Source of the DNA: a virus
Taxonomy: Duplodnaviria; Caudoviricetes
Direction: 5' to 3' (one strand)
DNA: 64,000 nt
Virus record (IMG/VR): IMGVR_UViG_3300014205_000185
Coordinates: 32,001 to 96,000 of that record
Position numbers and translations under genes: made by a program
The notes under the pieces: model-generated
What the model was told of the DNA's origin: nothing
Seen by the model: only the letters and a program-made list of their open reading frames with translations
Database searches by the model: none
Shown here: positions 1 to 64,000 of the stretch, one piece after another
Layout of the letters: each line of letters opens with the position of its first letter
How positions within the stretch are numbered: position 1 is the stretch's first letter

Positions 1-157
1 ATGTGGACGCACTGATCGACCGAGCTACTCACATCTACTGGGAGCACCACGTCGCCGGCCACGACCTCGTCATCGTGGACGACCTCTCCCAGGTCTGGGC
101 CGTACTGGCGCGGCGCCCGGAGCCTGCTATGTCAACTACTGACGACGGAGACAGTCA

Positions 158-385
158 GTGAGCAAGCTCAACACCGAGGACATCATCGAGGTCTCCGTCA
201 AGACGAGTTCGATCGGACTGGTCTCATCGGCACTCTTCGTCGTCATCGTCGCGTGGCCGGTCATGCTCGGCCTCGGCGCCGCGCATGCTCAGTGGCCTGT
301 TGTGCCGGCATTCGGCTACTGGACGACGTACATCGTCACCCTGGCGATTCACCTCGTAGCCAGTCTGACTCGGCCACGGTCATGA
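158..385 (+). CDS. small membrane protein
   Basis: 75 aa with two hydrophobic segments; GGAG upstream of the GTG start; overlaps neighbours by 4 nt. Confidence 0.6.
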   Translation: MSKLNTEDIIEVSVKTSSIGLVSSALFVVIVAWPVMLGLGAAHAQWPVVPAFGYWTTYIVTLAIHLVASLTRPRS

Positions 386-657
386 CCTCCGCTCGCCTTC
401 TTTTGATCGGAGACGCCATAGACCGATTCATGGAGCTGTTGAGTCAGATCCAAGGACTCGTCGGCACGTCCCGGTTCGTGCCGGTCTCGACCGAAGAGGG
501 ATTGGCGACAGCTCAGAAGATCATGGCGTTCCCTCGACACATGGCTGCCGTCGATGTCCGTGAGGACGTGGCCAACCTGATCCTCACCCTGGTCGCGGAG
601 CGCGACGAGCTGAAGCGGCAAGCTGGAAGGCTGAGGGGCTCGCATGGGACGGCTTGA
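382..657 (+). CDS. hypothetical phage protein
   Basis: ATG at 382 coupled to the upstream stop (ATGA). Confidence 0.55.
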   Translation: MTSARLLLIGDAIDRFMELLSQIQGLVGTSRFVPVSTEEGLATAQKIMAFPRHMAAVDVREDVANLILTLVAERDELKRQAGRLRGSHGTA

Positions 658-877
658 GCCCGTCCGGCGAGCGGACGTTAGATAGATTCATGGCGAACGA
701 GTCGCAACCCCACATCTCTCATGACCCATACCGGCGTCAGGGTATGGTGAGCCAACTCACCTACTGTCGAGTGTGCTCTGCGGAGATCCAGGACGGCGAC
801 GGCCGGACGACCCCGGCCGGACAGTCCCCATGCACGGGACCCCGGGTTCGGCGTCCGAGATTCATAGGAGTTGGTCC

Positions 878-1087
878 ATGACGATCCACCCCAGCCATCA
901 CATGATCACTGGAAATGATGGAACGGTACTGGCTGGGCTCAAGTACTGCGCATCTTGCGGCTGGGTAGACGCCGCCGGCTACTCGTTGACGAAGAGCAAG
1001 CTCGCCGAGCCGTGTGCGTCGGCAGCTGCGCAGTCCCGACGTGGCCAGTCAGGCGAGGAGAACGAGGAGGAAATGCCCAGTGCCTAA
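878..1087 (+). CDS. small Cys/His-containing hypothetical protein
   Basis: AGGAG upstream, ATGA coupling, CxxC motif. Confidence 0.5.
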   Translation: MTIHPSHHMITGNDGTVLAGLKYCASCGWVDAAGYSLTKSKLAEPCASAAAQSRRGQSGEENEEEMPSA

Positions 1088-1718
1088 GCTGGACGACTAT
1101 GCCGATGAGCTGGCGGTAATGAACTCGATCCCGGTGATCAAGTACGTGCCGACTGAAGCTCCACCAGTTCTGGTGGAGACATCCCGAGACTACGTCCGGG
1201 AGATGAAGGCGATTCTCGACCAACATCTGACCAACGAGCAGTACAACGCTGCCGAGATAGCTCGGACGGTTGTCGCAGAGTTGCGCCGCGAGGACCCTGA
1301 CCTCCTCCTCGGTTGGCTATCGGTGCAGGCGGTTCGGCTTGTCCGGGAGACGATCCTCAAGCGTGACTCCACCTTCCGTGGCGAGAATCGGCAGCGAGCG
1401 GCCTACAGTACGTCCCGATCGGTATTCCGTGACGCCGCCGCGGAGTTCGAGCGCACGGGTGACGACAAGCCCTTGCGGTCTCGCTTCATGGCCGAGGTGT
1501 ACGTCATCCCTGACGGCTCACGAGTTCCATTGAGACTCATGACCGCCGACCAGTTGAACTTCGCTGCGGACGATTTCCAGCAGCGCGGCAGAGAGAGCCT
1601 CTTCCGGGAGGCATTCCTGCGCGCCGTGGCCACCCGCTGCGGCGATCGGACCGTGGAGGAGGTGTTTGACGAGGGGCAGCTCGCACGACTGTGGCTGTCG
1701 ATCGCTACTCCCAGATAG
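1080..1718 (+). CDS. alpha-helical hypothetical protein, candidate partner of the downstream RAMP
   Basis: GTG at 1080 downstream of GAGGAGG; about 212 aa; ends where the repeat tract begins. Confidence 0.7.
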   Translation: MPKLDDYADELAVMNSIPVIKYVPTEAPPVLVETSRDYVREMKAILDQHLTNEQYNAAEIARTVVAELRREDPDLLLGWLSVQAVRLVRETILKRDSTFRGENRQRAAYSTSRSVFRDAAAEFERTGDDKPLRSRFMAEVYVIPDGSRVPLRLMTADQLNFAADDFQQRGRESLFREAFLRAVATRCGDRTVEEVFDEGQLARLWLSIATPR

Positions 1719-1722
1719 CCAG

Positions 1723-1901
1723 CGACACGACTACTCCCCCCTGGCCGACCCACCTCTATTTCGACGAACCTCCCCCTGTCGCCGCCTCCCCGCCCAAGAC
1801 GACGCACCAGCGCGACCCACTTCATGTCAACCCAGTTGACTGCCCGACAAACCTGGTCTCACCCAGCCCCATTCACGCGCCGACTTTCCTTCGCGTGCAA
1901 C
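1723..1901. repeat. degenerate C-rich pentamer-periodic repeat tract (candidate guide-RNA array)
   Basis: CGAC at 1723, 1728, 1746, 1762, 1800, 1813, 1845 and 1881. Five of these continue NN-ACY. C occupies 16 of 18 positions spaced every 5 nt from 1783 to 1868. Confidence 0.6.
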
Positions 1902-1934
1902 AAAAAATCAACTATCCACAAAGGAGTAAGAACA

Positions 1935-2654
1935 GTGGCATCCGTATTCGCCAGCTACCAGGCCGAGAACTACCCGTACCGCTTCAGCGGCACTCTGCTC
2001 GTGGGCACCATCGCGGGCGGCATCCCCGCCGACCCGAAGGTCGCTGAGGGTTGGCTACGCACCAAGCTCGGCGTCGACAAGGAGGCTGAGATCCAGCGCC
2101 TGGTCGCAGAGACCATGGTCGAGCGGGGCGTGGACATGGCCGCCGCCACCGAGATCGTCAACGAGCAGAAGAACCTCAATGGGTTCAAGCGCGACGCGGA
2201 GAGGGGTCTCTACATCGAGGGACGTCAGCTCAAGGCCGCCCTCAAGGAGGCCACCTCGATTGCCGTCGCCGCCGGCAAGCTCTCCCAGCGTGGCTGGGGT
2301 ACTACGAACAAGGGCATCCTGAGCTTCCTCGCGGAGCACATGTTCGTGGTCGAGGACAAGCTGTTCCTGGGCGTCACTGAGCCCACGGGCGTAAACCAGC
2401 GCTTCGTGCACACGTTCCGCGGCACCGGCATCCAGTACGAGGAGTACGTGAACGAGGCGAAGGTCGACTTCACCGTCATCACGGACTTTGACTTCAGCGC
2501 CCGGGACTGGGCCGCTATCTGGTCGACCGGCGAACAGAACGGCATCGGTGCTTCCCGGTCGCAGGGCTACGGCCGCTACGAGGTCATCCGCTGGGACCGC
2601 GAGGTGCTCTCGACCCCGAGCAAGCCGCCGGCTCCGAAGAAGCCTGGCGCCTGA
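1935..2654 (+). CDS. stand-alone Cas7-group RAMP superfamily protein (Csm3/Cmr4/Csf2-like fold)
   Basis: AAGGAG RBS plus GTG. Motifs: N-terminal strand YRFSGTLLVGTIAGG, FKRD..GLYIEGRQLKAALKEA (cf. PYIPGSSLKGALR), and C-terminal G-rich loop GIGASRSQGYGRYEV. Confidence 0.85.
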   Translation: MASVFASYQAENYPYRFSGTLLVGTIAGGIPADPKVAEGWLRTKLGVDKEAEIQRLVAETMVERGVDMAAATEIVNEQKNLNGFKRDAERGLYIEGRQLKAALKEATSIAVAAGKLSQRGWGTTNKGILSFLAEHMFVVEDKLFLGVTEPTGVNQRFVHTFRGTGIQYEEYVNEAKVDFTVITDFDFSARDWAAIWSTGEQNGIGASRSQGYGRYEVIRWDREVLSTPSKPPAPKKPGA

Positions 2655-2727
2655 CCCTTCCTCCAGGGTGGTCCGTGGATTACTCTGCGAATCGCCGTCT
2701 TGGGTAAACCCCCACATGGAGGTAACG

Positions 2728-2865
2728 ATGCGTTTCGTCTGTGACAGCTGCACGAACGGGCAGCACGAGGAGTGCCGCGGGGGTACGTGGTGCGACTGTG
2801 GCCATCGGCCCACGCCAAAGATCTTTCAACTAGCTCGGGAGGCTAGGGATGCCCAACTTCGATGA
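2728..2865 (+). CDS. small Cys-rich (Zn-binding) protein
   Basis: GGAGG RBS; CxxC..H..C..CxC pattern. Confidence 0.55.
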   Translation: MRFVCDSCTNGQHEECRGGTWCDCGHRPTPKIFQLAREARDAQLR

Positions 2866-3247
2866 CGACGTGCCGATGCCGGTGGCTGTACCGCCACCGG
2901 CAAGCCGACCAAAGGCGTGGGTCCCGGCGCCCGAGCCGGCGAAGCCGGCGGCTCTGACACTCCGAGAGCAGATGGGTTGCGCCATCTGGGTTGGCAACGG
3001 CGTCCGCCGCAAGTCCCGTACCGAAGGACAGTGGCGGGCCATGTCGATGGAGCACTCGGGCAGCTTGCGTGATACCTACCTGGGCATCGTCGACCTGATG
3101 CGGCCGGTGATCAAGGAGCACTTCGAGGCCGCCCTGACGCAAATGGAAAGGTCGCGGACGGCCAGCGAGCTTGCCTCAAATTTCGAGGCAGCGCTGGTCT
3201 GGGAGCAGGCCACGGTCATTCTGCGTGCGGCCATCGATGATGTCTGA
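2849..3247 (+). CDS. hypothetical protein
   Basis: GGAGG RBS, 132 aa. Confidence 0.65.
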   Translation: MPNFDDDVPMPVAVPPPASRPKAWVPAPEPAKPAALTLREQMGCAIWVGNGVRRKSRTEGQWRAMSMEHSGSLRDTYLGIVDLMRPVIKEHFEAALTQMERSRTASELASNFEAALVWEQATVILRAAIDDV

Positions 3248-3419
3248 GGTCATTATCGCCGGCCTCTCGGCACTGGCGACCATGTTGCTATTCCTGATCG
3301 TCTTCACGCTTGGGGGCATCTTCCTCGCTGTCGGACATCTCCTCGTTCGACTGCGGAACTGGATCTATCGGCGACACCTTGAAGGGAGGGGGCCTACTGG
3401 CGGACCGCACAACCCATAA
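3240..3419 (+). CDS. small membrane protein
   Basis: long hydrophobic N-terminus, coupled to the upstream gene. Confidence 0.5.
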   Translation: MSEVIIAGLSALATMLLFLIVFTLGGIFLAVGHLLVRLRNWIYRRHLEGRGPTGGPHNP

Positions 3420-3468
3420 CTGTTGAGCGATCCAAAGATGGGTCGCGCCTGAAAGGATCTTTGTCCAC

Positions 3469-4278
3469 ATGAGACGCACTATCACTGCCCTGGTAGCGAT
3501 AGCTACGCTGCTCCTACTTCCACATCCGGCGCAGGCCGCCGCCCCTACGGCCGTCTCGCCCGTCACCGCTCCTATTCATGTGGAGCTGGGTGGCACATAC
3601 GTCACTCACGTCCTACCGGCCGACATCGCGACGAACGCGCAGTGGGGCGAGGGCGTCATCCGGATCACCACCCGCGTCTGTGGCAACGCTGACAACTGGG
3701 AGCAGGTTGCCGCGGCCAACGGCATCAGTCCTCCGGTGTACCTGGTCCTGCTCGACCAGCGGATCGTGGTCAGCTGCGCGGCCGGATCATCGCCCAAGAC
3801 TCCGGCATCAGCGCCAGCGGCGGCTCCTCCGGCGCCCGCGCCAGCCCCACAGGCGGCGTCGTCGGGCTGGGCTAACCCCGTCTGCGCTATGTCGATCGGT
3901 GACGGACTCGGCGCCGGACGCAATCACATGGGCGTGGATCTGATCGCCGACTATGGCACTCCAATCCGTGCCGCCGCGGCCGGTACCGTGTCGGTCGCTA
4001 CTCAGATCTACTACGACGAGCAAGGGCGCGTCAAGGGCGCTGGCAACTACACGACCATCAGTCATGGCAACAACGTCTGGACACAGTACTTCCATCAGTC
4101 CAAGTGGGCCGTGACGTCTGGTTGGGTTGCTACTGGCCAGATCATTGGGTACGTCGGCAGCACTGGCGACTCGTCGGGACCCCATCTGCACTTCGAGGTC
4201 CGAACCGGGAGCGCCTGGGGCTACGCCCAGGACCCGATCGCTTGGATGAACAACCACGGCGTCCGGCTCGGCTGCTAG
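3469..4278 (+). CDS. secreted M23-family peptidoglycan endopeptidase with LysM-like N-terminal region
   Basis: signal peptide ending AQA; WEQVAAANGI LysM-like segment; Pro/Ala linker; HMGVD (HxxxD) and GPHLHFE (HxH) zinc motifs. Confidence 0.9.
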   Translation: MRRTITALVAIATLLLLPHPAQAAAPTAVSPVTAPIHVELGGTYVTHVLPADIATNAQWGEGVIRITTRVCGNADNWEQVAAANGISPPVYLVLLDQRIVVSCAAGSSPKTPASAPAAAPPAPAPAPQAASSGWANPVCAMSIGDGLGAGRNHMGVDLIADYGTPIRAAAAGTVSVATQIYYDEQGRVKGAGNYTTISHGNNVWTQYFHQSKWAVTSGWVATGQIIGYVGSTGDSSGPHLHFEVRTGSAWGYAQDPIAWMNNHGVRLGC

Positions 4279-4310
4279 TAAGCAGATAGCCTCCTGGAGA
4301 AGAGGAATGT

Positions 4311-4364
4311 GTCGGCCCGATGGGATCAGATCCCAGGCAGATCTCGCGGTCCCATCGGGCTGAC
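4311..4364. other. long intergenic stem-loop
   Basis: GTCGGCCCGATGGGA pairs with TCCCATCGGGCTGAC (one G-U); inner AGATC/GATCT stem. Confidence 0.65.
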
Positions 4365-4399
4365 CATTTACATCGAAAGATGACCCAGGAGACAGAGTT

Positions 4400-4879
4400 A
4401 TGCAGACTCAGGCCGTGTTGCGTAGACCAGGAGACATCGTGCAGATCGCTCGTCGGCTATGTCAGGAGCTACACCAGATCCGGCTACAGCTCGGTCTGTC
4501 ACAGGCGGACGTGGCCAGGGCCATGGATATGCCGACCTCTCAGTCGAGCATCAGCGACTACGAGACTGGAGTGTCGTCACCAACGCTGCGCTCCTTGGTC
4601 CGATGGGCCGACGCGCTCGGCTGTACGTTGCGAATTGAGCCCGGCACCGAGCAGTGGGATGAGCGGGATCTACGAGGAGCTGACCTGCCGCACTTCACGT
4701 GGCGAGAGTGGGCAGTGGCCGGCGTCCCGGATCGAGTCTTCCATTCCGCCGAGCACGCCCAGAAGGTCGCCTCCTTCCAGGGATTTGGTGAACGCGAGAT
4801 CAAGGTCCGAGTGGTAAAAGAGTGGCTCGACGGAGAAGTTCTGCATGGCCCCTGGGAGAAAGTAGGCAACGATGAGTGA
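4400..4879 (+). CDS. XRE-family HTH protein with C-terminal extension
   Basis: LHQIRLQLGLSQADVARAM..SQSSISDYETG..SPTLRSLVRWADAL. Confidence 0.85.
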   Translation: MQTQAVLRRPGDIVQIARRLCQELHQIRLQLGLSQADVARAMDMPTSQSSISDYETGVSSPTLRSLVRWADALGCTLRIEPGTEQWDERDLRGADLPHFTWREWAVAGVPDRVFHSAEHAQKVASFQGFGEREIKVRVVKEWLDGEVLHGPWEKVGNDE

Positions 4880-5444
4880 GGTCTTTGTACCTAGTGCTCG
4901 CTTCGCGATATCACCCGACGGGCGCAAGGCTGCAATCCGTGCGTACGACGGAGATTCCTGGTTCTTGGCCTTGTTCGACTCGGTCAAGGGTACGCATGTT
5001 TCGAGCTTGCCTGGCGACTGGATCTACTTCGTGCCAGCGGTCGAGCGCGACCTGGCTGGCGAGGAGGTCAAACGGGCGGCTGATTCCTTGGAGGAATGCG
5101 CCTCGATGTTCGAGCACATCCGTCGACACATGCTGCCCGAGGTAAGTGAGCCTGGGCATGGCGAGCCTGGGGTAGAGCGGCTTGAGAATCGGATCCACCA
5201 GCTGGAGAACGGCCTGAGATGGATTCGATTTTGGGCGGGACTGCACTACCTGGGCGACGCCTTCGATCCTGAACACATGCGAGACATCGTCAACGTCGCC
5301 GCCGACGTTCTCGATGGGGCCCTCAAGGAAAAGCTCCCCGACTTCGATGAAGCCCTGGCCCGCGCCAAAGAGGCAGGTAAGCAGTGGGCGGACAGGGTCG
5401 GGCAGTGGGTGGAAGAAGACGAGGCCTCCCAATCGGAAAGGTAG
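4872..5444 (+). CDS. hypothetical protein
   Basis: 190-aa ORF coupled in the operon. Confidence 0.65.
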   Translation: MSEVFVPSARFAISPDGRKAAIRAYDGDSWFLALFDSVKGTHVSSLPGDWIYFVPAVERDLAGEEVKRAADSLEECASMFEHIRRHMLPEVSEPGHGEPGVERLENRIHQLENGLRWIRFWAGLHYLGDAFDPEHMRDIVNVAADVLDGALKEKLPDFDEALARAKEAGKQWADRVGQWVEEDEASQSER

Positions 5445-5449
5445 TGACC

Positions 5450-5626
5450 ATGGCTGAACTAGTGGGTACCCAGAAGGCGGCTGCCCTCCACGGCATAGCT
5501 CTTAATCAGGGCTACACGATCCTGGAGCAGCTCAGCGCAGCACGCGAGGCGCTGGACATCTACGAGCAGGAGTACGACCAACTCAAGGCCAAGTGCGACC
5601 AGCTAGAGCAGCAGCAGTCGACATGA
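5450..5626 (+). CDS. small coiled-coil protein
   Basis: GAAAGG upstream, heptad pattern. Confidence 0.55.
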   Translation: MAELVGTQKAAALHGIALNQGYTILEQLSAAREALDIYEQEYDQLKAKCDQLEQQQST

Positions 5627-5738
5627 CGTGGCTACTGGTCCTGATCGGACAGACGGTGCCAGGCTCCGAGGGAGTTCCTCTGCCGGCAGTCTTTGCCTAT
5701 GGGCGTCGGCCGTGGCACGCACGCAGGAGGAGGAGAGC

Positions 5739-6131
5739 ATGAGCGGTCGAGTCGGGATCTGTGGCGCCCAGTCGCCTTTCTATGGCGGAGCATCACCCTA
5801 CGTGTGCGATCTGGACGCCGGCCACCTCGGCTGGCACGGGGCTATGCCGCCGGGGTTCGAGATGCTCGGGATACGGACGAGCTGGGGGCGAGTAGATACA
5901 GACGTTGCCCGCGACCCGCGCTGGCCGGAGAGCGCTCGAATCTCAAACCTGGACGACCCGTTCGACCTGGCCGCAGCCACTGATGCCAGTGCGCGCTATG
6001 GCCGGCTAACGGACGTAGAAGTCGCCTTCGCCGCACACCGGGCAGCGCGTCATCTGCATGCGGCCCTGCGCGAGATCGAGCGCCTACGACGCAGCTCCGA
6101 AAATGCACTCGCCGTCGAGGACGAAGCATGA
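5739..6131 (+). CDS. hypothetical protein with C..C...H..H motif
   Basis: AGGAGGAG RBS. Confidence 0.6.
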   Translation: MSGRVGICGAQSPFYGGASPYVCDLDAGHLGWHGAMPPGFEMLGIRTSWGRVDTDVARDPRWPESARISNLDDPFDLAAATDASARYGRLTDVEVAFAAHRAARHLHAALREIERLRRSSENALAVEDEA

Positions 6132-6859
6132 CCAGCGATCGGGCCGTCTGGGTCATTGGCACCGCGGAGGATTGCGACTTTCAGATCGTCGACGAGTACG
6201 CCAGCGGTCATCACTGCCGGATTCTTAAGACAGACTCCGGCTATGTGGTCGAGGACCTGGGCTCGATGAACGGGACCTTCGTCCAGTCTCCGGGATTCTC
6301 GAACAAGGTTTACAAGTCCTACCTGCTGAAGGGTGGCCAGTCCCTGCGTGTCGGTCGCACCGACCTGGCCTGGACCGAGATCGTCCGCCGTTCTTCCCCG
6401 CGTCGAGCGCCGGCAATACCAACCATCGAGAGCTTGACCAGGGAGCTGGAGCTGGAGCTGGCCCGCGCCGAGCTAGCGGCGGCCAAGGATAGTGAGGAAT
6501 GGGACCCAGGCCCGATGTATATAGAGTACGACCGGGTCCGAACCGCGCTCCTTCGGGCCGAGGCGATCATCGCCCGGATTCGGGGACTTGACTCCGAGGA
6601 CGAGACCGTCAGGACACTGGTCGGGGACTACGGCACCTTCGCCGAGGACCACATCCAGGCCCTGGTCGACGAGCGCGACGCCCTGGAGCACTCGATCATC
6701 GACGGCCGAGCCCTAACCAACGACGCATTCCGTCAGCTCCGGGAGTTGATCCTCCCTGCGCTGAACCTGGAAGACGACGGCAAGACCTCGCTTCTGTCCT
6801 ATGTGGAACAGCTTGTGGTCGAGGTAGGACACACCCGCAAGGGGAGGGAAGAGCAGTGA
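6128..6859 (+). CDS. FHA-domain protein with C-terminal helical region
   Basis: WVIGTAEDCDFQIVDEYASGHHCRI..VEDLGSMNGTFV matches the FHA pattern (SxxH, DLGSxNGT). Confidence 0.85.
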   Translation: MTSDRAVWVIGTAEDCDFQIVDEYASGHHCRILKTDSGYVVEDLGSMNGTFVQSPGFSNKVYKSYLLKGGQSLRVGRTDLAWTEIVRRSSPRRAPAIPTIESLTRELELELARAELAAAKDSEEWDPGPMYIEYDRVRTALLRAEAIIARIRGLDSEDETVRTLVGDYGTFAEDHIQALVDERDALEHSIIDGRALTNDAFRQLRELILPALNLEDDGKTSLLSYVEQLVVEVGHTRKGREEQ

Positions 6860-7359
6860 CCGAGGACTGGACCCACGCTCCGGGCGCGACGGAACCACGC
6901 ATGGAGATGGCCGCGATTGGCGGTGTGGTACTGCTCCGCTCATCGTCGGCCCCGGAGAAGGTGATCTCCCTGACCGAGGCTGAGTGGCTCGCATTCATGA
7001 CTGGCTTGCTGCCGAGGACCGACCCGCGCGAGATCCCGGGCTCTATGGCCGGACCCGGCGGCCCCCACGACCCGCACGGGGTCGTGCTCGACGCCCGCAA
7101 CGCCGTCCTACTCGAAACCATCGATGTGTCGACCGTCGACCCTGAGCGTGGCGGTCGGGGCAGGTCGGCGCTCGCCCTCGTGCTCGGGGGGCGCATCAAC
7201 CAAACCCAGGATCGTGCCAGTGTGCTGTTTATCTTCGGCACTGACGGAGCGGCCGGCATCATCACCGAGCTGATCGGCGTTATGGACAGGGCGTCTGGCT
7301 CCGAGTTCGTCGCCGGATTCATGGCCGATCTCTCCGAACGCCTGCGCGGTGCCGAGTGA
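6856..7359 (+). CDS. DUF397-like N-terminal domain fused to an unknown domain
   Basis: MEMAAIGGVVLLRSSSAPEKVISLTEAEWLAFMTG resembles DUF397 (VEVA..V.VRDSK.P..L.FT..EW.AF..G). Confidence 0.65.
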   Translation: MTEDWTHAPGATEPRMEMAAIGGVVLLRSSSAPEKVISLTEAEWLAFMTGLLPRTDPREIPGSMAGPGGPHDPHGVVLDARNAVLLETIDVSTVDPERGGRGRSALALVLGGRINQTQDRASVLFIFGTDGAAGIITELIGVMDRASGSEFVAGFMADLSERLRGAE

Positions 7360-7823
7360 CCAAAGTGCGGCTCATCGCAATCCAGATCACCGATGACGTG
7401 GTCTATGGCGCTGTTATGCCCTCCGTGGGTTACTTTCCGGAGGCGGACGTCGGCCCGTGGGGCATCAACGCGGCACCTCGGGCCTGGGAGCTACTGAAGC
7501 AGTTGACGGCAGAAGACGCCGACGTCGAGGATCTCAAAAGGCGCTACGGCAAAGAGCTGGCCGATGCCGAGGAAGAGTTGGCCCTGGCGTTGGACATGGA
7601 GTACGGCGAGTACGGCTATCCGACTGGAGACAATACCGTGGTCAGTCTGGCCATGGAGGTTCGCCGAGAGCTGGAGAAGGCCCGCGGTGAGCGTGACCTA
7701 CTGAGGATGCAGCTTGCTAGGGTTCGGCAAGCGAGTCGTCGTACGATCGATCATCTGGTCCGGCAGCTTGAGGCCGTTGGCCAGTCACCCACGATCGCCA
7801 GCCCCCTCGAAGGGACTCAATGA
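7356..7823 (+). CDS. hypothetical coiled-coil protein
   Basis: GTGA-coupled ORF. Confidence 0.6.
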   Translation: MTKVRLIAIQITDDVVYGAVMPSVGYFPEADVGPWGINAAPRAWELLKQLTAEDADVEDLKRRYGKELADAEEELALALDMEYGEYGYPTGDNTVVSLAMEVRRELEKARGERDLLRMQLARVRQASRRTIDHLVRQLEAVGQSPTIASPLEGTQ

Positions 7824-8224
7824 GCGACAAGCTTGAGGCCGTTACCCAGGCGGTGAACCAGCACCACGTGGACACTGTCCGGATCTGGGGAAACTGGACC
7901 TGGATCTGTAGCTGTATGCCCGGTCTGGCGGAAGAGACCTTCACCGAGTACGAACAGGCCCAGGTCGCTGGCTCGCGCCATCAGGCCGTTGCGGTGGTTG
8001 ACGCCCTCGGGCTCCTGCTTCTGCCGCCGGGAGGATCGACCCGGACCTGGTACGGCTACACGGACATGAACGGGACCGCCGTCCATCGCTGCCTGGACCC
8101 GGACTACTGCGATATCCCGGCCAATCTGCACGTGGTGTCGCAGACGGTAACCATGTGGGATAACCGATCCAGCTACACCAGGGCCTGGGAGCCGTACGTA
8201 CATCGAGGGAGAGTCAGTGGCTGA
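7820..8224 (+). CDS. hypothetical protein
   Basis: ATGA-coupled ORF. Confidence 0.6.
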   Translation: MSDKLEAVTQAVNQHHVDTVRIWGNWTWICSCMPGLAEETFTEYEQAQVAGSRHQAVAVVDALGLLLLPPGGSTRTWYGYTDMNGTAVHRCLDPDYCDIPANLHVVSQTVTMWDNRSSYTRAWEPYVHRGRVSG

Positions 8225-8669
8225 ACAGAGCATCAACCTGGACGATGTCTTCAGGGCGCTATCTGAGTGGGGACAACAGGAGGCCGAGTTACGCACGAAG
8301 GTGCGAACTCTCCAGGCCACTATCGACGAGCTGACTCAGCAGCGCCAGCGGGGCATCGAGCGGCTCCGGCGTGACATGGGACTGCCCGACCGGCCCGGCA
8401 GCACCTTCGACATCGCCATCGATGAGGCCGTGCGTACCTACGAGGCTCGGGTGAACGAGTCCCGGGACGCGGCGGAGCTGCTCCAGGGCGACGTCATCTC
8501 CCTGCGCACCCAGGTCGAGACGATGATCGAGGAGCGCAATCAGGCCATCGCGCGCCTGGTCGAAACCCTGGAGAAGCCCGTCAACCGCAACCGGACCCTA
8601 AGCAATGCGGTCACGGAGGCAGTCGAGATGATCCAAGAAGCCAAGAAGATGGTCCAGGAGAACCTGTGA
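8217..8669 (+). CDS. coiled-coil protein
   Basis: GGGAGAG RBS, heptad repeats. Confidence 0.65.
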   Translation: MAEQSINLDDVFRALSEWGQQEAELRTKVRTLQATIDELTQQRQRGIERLRRDMGLPDRPGSTFDIAIDEAVRTYEARVNESRDAAELLQGDVISLRTQVETMIEERNQAIARLVETLEKPVNRNRTLSNAVTEAVEMIQEAKKMVQENL

Positions 8670-8938
8670 GATTCTCCGACGGGCCGGGTCGCCGCCAGCA
8701 ACGGAGCTGGTGGCGGGCCCTGCTCTGTCGGCTTGGTGGACATCGCTTCGGGATCTACAGCGTTGGTCATAACCACGGCAAGGAGTGCCGCTGGTGTTCG
8801 GTCGTCGGGTTCATGACCCCGGCAGAGGTCGCCTGGGCTACGCACGTCATGCCCGAGCCACCCCGGGAGGAACTGAAAGAGGTAGCAGTCGATGCTCTGG
8901 AGAAAGAGGCGGGCCAGCGCTCAGACCGGCAAGACTAA
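8666..8938 (+). CDS. small protein with C...H..CxxC motif
   Basis: AGGAG RBS; LLCRLGGH..CRWC. Confidence 0.55.
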   Translation: MRFSDGPGRRQQRSWWRALLCRLGGHRFGIYSVGHNHGKECRWCSVVGFMTPAEVAWATHVMPEPPREELKEVAVDALEKEAGQRSDRQD

Positions 8939-9194
8939 AGCCTTCCCTATCGACGAGATTCCCCTTGTCTACGCGGATAGGGCCACACAGAACGTCATGT
9001 GGGCCAGGGAACAGATCGTCCAGATGTTCAACTGGATCGACTATCACAGATCCGACGGCCACGACTGTATGCCCTACTGTCTGCCCCGGGAGGTCCGCGA
9101 GTTCCTGGACACCCTGGAGATCGTCCCGCTCAAAGTACTTCTGATCACGGCTCTCATGGACTCGGTGCCACTGGATGGTCACGGTGCCAGCTAG
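8892..9194 (+). CDS. hypothetical protein
   Basis: GAGG upstream; 100 aa. Confidence 0.55.
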   Translation: MLWRKRRASAQTGKTKAFPIDEIPLVYADRATQNVMWAREQIVQMFNWIDYHRSDGHDCMPYCLPREVREFLDTLEIVPLKVLLITALMDSVPLDGHGAS

Positions 9195-9216
9195 CAGCCA
9201 AAACTTAGCGCGCCTC

Positions 9217-9246
9217 GTGACCCCGACATCCCCCAGGGGCTAGGAT
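9217..9246 (+). promoter_or_regulatory. sigma70/HrdB-like promoter overlapped by the ACCCCGAYRTCCCC motif
   Basis: GTGACC-18nt-TAGGAT in an intergenic gap. Confidence 0.5.
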
Positions 9247-9280
9247 CATGGCATCCACCGAGCACAACCGGGAGGTTTGC

Positions 9281-9589
9281 ATGATCGACCCGACCGCCGT
9301 CCAGGCAGCGTTACAGGCGCCAGACGGCTGGACCGATACCCCGGAGCAAGCCCAGCTCCGGGCTTGCCTTACCCAGATCCTGAGTGGCCACGACGCGATC
9401 GACACCATCCGCATCTGCAAGGACGTCGTCAACGTCACGAGAGATCAGCTGCTTACTGGCGCCGCCAGTGTTCGTCGAGCTGCCGCGGCCGAAGCTCGCA
9501 AGTCCATGACCCCCAAGGAGATGTCGCAAGCCTCCGGGGAGACGCCGCAGACCATCTCCCGCTTATTAGCGGAATCAAAGATCGGATAA
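9281..9589 (+). CDS. small protein with C-terminal HTH-like segment
   Basis: GGAGG RBS; MTPKEMSQASGETPQTISRLL. Confidence 0.65.
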   Translation: MIDPTAVQAALQAPDGWTDTPEQAQLRACLTQILSGHDAIDTIRICKDVVNVTRDQLLTGAASVRRAAAAEARKSMTPKEMSQASGETPQTISRLLAESKIG

Positions 9590-9756
9590 GCGCATGGTTG
9601 ACGCTGAGGCGGCGCTGGAGAGCGCTATCGTGGCCATCCGAAAAGCCGAAAAGGCGGCTGAGATCAGTCCACCTAGTGACGCATATACCTGGGCGGTAAT
9701 CGCTGATACGTGGGCCAATATCGCCGGCCACATAAGGAAATTGGATACGTCCTCCG

Positions 9757-10257
9757 ATGGCCAGTGATGACGAGGCAAGAGGCTTCTCTCAGGGATACGC
9801 ACTAGCTGTCCGATGGCTTGAAGAGGTAGCCGAGACGCAGAAGGCTGACGGAAATTACACCCGTTGGGGTGTCTATCGGACCGGCGCCGGCTTCCTCCGT
9901 GACAATGCTCAGCGGGCCATTTATTGGCATCAGGACAAGCTCGTCGTCGAGTCGGCCGATGTGCAGGATTCTCTTCAGCAGATGGCCGACGAAGAGGGGC
10001 AGGAAGTACACCCCGCCGAGCCTGTTCATCGTTGGCCGTATTGGCTCTGTCGCTTGATCCTCCTCTTTGACCTGATACCACGCTATGGTCGCGTGTATCC
10101 GATAGTGAAGCCGTCGGATGACCAGGACCCGCCTCGCGCCGCGATATGGGTATGGCAGTGGCGAGGTTGGTGGGGACTACACTTCCTCGACCGGAGGGGT
10201 CTCCTTGAATGGGTCCAGGAGGAATATGCCCGTCGCCATTCAGTCGAAAAGCGTTAA
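9757..10257 (+). CDS. hypothetical Trp-rich protein
   Basis: 166-aa ORF on the operon strand. Confidence 0.55.
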   Translation: MASDDEARGFSQGYALAVRWLEEVAETQKADGNYTRWGVYRTGAGFLRDNAQRAIYWHQDKLVVESADVQDSLQQMADEEGQEVHPAEPVHRWPYWLCRLILLFDLIPRYGRVYPIVKPSDDQDPPRAAIWVWQWRGWWGLHFLDRRGLLEWVQEEYARRHSVEKR

Positions 10258-10407
10258 GACGTACGTCAGGCCGCAGATATTAGCTAATCGCTATCGGCCC
10301 TTTAGTCATGGAATCGATACGGAGATTCCGGTGAGCCCTGAGGATTTCCGTCGGTTCCGGGATGCTTCGCTTGCCGCACGTTCTCCGTTTAAGGCAGGGC
10401 CATTGGA

Positions 10408-10863
10408 ATGGTCAAACCATATCGAATCTTAGTAACGGGTTGGCGGGACTGGCCGCGTGAGTCGGCCTGGGTCATCGAGAATGCCTTGCGCAGACGCGCC
10501 TTCGGTGCCGGCATACCGGCCAACCGGCGCATTGTCGTGGTTGATGGACTCTGCCCGTACGGGGGCGCCGACCAGTGGGCGCACGAATGGGCAGTGAGGC
10601 ACCAGGACCTCAATATCGGCTGGGAGCGGCACCCAGCTGCGCGCGGGCCGCAGGGCCAGCTCCTAGGGCCCGCGCGCAACACCAAGATGGTCAAGCTCGG
10701 AGCCGACGTCTGTCTGGCCTTCCCTGGGCCTGGCTCCCGAGGGACGATTGACTGCATGACCAAGGCGGAGAACGCGGGCATCCTGGTCCTCACCTACGAG
10801 TGGTCGGAGAAGTTTCGACCAACGAGTCCTGGGACCCTTGACAGCACCCCGATGTCCCCGTGA
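10408..10863 (+). CDS. SLOG-superfamily protein (DUF2493/YspA-like)
   Basis: RILVTGWRDW, VVDGxCxxGGAD, GPARNxxMV, CLAF..GSRGT motifs. Confidence 0.85.
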   Translation: MVKPYRILVTGWRDWPRESAWVIENALRRRAFGAGIPANRRIVVVDGLCPYGGADQWAHEWAVRHQDLNIGWERHPAARGPQGQLLGPARNTKMVKLGADVCLAFPGPGSRGTIDCMTKAENAGILVLTYEWSEKFRPTSPGTLDSTPMSP

Positions 10864-10867
10864 TAGT
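10838..10867 (+). promoter_or_regulatory. candidate promoter with the motif in its spacer
   Basis: TTGACA-18nt-GATAGT; spacer contains ACCCCGATGTCCCC. Confidence 0.5.
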
Positions 10868-10948
10868 GGAGGGACCGGCGGCGCCGGTCGTAGACGGGAC
10901 ATAGTCCAGGGTCGCGGCCGGCACCTGCTTCCCCTACCGGAAAGGCTG

Positions 10949-11212
10949 ATGGCGATGACGAACGACGAGGCCAAGGAACTGATCAGGCGCCTATCGGGTC
11001 GCGTCCTTCCTGGCGCGGCGAACGCCCTGTGCTACAAGGTGGCCACCAGGACCAACAAGACGGACCTCATCCGGGTCGCACAGGCCGCCGGCTGCGACTA
11101 CGTCGAGGACCCCGAGGACAAGCTCCAGCTCATGGTCACTGGAACCGTGGAGCAGCTGCACGAGGTCCTGGAGGCCTTGGCGACCCTGGAGCGCTCGTCC
11201 AATGGCAGTTGA
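10949..11212 (+). CDS. hypothetical protein
   Basis: GAAAGG RBS. Confidence 0.6.
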   Translation: MAMTNDEAKELIRRLSGRVLPGAANALCYKVATRTNKTDLIRVAQAAGCDYVEDPEDKLQLMVTGTVEQLHEVLEALATLERSSNGS

Positions 11213-11513
11213 CTTAGAGACCTACCAGCGGTACCTGCTGGCCGAAAAGAAGGCCAAAGATCTCGGGTTATCGCTGGTGGAGGTACTAGACCGCGCCCAG
11301 CTGCTCCTCACCGCGGACCGGCGGCACAACCTCTCCGTCCAGGCTGTAGAAGACGTCTGTCGGCGCCTGGACCGACAGAGCCCCAACAAGTTGATGGCGT
11401 ATTTCAACGGCGGCAGGACCGAGGGCACGTCGGCGGAGATGTTTGAGGCCACCAAGAAGTGGCTGGAGATCGTGGTCCAGAACCTCGCCAAGAAGACCCT
11501 CGAAGATCTGTAG
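11202..11513 (+). CDS. hypothetical protein
   Basis: 103-aa ORF in the operon. Confidence 0.65.
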   Translation: MAVDLETYQRYLLAEKKAKDLGLSLVEVLDRAQLLLTADRRHNLSVQAVEDVCRRLDRQSPNKLMAYFNGGRTEGTSAEMFEATKKWLEIVVQNLAKKTLEDL

Positions 11514-11549
11514 ATCGCTGGACCCCAAAACCTTCTGGAGGAGTTGACC

Positions 11550-11957
11550 ATGACCACAATTCTGGAGCCCGCAGACGTCCTGGAGCAGGCGGCCGACATC
11601 ATCGAGGACGGCGGCCTGGCCCGCTGGAACCTGAAGAACAACGACGGCGCGCACTGCGCCATTGGCGCGCTCATGGAGGTGGAGGTGAACGCCGGCCTCA
11701 GATACCGCGTCGATTACGGAACACACAAGGGCGGCAGCGGTCGAGAAAGCCTGCTCCTTAAGAGGACAGTCAAGGCTCTCTACGATCACCTCCTTGAGGA
11801 TGGAACCCCCGTCCACCCTAACGACAAGGAGTACGACGTGGTGCCCGGCAGCTGGACGGTGGCCCGCTGGAGCAACACGTCCGACGAAGCGGCGGACGTG
11901 GTCGACGTTATGCGCCGCACGGCCAAAGAGCTGCGCAACGAGGCGGTTCCCCGATGA
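11550..11957 (+). CDS. DUF6197-like protein
   Basis: ADVLEQAADII..G....G.HCAIGAL..W.N....V pattern; GGAGGAG RBS. Confidence 0.65.
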   Translation: MTTILEPADVLEQAADIIEDGGLARWNLKNNDGAHCAIGALMEVEVNAGLRYRVDYGTHKGGSGRESLLLKRTVKALYDHLLEDGTPVHPNDKEYDVVPGSWTVARWSNTSDEAADVVDVMRRTAKELRNEAVPR

Positions 11958-12229
11958 TCGATCTGATCGCCTGCATGCCACAGGATCGGTCAGGATTGCC
12001 GGCCATCCCGGAACTCGACGCGATAGTCATTACCGACCTCTACGTGGCTGACGCCTGTCAGAAGTGTGGGCAGGCGATATGGGTCGGTCCTCGCCAGTCC
12101 GCGGCCCACAGCCTGGAGCCGGAGCGCTATGCCATCGTGTGCTTCGAGTGCGCTGCCGCCATCGCTGGTCCCGACCCTGGCGTGGTGCAGTTGGGTGGCG
12201 GGTACGGCGTAGAGGGGCGGCGGCGGTGA
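11954..12229 (+). CDS. small Zn-finger protein
   Basis: CQKC...CFEC. Confidence 0.6.
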   Translation: MIDLIACMPQDRSGLPAIPELDAIVITDLYVADACQKCGQAIWVGPRQSAAHSLEPERYAIVCFECAAAIAGPDPGVVQLGGGYGVEGRRR

Positions 12230-12353
12230 CCACGTTGGCACTGGAGGTCAGTCTCCGTCTTCGGCTCTGGTCGACACGGCTTATGGCTGCCTATCGGTAC
12301 GCTCCCCAGCACGCGATCTATGCCCCCTACTCGCGGAGGCTGACCCTAACGCC

Positions 12354-12608
12354 ATGACGTGGCTGAAGACCGGAGAGCTGGTTTGTGACACCCCGGGCTG
12401 CAAGCTGGTATTCGAGTTCCCGGGCCCCAGGGTCGAGGTCGTCAGAGCCGCTCGCGCGCACGGCTGGCACATCTATGTCGGCCCGAGCTTGTCCGGCAAG
12501 TCCCTCGACTCGGCCCTCTGTGAGGCGTGCGTGGGCACCGCTCGCTCGAAGATGGCCCCAGTGACCCGCTTCGCTGAAGAGGTTCCCCTGTTTGACCTGG
12601 AGAGCTGA
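12354..12608 (+). CDS. small Zn-binding protein
   Basis: CDTPGC...ARAHGW...LCEAC, a common phage motif. Confidence 0.65.
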   Translation: MTWLKTGELVCDTPGCKLVFEFPGPRVEVVRAARAHGWHIYVGPSLSGKSLDSALCEACVGTARSKMAPVTRFAEEVPLFDLES

Positions 12609-12901
12609 TGAATTCGGAGAAGGTGGTCAGGGATACCTGGTCCAACTACAACAGGTCGCACCGGTTCTGGATCCTGAGTGGCCCAACGCTGTCCGATCCG
12701 CAAGTCAACGTCCGGTGCGCTCGGTGCGGACAGACACGGAAAGTTTGGGCACATGTGGACCTAGACGGAGACGTCCGTTGGGGCTGTCCGTCGATCCCGG
12801 CGTGGTACCGGTTCAGACTGTGGCTGAACGTCAAGGAGATCCCGGGCTGGGACTGCAACACCATCCCTCCGTGGATAAAGAAGAAGGAGAGGAAGCGTTG
12901 A
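12608..12901 (+). CDS. hypothetical protein
   Basis: GGAG RBS, TGATG coupling. Confidence 0.55.
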   Translation: MNSEKVVRDTWSNYNRSHRFWILSGPTLSDPQVNVRCARCGQTRKVWAHVDLDGDVRWGCPSIPAWYRFRLWLNVKEIPGWDCNTIPPWIKKKERKR

Positions 12902-13104
12902 AGCGACTTGGTGGCTGGCTTCTGCTGATCGGGACCGTCGTCGGGTTCGTGGCGGCCTTGGTGCAGATCGAGAAACTGACTTCTGATGACGTTGCCCTGT
13001 ACTGCCTCGGCGCGAGCGTCGTCGGAATCATCGCCGGTATAGGCGGTATGACGGCCCGCAACATTCTGAAGAAGAACCCGAGGAAGGTGAGGGTGCAGAA
13101 GTGA
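12898..13104 (+). CDS. two-TM membrane protein
   Basis: AGGAGAGG RBS before TTG; two hydrophobic helices. Confidence 0.55.
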   Translation: MKRLGGWLLLIGTVVGFVAALVQIEKLTSDDVALYCLGASVVGIIAGIGGMTARNILKKNPRKVRVQK

Positions 13105-13478
13105 CTGTTGAGTCATCGCCACCTCAGGGCCCCAAGAAGAGGGCCCTTGATGCCTATGTGGACAAGCTCGCCGATCTCCGTGAGTGCGCCGTACAGCAGA
13201 AGTTCTGGGAGGAACGGGAGAAGCGCATCAAGGCCGAGCTGGCTGAGGTCCTGGGCGACGCGACTATCGGCACGGTGAGCGGTCAGGACGTCGTGTTCTA
13301 CGAGTACAAGGACTCGTTCCGCGGCGGAGACTTCGCCAAGGCGTATCCCGACATGGCGAAGCTCTACAGCCGCGACATTGTCAAGAACCAGTTTGACCCG
13401 AAGTGGCTCAAGGTAGCGCGGCCCGACCTGTACGAGCAGTTCCAGACCCGAGCGTTCAGGTCGACCTGGGATGCCTAA
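13101..13478 (+). CDS. conserved-type phage protein (helix then beta strands)
   Basis: 125 aa; resembles the C-terminal part of YqaJ-type recombinase proteins (F....F....PDLYEQF...RAF). Confidence 0.6.
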   Translation: MTVESSPPQGPKKRALDAYVDKLADLRECAVQQKFWEEREKRIKAELAEVLGDATIGTVSGQDVVFYEYKDSFRGGDFAKAYPDMAKLYSRDIVKNQFDPKWLKVARPDLYEQFQTRAFRSTWDA

Positions 13479-13699
13479 GACACCCAACTCCTCGGACCGG
13501 GCCTTGCTCGTGTCGATCCTCGTCGGCTGCCTCATTGCCGCCATCTGCATAGCATGCTCGAACTTCTTGGGCCTAGGGCCAAGGCTATGACGAGCAAAAC
13601 CAAGGAGGACTGGCCGACCGTCATCGCCATCGGTTTATCGGTACTGTTCGTCGTGCTCTGTTCCTCGAAGTTCATTCCCTTCCTGTTGGACCGCATGAC

Positions 13700-14311
13700 G
13701 TGGTGAACCGACCGAAGATCAAGGGGACCAAAGCCGAGTCCGCCGTGGAGAAGTACCTGAAAGACCATGGCTGGCCCTACGCCGAGCGTCGCAGCCTCAA
13801 GGGCGCGCTCGACAAGGGAGACATGACCGGCGTCCCTGGTCTGTGCGTCGAGGTCAAGTACGCGGGTAAGGGTCTCAAGCTCGGGCAATGGCTTACGGAA
13901 ACTGGGATCGAGCGCATCAATGCGGGTGCTGATCACGGAATCTTGGTCATCAAGCCGCCGGGGTTAGGAGACAAGCGCACCGGACAGTGGTACGCGGCGA
14001 TGGTCGGCAAAGACTTCGACCTGCTTGCAATGCGTACCACTGTCCGGAGCGCTTACGTCTGTCCATTGAGGATTGCGCACGGAGAACCCACGACCTACAC
14101 GGCGGCGACGTTACGCCAGGAGCTGCCAGTCCTGGTCCGCGAGAACCAGGAGCCGGATCAGGCGGCCGTCTTGACGCTGCTACCCCCCGGCAGCAAGGAA
14201 AAGCCTGAAACCTGGTACCGGGTAACGGTCCTGGACCACATGATCCGCCTACTTTGGGCGGCTGGATACGGAGATCCCAATGGCAGTGCCCATCGACCGG
14301 AACAGCCCTGA
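13700..14311 (+). CDS. Holliday junction resolvase-like PD-(D/E)xK nuclease
   Basis: KGTKAE..V..YL...GW..AERR...G..DKGD....L.VEVK. Confidence 0.85.
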   Translation: MVNRPKIKGTKAESAVEKYLKDHGWPYAERRSLKGALDKGDMTGVPGLCVEVKYAGKGLKLGQWLTETGIERINAGADHGILVIKPPGLGDKRTGQWYAAMVGKDFDLLAMRTTVRSAYVCPLRIAHGEPTTYTAATLRQELPVLVRENQEPDQAAVLTLLPPGSKEKPETWYRVTVLDHMIRLLWAAGYGDPNGSAHRPEQP

Positions 14312-14780
14312 GTGGCAACAGCGCTACGAGCGGCACGTAGAGAGCGTCCGAGGCAACGTCGAGAAATACGGCTGGTCGATCCAGGCAGTCTTCCCGACCG
14401 AGGATGACCCGGGCGTCGTCTTCGCCTACACGATCGGACTGATCGGCAAGGGCTGCGTGTGCGAGCTGTTGATTGCCCAGCTGCCATTCGACGCGATGGC
14501 GACCCTGCTCAATCAGATTGCCGCCTCGATGCTGGAGAATGGCGGCGTGCCTCCGTCTGAGTGGCCCATGGGCGATAGCGAGTACATGCTGCGGTCCGTC
14601 TGGGTACCGGGCCCCGACGCGATGTACCCGTTGGGAATGGCCGGTGCCTATTACGGCGTCGAGGCCGTGCCCGCCATCCAGTACGTCTGGCCCGGACGCG
14701 AGCACCAGTACCCATGGGATGAGAGCTGGCCCGAGGAGTGGGTGCAGCCCGTCGGTGGCGCTGGCCGCCCTCATCGATGA
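14280..14780 (+). CDS. DUF4262-family protein
   Basis: YGWSIQAV..FAYTIGL..ELLI..L..IQYVWP....YPW. Confidence 0.8.
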   Translation: MAVPIDRNSPEWQQRYERHVESVRGNVEKYGWSIQAVFPTEDDPGVVFAYTIGLIGKGCVCELLIAQLPFDAMATLLNQIAASMLENGGVPPSEWPMGDSEYMLRSVWVPGPDAMYPLGMAGAYYGVEAVPAIQYVWPGREHQYPWDESWPEEWVQPVGGAGRPHR

Positions 14781-15006
14781 ACCGACAGGGTCGGCACCGC
14801 GTCTACAAGTACGCCGACCGTTGGTGCGGGAGGTGCGGGACCTGTCGCGATGTCGTCGAGAACCCGCGGTGGATATCGACCCTGAGCTTGCTGGAGCTAC
14901 ATGTTCGCGAGCATCAGGGGTTGACACCGGGGGCGTCCGTCATTCAAGCTTAGGGGGACATCGGGGTACAAGCCCCAGCAGAGCCCCTACCTCTGGAGAG
15001 CGAAAG

Positions 15007-15306
15007 ATGGACGACAAACAGATCAGAGCCGCCGCTCTGGAGTATTCCGTCAGAGCCCACAGCGGCTCGCGGACGACCGACGCCCAGGTTCTGAATGTGG
15101 CCCAGCTATTCGAGGGCTACATCCGCTACGGCCGGCGTCCTACAGGAGACAGCGCCAAGGTCGACGAGCCCGAGTACGTCACCGTAGAAGCGCGTCGGGA
15201 GGCTTGCGTCGCTGTCTCTCGCGGGATCGTTCATGGGCCACACTGCTGGTTCGCCAACGAGCGGGCCCAGGATCAGCAGCTCTACTGCTCCGGCAGGGAG
15301 GCCTAG
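15007..15306 (+). CDS. hypothetical protein
   Basis: GGAGAG RBS. Confidence 0.55.
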   Translation: MDDKQIRAAALEYSVRAHSGSRTTDAQVLNVAQLFEGYIRYGRRPTGDSAKVDEPEYVTVEARREACVAVSRGIVHGPHCWFANERAQDQQLYCSGREA

Positions 15307-15308
15307 TC

Positions 15309-15677
15309 ATGCCCACGTGGCTGATTTACGTGCTCTATTTCGTGGGTGCGCTTGCGGCGCTTCGCTACGCTGCCTTCAGACTGCAAGACAAGATCGATCG
15401 GGAGGATCATCGTTATGGCATTCCTCCGGGAACAAGGTCATGGTTGCAGCACGATCTCTCGTTCCCAGTAGTGACGGGCGCCGTCTTCTGGCCCCTCGTA
15501 ACGCTTTTCTTGATCCTGCGTTTTGCGACCTTCCCGCGCGGCGTCACCAGTAAGTTCGCCCGCGAACGGGCGAAGGAGCTGGAGCTGAAGAAGCGCGAGA
15601 GGGTCATGAAGGAGCAGGCCGAGGAGATTCTCCGACTGTGCAAAGAGAACGGCCTCATCATCCCCCCCAGTCTGTAA
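15309..15677 (+). CDS. membrane protein
   Basis: two hydrophobic segments, FWP motif. Confidence 0.6.
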   Translation: MPTWLIYVLYFVGALAALRYAAFRLQDKIDREDHRYGIPPGTRSWLQHDLSFPVVTGAVFWPLVTLFLILRFATFPRGVTSKFARERAKELELKKRERVMKEQAEEILRLCKENGLIIPPSL

Positions 15678-15731
15678 CGCCAGCAACACCACCATTGCGC
15701 CGCCCATTACTCAAGGAGAGAGTGAAGGACC

Positions 15732-16358
15732 ATGCAGAAGCGTTTCAAGGTGATGGCGCTGGCCGTCATCGCTGTCAGCCTCGGCGTTACGCTCGCGGGC
15801 TGTACGTCAGACGACACAAAGGGCAACCCAGGCACCAACATCGCCGACAACCGGCAGAACTACACACCGAAGAACGATGTTGAGGGACACAACTACAACG
15901 CCCGTCAGGCCATCGCCGACAACCCCGCGACCCTGATCTGGTGCACGGTATTTCCGACGTCGCCGAACGCCAAGGCGTTCACCATCCCGATCGTCGGCAA
16001 GCTCACCTCGGGCAACAAGCGTCCCTATCCGACTGAGCAGGCAGTCATCGACAGCGACACCGGCGGCTACACCTACAACCCTGAGGTCCCTGGCCCTGAC
16101 GGTATGTTCGGCACCTCGGGTGAGTACCGGTACGGCTTCGATCCGGCCGGCAACTACCACGACTTCTACAACCTGGAGACGTACTGCACGACCGTGCCGA
16201 ACGTCCTCCAGAAGGAGCAGACCATCGTGGTGATCAAGGCAGCCGGCGATCTCGGCGCCATCGACAAGCAGGTCGAGGCCGCGCTCGCGGCATGCCGGGC
16301 CAAGGACCCGGACCCGTCGCACACTTGCCCCGAAGCCGCTCGGCTGTTGGGGGTCTGA
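15732..16358 (+). CDS. lipoprotein
   Basis: signal peptide with lipobox LAGC. Confidence 0.8.
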   Translation: MQKRFKVMALAVIAVSLGVTLAGCTSDDTKGNPGTNIADNRQNYTPKNDVEGHNYNARQAIADNPATLIWCTVFPTSPNAKAFTIPIVGKLTSGNKRPYPTEQAVIDSDTGGYTYNPEVPGPDGMFGTSGEYRYGFDPAGNYHDFYNLETYCTTVPNVLQKEQTIVVIKAAGDLGAIDKQVEAALAACRAKDPDPSHTCPEAARLLGV

Positions 16359-16359
16359 C

Positions 16360-16809
16360 GTGAGGCTGAGCAACTACAACGGCACGTGGCTGGAGAACCA
16401 GACCCCGGGCAAGCTCGCCGTGAAAGCCGTCGGCGCTGTGTTGGTCCTGTCACTGCTGATCTGCGGTGCCGGTTGGATCTTCGGCTGGCTCAAGACCGGC
16501 GCTGACGTGGTTGGCCCCGACAACGTCAAGAAGCAGTGGGAGTTCGCCTACGAGTACGATCGGGCGCTCGGTGCCATCGCCAACAACTGGTGCAGCATCA
16601 AGAAAGCAGAAGACGTGGCCGTCGGCGACGCCAAGGAGCAGCGAACCTCGCAGCGCCTGGCCCAGGAGACGCTCTATGCCTCACGCAAGGCCGAGTATGA
16701 CGCCGCCCTGGCCAACGCCTTCAAGGCTGGTCTGGTTGCCCCACCGGATGTCCCGAAGCAGGCTCCAACGCTTCAGGAGAAGGTCTCCAGCCTCCGCCTG
16801 GAGTGCTGA
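16360..16809 (+). CDS. membrane-anchored helical protein paired with the lipoprotein
   Basis: single N-proximal TM helix followed by a coiled region. Confidence 0.7.
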   Translation: MRLSNYNGTWLENQTPGKLAVKAVGAVLVLSLLICGAGWIFGWLKTGADVVGPDNVKKQWEFAYEYDRALGAIANNWCSIKKAEDVAVGDAKEQRTSQRLAQETLYASRKAEYDAALANAFKAGLVAPPDVPKQAPTLQEKVSSLRLEC

Positions 16810-16857
16810 CCGCAATCCCTACAACCCCTACACAATGCAAACCTGGAGGAGTAAGTC

Positions 16858-17220
16858 ATGAAGTTCGTTTCCCGACTCGGGGTCGTCGGCGCCGTCGCCT
16901 ACGCCGCGTATCTGGCCAACAAGAAGTACCAGCTCGTCGACAAGGCCTCGGTGCTGGCCAACGCGGCTGTCGCCAAGGCCACTGAGGTCGCCGACGGTCT
17001 GCTCACCAAGGCCTTCGAGGTGCTCGGTGACCCGTCCGCGGAGGCTCATCAGGACGAGGAGGAGCAGGAGCCAGCCCCTGGGCCTGACGTGCGCGTCGCC
17101 CAGGCTGCCCCCTCAGTCCCGACGTCTCCGGTCTACGGGGACGCGAACGTCCGCTACGGGGCGGCGCCGGGTGTTACCTACCCGACCTCAGGCGAAGCTT
17201 GGGCTGCGGGGCTCCGATGA
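16858..17220 (+). CDS. hypothetical protein
   Basis: GGAGGAG RBS. Confidence 0.65.
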   Translation: MKFVSRLGVVGAVAYAAYLANKKYQLVDKASVLANAAVAKATEVADGLLTKAFEVLGDPSAEAHQDEEEQEPAPGPDVRVAQAAPSVPTSPVYGDANVRYGAAPGVTYPTSGEAWAAGLR

Positions 17221-17675
17221 CCGCGCCACAAGAGCCTCAGGAGCTTCAGCAGTACGACGCCGGCAGCGTGCAGTACGCCCCGGCGACACAGGTCCGGCTC
17301 ATGCCTCGCGCTCCGCTGGGCAGCAAGCCCACGCTGGACGTGACTCAGCTCGTGGACGTCGGCGCCCTTCTCGGTGCCCACGGCCTGGAGCGGGGCGAGG
17401 TCAGCGCTCTGATCGACGTGCTCCAGACCATCATGATGGACGCCACCCTGACGAGCCTGCCCAAGGTGCTGGAGCGCATCAAGATCGCCAATGTGGCCCG
17501 ACTGCGCCGACTGAGCGCTTCGATCAAGGATCTGCCCAAGGTCCGGCTGGCCACCCCACAGCAGGGATGGCGGGGGGCAATGGGCGGGACGCAGGTCGAC
17601 CCGGCCGAGTACGTTGACCTGAAGTCGGTTCAGCTTCTGATCGCCGCGGCCATCTCGGAGAACCCGGCCACCTGA
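17217..17675 (+). CDS. hypothetical protein
   Basis: ATGA-coupled ORF. Confidence 0.6.
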   Translation: MTAPQEPQELQQYDAGSVQYAPATQVRLMPRAPLGSKPTLDVTQLVDVGALLGAHGLERGEVSALIDVLQTIMMDATLTSLPKVLERIKIANVARLRRLSASIKDLPKVRLATPQQGWRGAMGGTQVDPAEYVDLKSVQLLIAAAISENPAT

Positions 17676-17681
17676 AAAGCT

Positions 17682-17738
17682 GCCACGGGGAGCTGCGCGC
17701 CAGTTGTAGGGGCTCGGCGAGCGCTCCCCGTGGCTTTT
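17682..17738 (+). terminator. intrinsic terminator-like hairpin
   Basis: GCCACGGGGAGC / GCTCCCCGTGGC perfect 12-bp stem followed by TTTT. Confidence 0.65.
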
Positions 17739-17768
17739 CGCTGTTCACAAGTGAAGGTGGGGTCCCTC

Positions 17769-18278
17769 ATGGGAGGAAGTGAACTACTCGATGAGGCGGC
17801 CTGCTGGCGCCATCGGGCGCTGTCCCCCACCGCCTGGGAGGACGTCGAGAACGGCTGGTACGGCACCAGGGGTGCGGCGGCGATGCTCGTGTGTCGCTTC
17901 GAGTGTCCGATCACCGAGACGTGCAAGAAGAAGATCTTTGGCGAAGACATCGTGGCCGGCGGCGGGTGGTACACCGCCAGTGGCGAGTTCCGCGAGATCC
18001 CGGCCGGAATGATGGACGCCCAGATGGCGGCGGCCGTTCTTGGGGTCGCCGTTGAGCGCGTCCAGCGCTGGATGGGGAACCGCCTGAAGACGGTCGCGAA
18101 GTATCACGGTCGAGCCCTCTACAAGCAGGATGACGTCTTCGCTATTGGCCGCGATCCCGCCGTCCACGGAACCAATGCCGCTCGTTATCGGCACGAGCGC
18201 AATGGAGAGGACCCCTGCTCGCGTTGTAACAGGGTGTTCGCTGGCAAACGGATTCGACGGACGAAGGCCGTGGTCTAG
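17769..18278 (+). CDS. divergent WhiB-like protein fused to an HTH and an HGT..CxxC module
   Basis: AAC..VCRFECPITETC..IVAGG (four Cys plus a G-turn); MAAAVLGVAVERVQRW HTH; HGT..RH..GEDPCSRC. Confidence 0.65.
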   Translation: MGGSELLDEAACWRHRALSPTAWEDVENGWYGTRGAAAMLVCRFECPITETCKKKIFGEDIVAGGGWYTASGEFREIPAGMMDAQMAAAVLGVAVERVQRWMGNRLKTVAKYHGRALYKQDDVFAIGRDPAVHGTNAARYRHERNGEDPCSRCNRVFAGKRIRRTKAVV

Positions 18279-18401
18279 GTGAAGGTCACCATCGACTGGG
18301 AGTCCTCCGGGGAGGTGTCGCAGCTCCTATTCGTGGCAAGTGGCATTTTCGCTACCTGCTTCGTATTGCTACTGATCTTCCTTTACTCCAGGAGGCTTTA
18401 G

Positions 18402-19154
18402 ATGCGCGTCTACTACGACTGCGAGATGGTGGAACGAGGCCGGGACTTACCCATCCAGCTGGTGTCGATCGGCATGGTCCGCGAGGACGGCGCCGAGTTC
18501 TACGCCGTCAACGAGGAGTGCTTATCGGCCGTTCAGCGCCATCCTTGGCTCTCGGTCAATGTGGCCCCACATCTGCCGATCCAGTCAGACGGTCCGTACA
18601 TCTTCCAATGGGACCGAGATCATCCCGACTACGACAATGTCCTGCCCCTGGACCTGCTCGCCGAGCGGGTCCGTTGGTTTCTTACCCAGGTGGTTGAGAA
18701 GACCGAGCTGTGGGCCTACTACGGGGCCTATGACCACGTAGTCCTGTGCCAATTGTTCGGCGCCATGGGAGAGCTGCCGGCCGGCATCCCCATGTTCACT
18801 CATGATCTTCAGCAGCTCTCCGAAGAGCACCCGAACATCAAGCTCCCTCCGTCGCCGGAGGTCGAGCATCACGCGCTCTTGGACGCGCGCTGGGTCCGAG
18901 ACGCCTACGAGAGGATCGCAATGCTCCGTCCCCGCGGCGAGGCGCCCACATACGGCGAGATCACGGACGAGGTCTACGGCGCCATCGCCGAGCTGAGTAT
19001 GCACAACGTCGGGTTCATCGGTGCCCCAGACGCCGGTAAGACGGTTCTGGTTCGGGACGTCCAGGCCCTGGCGCCGTCGCCTACAGATCCCAACGTTGTC
19101 ACCTCTGATACGGTCATCGACATCGACTGGATTGAGGGAGAAGGCACGCTGTGA
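18402..19154 (+). CDS. DEDDh 3'-5' exoribonuclease, Rv2179c/RNase AS-like
   Basis: YYDCE, LVSIGMV, LWAYYGAYDHVVLCQLFG, IPMFTHDL, HHALLDARW. Confidence 0.9.
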   Translation: MRVYYDCEMVERGRDLPIQLVSIGMVREDGAEFYAVNEECLSAVQRHPWLSVNVAPHLPIQSDGPYIFQWDRDHPDYDNVLPLDLLAERVRWFLTQVVEKTELWAYYGAYDHVVLCQLFGAMGELPAGIPMFTHDLQQLSEEHPNIKLPPSPEVEHHALLDARWVRDAYERIAMLRPRGEAPTYGEITDEVYGAIAELSMHNVGFIGAPDAGKTVLVRDVQALAPSPTDPNVVTSDTVIDIDWIEGEGTL

Positions 19155-19531
19155 TCAGGGTAAAGGTGGCCGATTCGGTCGACCTCTATGAGGTCTTTAA
19201 TGTGGATGCCGACAACATCGCCTACGACGCAGAGGCGCTAGAGCTGATCAAAGACGGCGAGACTGTAGCCGTCTTCAAGTCCTGGCTCTACGCCCTTCTG
19301 CTGCCCGAGAGCGAGAACGAAGTCCCCTTCGTCGTACTCAACGACTTCGACGACGAAGGAGATCTCGAAGACGATGATGACGACGACCTCGATGATGAAG
19401 ACGAGGACGAGGACGAGGACGACGAGATCGAGGACGCGGAAGTCATAGAGACCAACGACGTCGAGCGGACGATCACGGACCAGGCGGAGTGGGCTCGCCT
19501 ACAGGGCTTGCTGCGGAGCGACGCGGCGTAG
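19151..19531 (+). CDS. highly acidic small protein
   Basis: a run of about 30 almost exclusively D/E residues; last gene of the + arm. Confidence 0.7.
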   Translation: MIRVKVADSVDLYEVFNVDADNIAYDAEALELIKDGETVAVFKSWLYALLLPESENEVPFVVLNDFDDEGDLEDDDDDDLDDEDEDEDEDDEIEDAEVIETNDVERTITDQAEWARLQGLLRSDAA

Positions 19532-19880
19532 TTCCCTGCTCGCGGTACCGCTTGGTGCGGCCATGGCGGTACCCACGGTGCTGATGCACCTCCTGGCGGC
19601 GCGACTCAAGCTGCACCTGGGTCGCGTTGGCCTCCAGGCCCCAGGTGACCAGATTCAGCACGTCCTGAGCCAGCTGGCGGCTCCACCACTGGTCTCGGCC
19701 GCGGATAGTCAGGTTCAGAGTGACGATACCCAGAGCTTCGCCCGAGACGCCGTGACAGGTGACCGCGGGGTCTCCGTCGCAGGCCCAGCCCAGCACCCGC
19801 TCAGCCTGAGCCAGGAGGCGCGTTATGTCGCCATTCTTGGGCTGAAGCGTGTACTCGAAGGTCCTGGTCGAGCCCCCCAT
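19473..19880 (-). CDS. hypothetical protein, last gene of the late arm
   Basis: 135 aa, converges with the + arm. Confidence 0.6.
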   Translation of the reverse strand: MGGSTRTFEYTLQPKNGDITRLLAQAERVLGWACDGDPAVTCHGVSGEALGIVTLNLTIRGRDQWWSRQLAQDVLNLVTWGLEANATQVQLESRRQEVHQHRGYRHGRTKRYREQGTTPRRSAASPVGEPTPPGP

Positions 19881-19881
19881 G

Positions 19882-20262
19882 TCATTGGTCCTGAGGGAAC
19901 GTCGTGGTCGTCGTGGTCAGATACTGCTGCGTAGAGGACTGCGACTGGGACGGCGGAGTTGAACCCTGGTGCGGCGGCGGTCCCATCGGGGCCGACTCGA
20001 ACGCCCGGTCGGTGATCCGGAGTGCGTCGCGCCGATACTGGGCCAGCTCATGCATAAGCGCCTTGTTCTGTTCCAGAAGGCTATTGTTCGAGCCATTGGT
20101 ATTGCTCTTGATCTCCCTCAATTCAGCAAGACCAAGAGCCACGAGTAAGGTGAGAATTGCCGAGCTGACAGCCGCTACATCACGGTCTAAGAGCGCAACG
20201 GTTCCAATGACAACCATTGCGACAATGACCATAGAAGCGAGGGACCAGCTCACATTCCTCAT
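19882..20262 (-). CDS. two-TM membrane protein (holin-associated)
   Basis: two TM helices then IKSNTNG and a coiled segment. Confidence 0.65.
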   Translation of the reverse strand: MRNVSWSLASMVIVAMVVIGTVALLDRDVAAVSSAILTLLVALGLAELREIKSNTNGSNNSLLEQNKALMHELAQYRRDALRITDRAFESAPMGPPPHQGSTPPSQSQSSTQQYLTTTTTTFPQDQ

Positions 20263-20309
20263 ACCTTTGATCTTGCCAGAAATCAGACCTTATACAAGGT
20301 GAACCTGGC

Positions 20310-20513
20310 TCACTTAGGCGTTGTCGGCGTGTTGGGGATAGCCCACACGGCGAAGCCGGCAAGCAGTCCGGTGACGATGATGTTGACCCATTCGTTCGAG
20401 GTCACTCCAACGCCGCCAGGACTCGTCTCGATGATGGCGGTCTGATACAGCGAATAGGCGGCCACCACGAATCCCGTGAGCGCCTTGGCAACGGTTCCAA
20501 GTGCGTTAACCAT
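20310..20513 (-). CDS. putative holin
   Basis: AAGGAG RBS; two TM helices; VT..EW and VWAIPN motifs typical of actinophage holins. Confidence 0.75.
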   Translation of the reverse strand: MVNALGTVAKALTGFVVAAYSLYQTAIIETSPGGVGVTSNEWVNIIVTGLLAGFAVWAIPNTPTTPK

Positions 20514-20658
20514 GCGAGACTCCTTATGCAAGTTGCATATCCCGCACAGTATCCCTCCTTAAACGCAAGTTAAGGAGGATTCCGAAAGACAAAATGGACC
20601 CAACTTCCCATCGGGAGAAGCCGGGTCCATGTTGCCGAGCACAAGAGGTAGGGCCAGC

Positions 20659-21120
20659 CTAGTCGATGACGTCCCGCCGTCGGTAGCTGTGCCACCGGTT
20701 GCCGTCATATGGCCGCGCGTGCCGGACAGGCCCTGGAGAGTGGTCCGGCAGCTGCTCCCAGACCAGGACGTAGTTCGTGGTGAAGTCGTTGTTGAGCCAG
20801 CCCTCGAACAGGGAGATGACTCCTCCATCAGGACCGACAGAGCCTGGACCGAGGAGCCCAAGAGCGTCGCCTGGCTTCATCTCCCTGGGGTCGATCTCCT
20901 TGGCCCAGCCGTCGGACTCTAGGGTCATCGTGGACAGGCCGCCGAAGGAGTGGGGCGCATCGAGTGGGATGTCCCAGCACATGCTCAGATAGCCCGCGGA
21001 GTCCGTGCGGTAGCCGGAGGAGTGGAACCCGATCTTGTCGAACGGGACTGTCTTCTGTGGCCAGCCATAGCGAGTACGTAACAGGATCCGGGCCCTGGTG
21101 ATTGAGAGGTCAGTCTTCAC
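20659..21120 (-). CDS. NlpC/P60-like protein, catalytic residues apparently lost
   Basis: GYRTDSAGYLSMCW (cf. YRxDCSGYVSMAW), MKPGDAL, GGVISLFEGW..VWEQ. Confidence 0.75.
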   Translation of the reverse strand: MKTDLSITRARILLRTRYGWPQKTVPFDKIGFHSSGYRTDSAGYLSMCWDIPLDAPHSFGGLSTMTLESDGWAKEIDPREMKPGDALGLLGPGSVGPDGGVISLFEGWLNNDFTTNYVLVWEQLPDHSPGPVRHARPYDGNRWHSYRRRDVID

Positions 21121-21307
21121 CTGGTTCCTCTTTCAATTCCTTGACGAGGGTCAGCAACCGTTCGTCGGCATATTGCTCGATCCGCAGAATCAGGTTTCCA
21201 CGGTCCAGCTCGATGGAGATGCTGGCGCAACTCTCTTGGATTATGCCTGCTTCCAGTAGGGCCTGGTACCAACGCTTCGGGGTCAGATGGAGCGGCTTCT
21301 CCGTCAT
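21110..21307 (-). CDS. small hypothetical protein
   Basis: ATGA-coupled start. Confidence 0.55.
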   Translation of the reverse strand: MTEKPLHLTPKRWYQALLEAGIIQESCASISIELDRGNLILRIEQYADERLLTLVKELKEEPGED

Positions 21308-21951
21308 AGCGCCGCGTCTCCCTTGAAGGGGCGGCCGGAAGTGTTGCCCGGCTTGCCATCCGTTGGCAGTGCGTGATGGCGCCAAAGCCACGACTTGCGT
21401 ACCAGATGCGAGATCTTGGCGCCGGCCTCCAGGCAACCGAGGGTGAAGAACCGGTCCTCGCCGGAGTTATTTTGGCCGCGGTTCAATTCCTGAAAGCCGA
21501 CCTTCTTTGCCAGGTCCGTCCGCACCAGGGTGGTGATCGTAGTTTCGATCGGGTTCTCAGGATCGAACGGATTCAGGTAGTGCGTCACCGGGAAGACGAG
21601 GTCCTCCTCCAGGATCCGGGTCTCTCCGTTCTGGAATTGCTGCAAGATCTTGAACCACGAGTAGACGAAGTCGGCGCCCGTCTCCTGCTGGTGCTTCATT
21701 AACCACTCAAGATGCTTCTCTAAGAAGACGTCGTCAGAGTCCAGGAAAGCGACGAAGTCTGTGGTCGCCATCTCCAGCGCTCGCTGACGAGTAGCCGCGG
21801 CTCCTGCTCGGTCGTGGTCAATCACCACGATGTGTGCGTCCGGCAACAAGGTCTGCGCATGGACGGAGGCGGTCGCCTGCGCCAGCATGCCGCTCTTCAC
21901 TCGTGCTGGATGGGCTGGAGTAATAACGGAAACGGTCGGTCTACTGCTCAC
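21304..21951 (-). CDS. glycosyltransferase family 2 (GT-A)
   Basis: VSVITP, GAAATR, FVAFLDSDD (DxD), GED. Confidence 0.9.
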   Translation of the reverse strand: MSSRPTVSVITPAHPARVKSGMLAQATASVHAQTLLPDAHIVVIDHDRAGAAATRQRALEMATTDFVAFLDSDDVFLEKHLEWLMKHQQETGADFVYSWFKILQQFQNGETRILEEDLVFPVTHYLNPFDPENPIETTITTLVRTDLAKKVGFQELNRGQNNSGEDRFFTLGCLEAGAKISHLVRKSWLWRHHALPTDGKPGNTSGRPFKGDAAL

Positions 21952-21971
21952 TTGCTCACTCTCCCAGGTCG

Positions 21972-22646
21972 TTAGCGATAAGGCTTACCAGTGTGCCCAG
22001 TGAGCCAGCCGTCGTGATGAATTCCGGTTACCTGGTCAATGAAGGAGCCGGGACAGCCGCTGTGGCGCCAGTCGGCGACCAGTTTCCAGTCGACCGCGGC
22101 GATGCCCGCGTTCGGATCCCAGGTAGCTACCGTGAGGGCCCCCTTCCAGCACATGATGCCGGTGGCATCAAGGTGCCCCTCGACGAAGGAGTCGTCACCG
22201 ATGACGTTCCAGTGCTCTCCGTTCGCACGGAACTCCACTTTGGACACGGACCACATGGTCTCGGCCTGCTGCATGGCCGTCACGTGAGTGCTCACATGAT
22301 GAGGGAGCAACTCATCGTCGTCGCCAAGGAAGCCAACGAACTCACCCAGCGCCAGCCTGGACCCGAGCATCCACGGCACTGCTCCATTGGCAGCCCTGGT
22401 GGCCGCGTTCTTCCAGGTGTCGTTGATCTCGATGAAGCGCACGCGCCGGCCCTGAGGGTCATAGCGGTGCTGACTCACGTACAGGTCGTGCAGGCCCTCG
22501 TTTTCATCGCTGATGATGACGTGCTCGATCTTTCCGTCGTAGTCCTGGCGAAGGACTGACGGCATGCAGCGGCCGAGCAGCTCGTCCTCGCGGCCGGGGA
22601 TGGTCGGCGTAACGATCGAGACGAGCGGCCTACTTGGTTCGGTCAA
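21972..22646 (-). CDS. glycosyltransferase family 2 (GT-A)
   Basis: PLVSIVTPT, SVLRQDY, GEFVGFLGDDD. Confidence 0.88.
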   Translation of the reverse strand: MTEPSRPLVSIVTPTIPGREDELLGRCMPSVLRQDYDGKIEHVIISDENEGLHDLYVSQHRYDPQGRRVRFIEINDTWKNAATRAANGAVPWMLGSRLALGEFVGFLGDDDELLPHHVSTHVTAMQQAETMWSVSKVEFRANGEHWNVIGDDSFVEGHLDATGIMCWKGALTVATWDPNAGIAAVDWKLVADWRHSGCPGSFIDQVTGIHHDGWLTGHTGKPYR

Positions 22647-23589
22647 GGTCGGCCTCGATCATCCGGCGAACGACTTCCTCGAACTTGACGGTGGCCTCCC
22701 AGCCCAGGATGCGCTTTGCCTTGCGCGCGTCGGCCTGGAGCAGCTCTACGTCAGCTGGCCGGAAGAGACTCCGCTCGGAGACTACGTAGTCCTGCCATTT
22801 GAGCCCGACGTAGCCGAATGCAGCCTCACACAACTCCGTAACGGAGTGGACTTCGCCAGTACCCAGGACGTAGTCCTCAGGCTCCTTCTGGGCCGCCATG
22901 AGTGGCAGTGCCGCCATGAACTCGGGAGCCCAGCCCCAGTCACGTCGAGCTTCCATGTTGCCCAGCTGGAGCACGTAGTTACCGGTGCCAGCTCGATAGG
23001 CTGCCACCGCACCCCGGACCACCTTGCGAGTGACGAACTCGAACCCGCGCCGCGGCGACTCGTGGTTGAACATGATCGCTGCGGAGGCGTGGATGCCGTA
23101 GGACTCGCGGTAGTTGATCACGGTGTGGTGTGCGAAGGCCTTGGCGACGCCATAGGGAGAGCGGGGGCTGAGCGGGGTCAGCTCGTCCTGTGGGACCTCG
23201 CGCACGGCTCCATACATTTCGGAGCTGGAGGCGTGAACCAGACGGATCTCGCGGTTCACGTTTCGGATCGCTTCCAGCATCCGTAGGACCCCGAGCCCAG
23301 TTACCTCCGACATGAGTGTGGGCTGGAGCCACGAGGCGCCGACGAACGTTAGGGCGCCAAGGTTGTAGACGACCTCAGGCTGAATCTGGGCAAGCAGGGT
23401 CTGTAGGCCCGACTGGTCGAGCAGGTCGCCCTCGACGAGGCGCAGCGTTGGCAATTCCTCTTGGAGCTGGTCCCTGGCGGGTCCCGGCCGCCCCCGGACC
23501 ATGCCGTAGACCTCGTGCCGTTCCGCCAGGAGCTGCTGGGCAAGATAGAACCCGCTCTGGCCGGAGACTCCTGTGATCAGAACCCGCAT
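22630..23589 (-). CDS. gmd: GDP-mannose 4,6-dehydratase
   Basis: LITGVSGQSG, ASSSEMYG, PRSPYGVAK, FNHESPRRG.EFVTRK, LGN..A.RDWG, FRPADV. Confidence 0.93.
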   Translation of the reverse strand: MRVLITGVSGQSGFYLAQQLLAERHEVYGMVRGRPGPARDQLQEELPTLRLVEGDLLDQSGLQTLLAQIQPEVVYNLGALTFVGASWLQPTLMSEVTGLGVLRMLEAIRNVNREIRLVHASSSEMYGAVREVPQDELTPLSPRSPYGVAKAFAHHTVINYRESYGIHASAAIMFNHESPRRGFEFVTRKVVRGAVAAYRAGTGNYVLQLGNMEARRDWGWAPEFMAALPLMAAQKEPEDYVLGTGEVHSVTELCEAAFGYVGLKWQDYVVSERSLFRPADVELLQADARKAKRILGWEATVKFEEVVRRMIEADLDRTK

Positions 23590-24266
23590 GTGGATTCCCT
23601 ATCTAGGTGGCATAGATACTCGAAGCTGGGGATGGCCGACGAGATGTCGTGACGGACCATCGGCTTGACTTCCGGTCGCGTGGTCATGGCCAGCTGGTAC
23701 ATGGTCTTGGCCCCGGTGCCCACCCAGCGAACGGCGTCGGTAATCGCGTCCTGGTGTACGGCGCTGTGGATGAGCTTGGCGATGACGTGGTCGCTGTCGC
23801 CGATCGTCCACATGTCAGTGAAGGCGCGCGGGTACTCGAAGGGGTCGCTGCGGAACGATGTCCTCAGGACCATGTAGCCGTGACGGTGCCGTTGGACTTC
23901 ACGTTCGGCCTGAAGCTTGGTCGAGATGTAGAAGTTCCAGGGCTCCAGGACGCACTCAGTCGAGATGAGAATGATGGGACACCGCGCCGCGGAGACAAGG
24001 TTCCGGGTGCCTAGAACGTTGGTACGGAAGCATTCCCATGCAGCAGCCGGGTTGTTGTCGGGGGCGCGAGTATTGGTGTAGGCCGCTGCGTGGACGATCA
24101 GGCTAGCGCCACTGCCCCAGACGTAGCTGTTCACCATGTCGGGGTCGGTGATGTCCAGCTCGCTCCGGCTAGGCGCTATGTAGTCGCCCAGCTGGAGCAG
24201 CTCCCTGCCGAGTTGGCCGGTACCGCCAGTGAGAAGGATGGCGCCGGTCCGCTCCGGTTGCCTCAC
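23577..24266 (-). CDS. RmlD-like NDP-4-keto-6-deoxyhexose reductase (extended SDR)
   Basis: ILLTGGTGQLGREL, R.ELDITD, HAAAYT, ISTE, YISTK. Confidence 0.85.
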   Translation of the reverse strand: MRQPERTGAILLTGGTGQLGRELLQLGDYIAPSRSELDITDPDMVNSYVWGSGASLIVHAAAYTNTRAPDNNPAAAWECFRTNVLGTRNLVSAARCPIILISTECVLEPWNFYISTKLQAEREVQRHRHGYMVLRTSFRSDPFEYPRAFTDMWTIGDSDHVIAKLIHSAVHQDAITDAVRWVGTGAKTMYQLAMTTRPEVKPMVRHDISSAIPSFEYLCHLDRESTCGF

Positions 24267-25477
24267 AGGAGTACCGGCACGGGGATCGGCACCAACCACT
24301 GACCCTGGAAAGCCTTCTCCCGCTGGAGCACGCCGGACAGGTAGTTCCAGATGCCCAGCAGGTAGACGTCGGGCGCCCGGCTATCCGACCGTGGGTCGAT
24401 GATCGGGATGCCGGTGCCCGGGGTGTAGCGCCCATGCTTGGTCGGCGTGGTGTCCACGAAGTACTGGACTAGCTCGCGATCAATGCCACAGAAGTTCAGT
24501 AGCGTCGTCGACTTGGCCGAGGCGCCGTAGCCAGCGACCCGCTTTCCCTCACGCTTGAGTTCGAGCAGGAGCCCGAGCAGCTTCGCCTGGATCCGATCGG
24601 CGCGACCCTGAAGCCCGTCAAGAACGTGTTCGTCGCGCAGCCACTCCTCGTCGTGGAGTAGTCGGGCAACGCTGTACTCCGGCGGATACCCGATCTCACG
24701 TCGACCGATGACCACCCGTAGGGAACCGCCCTGTGGATTTGTCTGGGTGACGTGCAGCGGCCGTAGGCCGTGCCGCTCCAGGGCGTAGGTGAGCGACGTC
24801 AGGGAGAAGAACTGCCGGTGTTCGTGGTAGACGTGGTCGATCTGATTGCCCGTCACGAGGTCGGCCAGGTACTGGAACTCGACGACGGCCTCACCGTTAG
24901 GTGCCAACACGATGTTGAGGCCCTCGATGAAGTCATTGAGGTCGGCCACGTGGGCGATGACGTTGTTGGCGATCACCAGTCCCTGGTGTCCATGTTGGAC
25001 GACGATGCGTAACGCCGCATCGGTACCGAACCCTTCGACCCACACGTTGAGTCCGGCCTCCTGCGCTTTGATCGCAGGTCCCTGGGCCGGGTCGATGCCG
25101 AGCGTTGGATAGCCGGCTGCGGCAAAGCTCTTGAGCATGGTGCCGTCGTTACAGGCAATCTCCAGTACGCCCAGGCGGCACAGGTCCGGAAACTTGGCCA
25201 TGAGGTCTGCTGCGTATGCCTTCTGGTGCTCCACAGCTACCCAGGAAGAGCCTGTGTAGAATCCGTAGTCCCCGCCCCACAGGATGTCGTCGGGCACTAC
25301 CTCGGTTAGCTGGACCAGCGTGCAGCGGTTGCACCGGAACAGCCCTAGCGGGTAGCGCTCCTGGACCTGGTCTGGGTCCGTCGGGAACTCATCCGCGAGA
25401 GGGCTATCGCAGAGGTACAGCACCTCATGAAGATTGGTCGAGTGGCAGCTGCCGCAAACCTCACGCCTCATTGCCAT
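24263..25477 (-). CDS. NDP-hexose C-methyltransferase (TylC3/NovU-type)
   Basis: CxxC..PLA..F..YPL...CxxC.LVQL Zn domain; EIACNDG; NNVIAHV; YHEH; GYGASAK; G.YTPGT.IPI. Confidence 0.92.
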   Translation of the reverse strand: MAMRREVCGSCHSTNLHEVLYLCDSPLADEFPTDPDQVQERYPLGLFRCNRCTLVQLTEVVPDDILWGGDYGFYTGSSWVAVEHQKAYAADLMAKFPDLCRLGVLEIACNDGTMLKSFAAAGYPTLGIDPAQGPAIKAQEAGLNVWVEGFGTDAALRIVVQHGHQGLVIANNVIAHVADLNDFIEGLNIVLAPNGEAVVEFQYLADLVTGNQIDHVYHEHRQFFSLTSLTYALERHGLRPLHVTQTNPQGGSLRVVIGRREIGYPPEYSVARLLHDEEWLRDEHVLDGLQGRADRIQAKLLGLLLELKREGKRVAGYGASAKSTTLLNFCGIDRELVQYFVDTTPTKHGRYTPGTGIPIIDPRSDSRAPDVYLLGIWNYLSGVLQREKAFQGQWLVPIPVPVLL

Positions 25478-26427
25478 GACCCTTCGTAGACGGCTTCCCA
25501 CTTTGATACGTGTTTGTCGATCGTAAACTCCAGCGCCTTGAGCATGGCAGCATTGCTCATTTGCTCCCGGAGGGTGTCATCGGTAAGGGCGTGGAGGTAC
25601 TTGGGCCAATCGTCAGGCTCGCGAACCAGGAATCCATTCACTCCGTGATCGATAATGTCGGCATACTCCCCGATGTCACTGGCGATGGCCGGGACGCCCT
25701 GAGCGAAGTACTCCTTGACCTTGATTCCGCTCTTGCATTGGTTGAACGGAGTGTCGACCAGTGGGGCGATACCGATGCTGAAGTCCATCGCCTTCCAGTA
25801 GTTCTCCATGATGTCCCAGCCGGTGTAGCGCGCTCGCACGTGTGGGGCCATGTAGTTGGCCCCGATGCAGTGGAACCGAGCCCGCGGCTCATGGGCGGCA
25901 TAGATCGCCAGCTGCTGGCCGACGCCGGGCCAGTCCTGCTGATGGAACATGCTGCCGGCCCAACCGACGATGACCTCGTCGCCCTGTTGATGGCGCACCG
26001 AGGCGATCCAGTCGGCCGGCAGGCAGTTGGGCAGCACTACGACATTGGGATTCAGCTCCCGCATCCGGGCGGCGAGTTTCGGCGTCGAGACCGTGACCAC
26101 GTTGGCGAGCCGGATGTTGTTGGCGGTGTCGGCGGCGATCGGAGCGTAGATCGAGTACGGCAGCGAGTTGCTCGGGTCGACCTCTAGCAGGTTGTCGTCA
26201 AGGTCGTAGACCGCCAGGAGGTTGGGATTGGCGCACATCTCCTCCCAGGCCGTGTTCTTACCCGCGATTCGTTGACCTATAACGACATCACCTAGCGATG
26301 GGTCCGGCGGTGGCGGGGACCAGTGCACCTCGAAGCGACTCGGGTCGAGCTTGTTCAGCGGGTAGTGCAGACGGTACAGATAGCAGGCGGCGCCATCGGT
26401 GGCGATGGCAAAGATTCGAGTTACCAC
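25468..26427 (-). CDS. GT-B (GT4-like) glycosyltransferase
   Basis: YDLDD, VTVST..LA, VLPN, VGWAG, IAPL...FN.CKS.IK..EY...GVP.IAS. Confidence 0.88.
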   Translation of the reverse strand: MVTRIFAIATDGAACYLYRLHYPLNKLDPSRFEVHWSPPPPDPSLGDVVIGQRIAGKNTAWEEMCANPNLLAVYDLDDNLLEVDPSNSLPYSIYAPIAADTANNIRLANVVTVSTPKLAARMRELNPNVVVLPNCLPADWIASVRHQQGDEVIVGWAGSMFHQQDWPGVGQQLAIYAAHEPRARFHCIGANYMAPHVRARYTGWDIMENYWKAMDFSIGIAPLVDTPFNQCKSGIKVKEYFAQGVPAIASDIGEYADIIDHGVNGFLVREPDDWPKYLHALTDDTLREQMSNAAMLKALEFTIDKHVSKWEAVYEGSWQ

Positions 26428-27092
26428 GGCACATACCCCCAACGCTTACGGAATGCCTCGCGGTCCCGGCCGGTCTGTTCGCCGAGTCCGGGAATGGTGT
26501 TGGTGTAGTCGCCCGGACGGCTGTTCGGGGCGGCCGGGCCGCCGACCATCACCATGCCGCCGTTGATCCGGCAGTCGAAGTCGACCGACGTGTCCTGCCA
26601 CCACCAGTGCATCGTTTCGTCTGCCCTGATTCCCCTGTCGCCGTCAATGACGTAGGCCCAGCCGACCATCCGCCCGGCGATGTCGCTGTCGGGTGCCGTC
26701 TTGACCACAGGCGCATGCTGGCGCCCCCAGGGGTTAGCACAGCCGGCCGTGGCCCCCGTCTCGCGCATACCTGCCACCACTCGCGCGTACCAGTCGCCAG
26801 GAACGATGACGTCGTCGCAGAGCATCGCGATGTCTCGTGGCTCGTTGTGGGTGATGCTGGCCAGGAGGTCCCAGCCGATGTTCCACATCCGAGCGATGTT
26901 GGGCGGCTGTTCGGGCCAATAGAACGAGGCCACCCGTGAGTCCTTCGGGATGTCCGATGGCGGGCTAGAGGCGTTATCGAAGATCAGTAGCTGGTCTACC
27001 TGAGGCAAAATCGCCTCGATGCCGGCCCTTAGTAGCTCGGGCCGATTGTGGGTCAGGATCAAGGCGCAGCGCACGCGCTCGTCAGTAGTCAT
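26421..27092 (-). CDS. glycosyltransferase family 2 (GT-A)
   Basis: ILTHNRP..L, IFDNAS, WNIG, MLCDD, DE..HWWWQD. Confidence 0.85.
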   Translation of the reverse strand: MTTDERVRCALILTHNRPELLRAGIEAILPQVDQLLIFDNASSPPSDIPKDSRVASFYWPEQPPNIARMWNIGWDLLASITHNEPRDIAMLCDDVIVPGDWYARVVAGMRETGATAGCANPWGRQHAPVVKTAPDSDIAGRMVGWAYVIDGDRGIRADETMHWWWQDTSVDFDCRINGGMVMVGGPAAPNSRPGDYTNTIPGLGEQTGRDREAFRKRWGYVPW

Positions 27093-27279
27093 CAGTGGCC
27101 AGCGCCTTGGCGATACGGCCCATGAGTGCAGCTACTTCGCCTGAGGTCCCGTGGAACTCGATCGTCGTCAACGTGTCCCTGTTCTCGATCACGAGATTGA
27201 ACCTTCCCCACGACTCCTCGATCTGAACGCTGGAACCTTCAGCGGGGATCCGGAGGCGATCCATATGAGCCCGGCTCAT
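27082..27279 (-). CDS. small hypothetical protein
   Basis: coupled 65-aa ORF. Confidence 0.5.
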   Translation of the reverse strand: MSRAHMDRLRIPAEGSSVQIEESWGRFNLVIENRDTLTTIEFHGTSGEVAALMGRIAKALATDDY

Positions 27280-27698
27280 GCGCCGTACTCATCCGCAGTA
27301 GCGGCGTGAGCTGACTCCAGGATGCCCGCCGCCTCGTTGGGGCTGAGCCCGTGGTCGTCTACGAGCTGCTGGAACAGGTGCCGATAGACTTGCCACCAGC
27401 CGTAGGTCGACGTTGCGCCATCTCGCTCCATGATCGCCTGCTTTAGATAAAGCGCCATATCGAGCGCTTCTTCGTAGGCATCCTGAAGCGCATCTCGTCC
27501 GTTGTGCGCCTGTAGATGACTGCCGTACTTCTCCGCCCGTCGACCGCAAAGCTCTTCGATGTCGGCAAGTACGCGATCCTTCACGAACGGGCCATCGTGG
27601 ACAATCGGCGGCGGTTGCGATGAATCACTCATGACAGGTCCAGCGGGGTCTCGGAATTTGCGAGCGATGTAGTCGAGGGCCTCAGTCTTGGTCATCAT
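27276..27698 (-). CDS. MazG/dUTPase-like all-alpha protein
   Basis: KYG..L...NGRDALQDAYEEALDMALYL (EExxD metal-binding pattern). Confidence 0.6.
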   Translation of the reverse strand: MMTKTEALDYIARKFRDPAGPVMSDSSQPPPIVHDGPFVKDRVLADIEELCGRRAEKYGSHLQAHNGRDALQDAYEEALDMALYLKQAIMERDGATSTYGWWQVYRHLFQQLVDDHGLSPNEAAGILESAHAATADEYGA

Positions 27699-28080
27699 CG
27701 CCGACCTCGCCAGCGTCCTGGTCGGTGTCGAGCGTCAGCTTTAACCAGCGACGGCTCTCGCTCGTCAGGCCCTGGCTGATGGCCTCGGCCTTCGTCTTGA
27801 AGATGCGCCAGTCGACGTAGTCGCCATGGCAGCCCCAGCCAGTGGTGTCATTGCCGGCATGCACGGTGGCCCAGTCGCCGTTCTGTAGCTCCACGAGTGC
27901 GGCTAAATCGGTGTCGTTATAGCCGTCGCCTCCGACGTCACTGGAGTACATGGCCCACACCTTGTAGACCTGCCCCAGAGTCACCTGTTCGCCATCGCGG
28001 GGGTAGCTCTTACCTAGTACCTGCTGCCAGTCATAGGGCCCCCAGCCGGGCAGAGTCGGTAGCTCGCTGATCTCATCCAT
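27682..28080 (-). CDS. hypothetical protein
   Basis: 132 aa; L.NG.W....G.D.TGWGC motif. Confidence 0.6.
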   Translation of the reverse strand: MDEISELPTLPGWGPYDWQQVLGKSYPRDGEQVTLGQVYKVWAMYSSDVGGDGYNDTDLAALVELQNGDWATVHAGNDTTGWGCHGDYVDWRIFKTKAEAISQGLTSESRRWLKLTLDTDQDAGEVGDDDQD

Positions 28081-29122
28081 TGCTTGCCTGCTGGATCTCG
28101 TAGGCCTTCGTCCAGGCCTCTAACCAGCGCCAGGAGTTCAGCTCGATAGTTTGCGTCCGCATATGTTCGCGGCCTCTCTCTCCCAGGTCCTTGCGAAGCG
28201 CGTCATCGTCCATCAGGCGCTTGATCTCTTTGTACCAGTCCTTGGGGCGGTCCACGAGGAGCCCCGCGCCTGATTCCGCGGCGAAGCGTCGGTACTCGGT
28301 CCTGGGACTCGCCACCCAGGGAACGCCGGCCGCGGACGCTTCGATGACCTTTAATCGACTCTTCGAATGGTTGAACGGAGATATTTCCAGCGGGGCCATA
28401 GCCACCTTGAGCTTGGCGGTCTGCTCGACCCAGTTCTCCAGGGGAATGATCCCGGTTACATCGGGCTCCTCCTTGAGGCGCAGCGCGTCCTTCACCTTGG
28501 AGGGGGGGCCGACCACCCGGAACTTGTACCCGTCGTCAATCAGCTCCTGCACAGCTCGACCGCAGGTCTGTAGGTCGACGGGGTGAGACTGCGTCGTCCC
28601 AGCCCAGCCGAAGACGTCGTCTGGCTCGACTTCGATGTCCAGATAACGCTGTGGCACGTAGTTGTCGATGACCATTCCTCGGTCATGCTTGGCGTAGACC
28701 TTGAGCAACGTCCTGGTCGAGAGAGTCACCAGCGTGGCGGCTGCGCAGGCGTACTCAGCGTTCTTCCAGGAGTACGGCGTATTCGACCGAGGATGATAGT
28801 TCCCGTAAGCGGCGTTCTGCTTGTGGATCGCGGTGAGGTCGTCGTCCATGTCGATGACCACCGCTACGCCCTTCTTGCGAAGGAGCTTGATCACGGCTGG
28901 ATGCCAGTTATGGGCCACTCGCTGGAGCACGAGTACATCAGCACCTGTAGGTACCACCACGTCCACGACTTCTGCGTCAATGAACTTAATCTCCAGGCCA
29001 GAGCCGGTGTTAGGCCACTGGATCTCGATGTCGTGGCCCTGGCTGGCTAAGTGCTCGGCAGCCCAGATCAACCGGTAGTAGCCACAGCCTGCCGCGTCCG
29101 CGGGTATCACCAGAATCTTCAT
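28073..29122 (-). CDS. GT-B (GT4-like) glycosyltransferase, paralog of 25468-26427
   Basis: D..GCGYYRL, IDMDD, GWAG...H..D, APL...FN..KS.LK..E....GVP. Confidence 0.88.
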   Translation of the reverse strand: MKILVIPADAAGCGYYRLIWAAEHLASQGHDIEIQWPNTGSGLEIKFIDAEVVDVVVPTGADVLVLQRVAHNWHPAVIKLLRKKGVAVVIDMDDDLTAIHKQNAAYGNYHPRSNTPYSWKNAEYACAAATLVTLSTRTLLKVYAKHDRGMVIDNYVPQRYLDIEVEPDDVFGWAGTTQSHPVDLQTCGRAVQELIDDGYKFRVVGPPSKVKDALRLKEEPDVTGIIPLENWVEQTAKLKVAMAPLEISPFNHSKSRLKVIEASAAGVPWVASPRTEYRRFAAESGAGLLVDRPKDWYKEIKRLMDDDALRKDLGERGREHMRTQTIELNSWRWLEAWTKAYEIQQASNG

Positions 29123-29191
29123 TTGGTCACCGTGCCCCTGTTGGGTTGCCCATTTGGCGAACCCTATTGCATCCGTCCCCCAGAAAGTGGA

Positions 29192-29470
29192 CTAGACCGG
29201 GCTCAGTACGTAGTTCTGAGTGAAGGTGGTCGGGTCCATAGTGAGCAGCGTGCTGCCCGATCGGATGATCCAGTTGTTAACCGGAACAGGGATCGGAGCG
29301 TAGCCCGGGATGGTCGTCACCGGGACACCGGTCGGCTCCAGATACAGGACGCTGTCTCGGATGACTGCGTTGTTGATGACGCCAGAGTTCGCCCGGACGA
29401 ACTGCCGCACCTCTATGACGTTGGTACCGAGCCACTGGAGGGCTTCGACGTAGGGAAGATATCTGACCAT
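29192..29470 (-). CDS. small protein after the tail genes
   Basis: VEALQW.G.N..EV...WII.....F...Y pattern seen in phage small proteins. Confidence 0.6.
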   Translation of the reverse strand: MVRYLPYVEALQWLGTNVIEVRQFVRANSGVINNAVIRDSVLYLEPTGVPVTTIPGYAPIPVPVNNWIIRSGSTLLTMDPTTFTQNYVLSPV

Positions 29471-29473
29471 CTG

Positions 29474-30274
29474 TCAGTACCAGCCTCTCGCTTGCCACGA
29501 GCATCCCGCGATGAAGTTCGCTCCATGCTCAGAACGGAAGACGAGCGAAGTATATGGACCAGTAAGGAGGGCGATTCCGCCAACGTTGCGCTGCCATTGG
29601 TTAACGCCGAACGCCACCGCATTCGAGTTCGTTTCGAAGCTGGGGAAGAGGTAGCCAGGCCGATACCAGCCACTACAGACAATGTTGCCGCTACCGTAGA
29701 CAGTCGCCGTTGCCGCGGCCGTAGTCATGACGCCACAGTCGAAAGACGTCTGCGCATTGCCATTGATGGTAGAGGAGACACCCGAGGCAACCTGAGTTCC
29801 TTGGTAGAAGTACGAAGCAGTGCTGAGGTCATTTACTCGCATCAACATGGTCTCAGCCATGAAGCCGCCATAGTCGGTGCGGACTATCCAGTTGATCTGG
29901 AAGTTTTTAAGCGTGGCCGGGACGTTCATGGTCACAGTGGCCAAGGCCGAGTTCAGGAAAATGTTCTTGGTCCACTCCGCGGGAGTGGCATAGCCAACGA
30001 TGAAGTTTCCTGACGGCGGGACCGAAATGACGTAGACCCGACCTCCGACGTTAAGAATATCCACCATTGGAACGGCTGTAATCGACTCCGTATCTCCGTC
30101 TAGCAGAATGAGCGCAGACGTGATCGCATTTGTAACGCTATCCGCGGTCACCTTAACGACACTTGCCATCCTCAGTTCCCAGGTCAGCCCGAGCGCGTTT
30201 GCGTTACTGACGATCGCCCTTGCCTGCGCGGTGGCCAGCGGAGCCGGGTCGTTGGAAAGCGGAGGGCTGGTCAC
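29474..30274 (-). CDS. minor tail protein
   Basis: position after the tail genes; beta-rich, Ser/Thr/Gly-rich. Confidence 0.7.
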   Translation of the reverse strand: MTSPPLSNDPAPLATAQARAIVSNANALGLTWELRMASVVKVTADSVTNAITSALILLDGDTESITAVPMVDILNVGGRVYVISVPPSGNFIVGYATPAEWTKNIFLNSALATVTMNVPATLKNFQINWIVRTDYGGFMAETMLMRVNDLSTASYFYQGTQVASGVSSTINGNAQTSFDCGVMTTAAATATVYGSGNIVCSGWYRPGYLFPSFETNSNAVAFGVNQWQRNVGGIALLTGPYTSLVFRSEHGANFIAGCSWQARGWY

Positions 30275-31326
30275 CGGTATCCTCGCCGTAGCGTGTGAGA
30301 CATGGGCTCTCCTGCCGTTAGGGTCAATGACCAGGCCACCTCAAGCCACAAGTCGTTTTGCCACTTAATGACGTTGTAGCTGTCGTGACGGGGGTCTGCT
30401 GCGGTCGATAGATTGGTCGTCTGGAACAGGAGGCGACGCTGCATGATGTTCTGCGCAATTGCAGTGCACTGGGCAATCGAACCAACCTGAAGGTTGGTCA
30501 CTTCAGTGATCCTGAATCCGCGCTTCTCGAAAGAGTTCGGCGCGTTCACGGGGACGTCTGCAATGCCGTAGGTTGCAACACTGCGATCGGCTGATGCAGT
30601 AGATGCGACGATGAATCTGTTGGGGGCGTTGAGAATGTTCGATGACTCAGTGATCGAATCTCTCATCACCTGATCGCCCTCGTCCCAGTCAAAGTCCGGG
30701 ATCGCGAATGCCGGGTTGAAGTTGCGAATGAAACGCATCACGTCGGTGTTGTCGAACCATGGACTGAGGTAGTCGCCAGTCAGTGCCAATGATTCGATAA
30801 TGCTGCCTCGGCGGGCGCCGAATCCCCATGACTCAGTGGTGTCGTAGGGCGATGGCTCGATTGTGTACGTAATCGGAAAGTCGCGGATCAGATTCTCAAC
30901 CGCGACAGTGACGGCTGTGTTTGTCGCGAATCCTTCTTCTATCGGCTGGTCGATGATATACATGCGGTCATTCAAGGTGGCGTTGCCAAGACGGCCCGAA
31001 GTAAATAACCGTGACGTCTCATCAGAGAACAGGTAGCGACCCATCGGGTATTCGACCCCGCTGGGGAAGGTCATCTTTACCGTGACCTGATCGGTGATCG
31101 GATTGATTGCCGCGGTGTCGGCGCGACCAAAAGCCAATCGCAGCTGGCGCTTGATCGCCCGAGTCGTGTCATGGCTCAACGTTGCCGGCCGAATCGGTGT
31201 GATCGTACCCAGATTCTCGCCGGAGACACCGTTGATGAGGTTGAACCGATAGCTGTACTGGCGCTGTCCAACCCATGGAGCAAGGTCCAGGATCGGGTCA
31301 TACGGAAAGTTAGTGAGCGCCGGCAT
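30271..31326 (-). CDS. minor tail (baseplate hub-like) protein
   Basis: 351 aa, second gene after the tape measure. Confidence 0.7.
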   Translation of the reverse strand: MPALTNFPYDPILDLAPWVGQRQYSYRFNLINGVSGENLGTITPIRPATLSHDTTRAIKRQLRLAFGRADTAAINPITDQVTVKMTFPSGVEYPMGRYLFSDETSRLFTSGRLGNATLNDRMYIIDQPIEEGFATNTAVTVAVENLIRDFPITYTIEPSPYDTTESWGFGARRGSIIESLALTGDYLSPWFDNTDVMRFIRNFNPAFAIPDFDWDEGDQVMRDSITESSNILNAPNRFIVASTASADRSVATYGIADVPVNAPNSFEKRGFRITEVTNLQVGSIAQCTAIAQNIMQRRLLFQTTNLSTAADPRHDSYNVIKWQNDLWLEVAWSLTLTAGEPMSHTLRRGYR

Positions 31327-34300
31327 CTATGGGCTCACCTGGCTTGCTGTATCGGTGACCTCGACGATCTGAACGGTCGCCTCGTAGAGTCGCCGCCGGT
31401 TACGCACCACGCCACTTGGCACGTTGATGCTAGCGAACCAGCGATTGCCGTCCTCGTCGCGAACGCAGACGTAGGAGACGTCCTCCCAAGCGAGGTCTCG
31501 GAAGGAGACGAAGTCGGCCAACGTCTCTGGCGCGATAGCTGCTGCCTGGACCAGTACCGTCCGCTCGAACTGCTCTCCGCCACGTTCCGTCGGTCGGAAC
31601 GCAGTAAAGAAGTTCCGGTCATACATGGGCTGAAGTTGAGTGAAGCTTGCCTCCGGGAAGGTGAATGGTTCAGAGACTTCGCTCTCCCATACCGAGGAGT
31701 ACGCCAGGTTCGAGCCACCATTCTGGTGCTCGTTGGTCGTGAAGATCAGTACGTGCGCGTTTTCGAGGCAGCTTCCGCTAACTCCCGGCGCAGCCATGGT
31801 CGTGGTGACGGTATCAGACCAAGGCCCCTCGAATCCGTACGACGACAGCCGCCGGATGCGATAGTACGTCTCGACGCCGACTCTTGCCTCATAGTCTTTG
31901 AAGCTCACAATGTACGGATCGTCGGACAACATGATGGTCTGCCAGTCGGTGATCTCATCGCTACGCTGAAGCTCGTACGTGATCTCATTGATCTCATTGA
32001 CTGTATTGAGCTTGAACTCAGTAAGAGTAATGGTGTACGGGATGTTCGAGGCGTTTATAGTGAACCCGACTGCGACGGTGCCGCCAGTGAGAGGGATACC
32101 CGTATCAAAGGTGGCGACAGTCCATTCCTCTGGTTCATTGTTGCGCTGGTTCCATGCTTTTGCGCGTAGTACGCCACCGAGCGCCTGTGCCTTTAGTCGC
32201 CAGCTGGACGACTCAGTGGCATCGTACTGAATGCCCGGCACGTCGATCGCACCCGCCGATATTGTTAACGATGGATTGCGGTCGATATTCACTGAGCCAT
32301 AATGAGTACCGGACCCGGGAAGATTTGGCGGCCCTAAAAGCATGTAGAATTTGTAATGCTCACTCGCGGTGTATCGCAGTCTGATCTCGGCGGTGATGTA
32401 GGACGTCGCCGCGAGAGCGGGCACAAGGGCCGGCGCGGTGAATGCGATCTCTACCTCCTGGTCCTTGGAGACCAGACCGCTAATTGGTGAGACACTGCCC
32501 TGGGGCGACGCGGAGTAACTGGTGATGAAGGCGCTAGATCCTGTGGTGCTCTGAGTGGCAGTTCCGGTTCCAGTTGCCCAGCTGTAGCCATAGTTTGTCG
32601 AACCGAGGCTACCGGTAACGGCAGGTCCGTCGAACGTGTCATAGATCGTGACAGTATTCGGGCCCCAAGTTAATTGATTGTAGTGAATGGCTGTTGGTAT
32701 ACCGCACGGATCGATTCCACAATTTTGGCCAATGCCAGTCACGGGCATGCTCATCTGCGTCACCGCAAATCCGGTAACGACAGGCATGTCTGGTCCGAAT
32801 ATGACCGAGACATCGGCCGATTGGTCCGGTGTCGCTGTCGCGTAATAAGGTCCCCACTGCGGCATCCAGGACTCGTAGACGGAAGCGCCAGAGACGGGAG
32901 CGCCATAAGTGGCGGAATTTAGGCGCTGAGTCAAAGGCACTTGCGGGAATGCGGAGTTCGGCCCGAAGGGTGAATACACCACATAGATCGCAGTGCCCGA
33001 TGCGGCGGGCGCATAGGCGCCAAGCACTTCCCATCTATTGCCCGATGTCTCACCAAAGGCCGACCACCGCCAAGTGGGGTTCAGGCCGGTGCCCATCTGC
33101 GGCGGACTCTCAAAACGAAGGACTATCTCTTTCCAGCCGTCGAGAATCTCGTCGAGCGCATCGAACTCGGCGGGCGTGATCTCAACCTGTTTTCCAATGC
33201 CAGTCAAGCTCGGGCTGTTCAGGCAGTCCACGCGGAGTGGTGCCGTAGTGGCGCCGAAACGGCGGGCATAGAACCGAATCCAGGGCCACGTCTGCAAGGA
33301 GCCAATGACACCATCGTCGATGGTCTGATACACGTAGTTGGTGCTGTAGACCTGGGCCGCCGACTGGCGACCGTAGACGTGACTCTCGGTCAAGGGGTTG
33401 CCACTCGGGGAGTGCAGAGTCAGCTGAGGCAGAAGATCTGTGCTTTCGACGGTGAATGTGCTTCCGATGATCTCCTCGTTCAACGGGAACGGGATATTGA
33501 CCTGAACTGCCTCATGCGACGGGATCTCATATAGCTGTCGTGCCTCGTTGAGGATTGGGTAAGGCTTAGATGTGTTCAGCGCCGACAGGGCGTCGCCATT
33601 GTTCGACTCGCTGAGGGTTACGACATATTCGCCAGACGCAATAGATGGGCTCAACGCTCCGGCCGGGGTTCGAAGGGCGATTGCGTTAGCGCCCAATACA
33701 AACGGACTGCGGGTGTTGAACTCGGACGCGATCGTCGGGCCCATGATGCGGCGAGTGCCGAAAGCCACTCTCCGCTCCTCGCAGTAGAACACCTCCAGGT
33801 ACGCTGTATAGATTTGCAGCGTGGCGCCGATGGCAAGCGGAGCGACCGGATAGTAACTGGAATTGATCAGCATGAAGATTCGGTTAGCTGCGGTTCCCTC
33901 AAACCGCTGCAACTCTGTGAACGTCCATTGCTGAATGTTGGGGTTGTACGTGCTAAAGCCGCCGGTCATGCCTAAGGTCGGGTTAGCGTCACCCAGTCGT
34001 GTGCGAACTGTATGTAGTCCGGTCACTGTGGTGCTGTTCGCCAGTGGCGACATCTGGATAATGCCAAAGGTAGAGCCGTCTGGGAAAGACGTCAGAGTAT
34101 CGTTCGACAGCCACATGTCTGTCGGGAAGTCGTACCCGTCGGTCGCCTGGCTCTGATCTATGTAGTACGAAACGACGAAGTCGACTCCGAGGATCCGCTT
34201 GCCGCTGAGCAGGTTAGCGTAGTTGGTGACGGAAAAATGGAATTTGGCGTACTGGTTACTGAATCCGGGATTCCACTGTAGATAGCTGTCGTCACCGCCG

Positions 34301-34656
34301 TCGAACATGGCTTCAGCCATGCTGGCGGTCTTAGTAAAAGATGGATAGAAGTACGTGTTCGAGTTGCCGGTAACGCTGCCGTTATTGCAGGGGAGCCGGA
34401 TGGATCTGACTGGCCCTGACTGCTCTTCTAGGCCCTTGGGATAGATGCTCGCCGTAAACATACGGTTCCGGATGTAGTACTCCGGAAGAGTGTTCACGTA
34501 GAACTTCGCAGTAGGGATCGTCGTAGTCGCGTTTAGAAGAAAGGAATGGCCACGCTCGATAGAGTTGGCGAACGAGTTGAAGACGAGGTCTTCGTCTCGA
34601 ATGGGAACCCATTCTTGCCCCAGAATCTGGGGGGCGCGAGGGTTGTATCTACCCAT
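31327..34656 (-). CDS. large minor tail protein
   Basis: 1109 aa directly after the tape measure; beta-rich with an FN3-like segment (YELQRSD..W..DYEA..YYRIR). Confidence 0.75.
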   Translation of the reverse strand: MGRYNPRAPQILGQEWVPIRDEDLVFNSFANSIERGHSFLLNATTTIPTAKFYVNTLPEYYIRNRMFTASIYPKGLEEQSGPVRSIRLPCNNGSVTGNSNTYFYPSFTKTASMAEAMFDGGDDSYLQWNPGFSNQYAKFHFSVTNYANLLSGKRILGVDFVVSYYIDQSQATDGYDFPTDMWLSNDTLTSFPDGSTFGIIQMSPLANSTTVTGLHTVRTRLGDANPTLGMTGGFSTYNPNIQQWTFTELQRFEGTAANRIFMLINSSYYPVAPLAIGATLQIYTAYLEVFYCEERRVAFGTRRIMGPTIASEFNTRSPFVLGANAIALRTPAGALSPSIASGEYVVTLSESNNGDALSALNTSKPYPILNEARQLYEIPSHEAVQVNIPFPLNEEIIGSTFTVESTDLLPQLTLHSPSGNPLTESHVYGRQSAAQVYSTNYVYQTIDDGVIGSLQTWPWIRFYARRFGATTAPLRVDCLNSPSLTGIGKQVEITPAEFDALDEILDGWKEIVLRFESPPQMGTGLNPTWRWSAFGETSGNRWEVLGAYAPAASGTAIYVVYSPFGPNSAFPQVPLTQRLNSATYGAPVSGASVYESWMPQWGPYYATATPDQSADVSVIFGPDMPVVTGFAVTQMSMPVTGIGQNCGIDPCGIPTAIHYNQLTWGPNTVTIYDTFDGPAVTGSLGSTNYGYSWATGTGTATQSTTGSSAFITSYSASPQGSVSPISGLVSKDQEVEIAFTAPALVPALAATSYITAEIRLRYTASEHYKFYMLLGPPNLPGSGTHYGSVNIDRNPSLTISAGAIDVPGIQYDATESSSWRLKAQALGGVLRAKAWNQRNNEPEEWTVATFDTGIPLTGGTVAVGFTINASNIPYTITLTEFKLNTVNEINEITYELQRSDEITDWQTIMLSDDPYIVSFKDYEARVGVETYYRIRRLSSYGFEGPWSDTVTTTMAAPGVSGSCLENAHVLIFTTNEHQNGGSNLAYSSVWESEVSEPFTFPEASFTQLQPMYDRNFFTAFRPTERGGEQFERTVLVQAAAIAPETLADFVSFRDLAWEDVSYVCVRDEDGNRWFASINVPSGVVRNRRRLYEATVQIVEVTDTASQVSP

Positions 34657-34675
34657 GTAGTGGCTCCTTTCTTCC

Positions 34676-36730
34676 TTAGACGGGCCAGATCATGCTGCGG
34701 ACGGCGAGGGCGATCTGGCGTTCCTCAATGGTCTTGGCGACCTGTGAAGCGACTGCGCCGCCGGTCATGTTCGCTTGGCTCTGGGTCGCGGGAGCGCCAG
34801 AGAAGTTGACCATGATTGCTCCCGCGCCGAAGCTGATGTTGCTGACCGCCCGGCTGCTGGCGTCCGCCAGGGCCGGAGCCTCCATGTCCATACCGGTCGC
34901 GACTCGCTCGATGATCTTCTGGCCTGCGATGAGAGGGTCGCCCGAGCCTGATAGCGGTCCAGTCTTGGCCGGCGAGAAGGGCCAGTGGTCCCGGACTATC
35001 TTGGCGGCCCAGTCGACAGCGTCACCGAGCCAGGAGAACTTGCTCTTTATGCCCTCAACAAGCATGTCGACGATCTTCGCGCCAGCCTGATACATGGCGT
35101 CCCAGAGGCCCTTTAGCGCCTCTCCGATCTTGCCCGGGATCGACTGGATGAACTCGATCGCCTTATTCCACTCGCCGGTCAGGGCACTGAAGATCGCCAT
35201 ACCGATAGTGGAGATGACCTCGAATATGCCCTTCAGGATTGCCCCGATACCTTCGACCAGTCCCTTCAGGAACGTGAAGAGCACCTTGTTGACCAGGACG
35301 ATCATGCTCCATACGAACTGGAAGAACTCCGCGAAGGCGGGGATGAGCCAGTACCGGACAAATTCGGCCGTTGACTCCAGTAGGGCGAAGACGGCGCCAA
35401 TCCCTAGGAACAGGAACAGGAAGGCGTAGCCGAGCGCCTGAATGGTGTGAATGAGTCCCTCAAGGGCCGCGGCGCCAAGCTCTGACTTGAAGAACTCGGA
35501 CAAGATCTCGAACTGCTTGGTGATGTCCTCTAGGAACTTGTTCCCGCCGGCCTTGTCCAGCTCCGCCACAAAGTCCTTGATGCCGCCGACGATCGCACTG
35601 ATGGAATCGCCAAGCAGTCCGAGAGTTACCTTGACCCGCTCTAGCCAGGCCAAGAACTCTGGGTCGTTCTTCAGCTCCGAGAGCCATCTACCAAAGCCGG
35701 CCACCGCGGCATTGAACTTCTCGCCGAACCAGTTCATGAACGGCATTACCGTCGTGCCAAGCTCGGCAAATCCGATTAGCAGCGTCTGGAGTGCGGGCGT
35801 GAAGGTCTGAATCCACTTCACGGTGGACGGGATCAGCTCACTGACGAACTTCTGGAAGAACGGGTTGTTGAAGAAGGTAACGACACTTCGAGCCAGAGTG
35901 CCAAGCGCCTCAGCGATCTGACTAATGCCCCCAGTGCCGATGCTCTGGATGCCCTTGATGAAGACGCTTATGCCATCCCCGAAGGACTTGAAGAAGCCCT
36001 CCTGGGCTACCGCGGAGAACTCCTTGAACAGCTCCCTAAGGGGCAGCAGGGACTTGACGAACTCCTGTGCGGCTGGCGTCAGGCCTTCTATTGCCTTTTG
36101 TAGCTCGTCGGCATTCTTCGCCGCGAATGCACCCTGGATAGCGGTCCCTAGTCCCTTGAAGGCTAGGAACAGGACGCCAACTTGGAGAATGATCGCGCCG
36201 AGCAGCCCCGGCACGATGTAGAGGAGCGCGATCAGCGCCTGTACGCCTTGGATGAGGCCGCCGATGAGCAGAGCGATCTCGCCGACCACGGGAATGAGTA
36301 ACGCGATCAACGGCGAGCGACCAGAAACGTTGAAGCCGGCGCCAACGGCATCACCGATGGCCTGTCCGACCTTCTTGAAGGCTCCGGTGACCTCTGGACT
36401 AAGCGCCTCGTGCTCGGCATCTCGTGCCGCCGTGCGGATCCAGCGCTTGACAACGTTGCCGTCGCGGTCGATTTCCCAGGTAGACCCGGTGATATGGATT
36501 CGACGGCTATTGAGGCCGTTCTGAAGCTCGACGGCTAAGTCTGAGCCTCGATGCCTAAGTTCTGGGCCCATGCCATCAGCGATGGCATCTCCCATGTCCT
36601 TGCCGGTCTTCTTGAGCTGGGCGTCGCCATCTCTACCAATGGCATCCAGCGACTGCTTGACTTCGCGAGGGACGCGGCTGCTGTCGACCGTTAATTGAGC
36701 AACGAGTTCAGCATCAGGAACGCCTGCCAC
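34676..36730 (-). CDS. tape measure protein
   Basis: amphipathic helical repeats with periodic W/F; PFSPAK.GPL motif; follows the chaperone pair. Confidence 0.85.
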   Translation of the reverse strand: MAGVPDAELVAQLTVDSSRVPREVKQSLDAIGRDGDAQLKKTGKDMGDAIADGMGPELRHRGSDLAVELQNGLNSRRIHITGSTWEIDRDGNVVKRWIRTAARDAEHEALSPEVTGAFKKVGQAIGDAVGAGFNVSGRSPLIALLIPVVGEIALLIGGLIQGVQALIALLYIVPGLLGAIILQVGVLFLAFKGLGTAIQGAFAAKNADELQKAIEGLTPAAQEFVKSLLPLRELFKEFSAVAQEGFFKSFGDGISVFIKGIQSIGTGGISQIAEALGTLARSVVTFFNNPFFQKFVSELIPSTVKWIQTFTPALQTLLIGFAELGTTVMPFMNWFGEKFNAAVAGFGRWLSELKNDPEFLAWLERVKVTLGLLGDSISAIVGGIKDFVAELDKAGGNKFLEDITKQFEILSEFFKSELGAAALEGLIHTIQALGYAFLFLFLGIGAVFALLESTAEFVRYWLIPAFAEFFQFVWSMIVLVNKVLFTFLKGLVEGIGAILKGIFEVISTIGMAIFSALTGEWNKAIEFIQSIPGKIGEALKGLWDAMYQAGAKIVDMLVEGIKSKFSWLGDAVDWAAKIVRDHWPFSPAKTGPLSGSGDPLIAGQKIIERVATGMDMEAPALADASSRAVSNISFGAGAIMVNFSGAPATQSQANMTGGAVASQVAKTIEERQIALAVRSMIWPV

Positions 36731-36803
36731 AGCAACACCACCCCTCAAGACAAGATGCAGCGGAGTGGGTCAGCAGGGCCAGGCGCCACTCCAAGCAGTG
36801 TAT

Positions 36804-37451
36804 CTACTTGCCGAACGAAAGGAATGCGTCGGCGGTCATTTCCATTTCCTCTGCCTGCGCCTCGGCGCCAGGTGGCGGCATTTCCAGCTTCATCGTGAAC
36901 ATGGTCGTGTCCTTCGCCTCCATGAACCGCATCATGAGAAGAAGAACCGAGTCGAGCCAGAGAGATAGCGATACCTTGCTGGCGTCGATTCCCTTGAAAG
37001 CCAATTCAGGTCCCAGGATGTGCCACGACTGTCGAGCTGCCTGGATTAGTCGGATAGCGACCCACCACCGTCGGGCTGCTACCTGCTCGAAGAGGCTCAA
37101 GATTGCCTCATAGAGCTTGTCCGCGCCTACGTGGAGGGCGTTGACCTCGTCTTCCAGTGCGGGCAGGAACTGCATCACGAACCCATCCATGTCGACCTCA
37201 GGCAACATGAAATAGGAGAGCCAGTCGGCCGCGGTGAGAGGCGGCACTTCGAACGAGACGCCCTCGATGATCAGCGTCGTTGACCATGGCCGCAGGGACC
37301 AGATGGGGTCCAGGATCAGGTTCGGGACAGGCGCTCTAGTCGCTGTCTCCGAGGCCGGCGAAGACGGCAACGACGACTGAGACGACGAACGCCTAGGAAC
37401 GCTTGACCGGCGGACGCCCACGGCGCACCTTGGGCTTGATGTCCTCGCCAT
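36804..37451 (-). CDS. tail assembly chaperone, downstream (gpT-like) frame
   Basis: overlaps the upstream chaperone in the +1 frame; no well-spaced RBS/start. Confidence 0.65.
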   Translation of the reverse strand: MARTSSPRCAVGVRRSSVPRRSSSQSSLPSSPASETATRAPVPNLILDPIWSLRPWSTTLIIEGVSFEVPPLTAADWLSYFMLPEVDMDGFVMQFLPALEDEVNALHVGADKLYEAILSLFEQVAARRWWVAIRLIQAARQSWHILGPELAFKGIDASKVSLSLWLDSVLLLMMRFMEAKDTTMFTMKLEMPPPGAEAQAEEMEMTADAFLSFGK

Positions 37452-37749
37452 CCTCGGTCTTAGTGAAGACCGTGACGAAGGAGATCAGCTCGGAGAGGTC
37501 TACCTCTCCCTCTACGATCATGTCCTCCAGGTACTCCCGGTCCTCGGGCTGGACGATGGCGGTTTGCAGAATCCGGAACATCCGGTCGACGCTTTCCAGC
37601 TTACGAGAGCCCTCTACGTCGTCCCGTTGCAGAATCTTCGACTCTCGGGCTAAGAGCATCATCTGGGCGTCGACAAGCTTGCGGATGACGATATTGCGGC
37701 CGTGAACGAGGACTATGCGCGTCTCGCGACCTGGGTCAGCTGCATTCAT
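37393..37749 (-). CDS. tail assembly chaperone (gpG-like)
   Basis: 118 aa, two ORFs upstream of the tape measure. Confidence 0.7.
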   Translation of the reverse strand: MNAADPGRETRIVLVHGRNIVIRKLVDAQMMLLARESKILQRDDVEGSRKLESVDRMFRILQTAIVQPEDREYLEDMIVEGEVDLSELISFVTVFTKTEDGEDIKPKVRRGRPPVKRS

Positions 37750-37769
37750 ACGGTCGACAATATACGTAC

Positions 37770-38267
37770 CTACAGGTCGTAGTTGATGAGCCGCATCTTA
37801 TATTTCCGCGCAGCTAGTCGAAGAGGCTTGATGAGGAACCCTTTGCCCTTCACGCCAGGATGGGAGATGCCGACCTTGTGTGCTGCACCTGGCACTTGCG
37901 GCATGTAGACAACCTCGCCGGCTTTCCGCCAGAAGAATTTCAACTGCGGTGCGCCAGCACGACCGAAACGGTAGATGTGCGGGGCGCCTTTCGGGAAGAT
38001 GTCGTGAATCTTGGCGCCGCTCTCTACGATCTTGGCGTACGACTTCCGGCTACCAACGAATCCGGTGACTATCGTTCCGACCCGGACGGGACCTTCGGTC
38101 TCGATGCTCTTCATCAGGGCGCCAGTTGTATAGGAACCAGTGCCCGGGGCGACGAGGATTCGAGCTTCCCGCTGAACCTCGCGCATGATTCTCTTGAGCT
38201 TCCAGTTGGCGATGAGGGACGCATCCAGCTCTATCTGAACGTGGTGGATGCGGGTCTCGAATGGCAT
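37770..38267 (-). CDS. HK97 gp10-like neck/tail completion protein
   Basis: AP....TGAL..SI..G....YA..VE.G...H.I..L.F..HPG..FL. Confidence 0.8.
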   Translation of the reverse strand: MPFETRIHHVQIELDASLIANWKLKRIMREVQREARILVAPGTGSYTTGALMKSIETEGPVRVGTIVTGFVGSRKSYAKIVESGAKIHDIFPKGAPHIYRFGRAGAPQLKFFWRKAGEVVYMPQVPGAAHKVGISHPGVKGKGFLIKPLRLAARKYKMRLINYDL

Positions 38268-38839
38268 TAGCAGTCGCAGTTTGCGATCTGAGCGGTCAGC
38301 TGAAGCGAGCGCTCGACACAGCCGCCTTGAGGCAGGCCCTGATTCTGGCGCTCGATGACGACCGACATGCCTAGGAACAGGCCGCTGTTGGTCACGACGA
38401 AATCCCGGAAGCAGCAAGCTGTGCGCCGCAGAGTCAGGGCATCGATGACGTTCTGACGAGCCGCGGTGTCCCACTCCAGGCAGCTCGGCGGGAAGTTCAT
38501 GTCGCCGACCGGCACGCAGCGGATGAGTCCGATCTGGAAGCTGACACCCCAGGTGGGTGGCGCGCAGCTGGCCGCGGCCTGGCGGACGATGTCTGCCTCC
38601 GGAAAGGAGGTCGACGAGGGGTAGATGTCACCCAAGGAGACATACCCAATGCCCTCACAGCACAGGTCTTGCATGATGCCGCCATCATGGGCGACGGTGC
38701 TGCCAATCCGGAAGCAGCAGTTCGCTGGCGGATTCGCTGCTCGTGCAGCTTGCTCACACAGGCACGAAAGCAGCTCGTCCATAAGCGTGCCGACGAGCGG
38801 ATCGGCGGTTGACAGCGGAAGCGGGGAGGTCACGGCCAC
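38267..38839 (-). CDS. Cys-rich tail terminator-like protein
   Basis: synteny; G..RC.P and PQGGC motifs. Confidence 0.65.
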   Translation of the reverse strand: MAVTSPLPLSTADPLVGTLMDELLSCLCEQAARAANPPANCCFRIGSTVAHDGGIMQDLCCEGIGYVSLGDIYPSSTSFPEADIVRQAAASCAPPTWGVSFQIGLIRCVPVGDMNFPPSCLEWDTAARQNVIDALTLRRTACCFRDFVVTNSGLFLGMSVVIERQNQGLPQGGCVERSLQLTAQIANCDC

Positions 38840-39627
38840 GTCACCTGTCGTGGGATCTGAAGGTCGGGCGAGTAGTACCGAGTGCGACCCTTGAGCCCGT
38901 ATGGGTTGTAGGCCATGATGAGCTGGTCGAGCGCCCAGATGCCGGTAAGGCCGTTCTTCAGAACCTCTGCTATGTCAACGGCCGAGAAGCTGACGCCCTG
39001 GCGCGCGATATTCTGAATCCGCATGGGCAGAGTGCAGGGCAGACTGAGGCACGCTCGCGCATATTGACACGCGAGGTCAGATGTTGCTGCGGCAAGGGCT
39101 GTCGGGACGGCCTTACCGCGCAGATAGGTGACCGTGAAGGCCTCTGGATCGTTGGGCGCCAGGTTCTGGTCAGAACACAAGGGCCAGCACTCGGTCGTAT
39201 CGACGCGGACGAGCCAGACCTGGTCGAGCACGAAGTACGCGCCCGTTGCCGGCAACGTCTCTCCACCAAGCGTCACTGATTCGATGGAGTAGACGGGGCC
39301 TGGGAGGTACACCTGGCACTCCGGCGCGCAACTCGTGCACGCCGGGCCTTGACCGCACCAGCAGTTGCGCCACTCGCCATTGAAGATGTAGGGCGTCCAG
39401 CCCCCCATACCGTCGTAGTAATAGCCCGTAGGGCAGTCGCTACAGATACGGCCACAGGGGCGCACTGTCAGTTCGCAAAGACCAAACTGACGTCCAGTGG
39501 CGGCCCAGACAATAGTCTTTGCGTAATCAAGCGCCTGTGCTTGCAACTCCGGAGAGAAGTCATCCCAGTTGTCACAGCACATCTGCGTCAGGTCGGGCCA
39601 CGTGCAGGGCCCGGATTGAATTGTCAT
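38830..39627 (-). CDS. head-to-tail adaptor
   Basis: W.ATGRQFGLC..TVRPC, WP.C, LP.R...I.RQGVS, TG...D. Confidence 0.75.
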   Translation of the reverse strand: MTIQSGPCTWPDLTQMCCDNWDDFSPELQAQALDYAKTIVWAATGRQFGLCELTVRPCGRICSDCPTGYYYDGMGGWTPYIFNGEWRNCWCGQGPACTSCAPECQVYLPGPVYSIESVTLGGETLPATGAYFVLDQVWLVRVDTTECWPLCSDQNLAPNDPEAFTVTYLRGKAVPTALAAATSDLACQYARACLSLPCTLPMRIQNIARQGVSFSAVDIAEVLKNGLTGIWALDQLIMAYNPYGLKGRTRYYSPDLQIPRQVTWP

Positions 39628-39704
39628 CGCCCCGGGCCCCCTAACTCTGAACTATTTCCGTTAGCAAATGTTGCTACGTCAATTGTTGCTATAGCAACTA
39701 CTTC

Positions 39705-40400
39705 TTAGACGGCCGCGCAGCCACAGCTCGCCGCTGGTGGGTCCAGGCGAGTGATGAACATACGCGCATGCTGCGTAGATGTAATTGGCGTGAGCATCGG
39801 AATCGGATTATCCAATGTTCCGGCCGCATCCGATAGGTCAACGTTGTACGGACCAACGCCCCAGAGCGAGTTGTTCGTGGTCCTTGCGTTAACAACAAAG
39901 TTGGCGACGCCGTTCTCTAGCGTCATGTCACCGATAGTTCCCTCAACAACAAACGGGAAGAGGAAGTATCCGTACTCCTGACCGCCAGTACATAGCGCAG
40001 CCGTGCCGGACAACCGCGTCCAGGCCTCCAGGGCAAAGTTGACGCTGGCCGCCGAATCCTGATCGGTAGAGTAACCAATCTTTGTCGCAGCACTGTCGTC
40101 AGACGTGTAGAGCGGTTCCGCGGCGACGATGTTGACAATGTCTGGATCGACGTTGCAGAAGGTGATGACCAGGTCGATCCACTTAAGAATCGGCGGGTTG
40201 GTCTCCCGGACGCAGAATGTGCCGTCACCGTTCTTGACGAAGAACTCTTCGCGATCCTCATAGTTCTTGGTCATCTCAATCGAGATGATGCCGTCAGTAA
40301 CTACCTGAGAGCAGTCGCCAGTGACTACCTGCCCACAAGAGTTGAGTCGGGTCACCCGAACCCGGGGAACCTTGAATGGGGTAAAACAAACAGCAGTCAT
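39705..40400 (-). CDS. major tail protein
   Basis: R.TRL..CG, N.DG..C, FC.VDP, FALE.W, WG.GPY.V pattern; synteny. Confidence 0.75.
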   Translation of the reverse strand: MTAVCFTPFKVPRVRVTRLNSCGQVVTGDCSQVVTDGIISIEMTKNYEDREEFFVKNGDGTFCVRETNPPILKWIDLVITFCNVDPDIVNIVAAEPLYTSDDSAATKIGYSTDQDSAASVNFALEAWTRLSGTAALCTGGQEYGYFLFPFVVEGTIGDMTLENGVANFVVNARTTNNSLWGVGPYNVDLSDAAGTLDNPIPMLTPITSTQHARMFITRLDPPAASCGCAAV

Positions 40401-40837
40401 TACGACTCCTCGCCATTCGAAGCGGAGGTGGACGTGACTTTCCGGGGGCGCCCCGGCCCTCGCTTCACGGGGAGTGGAACAAGATCCGGAGTTTCTTGCA
40501 CACTCTCTCCAGTAGCAAGAACCGGCACCTCAACAACTTGGAAGGCGCGCTCCTCGGTTTCTAGCCCGACCGGCATCTCCAATGGAGCTTCGGCCACCTC
40601 TTCGATGGCCAGTTCGACCTCAGTCTCGGTCGTTGACGTAGCAACAGGTTCCCGATTTAGCGTGGACTGGTACCAGCGCTCAGCGAGAGCGGCCTCGGCC
40701 AAGATGACCCGGCCGGCGGTGCCATGAGCGACCTCAACGTGATTGGGGCTGTCGGCCATGACGAGAAGCTCTTGAACCACCTGGATCAAAAGCTCCTCGT
40801 CTACGACGATTTCAGTCCAGTCGCGCATCAGAGGCAT
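40400..40837 (-). CDS. hypothetical virion-associated protein
   Basis: acidic, with C-terminal KRGPGRPRK. Confidence 0.6.
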   Translation of the reverse strand: MPLMRDWTEIVVDEELLIQVVQELLVMADSPNHVEVAHGTAGRVILAEAALAERWYQSTLNREPVATSTTETEVELAIEEVAEAPLEMPVGLETEERAFQVVEVPVLATGESVQETPDLVPLPVKRGPGRPRKVTSTSASNGEES

Positions 40838-40841
40838 CGGC

Positions 40842-41702
40842 TCATCGATCCGTCGTATTGAGCGTGACTTCGACAGCGGCCGAATAACAGTCGAATGACA
40901 GGACGTACTCGCGCTCCATGACCATGTTCAGGACGTTGGTAGCGCGATTGATGACCTGACCAAAAGGCGGCACGAACAGTTCCGAGTCCGGCGTCCGCCA
41001 GATGGCAACCTGGCCGGTTATGTAGATCCAGACGTTCGTTCCGCTAGGAACCTGGCCGGTGGGTCCGACTCCGGAGTAGTTACCAAAAGACACCGACGTG
41101 TGCATCGGCGTCCGCCATACCTCGGAGCCGTAGTTCCCGCTCATCTCCATGGTGTAGGCGCCCATGAGGTACGCCTGCGCAGCAATAGGAGCGTGGATGA
41201 CGCCCGGCAGTCCGTATCGGGCGTACAGCCACGACTCCAGCTTGCTGACCGCCTGTACTGGCCCCTGGGCGGTACCGAGGTTGGTAGCGCCGGCAAGGCT
41301 AGGAGACTGACCAAACTCGCCAGTTGAGAAGATGCGCTCGACTACGGCCTGCTCTCCAGCGACGAGCTGTTGGAACAGGTACTTGTTGATCGCCTCCTGG
41401 CCCAGGTTGGCTAGGCCGACCGGCGAGCACTCGATCGACGAATAGACGATGAACGGGTCACCGACGATCGTGTCGATCGGGTTATCCAAGTCCTTGTCAC
41501 GAACGCCAACGGGATCTGTGGCGTCCTGGCAGGCGACCTCATAGCCGTCTGGCAGATCGCACGTAGAGAGCTGGTACTGGAGACCACCGCTACGGGCATT
41601 GATGGGGAGGTCGAGCGGGCCGGTAGCAACGTTAAAGAGCCCGTACCGAGGCAGTACGGGATTAGGGGCCGGTACATAGACCGGACCAGTAAGTCTCGCC
41701 AT
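40842..41702 (-). CDS. minor capsid/capsid-associated protein
   Basis: AAGGAGG RBS; immediately after the major capsid gene. Confidence 0.7.
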   Translation of the reverse strand: MARLTGPVYVPAPNPVLPRYGLFNVATGPLDLPINARSGGLQYQLSTCDLPDGYEVACQDATDPVGVRDKDLDNPIDTIVGDPFIVYSSIECSPVGLANLGQEAINKYLFQQLVAGEQAVVERIFSTGEFGQSPSLAGATNLGTAQGPVQAVSKLESWLYARYGLPGVIHAPIAAQAYLMGAYTMEMSGNYGSEVWRTPMHTSVSFGNYSGVGPTGQVPSGTNVWIYITGQVAIWRTPDSELFVPPFGQVINRATNVLNMVMEREYVLSFDCYSAAVEVTLNTTDR

Positions 41703-41725
41703 GACGTCACCTCCTTCCAGGTAGT

Positions 41726-41756
41726 TAGGGGCTGGGCCGAGTGACCCAGCCCCCTA
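41726..41756. terminator. GC-rich hairpin after the major capsid gene
   Basis: GGGGCTGGG / CCCAGCCCC stem. Confidence 0.5.
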
Positions 41757-41763
41757 CGTCCTG

Positions 41764-43452
41764 CTAGCAGGTAACGGCGCGCTGTACGCCGGTCGAGCCG
41801 TTGGGGCAGATGGCGATGGTGTAGACGCGACTGATTGGACAGAACCGCATAGCGCGGAAACCGTCCTCAAGGAACAGCTGCGTCACTTTGTTGGTGGCCA
41901 AGTTGACGCTGTCGTAGATGGTGTCAAGCCGGATGACGTCCTGGCGAGCGACAACCCAGGTGCCCGAGGGGTATGCCAGGAAGCTGACCTCAATCGGAAG
42001 CGCGCAGATCGGGGTGTCCGAGCCGGGGAATGGGCCACCGGAGACACCGGTCGAGGTGAACGAGTCCTGCCAGTCGTAGACCCACTGAGCGCGAGCGTTC
42101 CGGTTGCGCAGCATCGAGTCGATCATGGCATCGGTCAGGTCTGGGTCCATCGGGCCATTGCGCCGGATCCAGTCCGCGCGCATTTGAGCCTTCAGCCAGT
42201 ATGGGAAGACGAACTCAATCGTCTGGTCGCGCCGTAGACGCAGCCGGTACTGGATGTCGACCGAGGCGACCTCGACTGCCGACATGACCTGGGAGACAAC
42301 CGAACCGTCCGAGGCAAACGGAGCACACGTCATGGAGACCGCGGTCGAGTCCGACACGATGTCGGCGATGATCTGACGGTTCACGTTGTGCGCCTGGGCC
42401 GCGATGGCGCCCTGGACGAAGTCCGACACGAACTCGGGGTAGCCGCGGTTCTGAAGGATGTCACCGGTCAAGCAGAGCGCCGCGACCTTCAGCCGGTCGT
42501 CCACGAAGGACGGACATGGGATCGCCACACAGGTCTTGGTGGTGTCCGCGATGACCTGGGCCTCAGTGAGGATATTGAAGCCGGTGCCGGAACCGAAGAT
42601 CGTGTCGAACTGGATGCCCTGGTTGTGCCGGATGCCGCCACGACGGGCACCGATCTCGGGAACCGAGAGCAGACCATCGGTCGTGATCTGGTTGCAGGTC
42701 GTGTAGATGGTCTCGGACGGTGCACACCAGCCGACGCCGGCCAGAAGCGAGCCACCGGGGAGCCGGGTCTCGTCACGGGCGTAGTCGATCTTGGTCATGA
42801 TCGTCACGTCGTCGTCGCCATCGCTGATCGCGAAGTCGTTGCCGAACTCGCGACGAATCGTGGCCACTGTGGACTGCTGGGCGGTACCACCGCCGTGAGT
42901 GCGCGAGCGTGCGACGAAGGCGCGAGCGACCTCAAGCCAGCCGTTCAGCTCGGCGCCGGCAGCGAAGCCGGTGTCGGCGGCGGCCAGGATCCGGAACTGC
43001 GGCGAGTTGTCCTCGCCGGAAACGATCTCGCCCTCAAGAGCCTGCGGAGTGGATGCCGCGATCTCGGTGACCGTAGGGATCTTGCTGCCAGTGTCCATGA
43101 CGCTCATCTCTGTGGACTTGACCTTGGCAGCCTTCTTCGCGGCCGGGGCCTCTGCGGCTTCCTCGATTTCGTCGTCTGCCATCTCGTCGTCTGCGCTGTC
43201 CTCAAGCTCCATCTTGGTGAGAGCGTTGAAGCGCGACTGGCGAGCGCGACGTGCGCTAAGTTCGTCGTCGACAAGAACCATGAAGGACTTCAGGTCCTCA
43301 AGGTTGTCGAGGTCTTCGTCGGTGGCGTTCTCTGAAGTCAGAGACTCGCGTAGCGAATCGTAGGCGGCGGCAGCCTCAAGGCCCAGGTCGCGCAAAGCAG
43401 CAACCGTGAACCGAGGAAGGCTATTGGCATCTGGAATCTCAAACTCTTCCAT
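41764..43452 (-). CDS. major capsid protein with N-terminal scaffold-like region
   Basis: L.A.GWCAPSET.Y, L...PE....RGG, K.C..IPCP.F, NRGYPE motifs of this actinophage MCP type. Confidence 0.85.
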   Translation of the reverse strand: MEEFEIPDANSLPRFTVAALRDLGLEAAAAYDSLRESLTSENATDEDLDNLEDLKSFMVLVDDELSARRARQSRFNALTKMELEDSADDEMADDEIEEAAEAPAAKKAAKVKSTEMSVMDTGSKIPTVTEIAASTPQALEGEIVSGEDNSPQFRILAAADTGFAAGAELNGWLEVARAFVARSRTHGGGTAQQSTVATIRREFGNDFAISDGDDDVTIMTKIDYARDETRLPGGSLLAGVGWCAPSETIYTTCNQITTDGLLSVPEIGARRGGIRHNQGIQFDTIFGSGTGFNILTEAQVIADTTKTCVAIPCPSFVDDRLKVAALCLTGDILQNRGYPEFVSDFVQGAIAAQAHNVNRQIIADIVSDSTAVSMTCAPFASDGSVVSQVMSAVEVASVDIQYRLRLRRDQTIEFVFPYWLKAQMRADWIRRNGPMDPDLTDAMIDSMLRNRNARAQWVYDWQDSFTSTGVSGGPFPGSDTPICALPIEVSFLAYPSGTWVVARQDVIRLDTIYDSVNLATNKVTQLFLEDGFRAMRFCPISRVYTIAICPNGSTGVQRAVTC

Positions 43453-43533
43453 TGCTGGACCTCTCGGATAGCACGTAGGTAGCACGCAGCTAGCCAGGCG
43501 GCCCTCAGCACAGCCCTGGATTCAATTGAACGC

Positions 43534-43563
43534 AGTGTAGATCTAGGCGATATATCTGTGCAA
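43534..43563 (-). promoter_or_regulatory. sigma70/HrdB-like promoter for the capsid gene
   Basis: TTGCAC-18nt-TACACT on the minus strand. Confidence 0.6.
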
Positions 43564-43566
43564 GCA

Positions 43567-43593
43567 AGGAACTGCTTCACAGTTCCTTTTTTT
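43567..43593. terminator. hairpin with T-tract on the plus strand
   Basis: AGGAACTG-CTTCA-CAGTTCCT followed by a T run. Confidence 0.6.
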
Positions 43594-43746
43594 CTACTTC
43601 TTTTTGACTTCGATACGGCCGTTGTGCTTGGTGGCGGCGATATCGGCTGCCACCTTGGAGGCGAATTCTTCTTTGCGGCCATCAGCCCTGGTGACCACGT
43701 AGGTCTCGGCTGGGTTCCCACTGCTCTTTCCGCAACTGCAAGCCAT
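43594..43746 (-). CDS. 50-aa MACSCG protein (not in the ORF track)
   Basis: MACSCGKSSGNPAETYVVTRADGRKEEFASKVAADIAATKHNGRIEVKKK; GAGAGG RBS; MxCxC small genes typically precede this MCP type. Confidence 0.7.
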   Translation of the reverse strand: MACSCGKSSGNPAETYVVTRADGRKEEFASKVAADIAATKHNGRIEVKKK

Positions 43747-43748
43747 GT

Positions 43749-43970
43749 CTACTTTCCTCTCTCCATCAAGCTCACATATCCATTGCTCCAGCCTGCGAGC
43801 TTGCTGAATGCGTCAGCTGCCGAGGCCCCTAATCGCATTCTAGACACAAAGATCGCTCGTACTCGGTCACCGCTGAACGCAACGTTTCCATTCGCATCGA
43901 GGGTTACTGTGTCACCGGTCGGCCTGGGCGATTCACCGGTCTCGTCGATCAGTTCGAGGACTCTAGTCAT
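43749..43970 (-). CDS. small protein with WSNGY motif
   Basis: GGAGGG RBS, 73 aa. Confidence 0.65.
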   Translation of the reverse strand: MTRVLELIDETGESPRPTGDTVTLDANGNVAFSGDRVRAIFVSRMRLGASAADAFSKLAGWSNGYVSLMERGK

Positions 43971-43999
43971 CTGGTCCCTCCGTCTGGGAGACTCATGTT

Positions 44000-44179
44000 A
44001 TGGCCAAGGAATCAGAAACGATCATCATGAACGATGCCGACGGGAACCCGGTCAAGGACCCGAAGAAGGCAGCCACGGCCGAGATCACTCGGGTTGACGC
44101 CAACGGCAAGGTCCGGCGCACGCTCATGCTGGGACCAGATGCCGAGCGGCAGCAGCCGTCAAGCCCTGGCGGCTGGTAG
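44000..44179 (+). CDS. 59-aa antisense protein (not in the ORF track)
   Basis: GGGAG RBS; MAKESETIIMNDADGNPVKDPKKAATAEITRVDANGKVRRTLML...; high GC3. Confidence 0.6.
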   Translation: MAKESETIIMNDADGNPVKDPKKAATAEITRVDANGKVRRTLMLGPDAERQQPSSPGGW

Positions 44180-47100
44180 GCCGTAGCCGGGCGATCTCCG
44201 CCAGCTGGGCGGCAGCTGACTGCGGGAAGATCTGGTCGAGAACAGCCGCCCGCTCCGGGAACAAATCCCGGAACCAGATCGGCACCCATGCGTCCTCGCC
44301 TTCGGCGTCACGGAAGATGCCTTCGCCTACTTGGCCCGTGAAGTAGAGCGAAATGGCCTCGGCAAAGTCCTCATGGATGTCAGAGGTGCCATAGTTCGTG
44401 ACTCCGCGAGGAACCGGACGCGACGCATCCGGCGTTCCCCGGATGTCGGCGCTTGGTCCCTCTCCGTTCGGAACGAACCGGCGCAGCTGAGCACCGGGCC
44501 GGTCACTCCGCGCCGCCTGCTGCCACGCGGGCGAAGTCGAGCGCAGCCGTGGGGGGACGCCTTCCTCGATGTTGTGGCCTAGCTCGTGGTCCAGGTATCG
44601 CTTGAGTCGGTCACGATCGGCTGACAGCAAGCGGTCGGTCTGCCAGATGGCAACCTCACCGTCGCCGGCCGAGGCGGCTGACCAGAAGTCGGTCAGGCCA
44701 TACTTCTCCGCCATCTCAGCGTCGTTGGGGTTCGCGCCCACCATGGCGTAGTAGGCCTTCTGGTAGCCCCGGGCATCCGGCGCCAGCGAGTCCTGGTACG
44801 CGATGAGGCGATCCCGCATGAGACGCGCGCTGGCCCGTCCTTCAGGAGTGTCCGGGTGCTCGACGGTGTAGTCGACGCCGTCGCGCTTCCAGTTCGTCGC
44901 GTTCTCGATCGTGTACCCGTCTACGACCTTGCCCTGGACCTTGGTTCCCATGCTCATTCGCCGCGGAGCCGGAGAGCCCTGTCTTGACGGTACCGATCGG
45001 GCCTGGGCTCGGGCTGTTGGCGTAGCCCGAGGAACACTCGCCTGTCCGACTGCTCCAGTGGCTGGGCGCATTGTCGAGCCGCCCGGCGTCCGGGCCAGGA
45101 TGGCATCAGCCCGACCGAGAGCCGCGTCGTACCAGTCCTCATGTCCGGCAGCGACAAACTCCGGCTTCATCTCAACGAGCTTCGTCCTGGCGTCCAGAAC
45201 CTCCTCGCGAGTGAAAGGCATCTTGTCGGCCCACCGGGTGGTTCCGTTCGGAGCCTCTACGGTGGTGCCATAGTGCTGAGCAAACGGGTCAAAGGAGTTT
45301 GGCGTCTGAGGCATCTGCTCACCACGGTAGGAGACTGGCGCCCCCATGAAGCTAGCCGCGTGGTCGATGCCGTGCGCGTTGCCGTCCGCGTCAATGATGA
45401 TGTTGTCGTCGTGGCGGTCGACGTTGCCAGTGATGAGATCGAGCAGGTGCAGTCGGCGACCTCTGTCGCTAGCCACCGCCTTATCGAGTCGCTCCTGATC
45501 GGACCCGCCGGCTTGCCCTGGCACCAGGTCCATGAACACGGTGTCGTCGCTGGAGCGGTAGGTGGACGGGACGTCGGCACCCATGCTTCGTCCGTACTTT
45601 GAGGACAGATCCTCAGACAGAGCCTGGTCATTGGCCGAGTAGTCCCAACCAGGGCCGTCGTCGCGACCTGTCTTCTTGCGGATCATGGGTCGCCCGTCGG
45701 CCCCGGTTACTCGATGAACGGTTGAGTAACTGCGGTCGCTAAGCCTTCGGCCCACCCTCGGCTTCCCGCTCTCTACGCTGGCCTGGAGGTCGGCCGGCGT
45801 GGCGCTTCCCTCCTTCTTCGAGGGGGTCCGGAGGGTTGCCTTCTTGGCTGCCGGTGCGCCGACCAGCTTCTCAGCGAGGGCCCGACGCAGGGCTGGCTTC
45901 GGCTGGATCGGGTCCACGCCGACGGAATCCGCCACCTCGCGCATGATGTCGAGGCCGACGTTCTTGTCCTCCATCCACGCCTCTGCCTCGTCAGGGCTAT
46001 TGAACCCCCGAATCCGCTCGGCCATTCCGTCCGGGGTGTCGGGCACACCCTCGCGTGTGATGCGAGGCTTCGACGGAGCAGCTGCCGGCGACGGAACTGA
46101 AGGAGCAGCCTCGGGAGCGTTGCCAGCCCGCAGACCCTTGATCCATTCGCGCATCTGAAGGTGGACGTCGTCGCCGTGCTTGCCACCGGTCGTAACCCGA
46201 TCGGCAAGACCCCACATCCGGTAGGCGCCGTCCACGCTCTCGTGATAGGTACGCAGCGGCTTTGTGATGCTGTCTTCGGCGTTACCGAGGCTGATCTCGC
46301 CCTTCTTTTCGTCGATCTCGCGAATCGCTCGGACGACTCGATCCAGGGCGGAATCTTCTTCGGTGGTGATCCCGTATAGATGATGTCCACGAGGAGCCCT
46401 AGCGACAGGGATCTTGTGCAGATTCTCGACTAGAGCGCGCAGTGCTGGTGGAGTTCCGTCCGGCAGATCCGGTAGGTCGCCCTTGGGGATGTCCAACTCC
46501 CTGATGGCCTGGTCGAGCTTCTTCTGGAGAGCGGGGTCAGTCTCGACCGACCGCAGTCTCTTCAGTTCCTCGACCATCCGCTGTGGACCGTCGAAGTCGT
46601 TAGCGTCGTCGCCACGGTTGGTGCTGATGGAGCGACGAAGCTCCATGATCTCGTTGGCAGTGCCGTTACGACCCTTCGCGGCGTAGGCCTGAGCTAGAGT
46701 CATGCTTCTGGAGTCGCCGTGCATGAGCGAGTTATCGCCCTCGGGATCCGTGACCAGCGGGACATCTTCCTTGATGGCCGAGGTGGCGGGAGCCGCCTTC
46801 GTCGGTGCGGCTTTACGCGGCGCCTTGCTCACGGTGACGTCGAGCTGCCGGATGCCGTCAACAGTCCGGTCACGGGTCACTGTCATCTGGAGCCCGCGCT
46901 CTAGCAGGATCTCCTTGTTCTGGTCGTCCTCCTCGCCGTATCCACCAAAGCGGATCGCCTTAATGCCCTTGGGCACGTCGAGGCGAAGCATGATGCCAGG
47001 CTTCTTCGGGTCCATGCCACTGTCGGCATAGGTCCGGGAAATATCCCGATCCACCGAGGTGGACATGAAGCCGGGGTCATCGAAGACGCGGCCGACCAGT

Positions 47101-50100
47101 GATCCCTCTCCCTCAGGGAGGTCCTTGAACTGGTCGATACTGTGTGGACGGGCGATGCCACGCCACGTGCGGACAGAGACCGGCAGCGGTGACTCGTCCA
47201 TTACCTCGTCGATGAGCTTGGTGGCCTCTGTATCTCCAGCCTCACGAACCTTCCAGGGGGACGTGTCGCCGTCTTCGATGTTGTAGCCGTGCAACGCCTT
47301 CTCGGCCTTGGCGAGCTTCTCTGTCGACCATCCCTTTGGCGGAGCCTCGAACTCGGTGGTCATCTCCATGTCCCAGATGGAGTCGGTCGGGCCTCTCTTG
47401 TCGCGGGTAATAGTCCGGACAGTTGGCACTGCCAATGCGTCGTCACCCTCGACGAATCCGGTTGAGGTCGCGGCAGGCGTGACCTTCCTCAGCTCGGCTG
47501 TGGCCGTAGCGTTCTCCACATTGGACTTCGCTACGCCTGCCTCAACGACCTCTGGAGTGACCTCTTCTGTCGGCTTCTTGCTGCCATTGAGTTCGTCGGC
47601 GATGTCACGCAGGCGCTTGGCGTCGGACCTGCCCATGGCCTGGCGCATGCTGCCCCTGGTCGTGGCGTGCGTGTCGAGGACGTCTCGGTTGATGACGTCC
47701 CGCCTCTCCAGCGTGTCGGCCTGGGAGCGTAGGTCCCGAGCCACAACGGCCGGGTCTTCGCCGTTGGTGATTCGACGCATGGCCTCGTCACTGGAGCCCA
47801 GGCCCTGGACCGTCTGGATCTTGCCGTCGCGGGCCTCCAGGCGGTCCAGCATCTCGGTGTAGTTGTTGCGCCGCTCCACGCCAGCCCTATCAGGACGCGG
47901 GATAGCCGTCTTCTTGGGTGCGATCTTTCTGGCTGGCGCCGCCTTGGTTACGCGCGTGGGGCTCGGGGTCGCCTGCACGGTCGGTGGTTCACGCAGCGAA
48001 GCACCTGGGTTCGGGCGTGGCACCGGAGCAGTACGGGCGCCCTCGGGTACCTCGGAGACAATGGCTCCTCGGTTGAGGATCACGTACTGTTCGTTGGCCC
48101 CATTCACCGGATCGGTGCCGAAACCCTGAGTGCCCTGCGGGACGAAGATCGCGTCATAGCCGCGAGCCATGGCGTACCGGCCCGGGTCAGCGAAGGCGAC
48201 CTTCTCCGGACTGTCGTCTTCCAGCGAGAACAGGTATCGGTTGTGCTCGCGGACCAGGTCATCCCATTCGATGATCTTCGCGTCCCTGCGCATGCCGAAT
48301 CGACCCAGCGAGCCCGGGGTCTTGTCGGCATAGCCGTTGGCATGACCAAACCGGCGGGTCATATAGGTGCCGTTGCCGAAGATGCCTTCGCCCATCCGGT
48401 ACGGGCCATCCCGGAACTCTTCGTGCACCTCTGCGGCCGGCTTGCCGTATTCGCCACCCTTGGCACCACGGAACAGTCGGAAGTCGACCTCCTTGGTGCG
48501 CAGCATCCGAGTGAACTCCTCCGGTGTGACCAAAGTGGTCGGCCGGTCGAAGCCCTGCTCGGCGGCGAGAGCCTCGCCGATCGCATCGCCGCCCGTCAGC
48601 GGCCCTTCAAGCTCACCGCTATCGCTACCCCAGCCGCGTGGCGGCTTGGCGCCTGAAGCCTTGGCTCGCTCGATCGCCCTGGCAGCCACGCCTGGCTCGG
48701 CGATCAGGTCGCGGGCAACTGTTGGCCTGGTCTCCAGCTCCGCTCGACGAGCCACGTCGATGTCCTCGAAGTGAGCGACGATGGCCCTCTTGATATCCGG
48801 CGTCTTGGCATTGCTCTGGCCGTCGACTCCAAGGTCCTTGGCCAAGGTGCGCCACGTAGCGACCGGAATCGGTTGTCCATAACGCTCTCGCCCGCGGTAC
48901 GGAGTCAGGCGCCGCATCTGCGCGTCGTACACCTCCAGCATGCGGGCCCTGGCGGCAGGACTTGGGGCCTGACTCAGGTCCCGAGTAATGCCCTCAGGGT
49001 TAGGCGTCCCATCCTGCCTGATCGGCCGACTCGCCAGCTCGGCCTCTTTTTCCGCCTTACGTGCCGCCTTCCGCGCGGCGATGCGCTCATCGAGCGCCTT
49101 CCGGTCGGCTTCGATCTGCTCAGGAGTTCGGGTGTCAGGCGCCGCCTTTGGTGGCTTCTTCGGCACAGTGGGCAGACCCGTATCAGCTAGTCGCTGGGCC
49201 CGCAGATCTGCCGTCTCGTTGTAGTCATCCAGGATCGCGGTCCGGACGTCTTCAGGGCTGGACCGGTCTAGACGGTGCCCGCCAAGGAGGCCGCGAGCCA
49301 AGGTGCGCCACTGGTTGTTGTTCAGCTCGCCCAGGTCGTCGAGGACTGCGGCGCGCTCTTCCGGCGTCTTTGCTTCGATCAGCTGCTGACGAACCTTGAC
49401 AGCGTTGACCGGACCACGGAGGGCTGGCTTCTTGACCGCGGCCGGCACTGCCTTGGCGAGTTCAGCAGTGGCCTGGTCAGTCTCCAAATTGGACTTGGCG
49501 ACGCCAGCCTTGGCGACCCTCGGAGTGACCTTTGCGACCGGCTTGCTTTCCGGCGCTCCCGATCCAAATATCTCAAGGCTGTGGACGATTTCGTCGCGGG
49601 TCCGCTCTCTATCTCCCCGCAGGCCAACCGGCAGCTTGATACCGGCTGCACGGGCAACAGCCCGTAGGTCGGCCTCGTTCAGATCCTTGAGAACTTCCGC
49701 CTTGGCGGCACGGCCATCGGCCACAGACGCGGCGTCTGCGATCTCTGTGATGCGAGCCCGACGAACCTCGGGTCCCTGCCGCTTCGGTGCCGGCATGGGT
49801 CCAGAGGAGCCGCGCCGTGGGCCCTTCGCTCCATGGCGCTTCGCGATGGTCGCGATGAGCGCGTTCTTGTTGCTGGGAACGTCGGACACGTCGACATCAA
49901 GCTCAGCGGCGACCTTCCTCAGCTCAGCGGAGGTGAGGTTCTGTCGGTCGAGTTCGCGAACGAGATAGGCCTCGTCGCTGCGGTAGCGCAGCGCGTCGGC
50001 AACCTGCGTCTCGTGATCCGCGGCCTTGGGCGCCGCCTTCTTGACGGCGATCTTCTTAGTAGGGGCCGACGCTCTGCCGCCGCGCGGTCGCAACTGCACC

Positions 50101-53100
50101 CCGGACTCGGTCAGAACCCGGTGCACCCACGCATACGACCGGCCGGTGGAGTTGGCCAATTCTTGGATGCTCTCGCCCGAGACGTATCGCTTGACCAGGT
50201 CCTTCGCCAACGTCGCGCGCTCGGGGCCGAGGATTCGTCGGCCCTTGTCGGTTGCGACGGCGGCAGTGGTCTTCTTGGCGGCGACTGTCTTCGTCGGCGT
50301 AGCGGCCTTCTTCGCTGGCACCGTCTTGCGTGCCGACGGAGCGAGCACCTCCGCGATCCGGTTCATCTTCTCGTCGTCGCCATCGCCACGTAGCAACGCG
50401 CGAGCCCGGGTCTTGCTGATCCGCTTCTTCTCGATACTGCCCTTCATGACGCCGACGTGGGCGCGCTGGAGCGGAGTCAGCTCATCCCAGGACGTGCCGG
50501 CCTGCTGGAGAATCGGCTCAAGCTCGGCGCGATTGTCTGCCTCCATTGCCTCAAGCTGACGAGCGCCGGCCGCCCTGCGCTCCTCATCCCTCTCAGCACG
50601 AGTCTTACCGGGGCCACGGATCTCGCGACGGATTGCAGCCTTGGTCTCCCGGTCGACTTCCGCCTGAGTCCGTGGGGCCGCCTTCTCTGGAGCTGCCATC
50701 TTGGCGGGCGCGGCCTTGCGTGGGCGGGTGCTGATCGCGTCGCGAATCTGCTTGCGCTGGGCCGGAGTCAGGTCCCCGTCGTCTCTCAGTAGGCCCTTCA
50801 TGGCCTGTCGGACGAAGTCTGGGTGACTGGCGTACAGGTCGTCGACCAGGTCCCGGGTCAGTGGCGTCCAGCCGACCTCCCGGATCTCGGTGCCGTCCTC
50901 GGGCCCCTTGAAGTCGACATTCGCTTCGTCGCCAACGAGGTGACGGTGGCTAGCGGTGGTCTCCATCCAGGCGTTGTCGGTGTTGCGCGGATCGTCGACA
51001 TATCCCTTGTAGACCTCCCGAGCCCTCGACATGTCGAGGTCGGCGCCGGTCTCTTCCTTGAACTCGCGACCCAGCGCCCGCGAGACGGTCTCTCCGTCGT
51101 CGACCATGCCACCGGGAAGTGCTCTCTGAGGCTTTCCATCGACCAGCTCGCCGCGAGTGATGGTGGCGATCTCCAGTTCGCCAGTCTCCGGGTTGATGCG
51201 CGTGACGATGTTGTCCGCGGCCGGATTCGCGCCCCACTTGCCAAGCAGACCGCGACCCTGGACGCCGGTCCGGGTGTACGGGTTGCGGGGGCGTCCCTTT
51301 GCATCGAGGGTGACTTCGCCCTCAAGGCTCGTGAATGGACGGTCGACGGCGGCCACGTCCGGCGGATCCGCCCAGCCGCCCTTCTTCTTCGTCCGGTCGT
51401 TGTCCAGGACCGTCTTCGCGGTGTAGTCAGGTGGGTTGTAGCCAGGGAACGGCGTAAACCAGTCGGCCTTGATGCCCGGCGTCCGTTGCCGCTTCGGGTA
51501 ACCCTCGGGCTGCTCAGTGCGGGACTTGACCGACCGAGCAACCCGCGCGTCGCGTTGCGCGGGAGTGAGCGCGCGAGCCTTCTTGGCGGGCGCGCTCTTC
51601 GCCTCCTGGTCAAAGGCTTCGATCTGGTCGGCTGCCTTGCGCAGGCTCGCCGCCGACTTGCGCATGCGCGCCTGCACGATGGGATCAGTCCGCCGCGAAG
51701 CGTCATCCTCCGTCCGGGCGGCTCGCTCACGCAGGAGGGCTGGATCCCGGTCCTGTTCAATGGCGTGCTTTACCGCAACGTCGCCCAAGACCGGTGTCGA
51801 GTGCTCGTACGCCAGCTGGTCAATGAACCGGTCGCGCGCCCGCTCCTGTGTGGACTTCCGGGGTGCAGCCTTCTTGGCAGGGGCGGCCTTAGCCGGAGCT
51901 GCGGCCTTAGCCTTGCGCCACGCCTCGACCTGAGTGAAGTTTGAGTCTGCGAAATCCTTAGCCTCGGCTGGCGTTAGTCCCTTCCTGTCGGCCAGGAGGT
52001 ACTTCTTCTTCCAGTGCTCCGACGCTCCCTCGGGCAGCCCCCGCTCGCGCAACGCCTTGACAATGCGGTCCTTGATCTGAGTCTGAGTGAGATGGCCACC
52101 CATGGCCTCGGGGATGCCGGCCTTACCAGCGACTTCACGCTGTCGGGCGCTAGGCAGTCCATGTAGGACGCGGCCGACGGCCAGAGTAAGCCCGATATCG
52201 CCAAGGTTGGCTGCATCGATATCCCGCAGCGCCTTACCAAGCTCATCATCGGTTGGTGGGACCCTGACGGGCCGTGGCGTCTCGGTGAACCGGCTTACCA
52301 GAGTTCGAGCTGAGGTGACATACGGAGCAGTCCCGCCACGAACGGTGGAACCCATGCTGTCCCGAAACGTCTGCGTGTCACCGCTGTCTGCGATTCGGCG
52401 CAGGTTGGCCAGAACCTTAGTGCGTTCGTCGTCGGGTAGCGCATCGAAATCGACCCGGGACATGGACTCGCGCTGACGAACGTACGCCCGACGGTCCGTC
52501 GGGCGAGCGATCTCGCGTGGGAGTTCAGGCTCTCGCTCCGGTGTAACGTCGCCGGCACCCCGGCCGCCGATGTTGCCCTTGGCGAGGAAGAACGCCTCAT
52601 CGTGCTGGAGTCCCCGGTCGCGCCGGTCCTCGTAGATGGCGCGCTCGCGAGGCGTCAGGGTGTCGACCTGGCGCCGTTGGGCCGGGGTCAGTGTCCAGCG
52701 AGGGGTACCAGCCCTTGGCGCTGGAGGCTCTCCCAGATCGATTTCGCGTCGAGCTGCTCCGGTGTCGCCAGCCACTGGCCGACGGGGTGCCGACTGAGCG
52801 CTCAGGGAGGCCGCGATCCGGTTCATCGGAGAATCGGTCGGCTCGTCAATACGACGGAGGCGACGAGCTGCCGCGTCCGGCGTGATGACCTCACGGCGGA
52901 CTTCGTCTCCGACCGCGGTCAGCGCAATGCGATCCATGTCGCCAAGGTCGGAGTTCTTGACCTGGGCGGACTTCAGCCAGCCGTCGGTGAGCTTCTTCGT
53001 GGCCCGCATCTCCAGACGGTCCCGGGCGGCAGCGACGCGCAGCTCTTGCGCGGACGGCAGGGCGGGAGCTGGAGCAGCTGCTCTCTTGGCTGCCTTCTTA

Positions 53101-56100
53101 GCCGGTACCTCAGGAGCAGCCTTCTTCGCAGGAGCTGCGGCCTTTTTAACCGCAGCCTTCTTGGCGGGAGGGGCCTCCGGTGCCTCGCGTGGGAATTTCC
53201 AGCTCGCCTGCCGTGCACCGGCTGGCCGGTAGTTGCGCTGGACGGTTCCCGCACGTGCTCCGGGGTTCTCCTCCATTTCCAGCAGGCCACGACGTACCAA
53301 CGTCCGAGCAGTCGCCGGCCGTGGGATATCGCGCTCGACGACCCATCCGCCACTGTCTTCCGGCTCGGTGCGCCGAGACTCGTTCGAGATCCTGGTAACC
53401 AGGTCCAAGGTCTCGCGCTGCTGCGGAGTAAGGCGTGGTTCTTCAGACGCGGCGGCCTTAGCCGCGACCTTCTTGGCTGGTGCCGCCTTCTTGACAGGTA
53501 CGGCCTTCGCTGCCGGGGCCGCAACCTTCTTGGCCGGTGCCGCCTTCTTGACGGCGACCTTCTTGGCTGGCGTCACCTTCGCGGCAGGGGCTGCCTTCTT
53601 AGCTGCCCTCTTCGCCTCGAATTGCCGCATGGTTTCGTTGTAGTCACGAATGTCGCTGACGATGCTGCTCTCCTGAGCAGTGCCCAGGTACTGCGGGTTC
53701 CCGTCCTCGAAATGCCAGCGGTTTCCGCGCGACTTTCCACCTGAGCCAGCGCGGACAATCTTGTTGAAGCGGGGACGGCCATAAGACGTGCCGAAGAAGT
53801 ACATGCCCGGCCGAATGTCCTCGGGACCGGTAGCGATCTTCGCAGGGTCGATCCTCTGTGCCCGCATGGCTCGGGCGATCTGCGCGTACTTAGGTCCGTA
53901 CTCACGCTCGTCATCCAGCCACTGCTGGCGCTCAACCTCTGCGGCTGTGGGCGCCTCAACGGCCGGCTCGGCTGCCTTCTTTGCTGGCGCCTTCTTAGCC
54001 GGTGCCGCCTTCTTGACAGCGACCTTCCTGGCGGGCGCAGCGCCAGTCGGGTTGGCGGGATTGAGCTTGATCCGCTTGTTGCGACGAGAGAGTTGCTCCG
54101 TCTGCTTCGGTAGCTCCCGGTCGCCCAGTGCCGATGGGTGGATGAACGACAGGTTCGGATCGGTGATGTCCACCCGTTCCTGGGTGTTCCCGTTATCCCA
54201 GGCGATAGTGACATCGCCGTTCTCGTCGCGCCGAATACGGCCACGGACGACATCACCGTCGGGGCCGGTCCAGACGGCGATGTCATTCGTCGTCGGCTGG
54301 TCGAGAGTCTTACGGTCGATAGCGCTGACCGGCTGCTCTTCGGACTCCAACGCCCGCTGTGCAGCGGGCGACGTCTCAGCCGCAGGCGCTGCCTTCTTGG
54401 CAGCCCTGGCCGGAGTGGTCTTCTTCGCGGGGGCCGGAGCCGCCTCCTCAGCGACCGCCTTTCGTGGCGCTACCTTCTTGGCCGGCGTCGCCTTGGCGGC
54501 CTTGGCTGCCTTCTTGGCAACCGGAACCTCGACGGGCTCAGCGATGGCTCTTGCGGCCTCGCGGGCGACACGAGCCTTCGCTGCCTTGGCCGCTCGTGTC
54601 TCTTGTAGACCTTCAGCGACCTTCTTCCAGGCTGCCTTCTCGGCCAGGCCCTTCTGGTCGACGCGATCGATGCTGTCGGCGTAGTCCTCGATCTCCTTGC
54701 CGAGCTTGACGCGGGACTCACCACGGTCGAGCCGGTTCTGATACTCGCGAGCGCGAGGAGAGTCCAGCGCTCCAGCATCGGTGCCAGCGAGTCGGCGGAT
54801 GCCCGGCTTCTCTGCATCGCCAGGGGCAGGCGGTGCCTCCGGCCCGGTACGCATGGCCTTGGCGGGCGCCTTCTTGGCGACCTTTCGAGCAGTAGCAGCG
54901 CGGCGCCGTGGCTCGGGAGCGCCGGCCCTGACTCGGACCGCCATCTCGTCGAGAAGGTCTGCATCGCTGTTCTGGACGGCGCGCATGCCGGCGTCGTTCA
55001 CGTCTACGCTGCTGTCGAGGCGGTCCTCAGTGGGATCGAGGAGATCGCCCTCGCGTAGCTCCTTGGCGTCCCGAGCCAGGCTGTCGGCAACGAAGTCAGG
55101 GAGCGCGCCATCGTTTAAGTCATAGGCTGCCGCTCGGATGACGTCGCGAGCCTTGTAGGTCTGAGCCCGAGCCTCATACTCGTCGACCTCGGCATCAGAG
55201 ATCGGCTTTGGCTCTGCCGCTGCCTTGGCGGCAGCCGCCTTCTGGGCCTTGGTGGCAGGGGCCTTCCTCGGGGCACGGGCCGCCTTCTTGGCAGAGGTCG
55301 CCCCTTCTTCTGCCTGAGGCTCTGGCTCCCGCTCCGGTGGAGGCGTGGCAATGCCAGCTCGGACCCGGTTGGCGCGCTCGTGGATCCGGCGCTCGTCGTC
55401 GTTGCGTGGATATGCGGCGCCGACTTGCTCTTGGAGTTGCTGGTCCCGGCGAACAACGGCAGCATCCCTCTCCGCCTCCTGGCGCTTGGCTTCAACCGTG
55501 GTGATTCGTGGTTGAGCCTCGCGCTGGCGACGGGCCTCGTTGCGCTGGCGCTGCTCCTCGACCTGCTCTCGGGTCTGAGTACTGGTGCCTGCGCGCTCCT
55601 TGCGGATCTGACGAGCCTGCTCCTTGATCCGACGCTCCCGCTCGTTGCGCGGGTAACCCTCCTCTTGGGACAGTTCGTAGTCCTCGGAGATGATGAGGTC
55701 GTCGCGGTCCTCCTGGGTTGGTTCGGAGCCGGCCGTCTTGATGCGACGGTCCTCGATCCGCTTCTGGTCGCGCTTGGCTTGAGCCTCGATCTGCTGCCGC
55801 GTCTTGGCCGGAGGCGCCGCCTTCTTTGCGGGAGCTGCCGGTTGCTCCTGTTGTTGTGCCGCCTCGTCTACGCGCTTCTGGTCGCGGAGCGCGTCCAGCT
55901 CCATGCGGAGCCTGTCGTTCTCCTCGCGGTAGTTGTCGTTGTCCTCTCTGAGTTGCTTGTCGAGGCGTGCCTGAAGGTCGTCGAGGCGCTTCTCCCTCTC
56001 CAGCTGGACGCGCTCGCGCTCAAGGCGCAGCTTCTCGGCCTCGCGCTGGGCAGCGTCAGGGGCCGCCGGTTCGGCAACCCTCCGCTGGGCGGTAGACCTG

Positions 56101-57053
56101 TCTCCCGGGTTGTCGGCGACGCCTGTGTCTTCGAGCTGCTGTCGCTGCGCTTGGGACAGGTCTCCGCGCTCTACCGGCTTCTCGCCAGGGATGCCCGCTT
56201 CGCCGCGAGGAAGGACTGACCCCTTAGGAACCGGCTGGGGCGCCGTCTTAGGTCCCTCGACGGGATTGCCATTCGCGTCCAGTCCACGGCGAGCCAGCTC
56301 TTCGGGAGTGGCCTCGATCGCTGGCGCCTTCTCGCTCTCAGGCAACTCCCTGCCCAGGCCGCGGGCAACGCCAACACCTCGCTGCGGAGCCACCGCAGCA
56401 ATGACGTACTTACCTCCACCAGGCGCATCGTCAACTCGAATGATCTGGAGCTGGGTCTGCTGAGCCAGAATGACGTCACGGTTGCCGTTACCTACGACAA
56501 CGGCCTGTGTGCCCTTGGGGGCCAAGATTGACCAGGTGACGTGGTTCGGTCCACTCGGCACCGTCTCCGGCGTCGTGATGTTGGTGGGCGCGAAGCCCAG
56601 GTCCCGAACGAGCTTGCCGGTCCACTCCTCGACTTCATCCATCCGCTCCGGCGGCAGGCCGAAGGCGTCCGGACCGGTGACACGAGTGAGGAGCATGTCG
56701 TAAGGCAGCTCCTCCATCATGTCGTCCATGTCCTTGATTACGCCTGACGGACCACCCGGCTTCTTGGTGTCGTAGCCGGCGCGTAATGCGGTCTGGACGT
56801 CCTGATTGCCCTGCTCGGTGATGAAGTACTGAAGGCTTTCTTCCTGCTTTTCGGTCCGCTTCTTGCGGCGCGGCACCGCAGCCAAATAGCCGGCGCCATG
56901 GGCGTCGGACTTGAATTCGGCTGGATCGGCTCGCTTGAGTAGGGCGTCGACGAACTTGGCCATTGCACCAGAGATCTTCCACGAATCGCGGAAGCGACCC
57001 TTCTTATCCCGAGGGTGTAGCTCTGGCTTCCAACGACCGAGGTCGACGGCCAC
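44124..57053 (-). CDS. 4309-aa polyvalent head-associated protein (3 ART-like, NUDT9-like Nudix, HTH_58, kinase, HExxH zincin, PAKK repeats)
   Basis: N-terminal HPRDKKGRF motif; domain motifs listed in findings; lies between the head protease and capsid genes. Confidence 0.9.
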   Translation of the reverse strand: MAVDLGRWKPELHPRDKKGRFRDSWKISGAMAKFVDALLKRADPAEFKSDAHGAGYLAAVPRRKKRTEKQEESLQYFITEQGNQDVQTALRAGYDTKKPGGPSGVIKDMDDMMEELPYDMLLTRVTGPDAFGLPPERMDEVEEWTGKLVRDLGFAPTNITTPETVPSGPNHVTWSILAPKGTQAVVVGNGNRDVILAQQTQLQIIRVDDAPGGGKYVIAAVAPQRGVGVARGLGRELPESEKAPAIEATPEELARRGLDANGNPVEGPKTAPQPVPKGSVLPRGEAGIPGEKPVERGDLSQAQRQQLEDTGVADNPGDRSTAQRRVAEPAAPDAAQREAEKLRLERERVQLEREKRLDDLQARLDKQLREDNDNYREENDRLRMELDALRDQKRVDEAAQQQEQPAAPAKKAAPPAKTRQQIEAQAKRDQKRIEDRRIKTAGSEPTQEDRDDLIISEDYELSQEEGYPRNERERRIKEQARQIRKERAGTSTQTREQVEEQRQRNEARRQREAQPRITTVEAKRQEAERDAAVVRRDQQLQEQVGAAYPRNDDERRIHERANRVRAGIATPPPEREPEPQAEEGATSAKKAARAPRKAPATKAQKAAAAKAAAEPKPISDAEVDEYEARAQTYKARDVIRAAAYDLNDGALPDFVADSLARDAKELREGDLLDPTEDRLDSSVDVNDAGMRAVQNSDADLLDEMAVRVRAGAPEPRRRAATARKVAKKAPAKAMRTGPEAPPAPGDAEKPGIRRLAGTDAGALDSPRAREYQNRLDRGESRVKLGKEIEDYADSIDRVDQKGLAEKAAWKKVAEGLQETRAAKAAKARVAREAARAIAEPVEVPVAKKAAKAAKATPAKKVAPRKAVAEEAAPAPAKKTTPARAAKKAAPAAETSPAAQRALESEEQPVSAIDRKTLDQPTTNDIAVWTGPDGDVVRGRIRRDENGDVTIAWDNGNTQERVDITDPNLSFIHPSALGDRELPKQTEQLSRRNKRIKLNPANPTGAAPARKVAVKKAAPAKKAPAKKAAEPAVEAPTAAEVERQQWLDDEREYGPKYAQIARAMRAQRIDPAKIATGPEDIRPGMYFFGTSYGRPRFNKIVRAGSGGKSRGNRWHFEDGNPQYLGTAQESSIVSDIRDYNETMRQFEAKRAAKKAAPAAKVTPAKKVAVKKAAPAKKVAAPAAKAVPVKKAAPAKKVAAKAAASEEPRLTPQQRETLDLVTRISNESRRTEPEDSGGWVVERDIPRPATARTLVRRGLLEMEENPGARAGTVQRNYRPAGARQASWKFPREAPEAPPAKKAAVKKAAAPAKKAAPEVPAKKAAKRAAAPAPALPSAQELRVAAARDRLEMRATKKLTDGWLKSAQVKNSDLGDMDRIALTAVGDEVRREVITPDAAARRLRRIDEPTDSPMNRIAASLSAQSAPRRPVAGDTGAARREIDLGEPPAPRAGTPRWTLTPAQRRQVDTLTPRERAIYEDRRDRGLQHDEAFFLAKGNIGGRGAGDVTPEREPELPREIARPTDRRAYVRQRESMSRVDFDALPDDERTKVLANLRRIADSGDTQTFRDSMGSTVRGGTAPYVTSARTLVSRFTETPRPVRVPPTDDELGKALRDIDAANLGDIGLTLAVGRVLHGLPSARQREVAGKAGIPEAMGGHLTQTQIKDRIVKALRERGLPEGASEHWKKKYLLADRKGLTPAEAKDFADSNFTQVEAWRKAKAAAPAKAAPAKKAAPRKSTQERARDRFIDQLAYEHSTPVLGDVAVKHAIEQDRDPALLRERAARTEDDASRRTDPIVQARMRKSAASLRKAADQIEAFDQEAKSAPAKKARALTPAQRDARVARSVKSRTEQPEGYPKRQRTPGIKADWFTPFPGYNPPDYTAKTVLDNDRTKKKGGWADPPDVAAVDRPFTSLEGEVTLDAKGRPRNPYTRTGVQGRGLLGKWGANPAADNIVTRINPETGELEIATITRGELVDGKPQRALPGGMVDDGETVSRALGREFKEETGADLDMSRAREVYKGYVDDPRNTDNAWMETTASHRHLVGDEANVDFKGPEDGTEIREVGWTPLTRDLVDDLYASHPDFVRQAMKGLLRDDGDLTPAQRKQIRDAISTRPRKAAPAKMAAPEKAAPRTQAEVDRETKAAIRREIRGPGKTRAERDEERRAAGARQLEAMEADNRAELEPILQQAGTSWDELTPLQRAHVGVMKGSIEKKRISKTRARALLRGDGDDEKMNRIAEVLAPSARKTVPAKKAATPTKTVAAKKTTAAVATDKGRRILGPERATLAKDLVKRYVSGESIQELANSTGRSYAWVHRVLTESGVQLRPRGGRASAPTKKIAVKKAAPKAADHETQVADALRYRSDEAYLVRELDRQNLTSAELRKVAAELDVDVSDVPSNKNALIATIAKRHGAKGPRRGSSGPMPAPKRQGPEVRRARITEIADAASVADGRAAKAEVLKDLNEADLRAVARAAGIKLPVGLRGDRERTRDEIVHSLEIFGSGAPESKPVAKVTPRVAKAGVAKSNLETDQATAELAKAVPAAVKKPALRGPVNAVKVRQQLIEAKTPEERAAVLDDLGELNNNQWRTLARGLLGGHRLDRSSPEDVRTAILDDYNETADLRAQRLADTGLPTVPKKPPKAAPDTRTPEQIEADRKALDERIAARKAARKAEKEAELASRPIRQDGTPNPEGITRDLSQAPSPAARARMLEVYDAQMRRLTPYRGRERYGQPIPVATWRTLAKDLGVDGQSNAKTPDIKRAIVAHFEDIDVARRAELETRPTVARDLIAEPGVAARAIERAKASGAKPPRGWGSDSGELEGPLTGGDAIGEALAAEQGFDRPTTLVTPEEFTRMLRTKEVDFRLFRGAKGGEYGKPAAEVHEEFRDGPYRMGEGIFGNGTYMTRRFGHANGYADKTPGSLGRFGMRRDAKIIEWDDLVREHNRYLFSLEDDSPEKVAFADPGRYAMARGYDAIFVPQGTQGFGTDPVNGANEQYVILNRGAIVSEVPEGARTAPVPRPNPGASLREPPTVQATPSPTRVTKAAPARKIAPKKTAIPRPDRAGVERRNNYTEMLDRLEARDGKIQTVQGLGSSDEAMRRITNGEDPAVVARDLRSQADTLERRDVINRDVLDTHATTRGSMRQAMGRSDAKRLRDIADELNGSKKPTEEVTPEVVEAGVAKSNVENATATAELRKVTPAATSTGFVEGDDALAVPTVRTITRDKRGPTDSIWDMEMTTEFEAPPKGWSTEKLAKAEKALHGYNIEDGDTSPWKVREAGDTEATKLIDEVMDESPLPVSVRTWRGIARPHSIDQFKDLPEGEGSLVGRVFDDPGFMSTSVDRDISRTYADSGMDPKKPGIMLRLDVPKGIKAIRFGGYGEEDDQNKEILLERGLQMTVTRDRTVDGIRQLDVTVSKAPRKAAPTKAAPATSAIKEDVPLVTDPEGDNSLMHGDSRSMTLAQAYAAKGRNGTANEIMELRRSISTNRGDDANDFDGPQRMVEELKRLRSVETDPALQKKLDQAIRELDIPKGDLPDLPDGTPPALRALVENLHKIPVARAPRGHHLYGITTEEDSALDRVVRAIREIDEKKGEISLGNAEDSITKPLRTYHESVDGAYRMWGLADRVTTGGKHGDDVHLQMREWIKGLRAGNAPEAAPSVPSPAAAPSKPRITREGVPDTPDGMAERIRGFNSPDEAEAWMEDKNVGLDIMREVADSVGVDPIQPKPALRRALAEKLVGAPAAKKATLRTPSKKEGSATPADLQASVESGKPRVGRRLSDRSYSTVHRVTGADGRPMIRKKTGRDDGPGWDYSANDQALSEDLSSKYGRSMGADVPSTYRSSDDTVFMDLVPGQAGGSDQERLDKAVASDRGRRLHLLDLITGNVDRHDDNIIIDADGNAHGIDHAASFMGAPVSYRGEQMPQTPNSFDPFAQHYGTTVEAPNGTTRWADKMPFTREEVLDARTKLVEMKPEFVAAGHEDWYDAALGRADAILARTPGGSTMRPATGAVGQASVPRATPTARAQARSVPSRQGSPAPRRMSMGTKVQGKVVDGYTIENATNWKRDGVDYTVEHPDTPEGRASARLMRDRLIAYQDSLAPDARGYQKAYYAMVGANPNDAEMAEKYGLTDFWSAASAGDGEVAIWQTDRLLSADRDRLKRYLDHELGHNIEEGVPPRLRSTSPAWQQAARSDRPGAQLRRFVPNGEGPSADIRGTPDASRPVPRGVTNYGTSDIHEDFAEAISLYFTGQVGEGIFRDAEGEDAWVPIWFRDLFPERAAVLDQIFPQSAAAQLAEIARLRPTSRQGLTAAAARHLVPA

Positions 57054-57057
57054 TATG

Positions 57058-57294
57058 TCACTCCTCTGGAGGCGGCTCGATCACTGTATATTGCGCATTG
57101 AACTGCATATACAAGCGCTGTTGTGGTGTCACGACAATGCCATTCGGATCCTGCTTGAAATTCTCGTATTTGGTGTCCATCAGAGTCAACTGTGCAAGAT
57201 CCCGCTGATACTTTTCTTCGGCCTTTTCTTCATCGAGACGAGCAAGCCGCTCGGTACGAGCGATGAGCGCAGCGTGGTCCTCAAGCTCCGTCAT
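57058..57294 (-). CDS. small hypothetical protein
   Basis: 78 aa in the head operon. Confidence 0.6.
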   Translation of the reverse strand: MTELEDHAALIARTERLARLDEEKAEEKYQRDLAQLTLMDTKYENFKQDPNGIVVTPQQRLYMQFNAQYTVIEPPPEE

Positions 57295-57298
57295 GCGC

Positions 57299-58384
57299 TT
57301 ACCGAATGCCCAGGCCGAGCTGCTCGCGCTCTTCGTCGATAGCGGCCAGCTGCTCCATCCGACGACGCTGGTTGTGCTCTTCCAGCTCCTGGTCGATCTG
57401 AGCTAGACGCTCCATCCGCACTGACAGCTCGGCGGCGTCGTCCACCACGTCATCAGCCGGCACCTCGGTAGCGGCGGTGAAGCTCTCTGCCTCGCTCATG
57501 CTGAACTCTCCAATCGTGTCCTCCTGGCCCAGGACGCCGACAGCCATGAGGCTGAAGGCGTGTCCACCCTGCTCCCGATAGATAGGGAAGCCCGGGTTAT
57601 TGACGGCCAGGGCAGCAATCAGTTCCAGATTTCCGTTGACCTCACGCCAGTCGCCGGACAGCGCAGAGGCGCGCAGCTCGGCAATCCGCTCTGGAGTCAT
57701 GTTCGTGGTCAGTGCGCCGTTAACCCAGATGCCATGCCGGTCCTCGCCGACGTTGACAACCGCCGCGGCCCAGCCGGTGTTGTCGTAGTGCTCGCGGGAA
57801 GGCACGATGCCCCACTGGGCATTGGCGTGACCGGTCCCCAAAGTGATCTTCCCGATCGGCTTCTCGGCACCGTCGTCGCACCGGACGGTACCGACCCGGA
57901 ACAGGTTGTAGTTGGTACGGGTCTTAGGTGCCATTACGCAAGCGCGGCCGATGCCGACGTGGCAGACCTTCCATTGCGCCAGGTGGCCGAATACCCGACC
58001 GTCGTCAGTGATGGTCAGCTTGGTGGGCGCCTTGAGCCCCGGATCTGCAAACCACGCGGACGGCGGGGCCAGGGGCGCAACCGACGCGAGCAGAGCAACG
58101 GCATCGTCTCGTAGCGAAACAGCATCAGCGCCCATTTCCCCGGTGTGCTCCGCCATCTCGATGCCATACTCCTTAGCCGCCTCTCGGATCCGACCCCACA
58201 TCAGCTTGAGCTGTTCGGCCGAGTACTTTTCCGCATTCTTCGGCATTGAGAGGTAGGCGATGGCTGCCAGGACGTGGGGCTCAGAGTCGATCGGATAGCG
58301 GGCAGTGCTCTCCCGGTATCCAGGGTCGGCGTACTTCACGTCGGCCTTAGGGCCGTACGGCGTCTTGACCTTGTTCATACCCAT
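57299..58384 (-). CDS. DUF6582-like domain fused to a head maturation protease-associated domain
   Basis: YADPGY..RYPID...HV.AA..Y.....N...Y; T.TDDGRVFGHLA.W..CH; LSGDWR....LEL.AALAVN.PGFP. Confidence 0.75.
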   Translation of the reverse strand: MGMNKVKTPYGPKADVKYADPGYRESTARYPIDSEPHVLAAIAYLSMPKNAEKYSAEQLKLMWGRIREAAKEYGIEMAEHTGEMGADAVSLRDDAVALLASVAPLAPPSAWFADPGLKAPTKLTITDDGRVFGHLAQWKVCHVGIGRACVMAPKTRTNYNLFRVGTVRCDDGAEKPIGKITLGTGHANAQWGIVPSREHYDNTGWAAAVVNVGEDRHGIWVNGALTTNMTPERIAELRASALSGDWREVNGNLELIAALAVNNPGFPIYREQGGHAFSLMAVGVLGQEDTIGEFSMSEAESFTAATEVPADDVVDDAAELSVRMERLAQIDQELEEHNQRRRMEQLAAIDEEREQLGLGIR

Positions 58385-58394
58385 GGCGCTTCTC

Positions 58395-59606
58395 CTAGTA
58401 CCCGCACTTTTCGCAGATACCGTCGGCGAATACGTGCTCGCCGTCGGCACCGTAGGCTTCCTTCTCTTCCTCCATGCTGTGCATTACGTCCATAGGAGGA
58501 ACCGTTGGTACGAAGGTAATGGTGATGTTGCTGATCGGCTGCATCGGACCGCCGAACATGAACGTGTTGGGGTTGGATCCGTTGGTGGTTATGGTGGCCG
58601 GCACTTGCTGAACTTCCATGACCTGCTCCTCGCTTACGGTGAATCCCTCGTCGCATCCGCAGTCTTCCTCTGCTTCAGCGGACGCACGTAGCGCTGGCTG
58701 GCCTTCGCCCTCCTGGAAAGGAGAGACCAGGTTGGGGTCATTGAACGCTTGAGCCATGGCCCCGTATATCTCGTTGATGACCGGCACCATCGCCTGCCTG
58801 TCTGCATCCGGGATATTCGGCAGTCCGCCGTGAGCCCCGGAGAGTAGGGCTGCGGCCGAATAGACGGCGTGATAGATGAGATGTGGCTCGTTGTTGATGA
58901 TGTCGGCCAGTGGCAGCCGGAAGGAATCCTGCGCCAGGGAGTCGCCGGCCTGGTTGCCGTTTCGCCACAGGAAGGTCGAAGCGTACCGACCGAGGTCAGG
59001 CTGCTTGGAGCCGATGCCCGACCAGTAAGCGATGCGCTTGACGGCGTCATCCGCGTCGAATTTGTAGTCCCGTGGCGCCAGTGGCCACGTCTTCCAGCTT
59101 TCTGCGTTGACGTCGAAGGAGCCCCAGTCGCTCATGTCCACGCCAGCCGAAGCCAGGAGCGACTTCTCGACGTCGTTGTCAACGGACATGTGCACCTGAT
59201 GGAAGGCCGGCATCGGGACCAGAGTTACGCCGATGACGTTGTACTCCTTGAAGAGGCCCGCCTTCTTGTCGGGGCGGAGCGGATGCGCGATTGCCTCCAC
59301 GGTGAAGTCCCGGTCTAAGTCGACGCTGGGTCCCATCACCTTGTTCTGGAGCATGTAGATGGCCTTGGTGACCTCAGGAACAACCTCGGGGTCAAGGAAC
59401 GTGCCCTCGATCCAATAGCCACCTATGCCGGGGTAGACGTTGTCCACCTTGCCTACGACCGCAGCGCCATCGTGGCCGCCGGAGGTGAACCGAGCCAACA
59501 GCGGGAAGGGCGTTGGCCGATGGGTCAACTTTCCGGCCGCGAACATCCGACCATCGCCGGTCGGAACCTCGGTTGGGGCGGCTAAGCCCCTGAAGCGAAT
59601 TGTCAT
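58395..59606 (-). CDS. capsid maturation protease-like protein
   Basis: TGDGR.F, GH..A.VVG, G.SVDLD, G.TLV..PAF motifs; follows MuF. Confidence 0.75.
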   Translation of the reverse strand: MTIRFRGLAAPTEVPTGDGRMFAAGKLTHRPTPFPLLARFTSGGHDGAAVVGKVDNVYPGIGGYWIEGTFLDPEVVPEVTKAIYMLQNKVMGPSVDLDRDFTVEAIAHPLRPDKKAGLFKEYNVIGVTLVPMPAFHQVHMSVDNDVEKSLLASAGVDMSDWGSFDVNAESWKTWPLAPRDYKFDADDAVKRIAYWSGIGSKQPDLGRYASTFLWRNGNQAGDSLAQDSFRLPLADIINNEPHLIYHAVYSAAALLSGAHGGLPNIPDADRQAMVPVINEIYGAMAQAFNDPNLVSPFQEGEGQPALRASAEAEEDCGCDEGFTVSEEQVMEVQQVPATITTNGSNPNTFMFGGPMQPISNITITFVPTVPPMDVMHSMEEEKEAYGADGEHVFADGICEKCGY

Positions 59607-60334
59607 GGCGTCACATCCAGAATCCGCAGGTTGCACCGACAGTTACAAACATTGGCTGGAGTGGCAGAGGGATCGCCCGGGAAAAGCAGGCTCTCACCGC
59701 CGACGTCGAATGGAGCGTTCAGCGTCCTGACTTGGTTATTGGCCAGTCGGTGCGCTGTCCTCTCCTTGTCGTCCATCGTCGTGTTCCACTGCTTCATGAG
59801 TAGCTTCTTGTCCTGGTTCTCGACTAGGAAGGCATGGGCCAACATGCTGCCCGAGAAGTGCCTTGTCGTTTCGGTCTGAGCTATAAGGCGAGCCCTAGCT
59901 GGCCAGTTCTCGCTACCTGTGTACGTCAGCACATTGTCCACGCGATTTGCGATTTGATCCAGCGTCTCGCCAGCGTTGGTGCCCTCAAGAATCTCCCTGA
60001 CGACCAGGGAATGAACCTCTTTCGGGATGTTCACCAAAAGGTTCTTGGTCAGCGCGAGATTGGCCTGAATGAACGGATCAGCCGGGTCATAAGGCCGAGG
60101 CAGACTCGCTGCGGCCCAACCTTCCCGCTGAGCCGGTGTCAGTACCTGAAGAATCCGGTCTACCTGCTGCTCCCAGAACGGAACAGTCGCATAGATGGCG
60201 GCTGGATTGGGCTGTGCGCCGAACTGCTTGAAGGGGGCCATGACCGCGTCCCGGGCACGCTGGAGCCACAGCTTCAGGCCGTTTGATGCGACCTTGAAGA
60301 TGCCCTCCTCGCCTGCTTTTCCGGGACTAGGCAT
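59603..60334 (-). CDS. MuF-like minor head protein
   Basis: RA.LIA.TE, K.W....D...R..H, F.VGG..L.FPGDP......NCRC. Confidence 0.9.
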   Translation of the reverse strand: MPSPGKAGEEGIFKVASNGLKLWLQRARDAVMAPFKQFGAQPNPAAIYATVPFWEQQVDRILQVLTPAQREGWAAASLPRPYDPADPFIQANLALTKNLLVNIPKEVHSLVVREILEGTNAGETLDQIANRVDNVLTYTGSENWPARARLIAQTETTRHFSGSMLAHAFLVENQDKKLLMKQWNTTMDDKERTAHRLANNQVRTLNAPFDVGGESLLFPGDPSATPANVCNCRCNLRILDVTP

Positions 60335-62249
60335 GGATCACGCCATCTCGCTGCAAGGTCGCCAGCAGGTTCGGCGGATCGTGAGCGACGCTGCGGGTCA
60401 ACAGGATCGTGCAGTAGCGAGAAAGGCTCTCTCTCAGCTTCTCGGTGGGGAAGTCGTCGGCGAAGAAGCTCGTCATCGACTCCAGCTGGTCCCAGGCGCC
60501 GGCCAGCAACCGGTTGGCATGCGCTGTGTCCTGCACTCGGATCCGGGTGTGCAGCTCGTGCGCCGGTACATCGGGCCAGCGGTTGCGGTTATGCCGGTCG
60601 AGCAACTGCTTGCCAGCGCGCTCCAGGCCGCGGCGAACGGTGGCCTCGGCCAGGACGACGACGCCCATCTCCTCGGCCGTGAAGGCGGACGCCTGTAGAC
60701 CCGTGGGTGGAGCGCCTCCACCCGGTGGGGGGGCGCCGATCTTGTCTTGGGTATCCGGCATAGGCGGCGGCAGGCTGGTCTGAATGCCAGTTGGCGGCGG
60801 CGGAGGTGGCGGGGGAGGACCACCACTTCCGCCGCCGCCCATAGAAATGCTCTGGGCCGTAGGGGCGATCATCGCCGACTGCGGCAGGATTTCCTCGGTG
60901 ATGCCGATGGCTTCACGAATGGCCTGGTTCTGGATCAGTTGAGGATCGCGGAGCACGACCTCTTGGAGGTACCGCTTACCGGATTCCTTGTCGTCCGGCT
61001 GCTGCGAGTCCCGGAAGAAGCCTTCCTCGCGCACGGCCTCGGCACTGATGATGCCCTTCTCGTACAGGTTCAGGGCGTCCTGGAGGCGTTGCGGCCGGAG
61101 AGTCAGTGGACTCGTATCGAACTGATAGGTGTACCGGCTCGGGTCCTCGTCCATGAGGCGCAGAGCCGGCACCAGGTAGGCCTCAGTCAAGGCCTGACAG
61201 ATCCGGTTCATCAATGGCTCGATGTGAACCTTGATGCCATAGCCATCGATAAGGAAGCCGCTCCAGTGGTTCGTGTCGCCCATTCCGGACAACACCTCAG
61301 GAGGCATGTCCATACCGACGCCGAGGCGCTCGATAGCTTCCTTACGTAAGTCCATCGCCTGCTTGGACAGCTCCGACTCGAAGGTCAGAAGCTTCCAGCC
61401 CTCGGCATTATGAGACTCGACAATGTGTGGCAGTACGCCCAGCGCAGAGCCCTCCCCGCGAAGGCTCTGCGCGCCCGCGGTGGCCAGGCGCATCATCAGT
61501 GACTCAGAAGCTGTGGTGTTCTCTTCGTCAGGCAGATCTACGTCGTCGGGCATGATGAGGATGCCCGCGCCCACGAGACGTGAATCGATCTGCGAGGCCA
61601 CGTACTTAGTGAGCTGCTCCAGCTCCCGCAGGATCATTGAGCAGGATCGAGCTGGAGAGTCGGCGCACCAGACGCGCTCCGGGTCCGGTGTCCAGACCCG
61701 GGTGACGACGTTTCGTTCCAGGTCCAGGCGCATCGGGTTGCCCTTGGGCCCCCAGGCCCAGTCCCACTCGCCGTTACTGCCTTTGATCCGGCGGAACTCG
61801 GTAGGGGTGACGATGTACCAGCGGTCTCGGGCCGTCTCGTCGTCAGGACGGCCGACGATGTAGCACTCGCCGCTGATGGTCAAGTCAATGCCCATCATGC
61901 GTAAGTGCTCGGCCTTGGACATCGGGCCACCGAGCAGGGTGTCACTCAGGGCCTGAATCTTTTTGTTTCTGGTTTCTCCCTGAATGCGCCCGAGCTGGTC
62001 CACATTAGCCACATAGATGCGCACCCGAGAGCAGCATTGGCCAACCCAGCTTGCTGCGGCCCGCAGTTCCGGCGTAATCCGATAGAGACGCCACAGCTCT
62101 CGCTGCCATGCTTCGTCGCGGAATCGCCAGGTCGCATAACTGGCGTCGTCGAAGCGGAACCTAAGGGCCGACGCAACCAATGACCTAGGGACAGCTGACG
62201 CTACTGATGCAGTGAGCGCCGCTGGTGTCTTGCCCCTTAGGAACGCCAT
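60327..62249 (-). CDS. portal protein
   Basis: 640 aa; WQ.E.W..Y...PEL, GE.Y, RVW.P.P...ADSP, SRL.GAG.L, G.DMPPE.L.G....NHW. Confidence 0.85.
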   Translation of the reverse strand: MAFLRGKTPAALTASVASAVPRSLVASALRFRFDDASYATWRFRDEAWQRELWRLYRITPELRAAASWVGQCCSRVRIYVANVDQLGRIQGETRNKKIQALSDTLLGGPMSKAEHLRMMGIDLTISGECYIVGRPDDETARDRWYIVTPTEFRRIKGSNGEWDWAWGPKGNPMRLDLERNVVTRVWTPDPERVWCADSPARSCSMILRELEQLTKYVASQIDSRLVGAGILIMPDDVDLPDEENTTASESLMMRLATAGAQSLRGEGSALGVLPHIVESHNAEGWKLLTFESELSKQAMDLRKEAIERLGVGMDMPPEVLSGMGDTNHWSGFLIDGYGIKVHIEPLMNRICQALTEAYLVPALRLMDEDPSRYTYQFDTSPLTLRPQRLQDALNLYEKGIISAEAVREEGFFRDSQQPDDKESGKRYLQEVVLRDPQLIQNQAIREAIGITEEILPQSAMIAPTAQSISMGGGGSGGPPPPPPPPPTGIQTSLPPPMPDTQDKIGAPPPGGGAPPTGLQASAFTAEEMGVVVLAEATVRRGLERAGKQLLDRHNRNRWPDVPAHELHTRIRVQDTAHANRLLAGAWDQLESMTSFFADDFPTEKLRESLSRYCTILLTRSVAHDPPNLLATLQRDGVIHA

Positions 62250-62549
62250 TTACTCTTGCTCCTCCAGGCGGGACAGCAGAATGGTTGCGTAGGACATGCC
62301 CATCCATGCAGGCAGCATGAGCCACCACCAGTGCAGCGGCAACGTCAAGGAGCCCCACATAAAGGCTGCTGGAATAGCGATCCAGACACTGGCGCAAGCC
62401 CGGCAATGAAATAAGTAGCTAACTTCAGATTCGTCGCCGAACTTATCGACTACCCAGCGACGCAGAAAAAGCATGATGCGGTCAGCCGTCACCAGTCGCG
62501 TGACCCTGGCTACGGCTAGCGTCATAAGGATCAGCGAGGCCCATACCAT
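62250..62549 (-). CDS. DUF1360-family membrane protein
   Basis: LAVARVTRLVT.D.I...LR..L..CxxCxSVW. Confidence 0.8.
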   Translation of the reverse strand: MVWASLILMTLAVARVTRLVTADRIMLFLRRWVVDKFGDESEVSYLFHCRACASVWIAIPAAFMWGSLTLPLHWWWLMLPAWMGMSYATILLSRLEEQE

Positions 62550-62641
62550 GCAATTATCTTAGGGGCAAGATCCGGCTTTACATATCGTTGCCCGTGCGTC
62601 AATTAAATGCACCCCGTCATGGGGGTGTAGAGTTTCGGGGT

Positions 62642-62977
62642 ATGAAGATTGACCCTTGGGTGGTCTCCGTAGGGGAGGCCTTAATGTTCGTCTGCCCTAC
62701 GTGTCAGGCTGCAATAGGGAAGCCGTGTCGATACGTAGGCACCCTGCCCCGACGGGGGAACCTCACCCGGAACGTGCACAGCTACCGCCGGAACCTGGCC
62801 CGTCGAGCCCGACAGCACCCCGGCATACCGCCGGCCGAGTTTTACCAGCCTGAGTTCCCGGTGCCGTCCGCCGAGATCAGGTCGGCGGCTCAGGCCTTAC
62901 GCGACTTCGATCTTGAGGAGCACCGCAAACTCCATGGCTGGCTGCGGCGCTACGGTCGCATACTTGTCGACGTGTAG
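62642..62977 (+). CDS. Zn-finger protein
   Basis: CPTCQA..G.PC...H..R. Confidence 0.7.
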   Translation: MKIDPWVVSVGEALMFVCPTCQAAIGKPCRYVGTLPRRGNLTRNVHSYRRNLARRARQHPGIPPAEFYQPEFPVPSAEIRSAAQALRDFDLEEHRKLHGWLRRYGRILVDV

Positions 62978-62988
62978 AGTCTCCGGCC

Positions 62989-63279
62989 ATGACTACGAGG
63001 AGTCTGGGCCTGAACCTACGTGGCGACGACCCGCGGCACGGAACCGTCAACGGGTACAGCAATCTCAAGTGCCGCTGCTTCGTGTGCAAGCAGGCCTGGA
63101 CCGAGTACAACCGCGAGCAGCGGCTGGTCCGCTTCCTCCAGCTGACGCCCGACGACCCGCGGCACGGTAGCCGCAGCACGTACCTGAACTACGGATGTCG
63201 ATGCGGTCTCTGTCGGACGGCAGCCAACACCTACAACCAGACGATCCGGAAAGCGAGGAGAGGTGCAGGAAAACCCTGA
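62989..63279 (+). CDS. protein with two DPRHG..Y.N..CRC..C repeats
   Basis: direct repeat GACGACCCGCGGCACGG near 63025 and 63151. Confidence 0.7.
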   Translation: MTTRSLGLNLRGDDPRHGTVNGYSNLKCRCFVCKQAWTEYNREQRLVRFLQLTPDDPRHGSRSTYLNYGCRCGLCRTAANTYNQTIRKARRGAGKP

Positions 63280-64000
63280 GATCAACGTTCTGCTGCAAGG
63301 CATCGTTGGCTCTACTGCCTACGGCCTCGCCGGACCCGACTCCGATGTGGACAGACTCGGCGTCTTCGCCACACCTCTCGACCAGATCCTGAGCCTTGAC
63401 CCGCCGGCCGACAGTATCGTGACTACGAAGCCAGACGTCACGATGCACGAGGCACTCAAGATGTGTCGGCTGCTCCTCAAGGGCAACCCGTCGGTGACCG
63501 AGCTGCTCTGGCTGCCCGAGGAGCTGTACGAGGTGAAGACAGAGCTGGGCGAGCAGCTCATCGCCATCCGTTCTGCCTTCCTCTCGGCATCCCAGGTCCG
63601 GGCTCGCTACCTCGGCTATGCCCGTTCCCAGTTCCATCGGCTCACGAAGCACGGAGACGGGGACGAAACCTTGGACCCTCGTAAGCACGTAGCGAAGCAC
63701 GCCCGGCACCTCCTCCGCCTACTTGATCAAGGTCTGGTGCTGTACCAGACCGGCGAAGTTCAGGTGAGACTGGCCAATCCCCAGCGGTACTTCGACTTCG
63801 GCGAGATGGTCGCCAGGCGTCCCTCCTCGGCTGAGGAGTGGCTACTGCGGGCCGAGGAGCAGTTCGACTCCGCCGTCTCCGCACTGCCGAGCGAGCCGAA
63901 CAAGGAGCTGGTGGAGGACTGGCTCTGGTCGGTACGGCACTATGCACCGCCGATCAAGCTCTCAGTTCCCGGTATGTGGGAGAGCGACAGAACTGAATAG
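63263..64000 (+). CDS. DNA pol beta-superfamily nucleotidyltransferase (PF10127-like)
   Basis: VGSTAYGLA.PDSDVD..G, K..LLL.GNP...E.L, YLGYA..Q, H..RLL. Confidence 0.9.
   Translation: MQENPEINVLLQGIVGSTAYGLAGPDSDVDRLGVFATPLDQILSLDPPADSIVTTKPDVTMHEALKMCRLLLKGNPSVTELLWLPEELYEVKTELGEQLIAIRSAFLSASQVRARYLGYARSQFHRLTKHGDGDETLDPRKHVAKHARHLLRLLDQGLVLYQTGEVQVRLANPQRYFDFGEMVARRPSSAEEWLLRAEEQFDSAVSALPSEPNKELVEDWLWSVRHYAPPIKLSVPGMWESDRTE

What the first reader, a model, noticed from the sequence alone, without database searches (positions are those of the whole stretch)
1080..2654. Phage-encoded solo Cas7-like RAMP beside a non-CRISPR repeat tract: candidate RNA-guided system
Seen: 1935-2654 has the Cas7-group RAMP hallmarks (N-terminal strand ending GG, YIxGxxLKxALK helix, terminal GxGxxRSxGYGR loop). 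No cas1/2/3/5/6/10 gene and no repeat-spacer CRISPR array is recognisable in the 64 kb. The gene is instead preceded by a ~190-nt periodic non-coding tract. Known: Cas7-group RAMPs polymerise along a guide RNA with a fixed nucleotide step. Inference: the protein coats RNA from the tract to form a minimal nuclease-free guided complex, for example to silence competing phages or host genes, or to act as a CRISPR decoy. From memory, and unverified here, this resembles recently reported viral RAMP plus GGY/NN pentamer-RNA (VIPR-type) loci, but the repeat here is more degenerate and may be a distinct variant.
Basis: partly seen in the sequence, partly recalled or inferred. Interest (0 to 1): 0.95.

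Follow-up and report, generated by a model that had tools for sequence, protein, structure and literature searches.

The report
Actinophage VIPR-type RNA-guided silencing locus
A phage of actinomycete bacteria carries a lone CRISPR-like RNA-binding protein beside a 5-base-periodic guide tract that matches the conserved core of rival phages' RecT recombinase genes, so this is a member of the VIPR systems first described in 2026, with its own array layout.

Summary

- **Protein.** Gene 1935-2654 encodes a confidently modelled Cas7/Csm3-like RAMP. Its family profile aligns with the SUSP1 Vipr family (hhalign 91%, E 1e-6).
- **Genome context.** The 118-kb phage genome has no Cas1, no Pfam RAMP match and no CRISPR array.
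- **Tract.** Tract 1719-1934 shows no periodicity by TRF or Fourier analysis. It is nevertheless a short, degenerate member of an array class that abuts this gene in about 50 of 57 viral loci and 14 actinomycete genome loci.
- **Array grammar.** On the G-rich strand the units are pentamers G(93%) G(66%) g(50%) N N, separated by a 3-nt GTC.
- **Code.** The published rule (NN pairs, one base skipped) holds in three cases, each with the skipped base at the codon wobble position:
  - one array unit matches Vipr genes of rival phages 16/16;
  - another matches the terminase Walker A codons 18/18;
  - the window's own clean unit (1763-1803) matches codons ESLALRK of RecT genes in about 25 divergent lineages, against 1 to 6 lineages for three control patterns.
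- **Other parts.** A helical ORF (1080-1718) is conserved upstream, and a 1.7-kb array lies at the genome's left end.
- **Open points.** I could not settle which strand is the guide RNA, because the G-rich motif lies antisense to vipr. I also could not settle which published VIPR type this is.

The scan had already noted the 5-nt code on this window.

The parts
1080..1718 (+). Conserved upstream accessory ORF (candidate vap-like partner). The true start is uncertain; the conserved core begins near the RDY motif at about nt 1182.
   Evidence: tblastn finds homologs in 38 of 59 loci, always in the order ORF - array - RAMP on one strand. The alignment is A4. The AF2 model (pLDDT 84.5) is all alpha-helical, with no PDB fold match and no Pfam or PHROG family. 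It shows no similarity to SUSP1 vap1.
1719..1900 (.). Short, degenerate pentamer array. It is C-rich on the + strand and carries the G-G-n-N-N / GTC motif on the - strand. It starts directly at the stop codon of the upstream ORF.
   Evidence: It is one of three extreme GC-skew tracts in the 118-kb genome, with 8 CGAC. The same array class abuts the gene in related loci.
1763..1803 (.). The one clean guide unit: GAC (1763-1765), seven pentamers (1766-1800), GAC (1801-1803). The NN dinucleotides read on the + strand are GA TC CT GC CT CG AA.
   Evidence: Under the 1-nt skip rule this equals codons E-S-L-A-L-R-K of the RecT signature block. 27 of 119 listed IMG/VR matches are RecT genes from 25 lineages, against 1 to 6 lineages for three control patterns. 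The phage's own genome lacks RecT.
1901..1934 (+). A-rich spacer with the Shine-Dalgarno AAAGGAG (1920-1926) ahead of the GTG start.
   Evidence: Read from the sequence. In related loci the last CGAC lies a median of 29 nt from the start codon.
1935..2654 (+). Vipr-like minimal RAMP (239 aa): RRM core, inserted helical bundle (about residues 34-77), long beta-hairpin (152-183, probable thumb), and a low-complexity C-terminal tail.
   Evidence: AF2 pLDDT 92.9. Foldseek against the PDB gives type VII Cas7 and Csm3; against BFVD it gives viral RAMP-like proteins. hhalign to the SUSP1 Vipr family gives 91%. More than 1,700 homologs were found, all unannotated.
2205..2252 (+). Helix-1 of the RRM (LYIEGRQLKAALKEAT, residues 91-106), the main RNA-binding helix in RAMPs.
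   Evidence: It aligns with SUSP1 Vipr helix-1 (GFVMNGEMIEACIK). G96, K100, K104 and E105 are invariant in alignment A2; K100 and E105 are near-invariant in the wider A1.
2541..2576 (+). Glycine-rich loop GIGASRSQGYGR (residues 203-214).
   Evidence: It aligns with the SUSP1 G-loop GVGDWRPRFGR. R208 is invariant and corresponds to SUSP1 R179. The guanine-contacting D177 and W178 of SUSP1 are A206 and S207 here.

Best explanation
This is a VIPR-type (Viral Interference Programmable Repeat) system of an actinophage.

Proposed mechanism. The RAMP protein (1935-2654) polymerises, one protomer per 5-nt repeat, along RNA made from the adjacent array. It holds the three conserved positions of each pentamer and exposes the two variable ones. 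These NN pairs read double-stranded DNA with one target base skipped per pair, so each unit of 5 to 9 pentamers recognises 5 to 9 consecutive codons whatever their wobble bases. Binding silences genes of competing phages.

This locus. The unit in this window is aimed at the conserved ESLALRK block of RecT recombinases, a gene this phage lacks. Most of this phage's units sit in a 1.7-kb array at the genome's left end.

Shown here: the fold, the remote homology, the conserved gene-array linkage, the pentamer grammar, and the codon-phased target matches.

Inferred: RNA binding, filament formation, DNA binding and silencing, all by analogy with SUSP1 VIPR. Also inferred is which strand is the RNA. 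I lean about 60:40 to the C-rich sense strand, co-transcribed as the vipr 5' leader, over the G-rich antisense strand.
For: - **Fold.** AF2 pLDDT 92.9. The top 40 PDB matches are all Cas7/Csm3/Cmr4 backbones (E 1e-8 to 1e-5).
- **Homology.** Family profile A1 against SUSP1-type Vipr profile A3 gives Prob 91%, E 1.1e-6, over 129 columns including helix-1 and the G-loop.
- **No cas context.**
- **Linkage.** Arrays of 200-2650 nt abut the gene in about 50 of 57 IMG/VR loci and 14 actinomycete genome loci.
- **Grammar.** GTCG spacings peak at 5n+3 (33 and 38 nt). Pentamer positions are G 93%, G 66%, G 50%, then two positions near 25% for each base.
- **Code, specificity.** Only the 1-nt skip gives excess matches.
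- **Code, first case.** The L014 unit matches KVAEGWLK codons of Vipr genes in 10 loci 16/16, and its own copy 14/16.
- **Code, second case.** The L016 unit matches the terminase Walker A codons VRGPHGLGK 18/18 in two phages that differ at 7 of 9 wobble bases. Its best self match is 14/18.
- **Code, class test.** With those two units removed, matches on the coding-sense strand with the skipped base at the wobble position number 96 against 69.3 +/- 8.9 in shuffled-guide controls (z 3.0, 0 of 20 controls reach it).
- **Code, window unit.** It matches RecT in 25 lineages, against 1 to 6 lineages for the controls.
- **Both target strands occur** (versus 117), as reported for VIPR DNA targeting.
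Against: - No RNA, RNP or binding data exist for this family.
- The tract in the window is short and mostly out of phase.
- No convincing target was found for most units of this phage's terminal array. One unit's UvsX match is at control level and lies in low-GC phages.
- The guanine-contacting residues of SUSP1 Vipr (D177, W178, R138) are A, S and E here.
- No structured 3' tail was seen.
- The G-rich motif is antisense to vipr and its neighbours, unlike SUSP1, where vrRNAs share the gene strand.
- No consensus promoter was found for either strand.
- The target evidence rests on three strong cases plus one z = 3 statistic.
Confidence: 0.85

Rival explanations
1. Same VIPR system, but the guide is the G-rich strand (5'-G G n N N-3', GTC-punctuated). 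It would be transcribed antisense to vipr from its own promoter, exactly as in canonical vrRNAs. The C-rich sense copy would then be only the vipr leader.
For: - All published vrRNA consensus motifs are G-based, and small-RNA sequencing confirmed RNAs for three types.
- On the G strand the layout matches the canonical one: three conserved positions followed by NN, with the near-invariant G directly 3' of the NN.
- C is rare on that strand outside GTC. From my own knowledge, that would give a C-preferring actinobacterial RNase E a unique cut site.
Against: - The C-rich strand is the coding strand of the flanking genes in 111 of 116 flank calls.
- The array usually ends a median of 29 nt from the vipr start, right at the SD, which leaves no room for an outward promoter.
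- It begins at the stop codon of the upstream ORF with no terminator.
- The SUSP1 residues that read the guanines are not conserved.
Confidence: 0.35
2. The complex targets mRNA rather than DNA: an antisense RNA guide on a Cas7-like backbone, as in type III and type VII CRISPR effectors.
For: - The closest solved structures are RNA-targeting backbones.
- Two of the three strong matches, and the z = 3 class, put the C-rich strand antisense to the target mRNA.
Against: - The window unit matches RecT in the opposite orientation. Whichever strand is the guide, at least one strong target cannot be reached by pairing with mRNA.
- Published VIPR binds dsDNA.
Confidence: 0.05
3. There is no guide function. 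The tract is just a C-rich leader or Rho-loading site, or a DNA-level repeat such as a protein-binding iteron or end structure. The RAMP-like protein does something unrelated, for example acting as a CRISPR decoy.
For: - The tract alone is not significantly periodic.
- A larger array sits at a genome end next to a 123-nt inverted terminal repeat.
- C-rich, G-poor RNA is a classic Rho substrate (my own knowledge).
Against: This does not explain the two free positions per pentamer, the skip-1 and wobble-phased exact matches to conserved genes of other phages, or the homology to Vipr.
Confidence: 0.04

Closest known systems
VIPR type II of Escherichia phage SUSP1 (Vipr ALH47069.1 + vap1 + vrRNAs; bioRxiv 10.64898/2026.04.26.720920 and 10.64898/2026.04.26.720927)
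   Same: - A lone minimal RAMP with G-loop, thumb and helical bundle.
- No cas genes and no CRISPR array.
- Phage-encoded, with a two-gene locus.
- A pentamer RNA code of three conserved plus two free positions.
- Targets read with one base skipped, aligned to codon wobble positions.
- Targets are genes of competing phages, including other Vipr genes.
- Both DNA strands are targeted.
   Different: - The relationship is detectable only by profile comparison (91%, about 16% identity).
- The guanine-contact residues D177, W178 and R138 are replaced.
- The motif is G-G-n, not GGY.
- Units are 5-9 pentamers rather than 9-16.
- Units are separated only by GTC, with no structured 3' tail seen.
- Arrays hold up to about 70 units (2.6 kb).
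- The G-rich motif is antisense to vipr, whereas SUSP1 vrRNAs lie on the gene strand.
- The accessory ORF is unrelated to vap1.
Other VIPR types I and III-VII, with 'staggered' tail-less arrays and NNNGG / YNNNG / NNNNG repeats (same preprint, figs S17-S18)
   Same: - Contiguous arrays in which one vrRNA ends where the next begins.
- Relaxed pentamer consensus.
- Type-specific accessory genes predicted to bind DNA.
   Different: I could not compare directly. The figures and supplementary tables are not held, and the text names no actinomycete examples. Whether this family is one of the seven types is therefore unknown. GTC punctuation and antisense placement are not mentioned in the text I could read.
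Cas7-family backbone subunits (Csm3 of type III-A, Cas7 of type VII; e.g. PDB 9j9e, 8z4j, 6ifl)
   Same: RRM/RAMP fold, helix-1, G-rich loop and thumb hairpin (Foldseek E 1e-8, TM 0.5-0.6). These subunits polymerise on a guide with a fixed nucleotide step.
   Different: No sequence-level match to Pfam RAMPs. No partner cas genes and no repeat-spacer array. The step is 5 nt with 2 read positions, rather than 6 nt with 5 read positions.

Membership tests
VIPR (Vipr + vrRNA) | The protein is a minimal RAMP: one RRM core, glycine-rich loop and thumb, with no second RRM. | tested here: met
   The AF2 model (pLDDT 92.9) has a beta-alpha-beta core, a G-loop at 203-214 and a long hairpin at 152-183. 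The Foldseek top hits are Cas7/Csm3.
VIPR (Vipr + vrRNA) | Homology to the Vipr protein family. The preprint defined membership by PSI-BLAST from X1U2U4. | tested here: met
   hhalign of A1 against a 35-sequence SUSP1-type Vipr alignment gives Prob 91%, E 1.1e-6, 129 columns. This is remote: there was no phmmer-level hit. PSI-BLAST itself could not be run.
VIPR (Vipr + vrRNA) | A non-CRISPR context: no cas operon and no repeat-spacer array. | tested here: met
   No Cas1, no Pfam RAMPs match and no CRISPR-like repeats in the 118-kb genome or window. Other cas families were not searched individually.
VIPR (Vipr + vrRNA) | Flanking tandem pentamer repeats, GGY/NN or a related consensus, with at least 4 units. 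| tested here: met
   Family-wide pentamers are G93 G66 g50 N N. The window tract has one run of 7. Strict GGY/NN is absent.
VIPR (Vipr + vrRNA) | An invariant structured 3' tail capping each vrRNA (type II). | tested here: not met
   Units are separated only by GTC, preceded by a W-A bias. No Rfam or hammerhead match was found. The preprint says other types have tail-less staggered arrays, so this excludes type II rather than VIPR as a whole.
VIPR (Vipr + vrRNA) | Targets follow the 1-nt skip rule, with the skip at the codon wobble position, in competing mobile elements. | tested here: met
   Matches of 16/16, 18/18 and 14/14 across 25 lineages, all in frame. Skips of 0, 2 and 3 show no excess.
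VIPR (Vipr + vrRNA) | An accessory vap gene in the locus. | tested here: inconclusive
   A conserved helical ORF lies upstream in 38 of 59 loci. It has no similarity to SUSP1 vap1 and no recognisable DNA-binding fold.
VIPR (Vipr + vrRNA) | vrRNA is expressed, co-purifies with Vipr, and the RNP binds and silences dsDNA. | not testable with these tools
   No transcriptome or biochemistry is available. The strand of the RNA is unresolved.
CRISPR-Cas class 1 (type III / VII) Cas7 | Encoded in a cas operon with a CRISPR array, and matching the curated RAMP or Cas7 sequence families. | tested here: not met
   Only a fold-level resemblance exists.

The most novel reading that the evidence does not exclude
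In this large actinophage branch the guide is the C-rich sense strand (5'-NN y C C-3' pentamers with GAC punctuation), made as the untranslated leader of the vipr mRNA itself. The G-reading residues of Vipr would have been replaced to read the complementary motif. This would be a 'mirror-coded' VIPR with dozens of mini-guides per array. Coating of the C-rich leader might also control vipr expression, for example by blocking Rho.
Probability: 0.4. Interest if true: 0.8.

Novelty: new member of a known kind. Interest (0 to 1): 0.6.

Why it matters
VIPR was described only in 2026, and its experiments cover Proteobacteria-type systems.

This locus shows that the same gapped, wobble-skipping code operates in a very large branch found in phages and prophages of Streptomyces, Nocardiopsis and related actinomycetes. 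That branch has more than 1,700 protein clusters, none of them annotated.

The analysis gives concrete natural targets: the RecT signature block, the terminase Walker A motif, and rival Vipr genes. It also defines a compact array grammar, 5-9 pentamers per guide with GTC separators, that could be reprogrammed.

It raises a testable question about which strand is the guide. That question bears on how Vipr proteins read their repeats and on how such arrays are expressed.

Tried and rejected
- **Family and structure searches by sequence.** Pfam, PHROGs and PDB sequence searches of the RAMP and its neighbours found nothing.
- **Periodicity in the tract alone.** TRF and Fourier analysis of the tract found nothing. 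A genome-wide GGY/NN scan found nothing.
- **Similarity to cultured phages.** blastn of the region against cultured phages found nothing. By protein, only Microcystis phage Mae-JY09 matched.
- **Locus retrieval.** The search for related loci failed with the wide alignment and with the single protein. It worked with the closer alignment A2.
- **Other scans.** Rfam on both arrays gave nothing meaningful. Consensus promoter and terminator scans gave nothing.
- **Upstream ORF.** A fold search gave no match.
- **Larger database.** Enlarging the target database to 2.8 Mb of related phage genomes added little. Exact 16-nt hits other than the two real ones were out of frame, so I rejected them as chance.
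- **Terminal-array units.** No convincing target appeared in that database. The UvsX match is at control level.
- **mRNA targeting.** I considered this and rejected it because strong matches occur in both orientations.
- **VIPR type.** I could not assign a published type because the supplement is not held.
Full report
**Context.** The window is bases 32001-96000 of a 117,993-bp IMG/VR virus record, which has a short inverted terminal repeat and a CheckV completeness of 100%. It is a tailed phage. It encodes a portal, a 4309-aa ORF and a glycosylation island. Region 1-8000 encodes small early-type genes on the + strand, including an M23 peptidase, an HTH protein and an FHA protein. Homologs of the gene of interest occur in prophage regions of Streptomyces, Nocardiopsis, Streptosporangium, Actinomadura and Streptacidiphilus, so the host is an actinomycete.

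**The protein.**
- Pfam, PHROGs and PDB sequence searches give nothing.
- The family is very large. More than 1,735 clusters at 90% identity match it, and 567 representatives at 50% identity. All are 'hypothetical'. Only one cultured phage carries a copy, Microcystis phage Mae-JY09.
- An AlphaFold model built from 60 homologs is confident (pLDDT 92.9, pTM 0.87).
- Foldseek against the PDB returns only CRISPR backbone RAMPs at the top: type VII Cas7, then Csm3, Cmr4 and Cas7-11 (E 1e-8 to 1e-5, TM 0.5-0.6). Against viral models it finds other phage and archaeal-virus RAMP-like proteins.

**Is VIPR real, and is this a Vipr?** The recalled system exists in two 2026 preprints. They describe a lone RAMP (Vipr) and vrRNAs made of 9-16 YNNGG repeats plus a 3' tail. 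Each NN pairs with dsDNA while one target base is skipped. Seven types are defined, some with NNNGG, YNNNG or NNNNG repeats and 'staggered' tail-less arrays.

I located the SUSP1 locus in KT454805.2 by its GGYNN runs. Vipr is ALH47069.1, and the vrRNAs lie on the same strand as the genes. I built a 35-sequence alignment of its family. Profile-profile comparison with the window's family gives Prob 91%, E 1.1e-6 over 129 columns, covering helix-1, the thumb region and the G-loop. The window's family is therefore a remote relative of Vipr.

The SUSP1 residues that read the two guanines (D177, W178, R138) align with A206, S207 and E169/170. R179 aligns with the invariant R208.

**The tract.** Taken alone, 1719-1934 is not periodic and there is no GGY/NN run anywhere in the genome. 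It is, however, one of only three extreme GC-skew stretches in the genome. The other two are a 1.7-kb G-rich non-coding block at the left end and the right terminal repeat.

In related loci (2 by identity look-up, 57 from IMG/VR, 16 from genomes) the same kind of sequence abuts the RAMP gene. It runs 200-2650 nt, is C-rich on the gene strand and is punctuated by CGAC. It usually lies 5' of the gene and sometimes 3'. This holds in about 50 of 57 non-duplicate viral loci and 14 genome loci, down to 24% protein identity.

Pooling about 1,300 units gave the following picture:
- On the G-rich strand, GTCG spacings peak at 5n+3 (33 and 38 nt most often).
- G recurs every 5 nt, in phase with GTC.
- In clean units the pentamer positions are G 93%, G 66%, G 50%, then two positions with all four bases near 25%.
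- GTC acts as a 3-nt separator between units of 5-9 pentamers.

This is the VIPR layout of three held positions and two free ones, with a relaxed motif and no visible tail.

In the window, the parse gives one clean unit plus short or out-of-phase units. The clean unit is GAC 1763-1765, seven pentamers at 1766-1800, and GAC 1801-1803.

**A conserved partner gene.** ORF 1080-1718 has homologs in 38 of 59 loci, always in the order ORF - array - RAMP on one strand. It is all-helical (pLDDT 84.5), with no fold, Pfam or PHROG match, and it is unrelated to SUSP1 vap1.

**Does the code work here?** I took the NN of consecutive pentamers and searched related phage DNA with 0-3 skipped bases. Only skip 1 gave an excess. 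Most of that excess came from single units, so I examined them as separate events.

1. **A unit of the L014 array.** Its eight pentamers read AA GT GC GA GG TG CT AA. This matches codons K-V-A-E-G-W-L-K of the Vipr genes of 10 other loci 16/16, in frame and with the skipped base at the wobble position. It matches its own phage's copy only 14/16.
2. **A unit of the L016 array.** Its nine pentamers match codons V-R-G-P-H-G-L-G-K, the Walker A motif of a 491-aa terminase-like ORF, 18/18 in two phages that differ from each other at 7 of 9 wobble bases, and 17/18 in a third. The best match in its own genome is 14/18.
3. **A class test with both units removed, in a 2.8-Mb database of 43 whole related contigs.** Matches where the G-strand sense equals the coding sense and the skipped base is the wobble position number 96, against 69.3 +/- 8.9 for shuffled guides (z 3.0, 0 of 20 controls). 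No other class is enriched. Other exact 16-nt hits were out of frame and are taken as chance.
4. **The window's own clean unit, searched in IMG/VR.**
   - It falls in RecT-family genes (PF03837) in 27 of 119 listed stretches.
   - It lies on codons E-S-L-A-L-R-K of the block KCAESLALRKAFP.
   - The hits come from 25 lineages below 85% nucleotide identity, in contigs of GC 0.35-0.74.
   - All four bases occur at most of the skipped positions.
   - A second protein family with DSLALRKF adds about 20 more hits.
   - Three control patterns (one reversed, two shuffled) gave largest clusters of 2, 6 and 1 lineages.
   - This phage has no RecT gene.

For the terminal array the evidence is weaker.
- Unit 1298 gives 104 hits in all, against 58 for its shuffle. 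Its clusters are 9 lineages (an unknown family) and 4 lineages (tail sheath).
- Unit 595 matches UvsX-like genes of low-GC phages at control level.

**Which strand is the RNA?** This is unresolved.
- **For the G-rich strand.** Every published consensus is G-based, and the order 'conserved triplet then NN', with the near-invariant G just 3' of the NN, is the canonical one.
- **For the C-rich strand.** It is the coding strand of the flanking genes in 111 of 116 flank calls. The array starts at the stop codon of the upstream ORF and ends a median of 29 nt from the vipr start, often directly at the SD. The vipr mRNA must therefore carry the C-rich copy, and there is no room for an outward promoter. 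The G-reading residues are also replaced.
- **Neutral evidence.** No consensus promoter or terminator helps.

I put the odds at about 60:40 for the C-rich sense strand. Because strong targets occur in both orientations (events 1 and 2 against event 4), pairing with mRNA cannot explain all of them on either assumption. This fits dsDNA targeting.

**Verdict.** The locus is a VIPR-type system: a Vipr-like RAMP, a conserved accessory ORF, a short array beside the gene and a large array at the genome end. Its guides are coded against conserved genes of competing phages. It is a new member of a kind described in 2026. Whether its GTC-punctuated arrays, antisense to the gene, equal one of the seven published types could not be checked, because the supplement is not held.

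Noticed in passing
own genome bases 60-1752 (outside the window; locus L088:60-1752): A 1.7-kb non-coding array of about 50 GTC-punctuated G-G-n-N-N units sits at the left genome end. It is G-rich on the + strand, the opposite orientation to the tract beside the RAMP gene 32 kb away. It partly overlaps the 123-nt inverted terminal repeat.
   Followed up: partly
L007, L018, L026, L039, L053, L072, L075, L081 (contig starts): Many metagenomic contigs end inside the array just upstream of the RAMP gene. Either the arrays break assemblies (population hypervariability) or they lie at physical genome ends in several phages.
   Followed up: no
window 2729-2833 (+): A 34-aa Cys/His-rich ORF (CDSC...C...CDCGH, zinc-ribbon-like) lies directly after the RAMP gene. 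No homolog was found at this position in the 59 related loci.
   Followed up: partly
window 44124-57053 (-): A single 4309-aa ORF with strong AT skew lies between the portal/head genes and the tail region. An earlier first-reader note calls it a polyvalent protein with ART and Nudix domains. I did not examine it.
   Followed up: no
window 3469-4278, 4400-4879, 6128-6859 (+): An M23 peptidase with a signal-like N-terminus, an HTH_3 regulator and an FHA-domain protein follow the locus. The M23 and FHA genes are syntenic with L003 and L005.
   Followed up: partly
L088:1793-1810 (own genome): A perfect hairpin, GACCCC-GATGTG-GGGGTC, lies between the terminal array and the first gene (ATG 1828). 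It is flanked by TTGACC ... TACGGT, which looks like a promoter for a leaderless mRNA. On the other strand a TGATATGGT extended -10-like site points into the array.
   Followed up: no
L004:3932-4678 (Microcystis phage Mae-JY09, PP395641.1 37713-38459): This is the only cultured phage with a homolog (35.7% identity). The gene lies 517 nt from the record end. I did not check whether an array follows it.
   Followed up: no
IMG/VR hits L295, L332, L340, L250 and others: A second protein family, about 280-310 aa from low-GC phages, carries DSLALRKF at the same codons as the RecT block and is also matched by the window's guide unit. Its identity was not determined.
   Followed up: no

Follow-up and report, generated by a model that had tools for sequence, protein, structure and literature searches.

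The intergenic tract at 1719-1934 of the window (a 64,000-nt stretch of DNA, positions 32001-96000 of a 117,993-bp virus contig) is best explained as the spacer between a vap-like gene and the vipr gene of a phage VIPR locus, carrying a short and partly eroded copy of a guide-RNA array. The probability of this reading is put at about 0.8. VIPR (Viral Interference Programmable Repeat) is a CRISPR-like system, first described in 2026, with which phages silence genes by means of RNA guides (bioRxiv 10.64898/2026.04.26.720920, 10.64898/2026.04.26.720927). Its parts are a phage-encoded solo RAMP protein (Vipr), an accessory gene (vap) and vrRNAs composed of GGY/NN pentamers; each repeat is bound by one Vipr protomer, the NN bases pair with DNA, every third base of which is skipped, and the targets are competing satellites and prophages (bioRxiv 10.64898/2026.04.26.720920). 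Type II VIPR is represented by phage SUSP1 and a P. fulva prophage (bioRxiv 10.64898/2026.04.26.720920, 10.64898/2026.04.26.720927). The experiments in these papers concern enterobacterial and Pseudomonas elements; seven types are distinguished, and 'staggered arrays', NNNGG repeats and non-GG motifs in divergent arrays are mentioned. The SUSP1 locus was found again in KT454805, where vipr occupies 28474-29061 of the minus strand and the vrRNA, of canonical YNNGG form, has 12 pentamers.

The initial annotation of this DNA had proposed that semi-constant triplets in the tract are protein-binding registers, and that the variable dinucleotides between them spell a gapped target, beside a RAMP gene. 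This is essentially the published VIPR mechanism, so the kind is already known; and since the tract adjoins the phage's own Vipr gene, it represents a new example of a recently described system rather than a new kind. The proposal agrees with what the VIPR papers show by experiment for SUSP1, with the identity of the neighbouring protein as a Vipr homologue, and with the arrays of related phages, which obey the skip code. It goes further than the tract itself, where the period is marginal and no target was found.

Organization of the locus

The tract is bounded by the end of an ORF at 1718 and by the GTG start of a gene at 1935. The features of the region are as follows.

1080..1718, plus strand: U1, a conserved helical gene, candidate VIPR accessory (vap-like) gene
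1719..1934, no strand assigned: intergenic tract, 216 nt; plus strand C 43%, G 17%
1723..1884, minus strand: eight GTCG (plus-strand CGAC) punctuation motifs, at 1723-1726, 1728-1731, 1746-1749, 1762-1765, 1800-1803, 1813-1816, 1845-1848 and 1881-1884
1732..1746, minus strand: three-pentamer run, GGC-ca GGG-gg GAG-ta, then GTC
1766..1795, minus strand: six-pentamer run, GGG-cg GGG-ag GCG-gc GAC-ag GGG-ga GGT-tc, then GTC (unit 132-169 of the reverse-complemented tract)
1826..1840, no strand assigned: palindrome GTCAAC-CCA-GTTGAC
1849..1868, minus strand: four-pentamer run, GGC-tg GGT-ga GAC-ca GGT-tt, then GTC (parsed from the sequence)
1921..1926, plus strand: vipr ribosome-binding site AAGGAG
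1935..2654, plus strand: vipr, solo RAMP protein of 239 aa, GTG start

On recounting, all coordinates and letter counts given for the tract by the initial annotation proved correct, including the eight CGAC positions, the hairpin at 1826-1840 and the occurrence of C on every fifth base in three stretches (7/7, 9/9 and 16/18). A VIPR locus is expected to have tandem pentamers (YNNGG or related) in runs of four or more beside vipr; the surviving runs here are short, at 3-6 pentamers. The run at 1849-1868 matches, on the minus strand, the GGY/NN form described in the VIPR papers, and that at 1732-1746 ends in 'TA GTC', the unit end typical of the family. The palindrome breaks the pentamer register and is seen in folds of both strands, while the predicted RNA folding of either strand of the tract is no more stable than that of shuffled sequences. 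Rfam gave no matches for the tract or for the left-end array of the same genome (see below).

Translation of the tract, which had been named as an observation that would speak against a guide array, is ruled out: the tract is non-coding, and the downstream homologues all start at the position of GTG 1935. The vipr frame also contains an ATG at 1824, with no stop between it and 1935. The starts of the homologues and the ribosome-binding site indicate that GTG 1935, and not ATG 1824, is the real vipr start; AGGAG-like sites precede the start in relatives as well.

Pentamer periodicity in the tract and in related phages

Statistics for the single tract were judged against dinucleotide-preserving shuffles. 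Autocorrelation at lag 5 has a z of 0.75 for base identity and of 1.6-1.7 for C (p 0.07), and lag 20 gives z 3.4 (family-wise p about 0.015). Minus-strand GG recurs at +5 eight times against 7.3 expected (p 0.45), and the longest run of C at spacing 5 is 9 (p 0.065). The best 18-step stretch holds 16 C, with p 0.005 for what is a post hoc statistic. The CGAC/GTCG motif is enriched, at 8 occurrences compared with 3.7 in shuffles (p 0.002). When Fourier power was taken over whole tracts, none showed a significant period of 5, which is explained by the phase shift that each GTC introduces, and short-lag autocorrelation was used in its place.

The relatives were sampled as 54 IMG/VR loci, 21 of them non-identical and used for tract statistics. 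In most of the 54, the vipr homologue is immediately preceded by a tract with 45-60% C and some 15% G; among the 21, its length is 170-1821 nt. Pooled autocorrelation over these 21 gives z 24.4 at lag 5, 16.8 at lag 10 and 9.7 at lag 15. The period of 5 that the initial annotation had expected to exceed shuffles is thus marginal in the single tract (lag-5 z 1.7) but overwhelming in the tracts of relatives, and the comparison of tracts beside RAMP homologues, which had been suggested as a check, shows the same motif and the same period at the same position in the 21 taken together.

CGAC motifs like that in CCGACTACCC recur in the relatives' tracts with a spacing of 5n+3, which applies to 45% of CGAC-to-CGAC intervals compared with 22% in shuffles, with peaks at 3, 8, 13 and so on to 58. 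Around 425 CGAC sites, C occurs on every fifth base at a frequency of 0.75-0.86, with variable positions between, and the phase shifts by 3 at each CGAC. A logo on the G-rich strand (425 CGAC and 338 GTCGG sites) has GG at 0.8-0.9 every 5 nt, variable NN and the GTC insert. On this strand the relatives' tracts read (GG-n-NN)n. The units, most of them 5-8 pentamers long, are separated by a 3-nt GTC, and it is this separator that produces the 5n+3 spacing of CGAC on the plus strand. The third repeat base in this clade is mostly G and not Y. The register assigned earlier has to be corrected to GG-n-NN on the G-rich strand; the plus-strand triplet is not ACC-like, and the GTC insert within GTCG shifts the phase. 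Homologous unit pairs between loci numbered five, too few to gauge whether NN is hypervariable. By this comparison, the tract at 1719-1934 is probably a short, degenerate counterpart of the relatives' pentamer arrays.

In some distant relatives (L024:4193-5931, L043:78-2933 and L044:35-3826) the arrays lie downstream of vipr or flank the U1-vipr pair, in either orientation. As these loci differ in both respects, neither the position nor the direction of the array is fixed in the clade.

The Vipr protein and neighbouring genes

The AF2 model of the 1935-2654 protein has a pLDDT of 73.7, and its top Foldseek matches are all Csm3/Cas7 (E 2e-5). With VIA, the model matches type VII, type III and Cas7-11 RAMPs at Z 9.2-8.0 overall, including 9.2 to 8yhd_A, 8.7 to 9g9a_D and 8.2 to 6ae2_B; the top match (Z 9.2) has an rmsd of 3.6 over 134 aligned residues. 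More than 1700 homologues were found, at 70-80% identity and all unnamed, forming 726 clusters at 50% identity. The sole homologue in an isolated phage, found by protein comparison, is a hypothetical protein of Microcystis phage Mae-JY09 (36% identity), and no DNA similarity to phage or plasmid records was detected. Neither Pfam nor PHROGs has a match for either of the genes flanking the tract, and a PDB sequence search with the family profile returned matches at chance level.

Homology to Vipr is detectable only when profile is compared with profile. In hhalign, the family (43 sequences) aligns with SUSP1-type Vipr (31 sequences) at 92.6% and E 4.6e-7 over 134 columns, with the G-loops aligned; comparisons of the single sequence with SUSP1 Vipr were not significant (BLASTP E 3.2; hhalign E 0.24 and 0.006). 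On the strength of its fold, of the profile alignment and of the window having no repeat-spacer array, the protein is classed as a Vipr, a small solo RAMP homologous to the SUSP1-type family. In the same remote alignment, the residues that hold GGY in SUSP1-type proteins are not conserved in the family: the G-holding D177, W178 and R138 correspond to A206, S207 and E169, all of them invariant or almost so, and R179 aligns to the invariant R208, in a register that may be one residue off. Since the G-holding residues are replaced and the third repeat base is mostly G, the RNA contacts must differ from those of SUSP1. The replacements appear to point to altered RNA contacts, and not to non-membership in VIPR.

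U1 has homologues in 35 of the related loci, on the same strand and directly upstream of the tract or of vipr, and the gene order in relatives is U1, tract, vipr. Its AF2 model is all-helical (pLDDT 85.7). Foldseek against the PDB found no match for it, Pfam and PHROG searches were likewise empty, no DNA-binding domain was recognised, and it has no similarity to SUSP1 Vap1. Just downstream of vipr is a 45-aa Cys-rich ORF at 2728-2865 (starting MRFVCDSCTNGQHEEC), preceded by a GGAGG site. A secreted M23 peptidase is encoded two genes downstream of vipr, at 3469-4278 (Pfam E 9.5e-25), and among the related loci it is shared only with the closest relative, L001.

A second array at the left end of the genome

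Outside the window, at the left end of the same genome and 32 kb from vipr, lies a pentamer array of 1.65 kb (G000:C1:51-1700, locus L057). Its plus strand is G-rich, its lag-5 z is 8.6, it contains GTCG 50 times compared with 21 in shuffles, and it shows no codon pattern. It is the candidate for the main guide array of the genome. The RAMP gene and U1 are each present in one copy. Scans for promoters and terminators found no consensus flanking either this array or the tract at 1719-1934.

The two ends of the contig carry a perfect 123-bp inverted terminal repeat (G000:C1:1-123 and 117871-117993, loci L057 and L058). The repeat covers the initial 70 nt of G-rich, array-like DNA and may be either a true linear-genome terminus or an assembly fold-back. 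A gene for a protein of 1131 aa lies at the right end (L058:489-3884, minus strand; genome 114488-117883) and has intein, Hint and LAGLIDADG homing-endonuclease domains.

Guide code and predicted targets

By homology with the SUSP1 system, one Vipr protomer would bind each pentamer with GG(n) buried and the NN bases exposed. [quoted passage not shown] The expected outcome would be the silencing of genes of competing prophages or satellites. The units of relatives were converted to NN-x-NN patterns by the published 1-nt-skip rule. A nine-pentamer unit of relative L010, CA-GA-CT-GG-CA-CT-GT-CT-CA, has 61 exact matches in IMG/VR, 47 of them in frame as HELGHLVLH (targets in L132-L192). The peptide is the HExxH motif of ImmA/IrrE anti-repressor proteases (Peptidase_M78), which often carry a fused HTH domain, and the matches are in proviruses of 34-73% GC. 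Relative L004 has the same unit with two CT-to-AT changes. The variant matches HELGHIVMH in an HTH-ImmA gene (L193), the one match in 401 genomes of class Actinomycetes, where the backward control gave 0.

A ten-pentamer unit of L010 matches at 20/20, in frame as AYRKLRAFVL, a provirus of Kribbella catacumbae DSM 19601. This was the only match in IMG/VR and the species-representative genomes, and the reversed-order control gave 0. The site is as follows.

L056:3944-3972 and L059:4852-4880: Kribbella target site, within a 696-aa ORF with no Pfam match

The match hints at the host range of L010; the other units of L010 gave no further matches to this provirus.

[quoted passage not shown] The gapped search by dinucleotides that had been suggested for this DNA was thus productive for relatives, with in-frame prophage targets, and not for the genome itself, for whose own units no 1-nt-skip target was found and IMG/VR gave no match. 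Exact scans of the collection were also empty for its own 10-pentamer unit, for the L002 homologue of that unit and for a 12-pentamer unit of L004. An own unit had 72 metagenome matches, which were out of frame and heterogeneous. They were judged to be noise because the pattern starts on the codon position with the highest GC and because their contexts have nothing in common. A local search with 84 units against 443 kb revealed no 1-nt-skip enrichment over shuffled units or other skip lengths, and the same was true against 584 kb of provirus loci, leaving aside the units that had been used to fetch those loci.

Comparison with known systems

The locus resembles VIPR in having a solo phage RAMP homologous to Vipr with a small conserved gene beside it. 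The clade shares with VIPR long non-coding tracts of pentamers with fixed GG and variable NN, which are clear in relatives and in the left-end array of this genome. In the units of relatives there is also one skipped target base, located on the codon wobble position, and the targets are lysogeny-switch and other prophage genes. It differs from the SUSP1 type in several respects. SUSP1-type vrRNAs are about 100 nt, with 9-16 repeats and a structured tail, whereas arrays in this clade reach 1.8 kb and consist of units of about 5-8 pentamers parted by GTC only. The G-loop is GASRSQG in this clade and GDWRPR in the SUSP1 type, the accessory gene U1 is unrelated to SUSP1 Vap1, and in most clade members the array is inverted relative to vipr and located between the accessory gene and vipr.

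The Cas7 proteins of type III and type VII CRISPR systems (Csm3, Cmr4) are similar in their RAMP fold with a G-loop, in the binding of one protomer per short RNA segment, and in the thumb that interrupts pairing. They have a period of 6, bind RNA without sequence periodicity and need other Cas subunits and a repeat-spacer array, while the period here is 5 and there is no such array in the window. A 5-nt register is also known from TRAP, the trp RNA-binding attenuation protein, an oligomer that binds (G/U)AG-NN repeats in which the triplets are spaced by two variable bases. TRAP differs in its fold and its ring of 11 subunits, its variable bases carry no information, and it does not target DNA. 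Rho utilisation (rut) sites are alike in being C-rich, G-poor, unstructured RNA upstream of a gene, but no 5-nt period or CGAC motif would be expected of them, and the link to a RAMP gene would be unexplained.

Strand of the RNA and alternative explanations

The G-rich strand, which is the minus strand here, seems likely to be the RNA. On it the order is conserved pair, semi-conserved base, NN, as in canonical GGY-NN, and this order is mirrored on the C strand. In the distant relatives L043-L045 the arrays are G-rich on the sense strand of vipr, on both sides of the operon, as in SUSP1, and the large left-end array of this genome is G-rich in the direction of all neighbouring genes. An alternative within the same VIPR system, considered rather unlikely, is that the C-rich sense strand functions as the RNA, being transcribed together with U1 and vipr and cut at CCGAC motifs, and that Vipr holds CC instead of GG. 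In most relatives the tract fills the U1-vipr gap to the ribosome-binding site, reaching within 12-30 nt of the vipr start. Expression of vipr then requires transcription of the sense strand, unless a promoter lies inside the array. An antisense promoter would also have no evident place, and for this reason the sense strand may be the RNA. Two further points in its favour are the replacement of the GG-contacting residues of SUSP1-type Vipr and the non-GG motifs reported for divergent arrays in the VIPR papers. The three observations on order and orientation given above argue against it. Target matches under the 1-nt-skip rule carry no strand information.

The tract itself may have lost its role as a source of guides. 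That it still makes them is somewhat doubtful; otherwise it would be a remnant that serves only as the vipr leader. A related proposal is that it is nothing but a leader or insulator, a C-rich Rho loading site that uncouples vipr from upstream transcription, with the pentamers as fossils. C-rich, G-poor untranslated RNA is the classic Rho loading site, and the plus strand has the right composition (C 43%, G 17%) and no stable structure; the periodicity is marginal at this position and the main array is elsewhere in the genome. Composition alone, however, leaves the enriched CGAC and the 16/18 in-phase stretch unexplained, relatives keep a strict pentamer order at the same position, and Rho loading sites are not known to need a 5-nt period, all of which makes the proposal improbable. 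A chance pattern in a compositionally biased spacer, with repeats of no function, would be in keeping with most of the single-tract statistics, which are not significant. It is contradicted by the family comparison, in which motif and period recur at the homologous position in 21 relatives (z 24), as well as by the CGAC enrichment (p 0.002) and by the adjoining Vipr homologue, and is therefore very improbable. Still less credible is a CRISPR-like array whose RNA lies on a Cas7 backbone with 6-nt periodicity, as the Cas7/Csm3 fold of the neighbouring protein might suggest. The period is 5 and the 'spacers' themselves would be GG-periodic; no direct repeats of 24-48 nt and no repeat-spacer arrays occur in the tract or in the window, and cas models give weak G-loop matches only. 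The period and the missing repeat-spacer structure contradict it.

Implications

The preferred reading, a short guide-array copy between U1 and vipr, implies that VIPR logic, itself a discovery only months old, extends to the large high-GC phages of a huge, uncultivated clade. The array format of this clade is much denser, with dozens of short GTC-punctuated guides per array, and the RNA-contacting residues differ. The locus is also a case in which a weak periodicity at one site became clear once the corresponding position was compared across relatives. These distinctive features may or may not fall within the seven described VIPR types. A speculative view, held with low confidence, is that this large conserved clade constitutes a type outside the seven. 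The arrays of such a type would run to kilobases, with at least 50 short guides parted by GTC only, and would either be inverted between the accessory gene and vipr or sit at a genome end within an inverted terminal repeat. Its G-binding pocket (GASRSQG) would be re-built, and its guides would be directed to invariant protein motifs such as the HExxH of ImmA/IrrE. The 216-nt tract would then be a live mini-array antisense to the vipr leader, possibly tuning vipr expression.

The guide for HELGHLVLH illustrates how, by skipping the wobble base, one guide can fit a conserved catalytic motif in prophages of widely different base composition (34-73% GC). If true, a single HExxH guide could match prophages of many hosts, whatever their codon usage. 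If confirmed, the clade would be natural material for determining the minimal VIPR guide length, for studying how arrays are processed without a structured tail, and for re-specifying the repeat-binding pocket.
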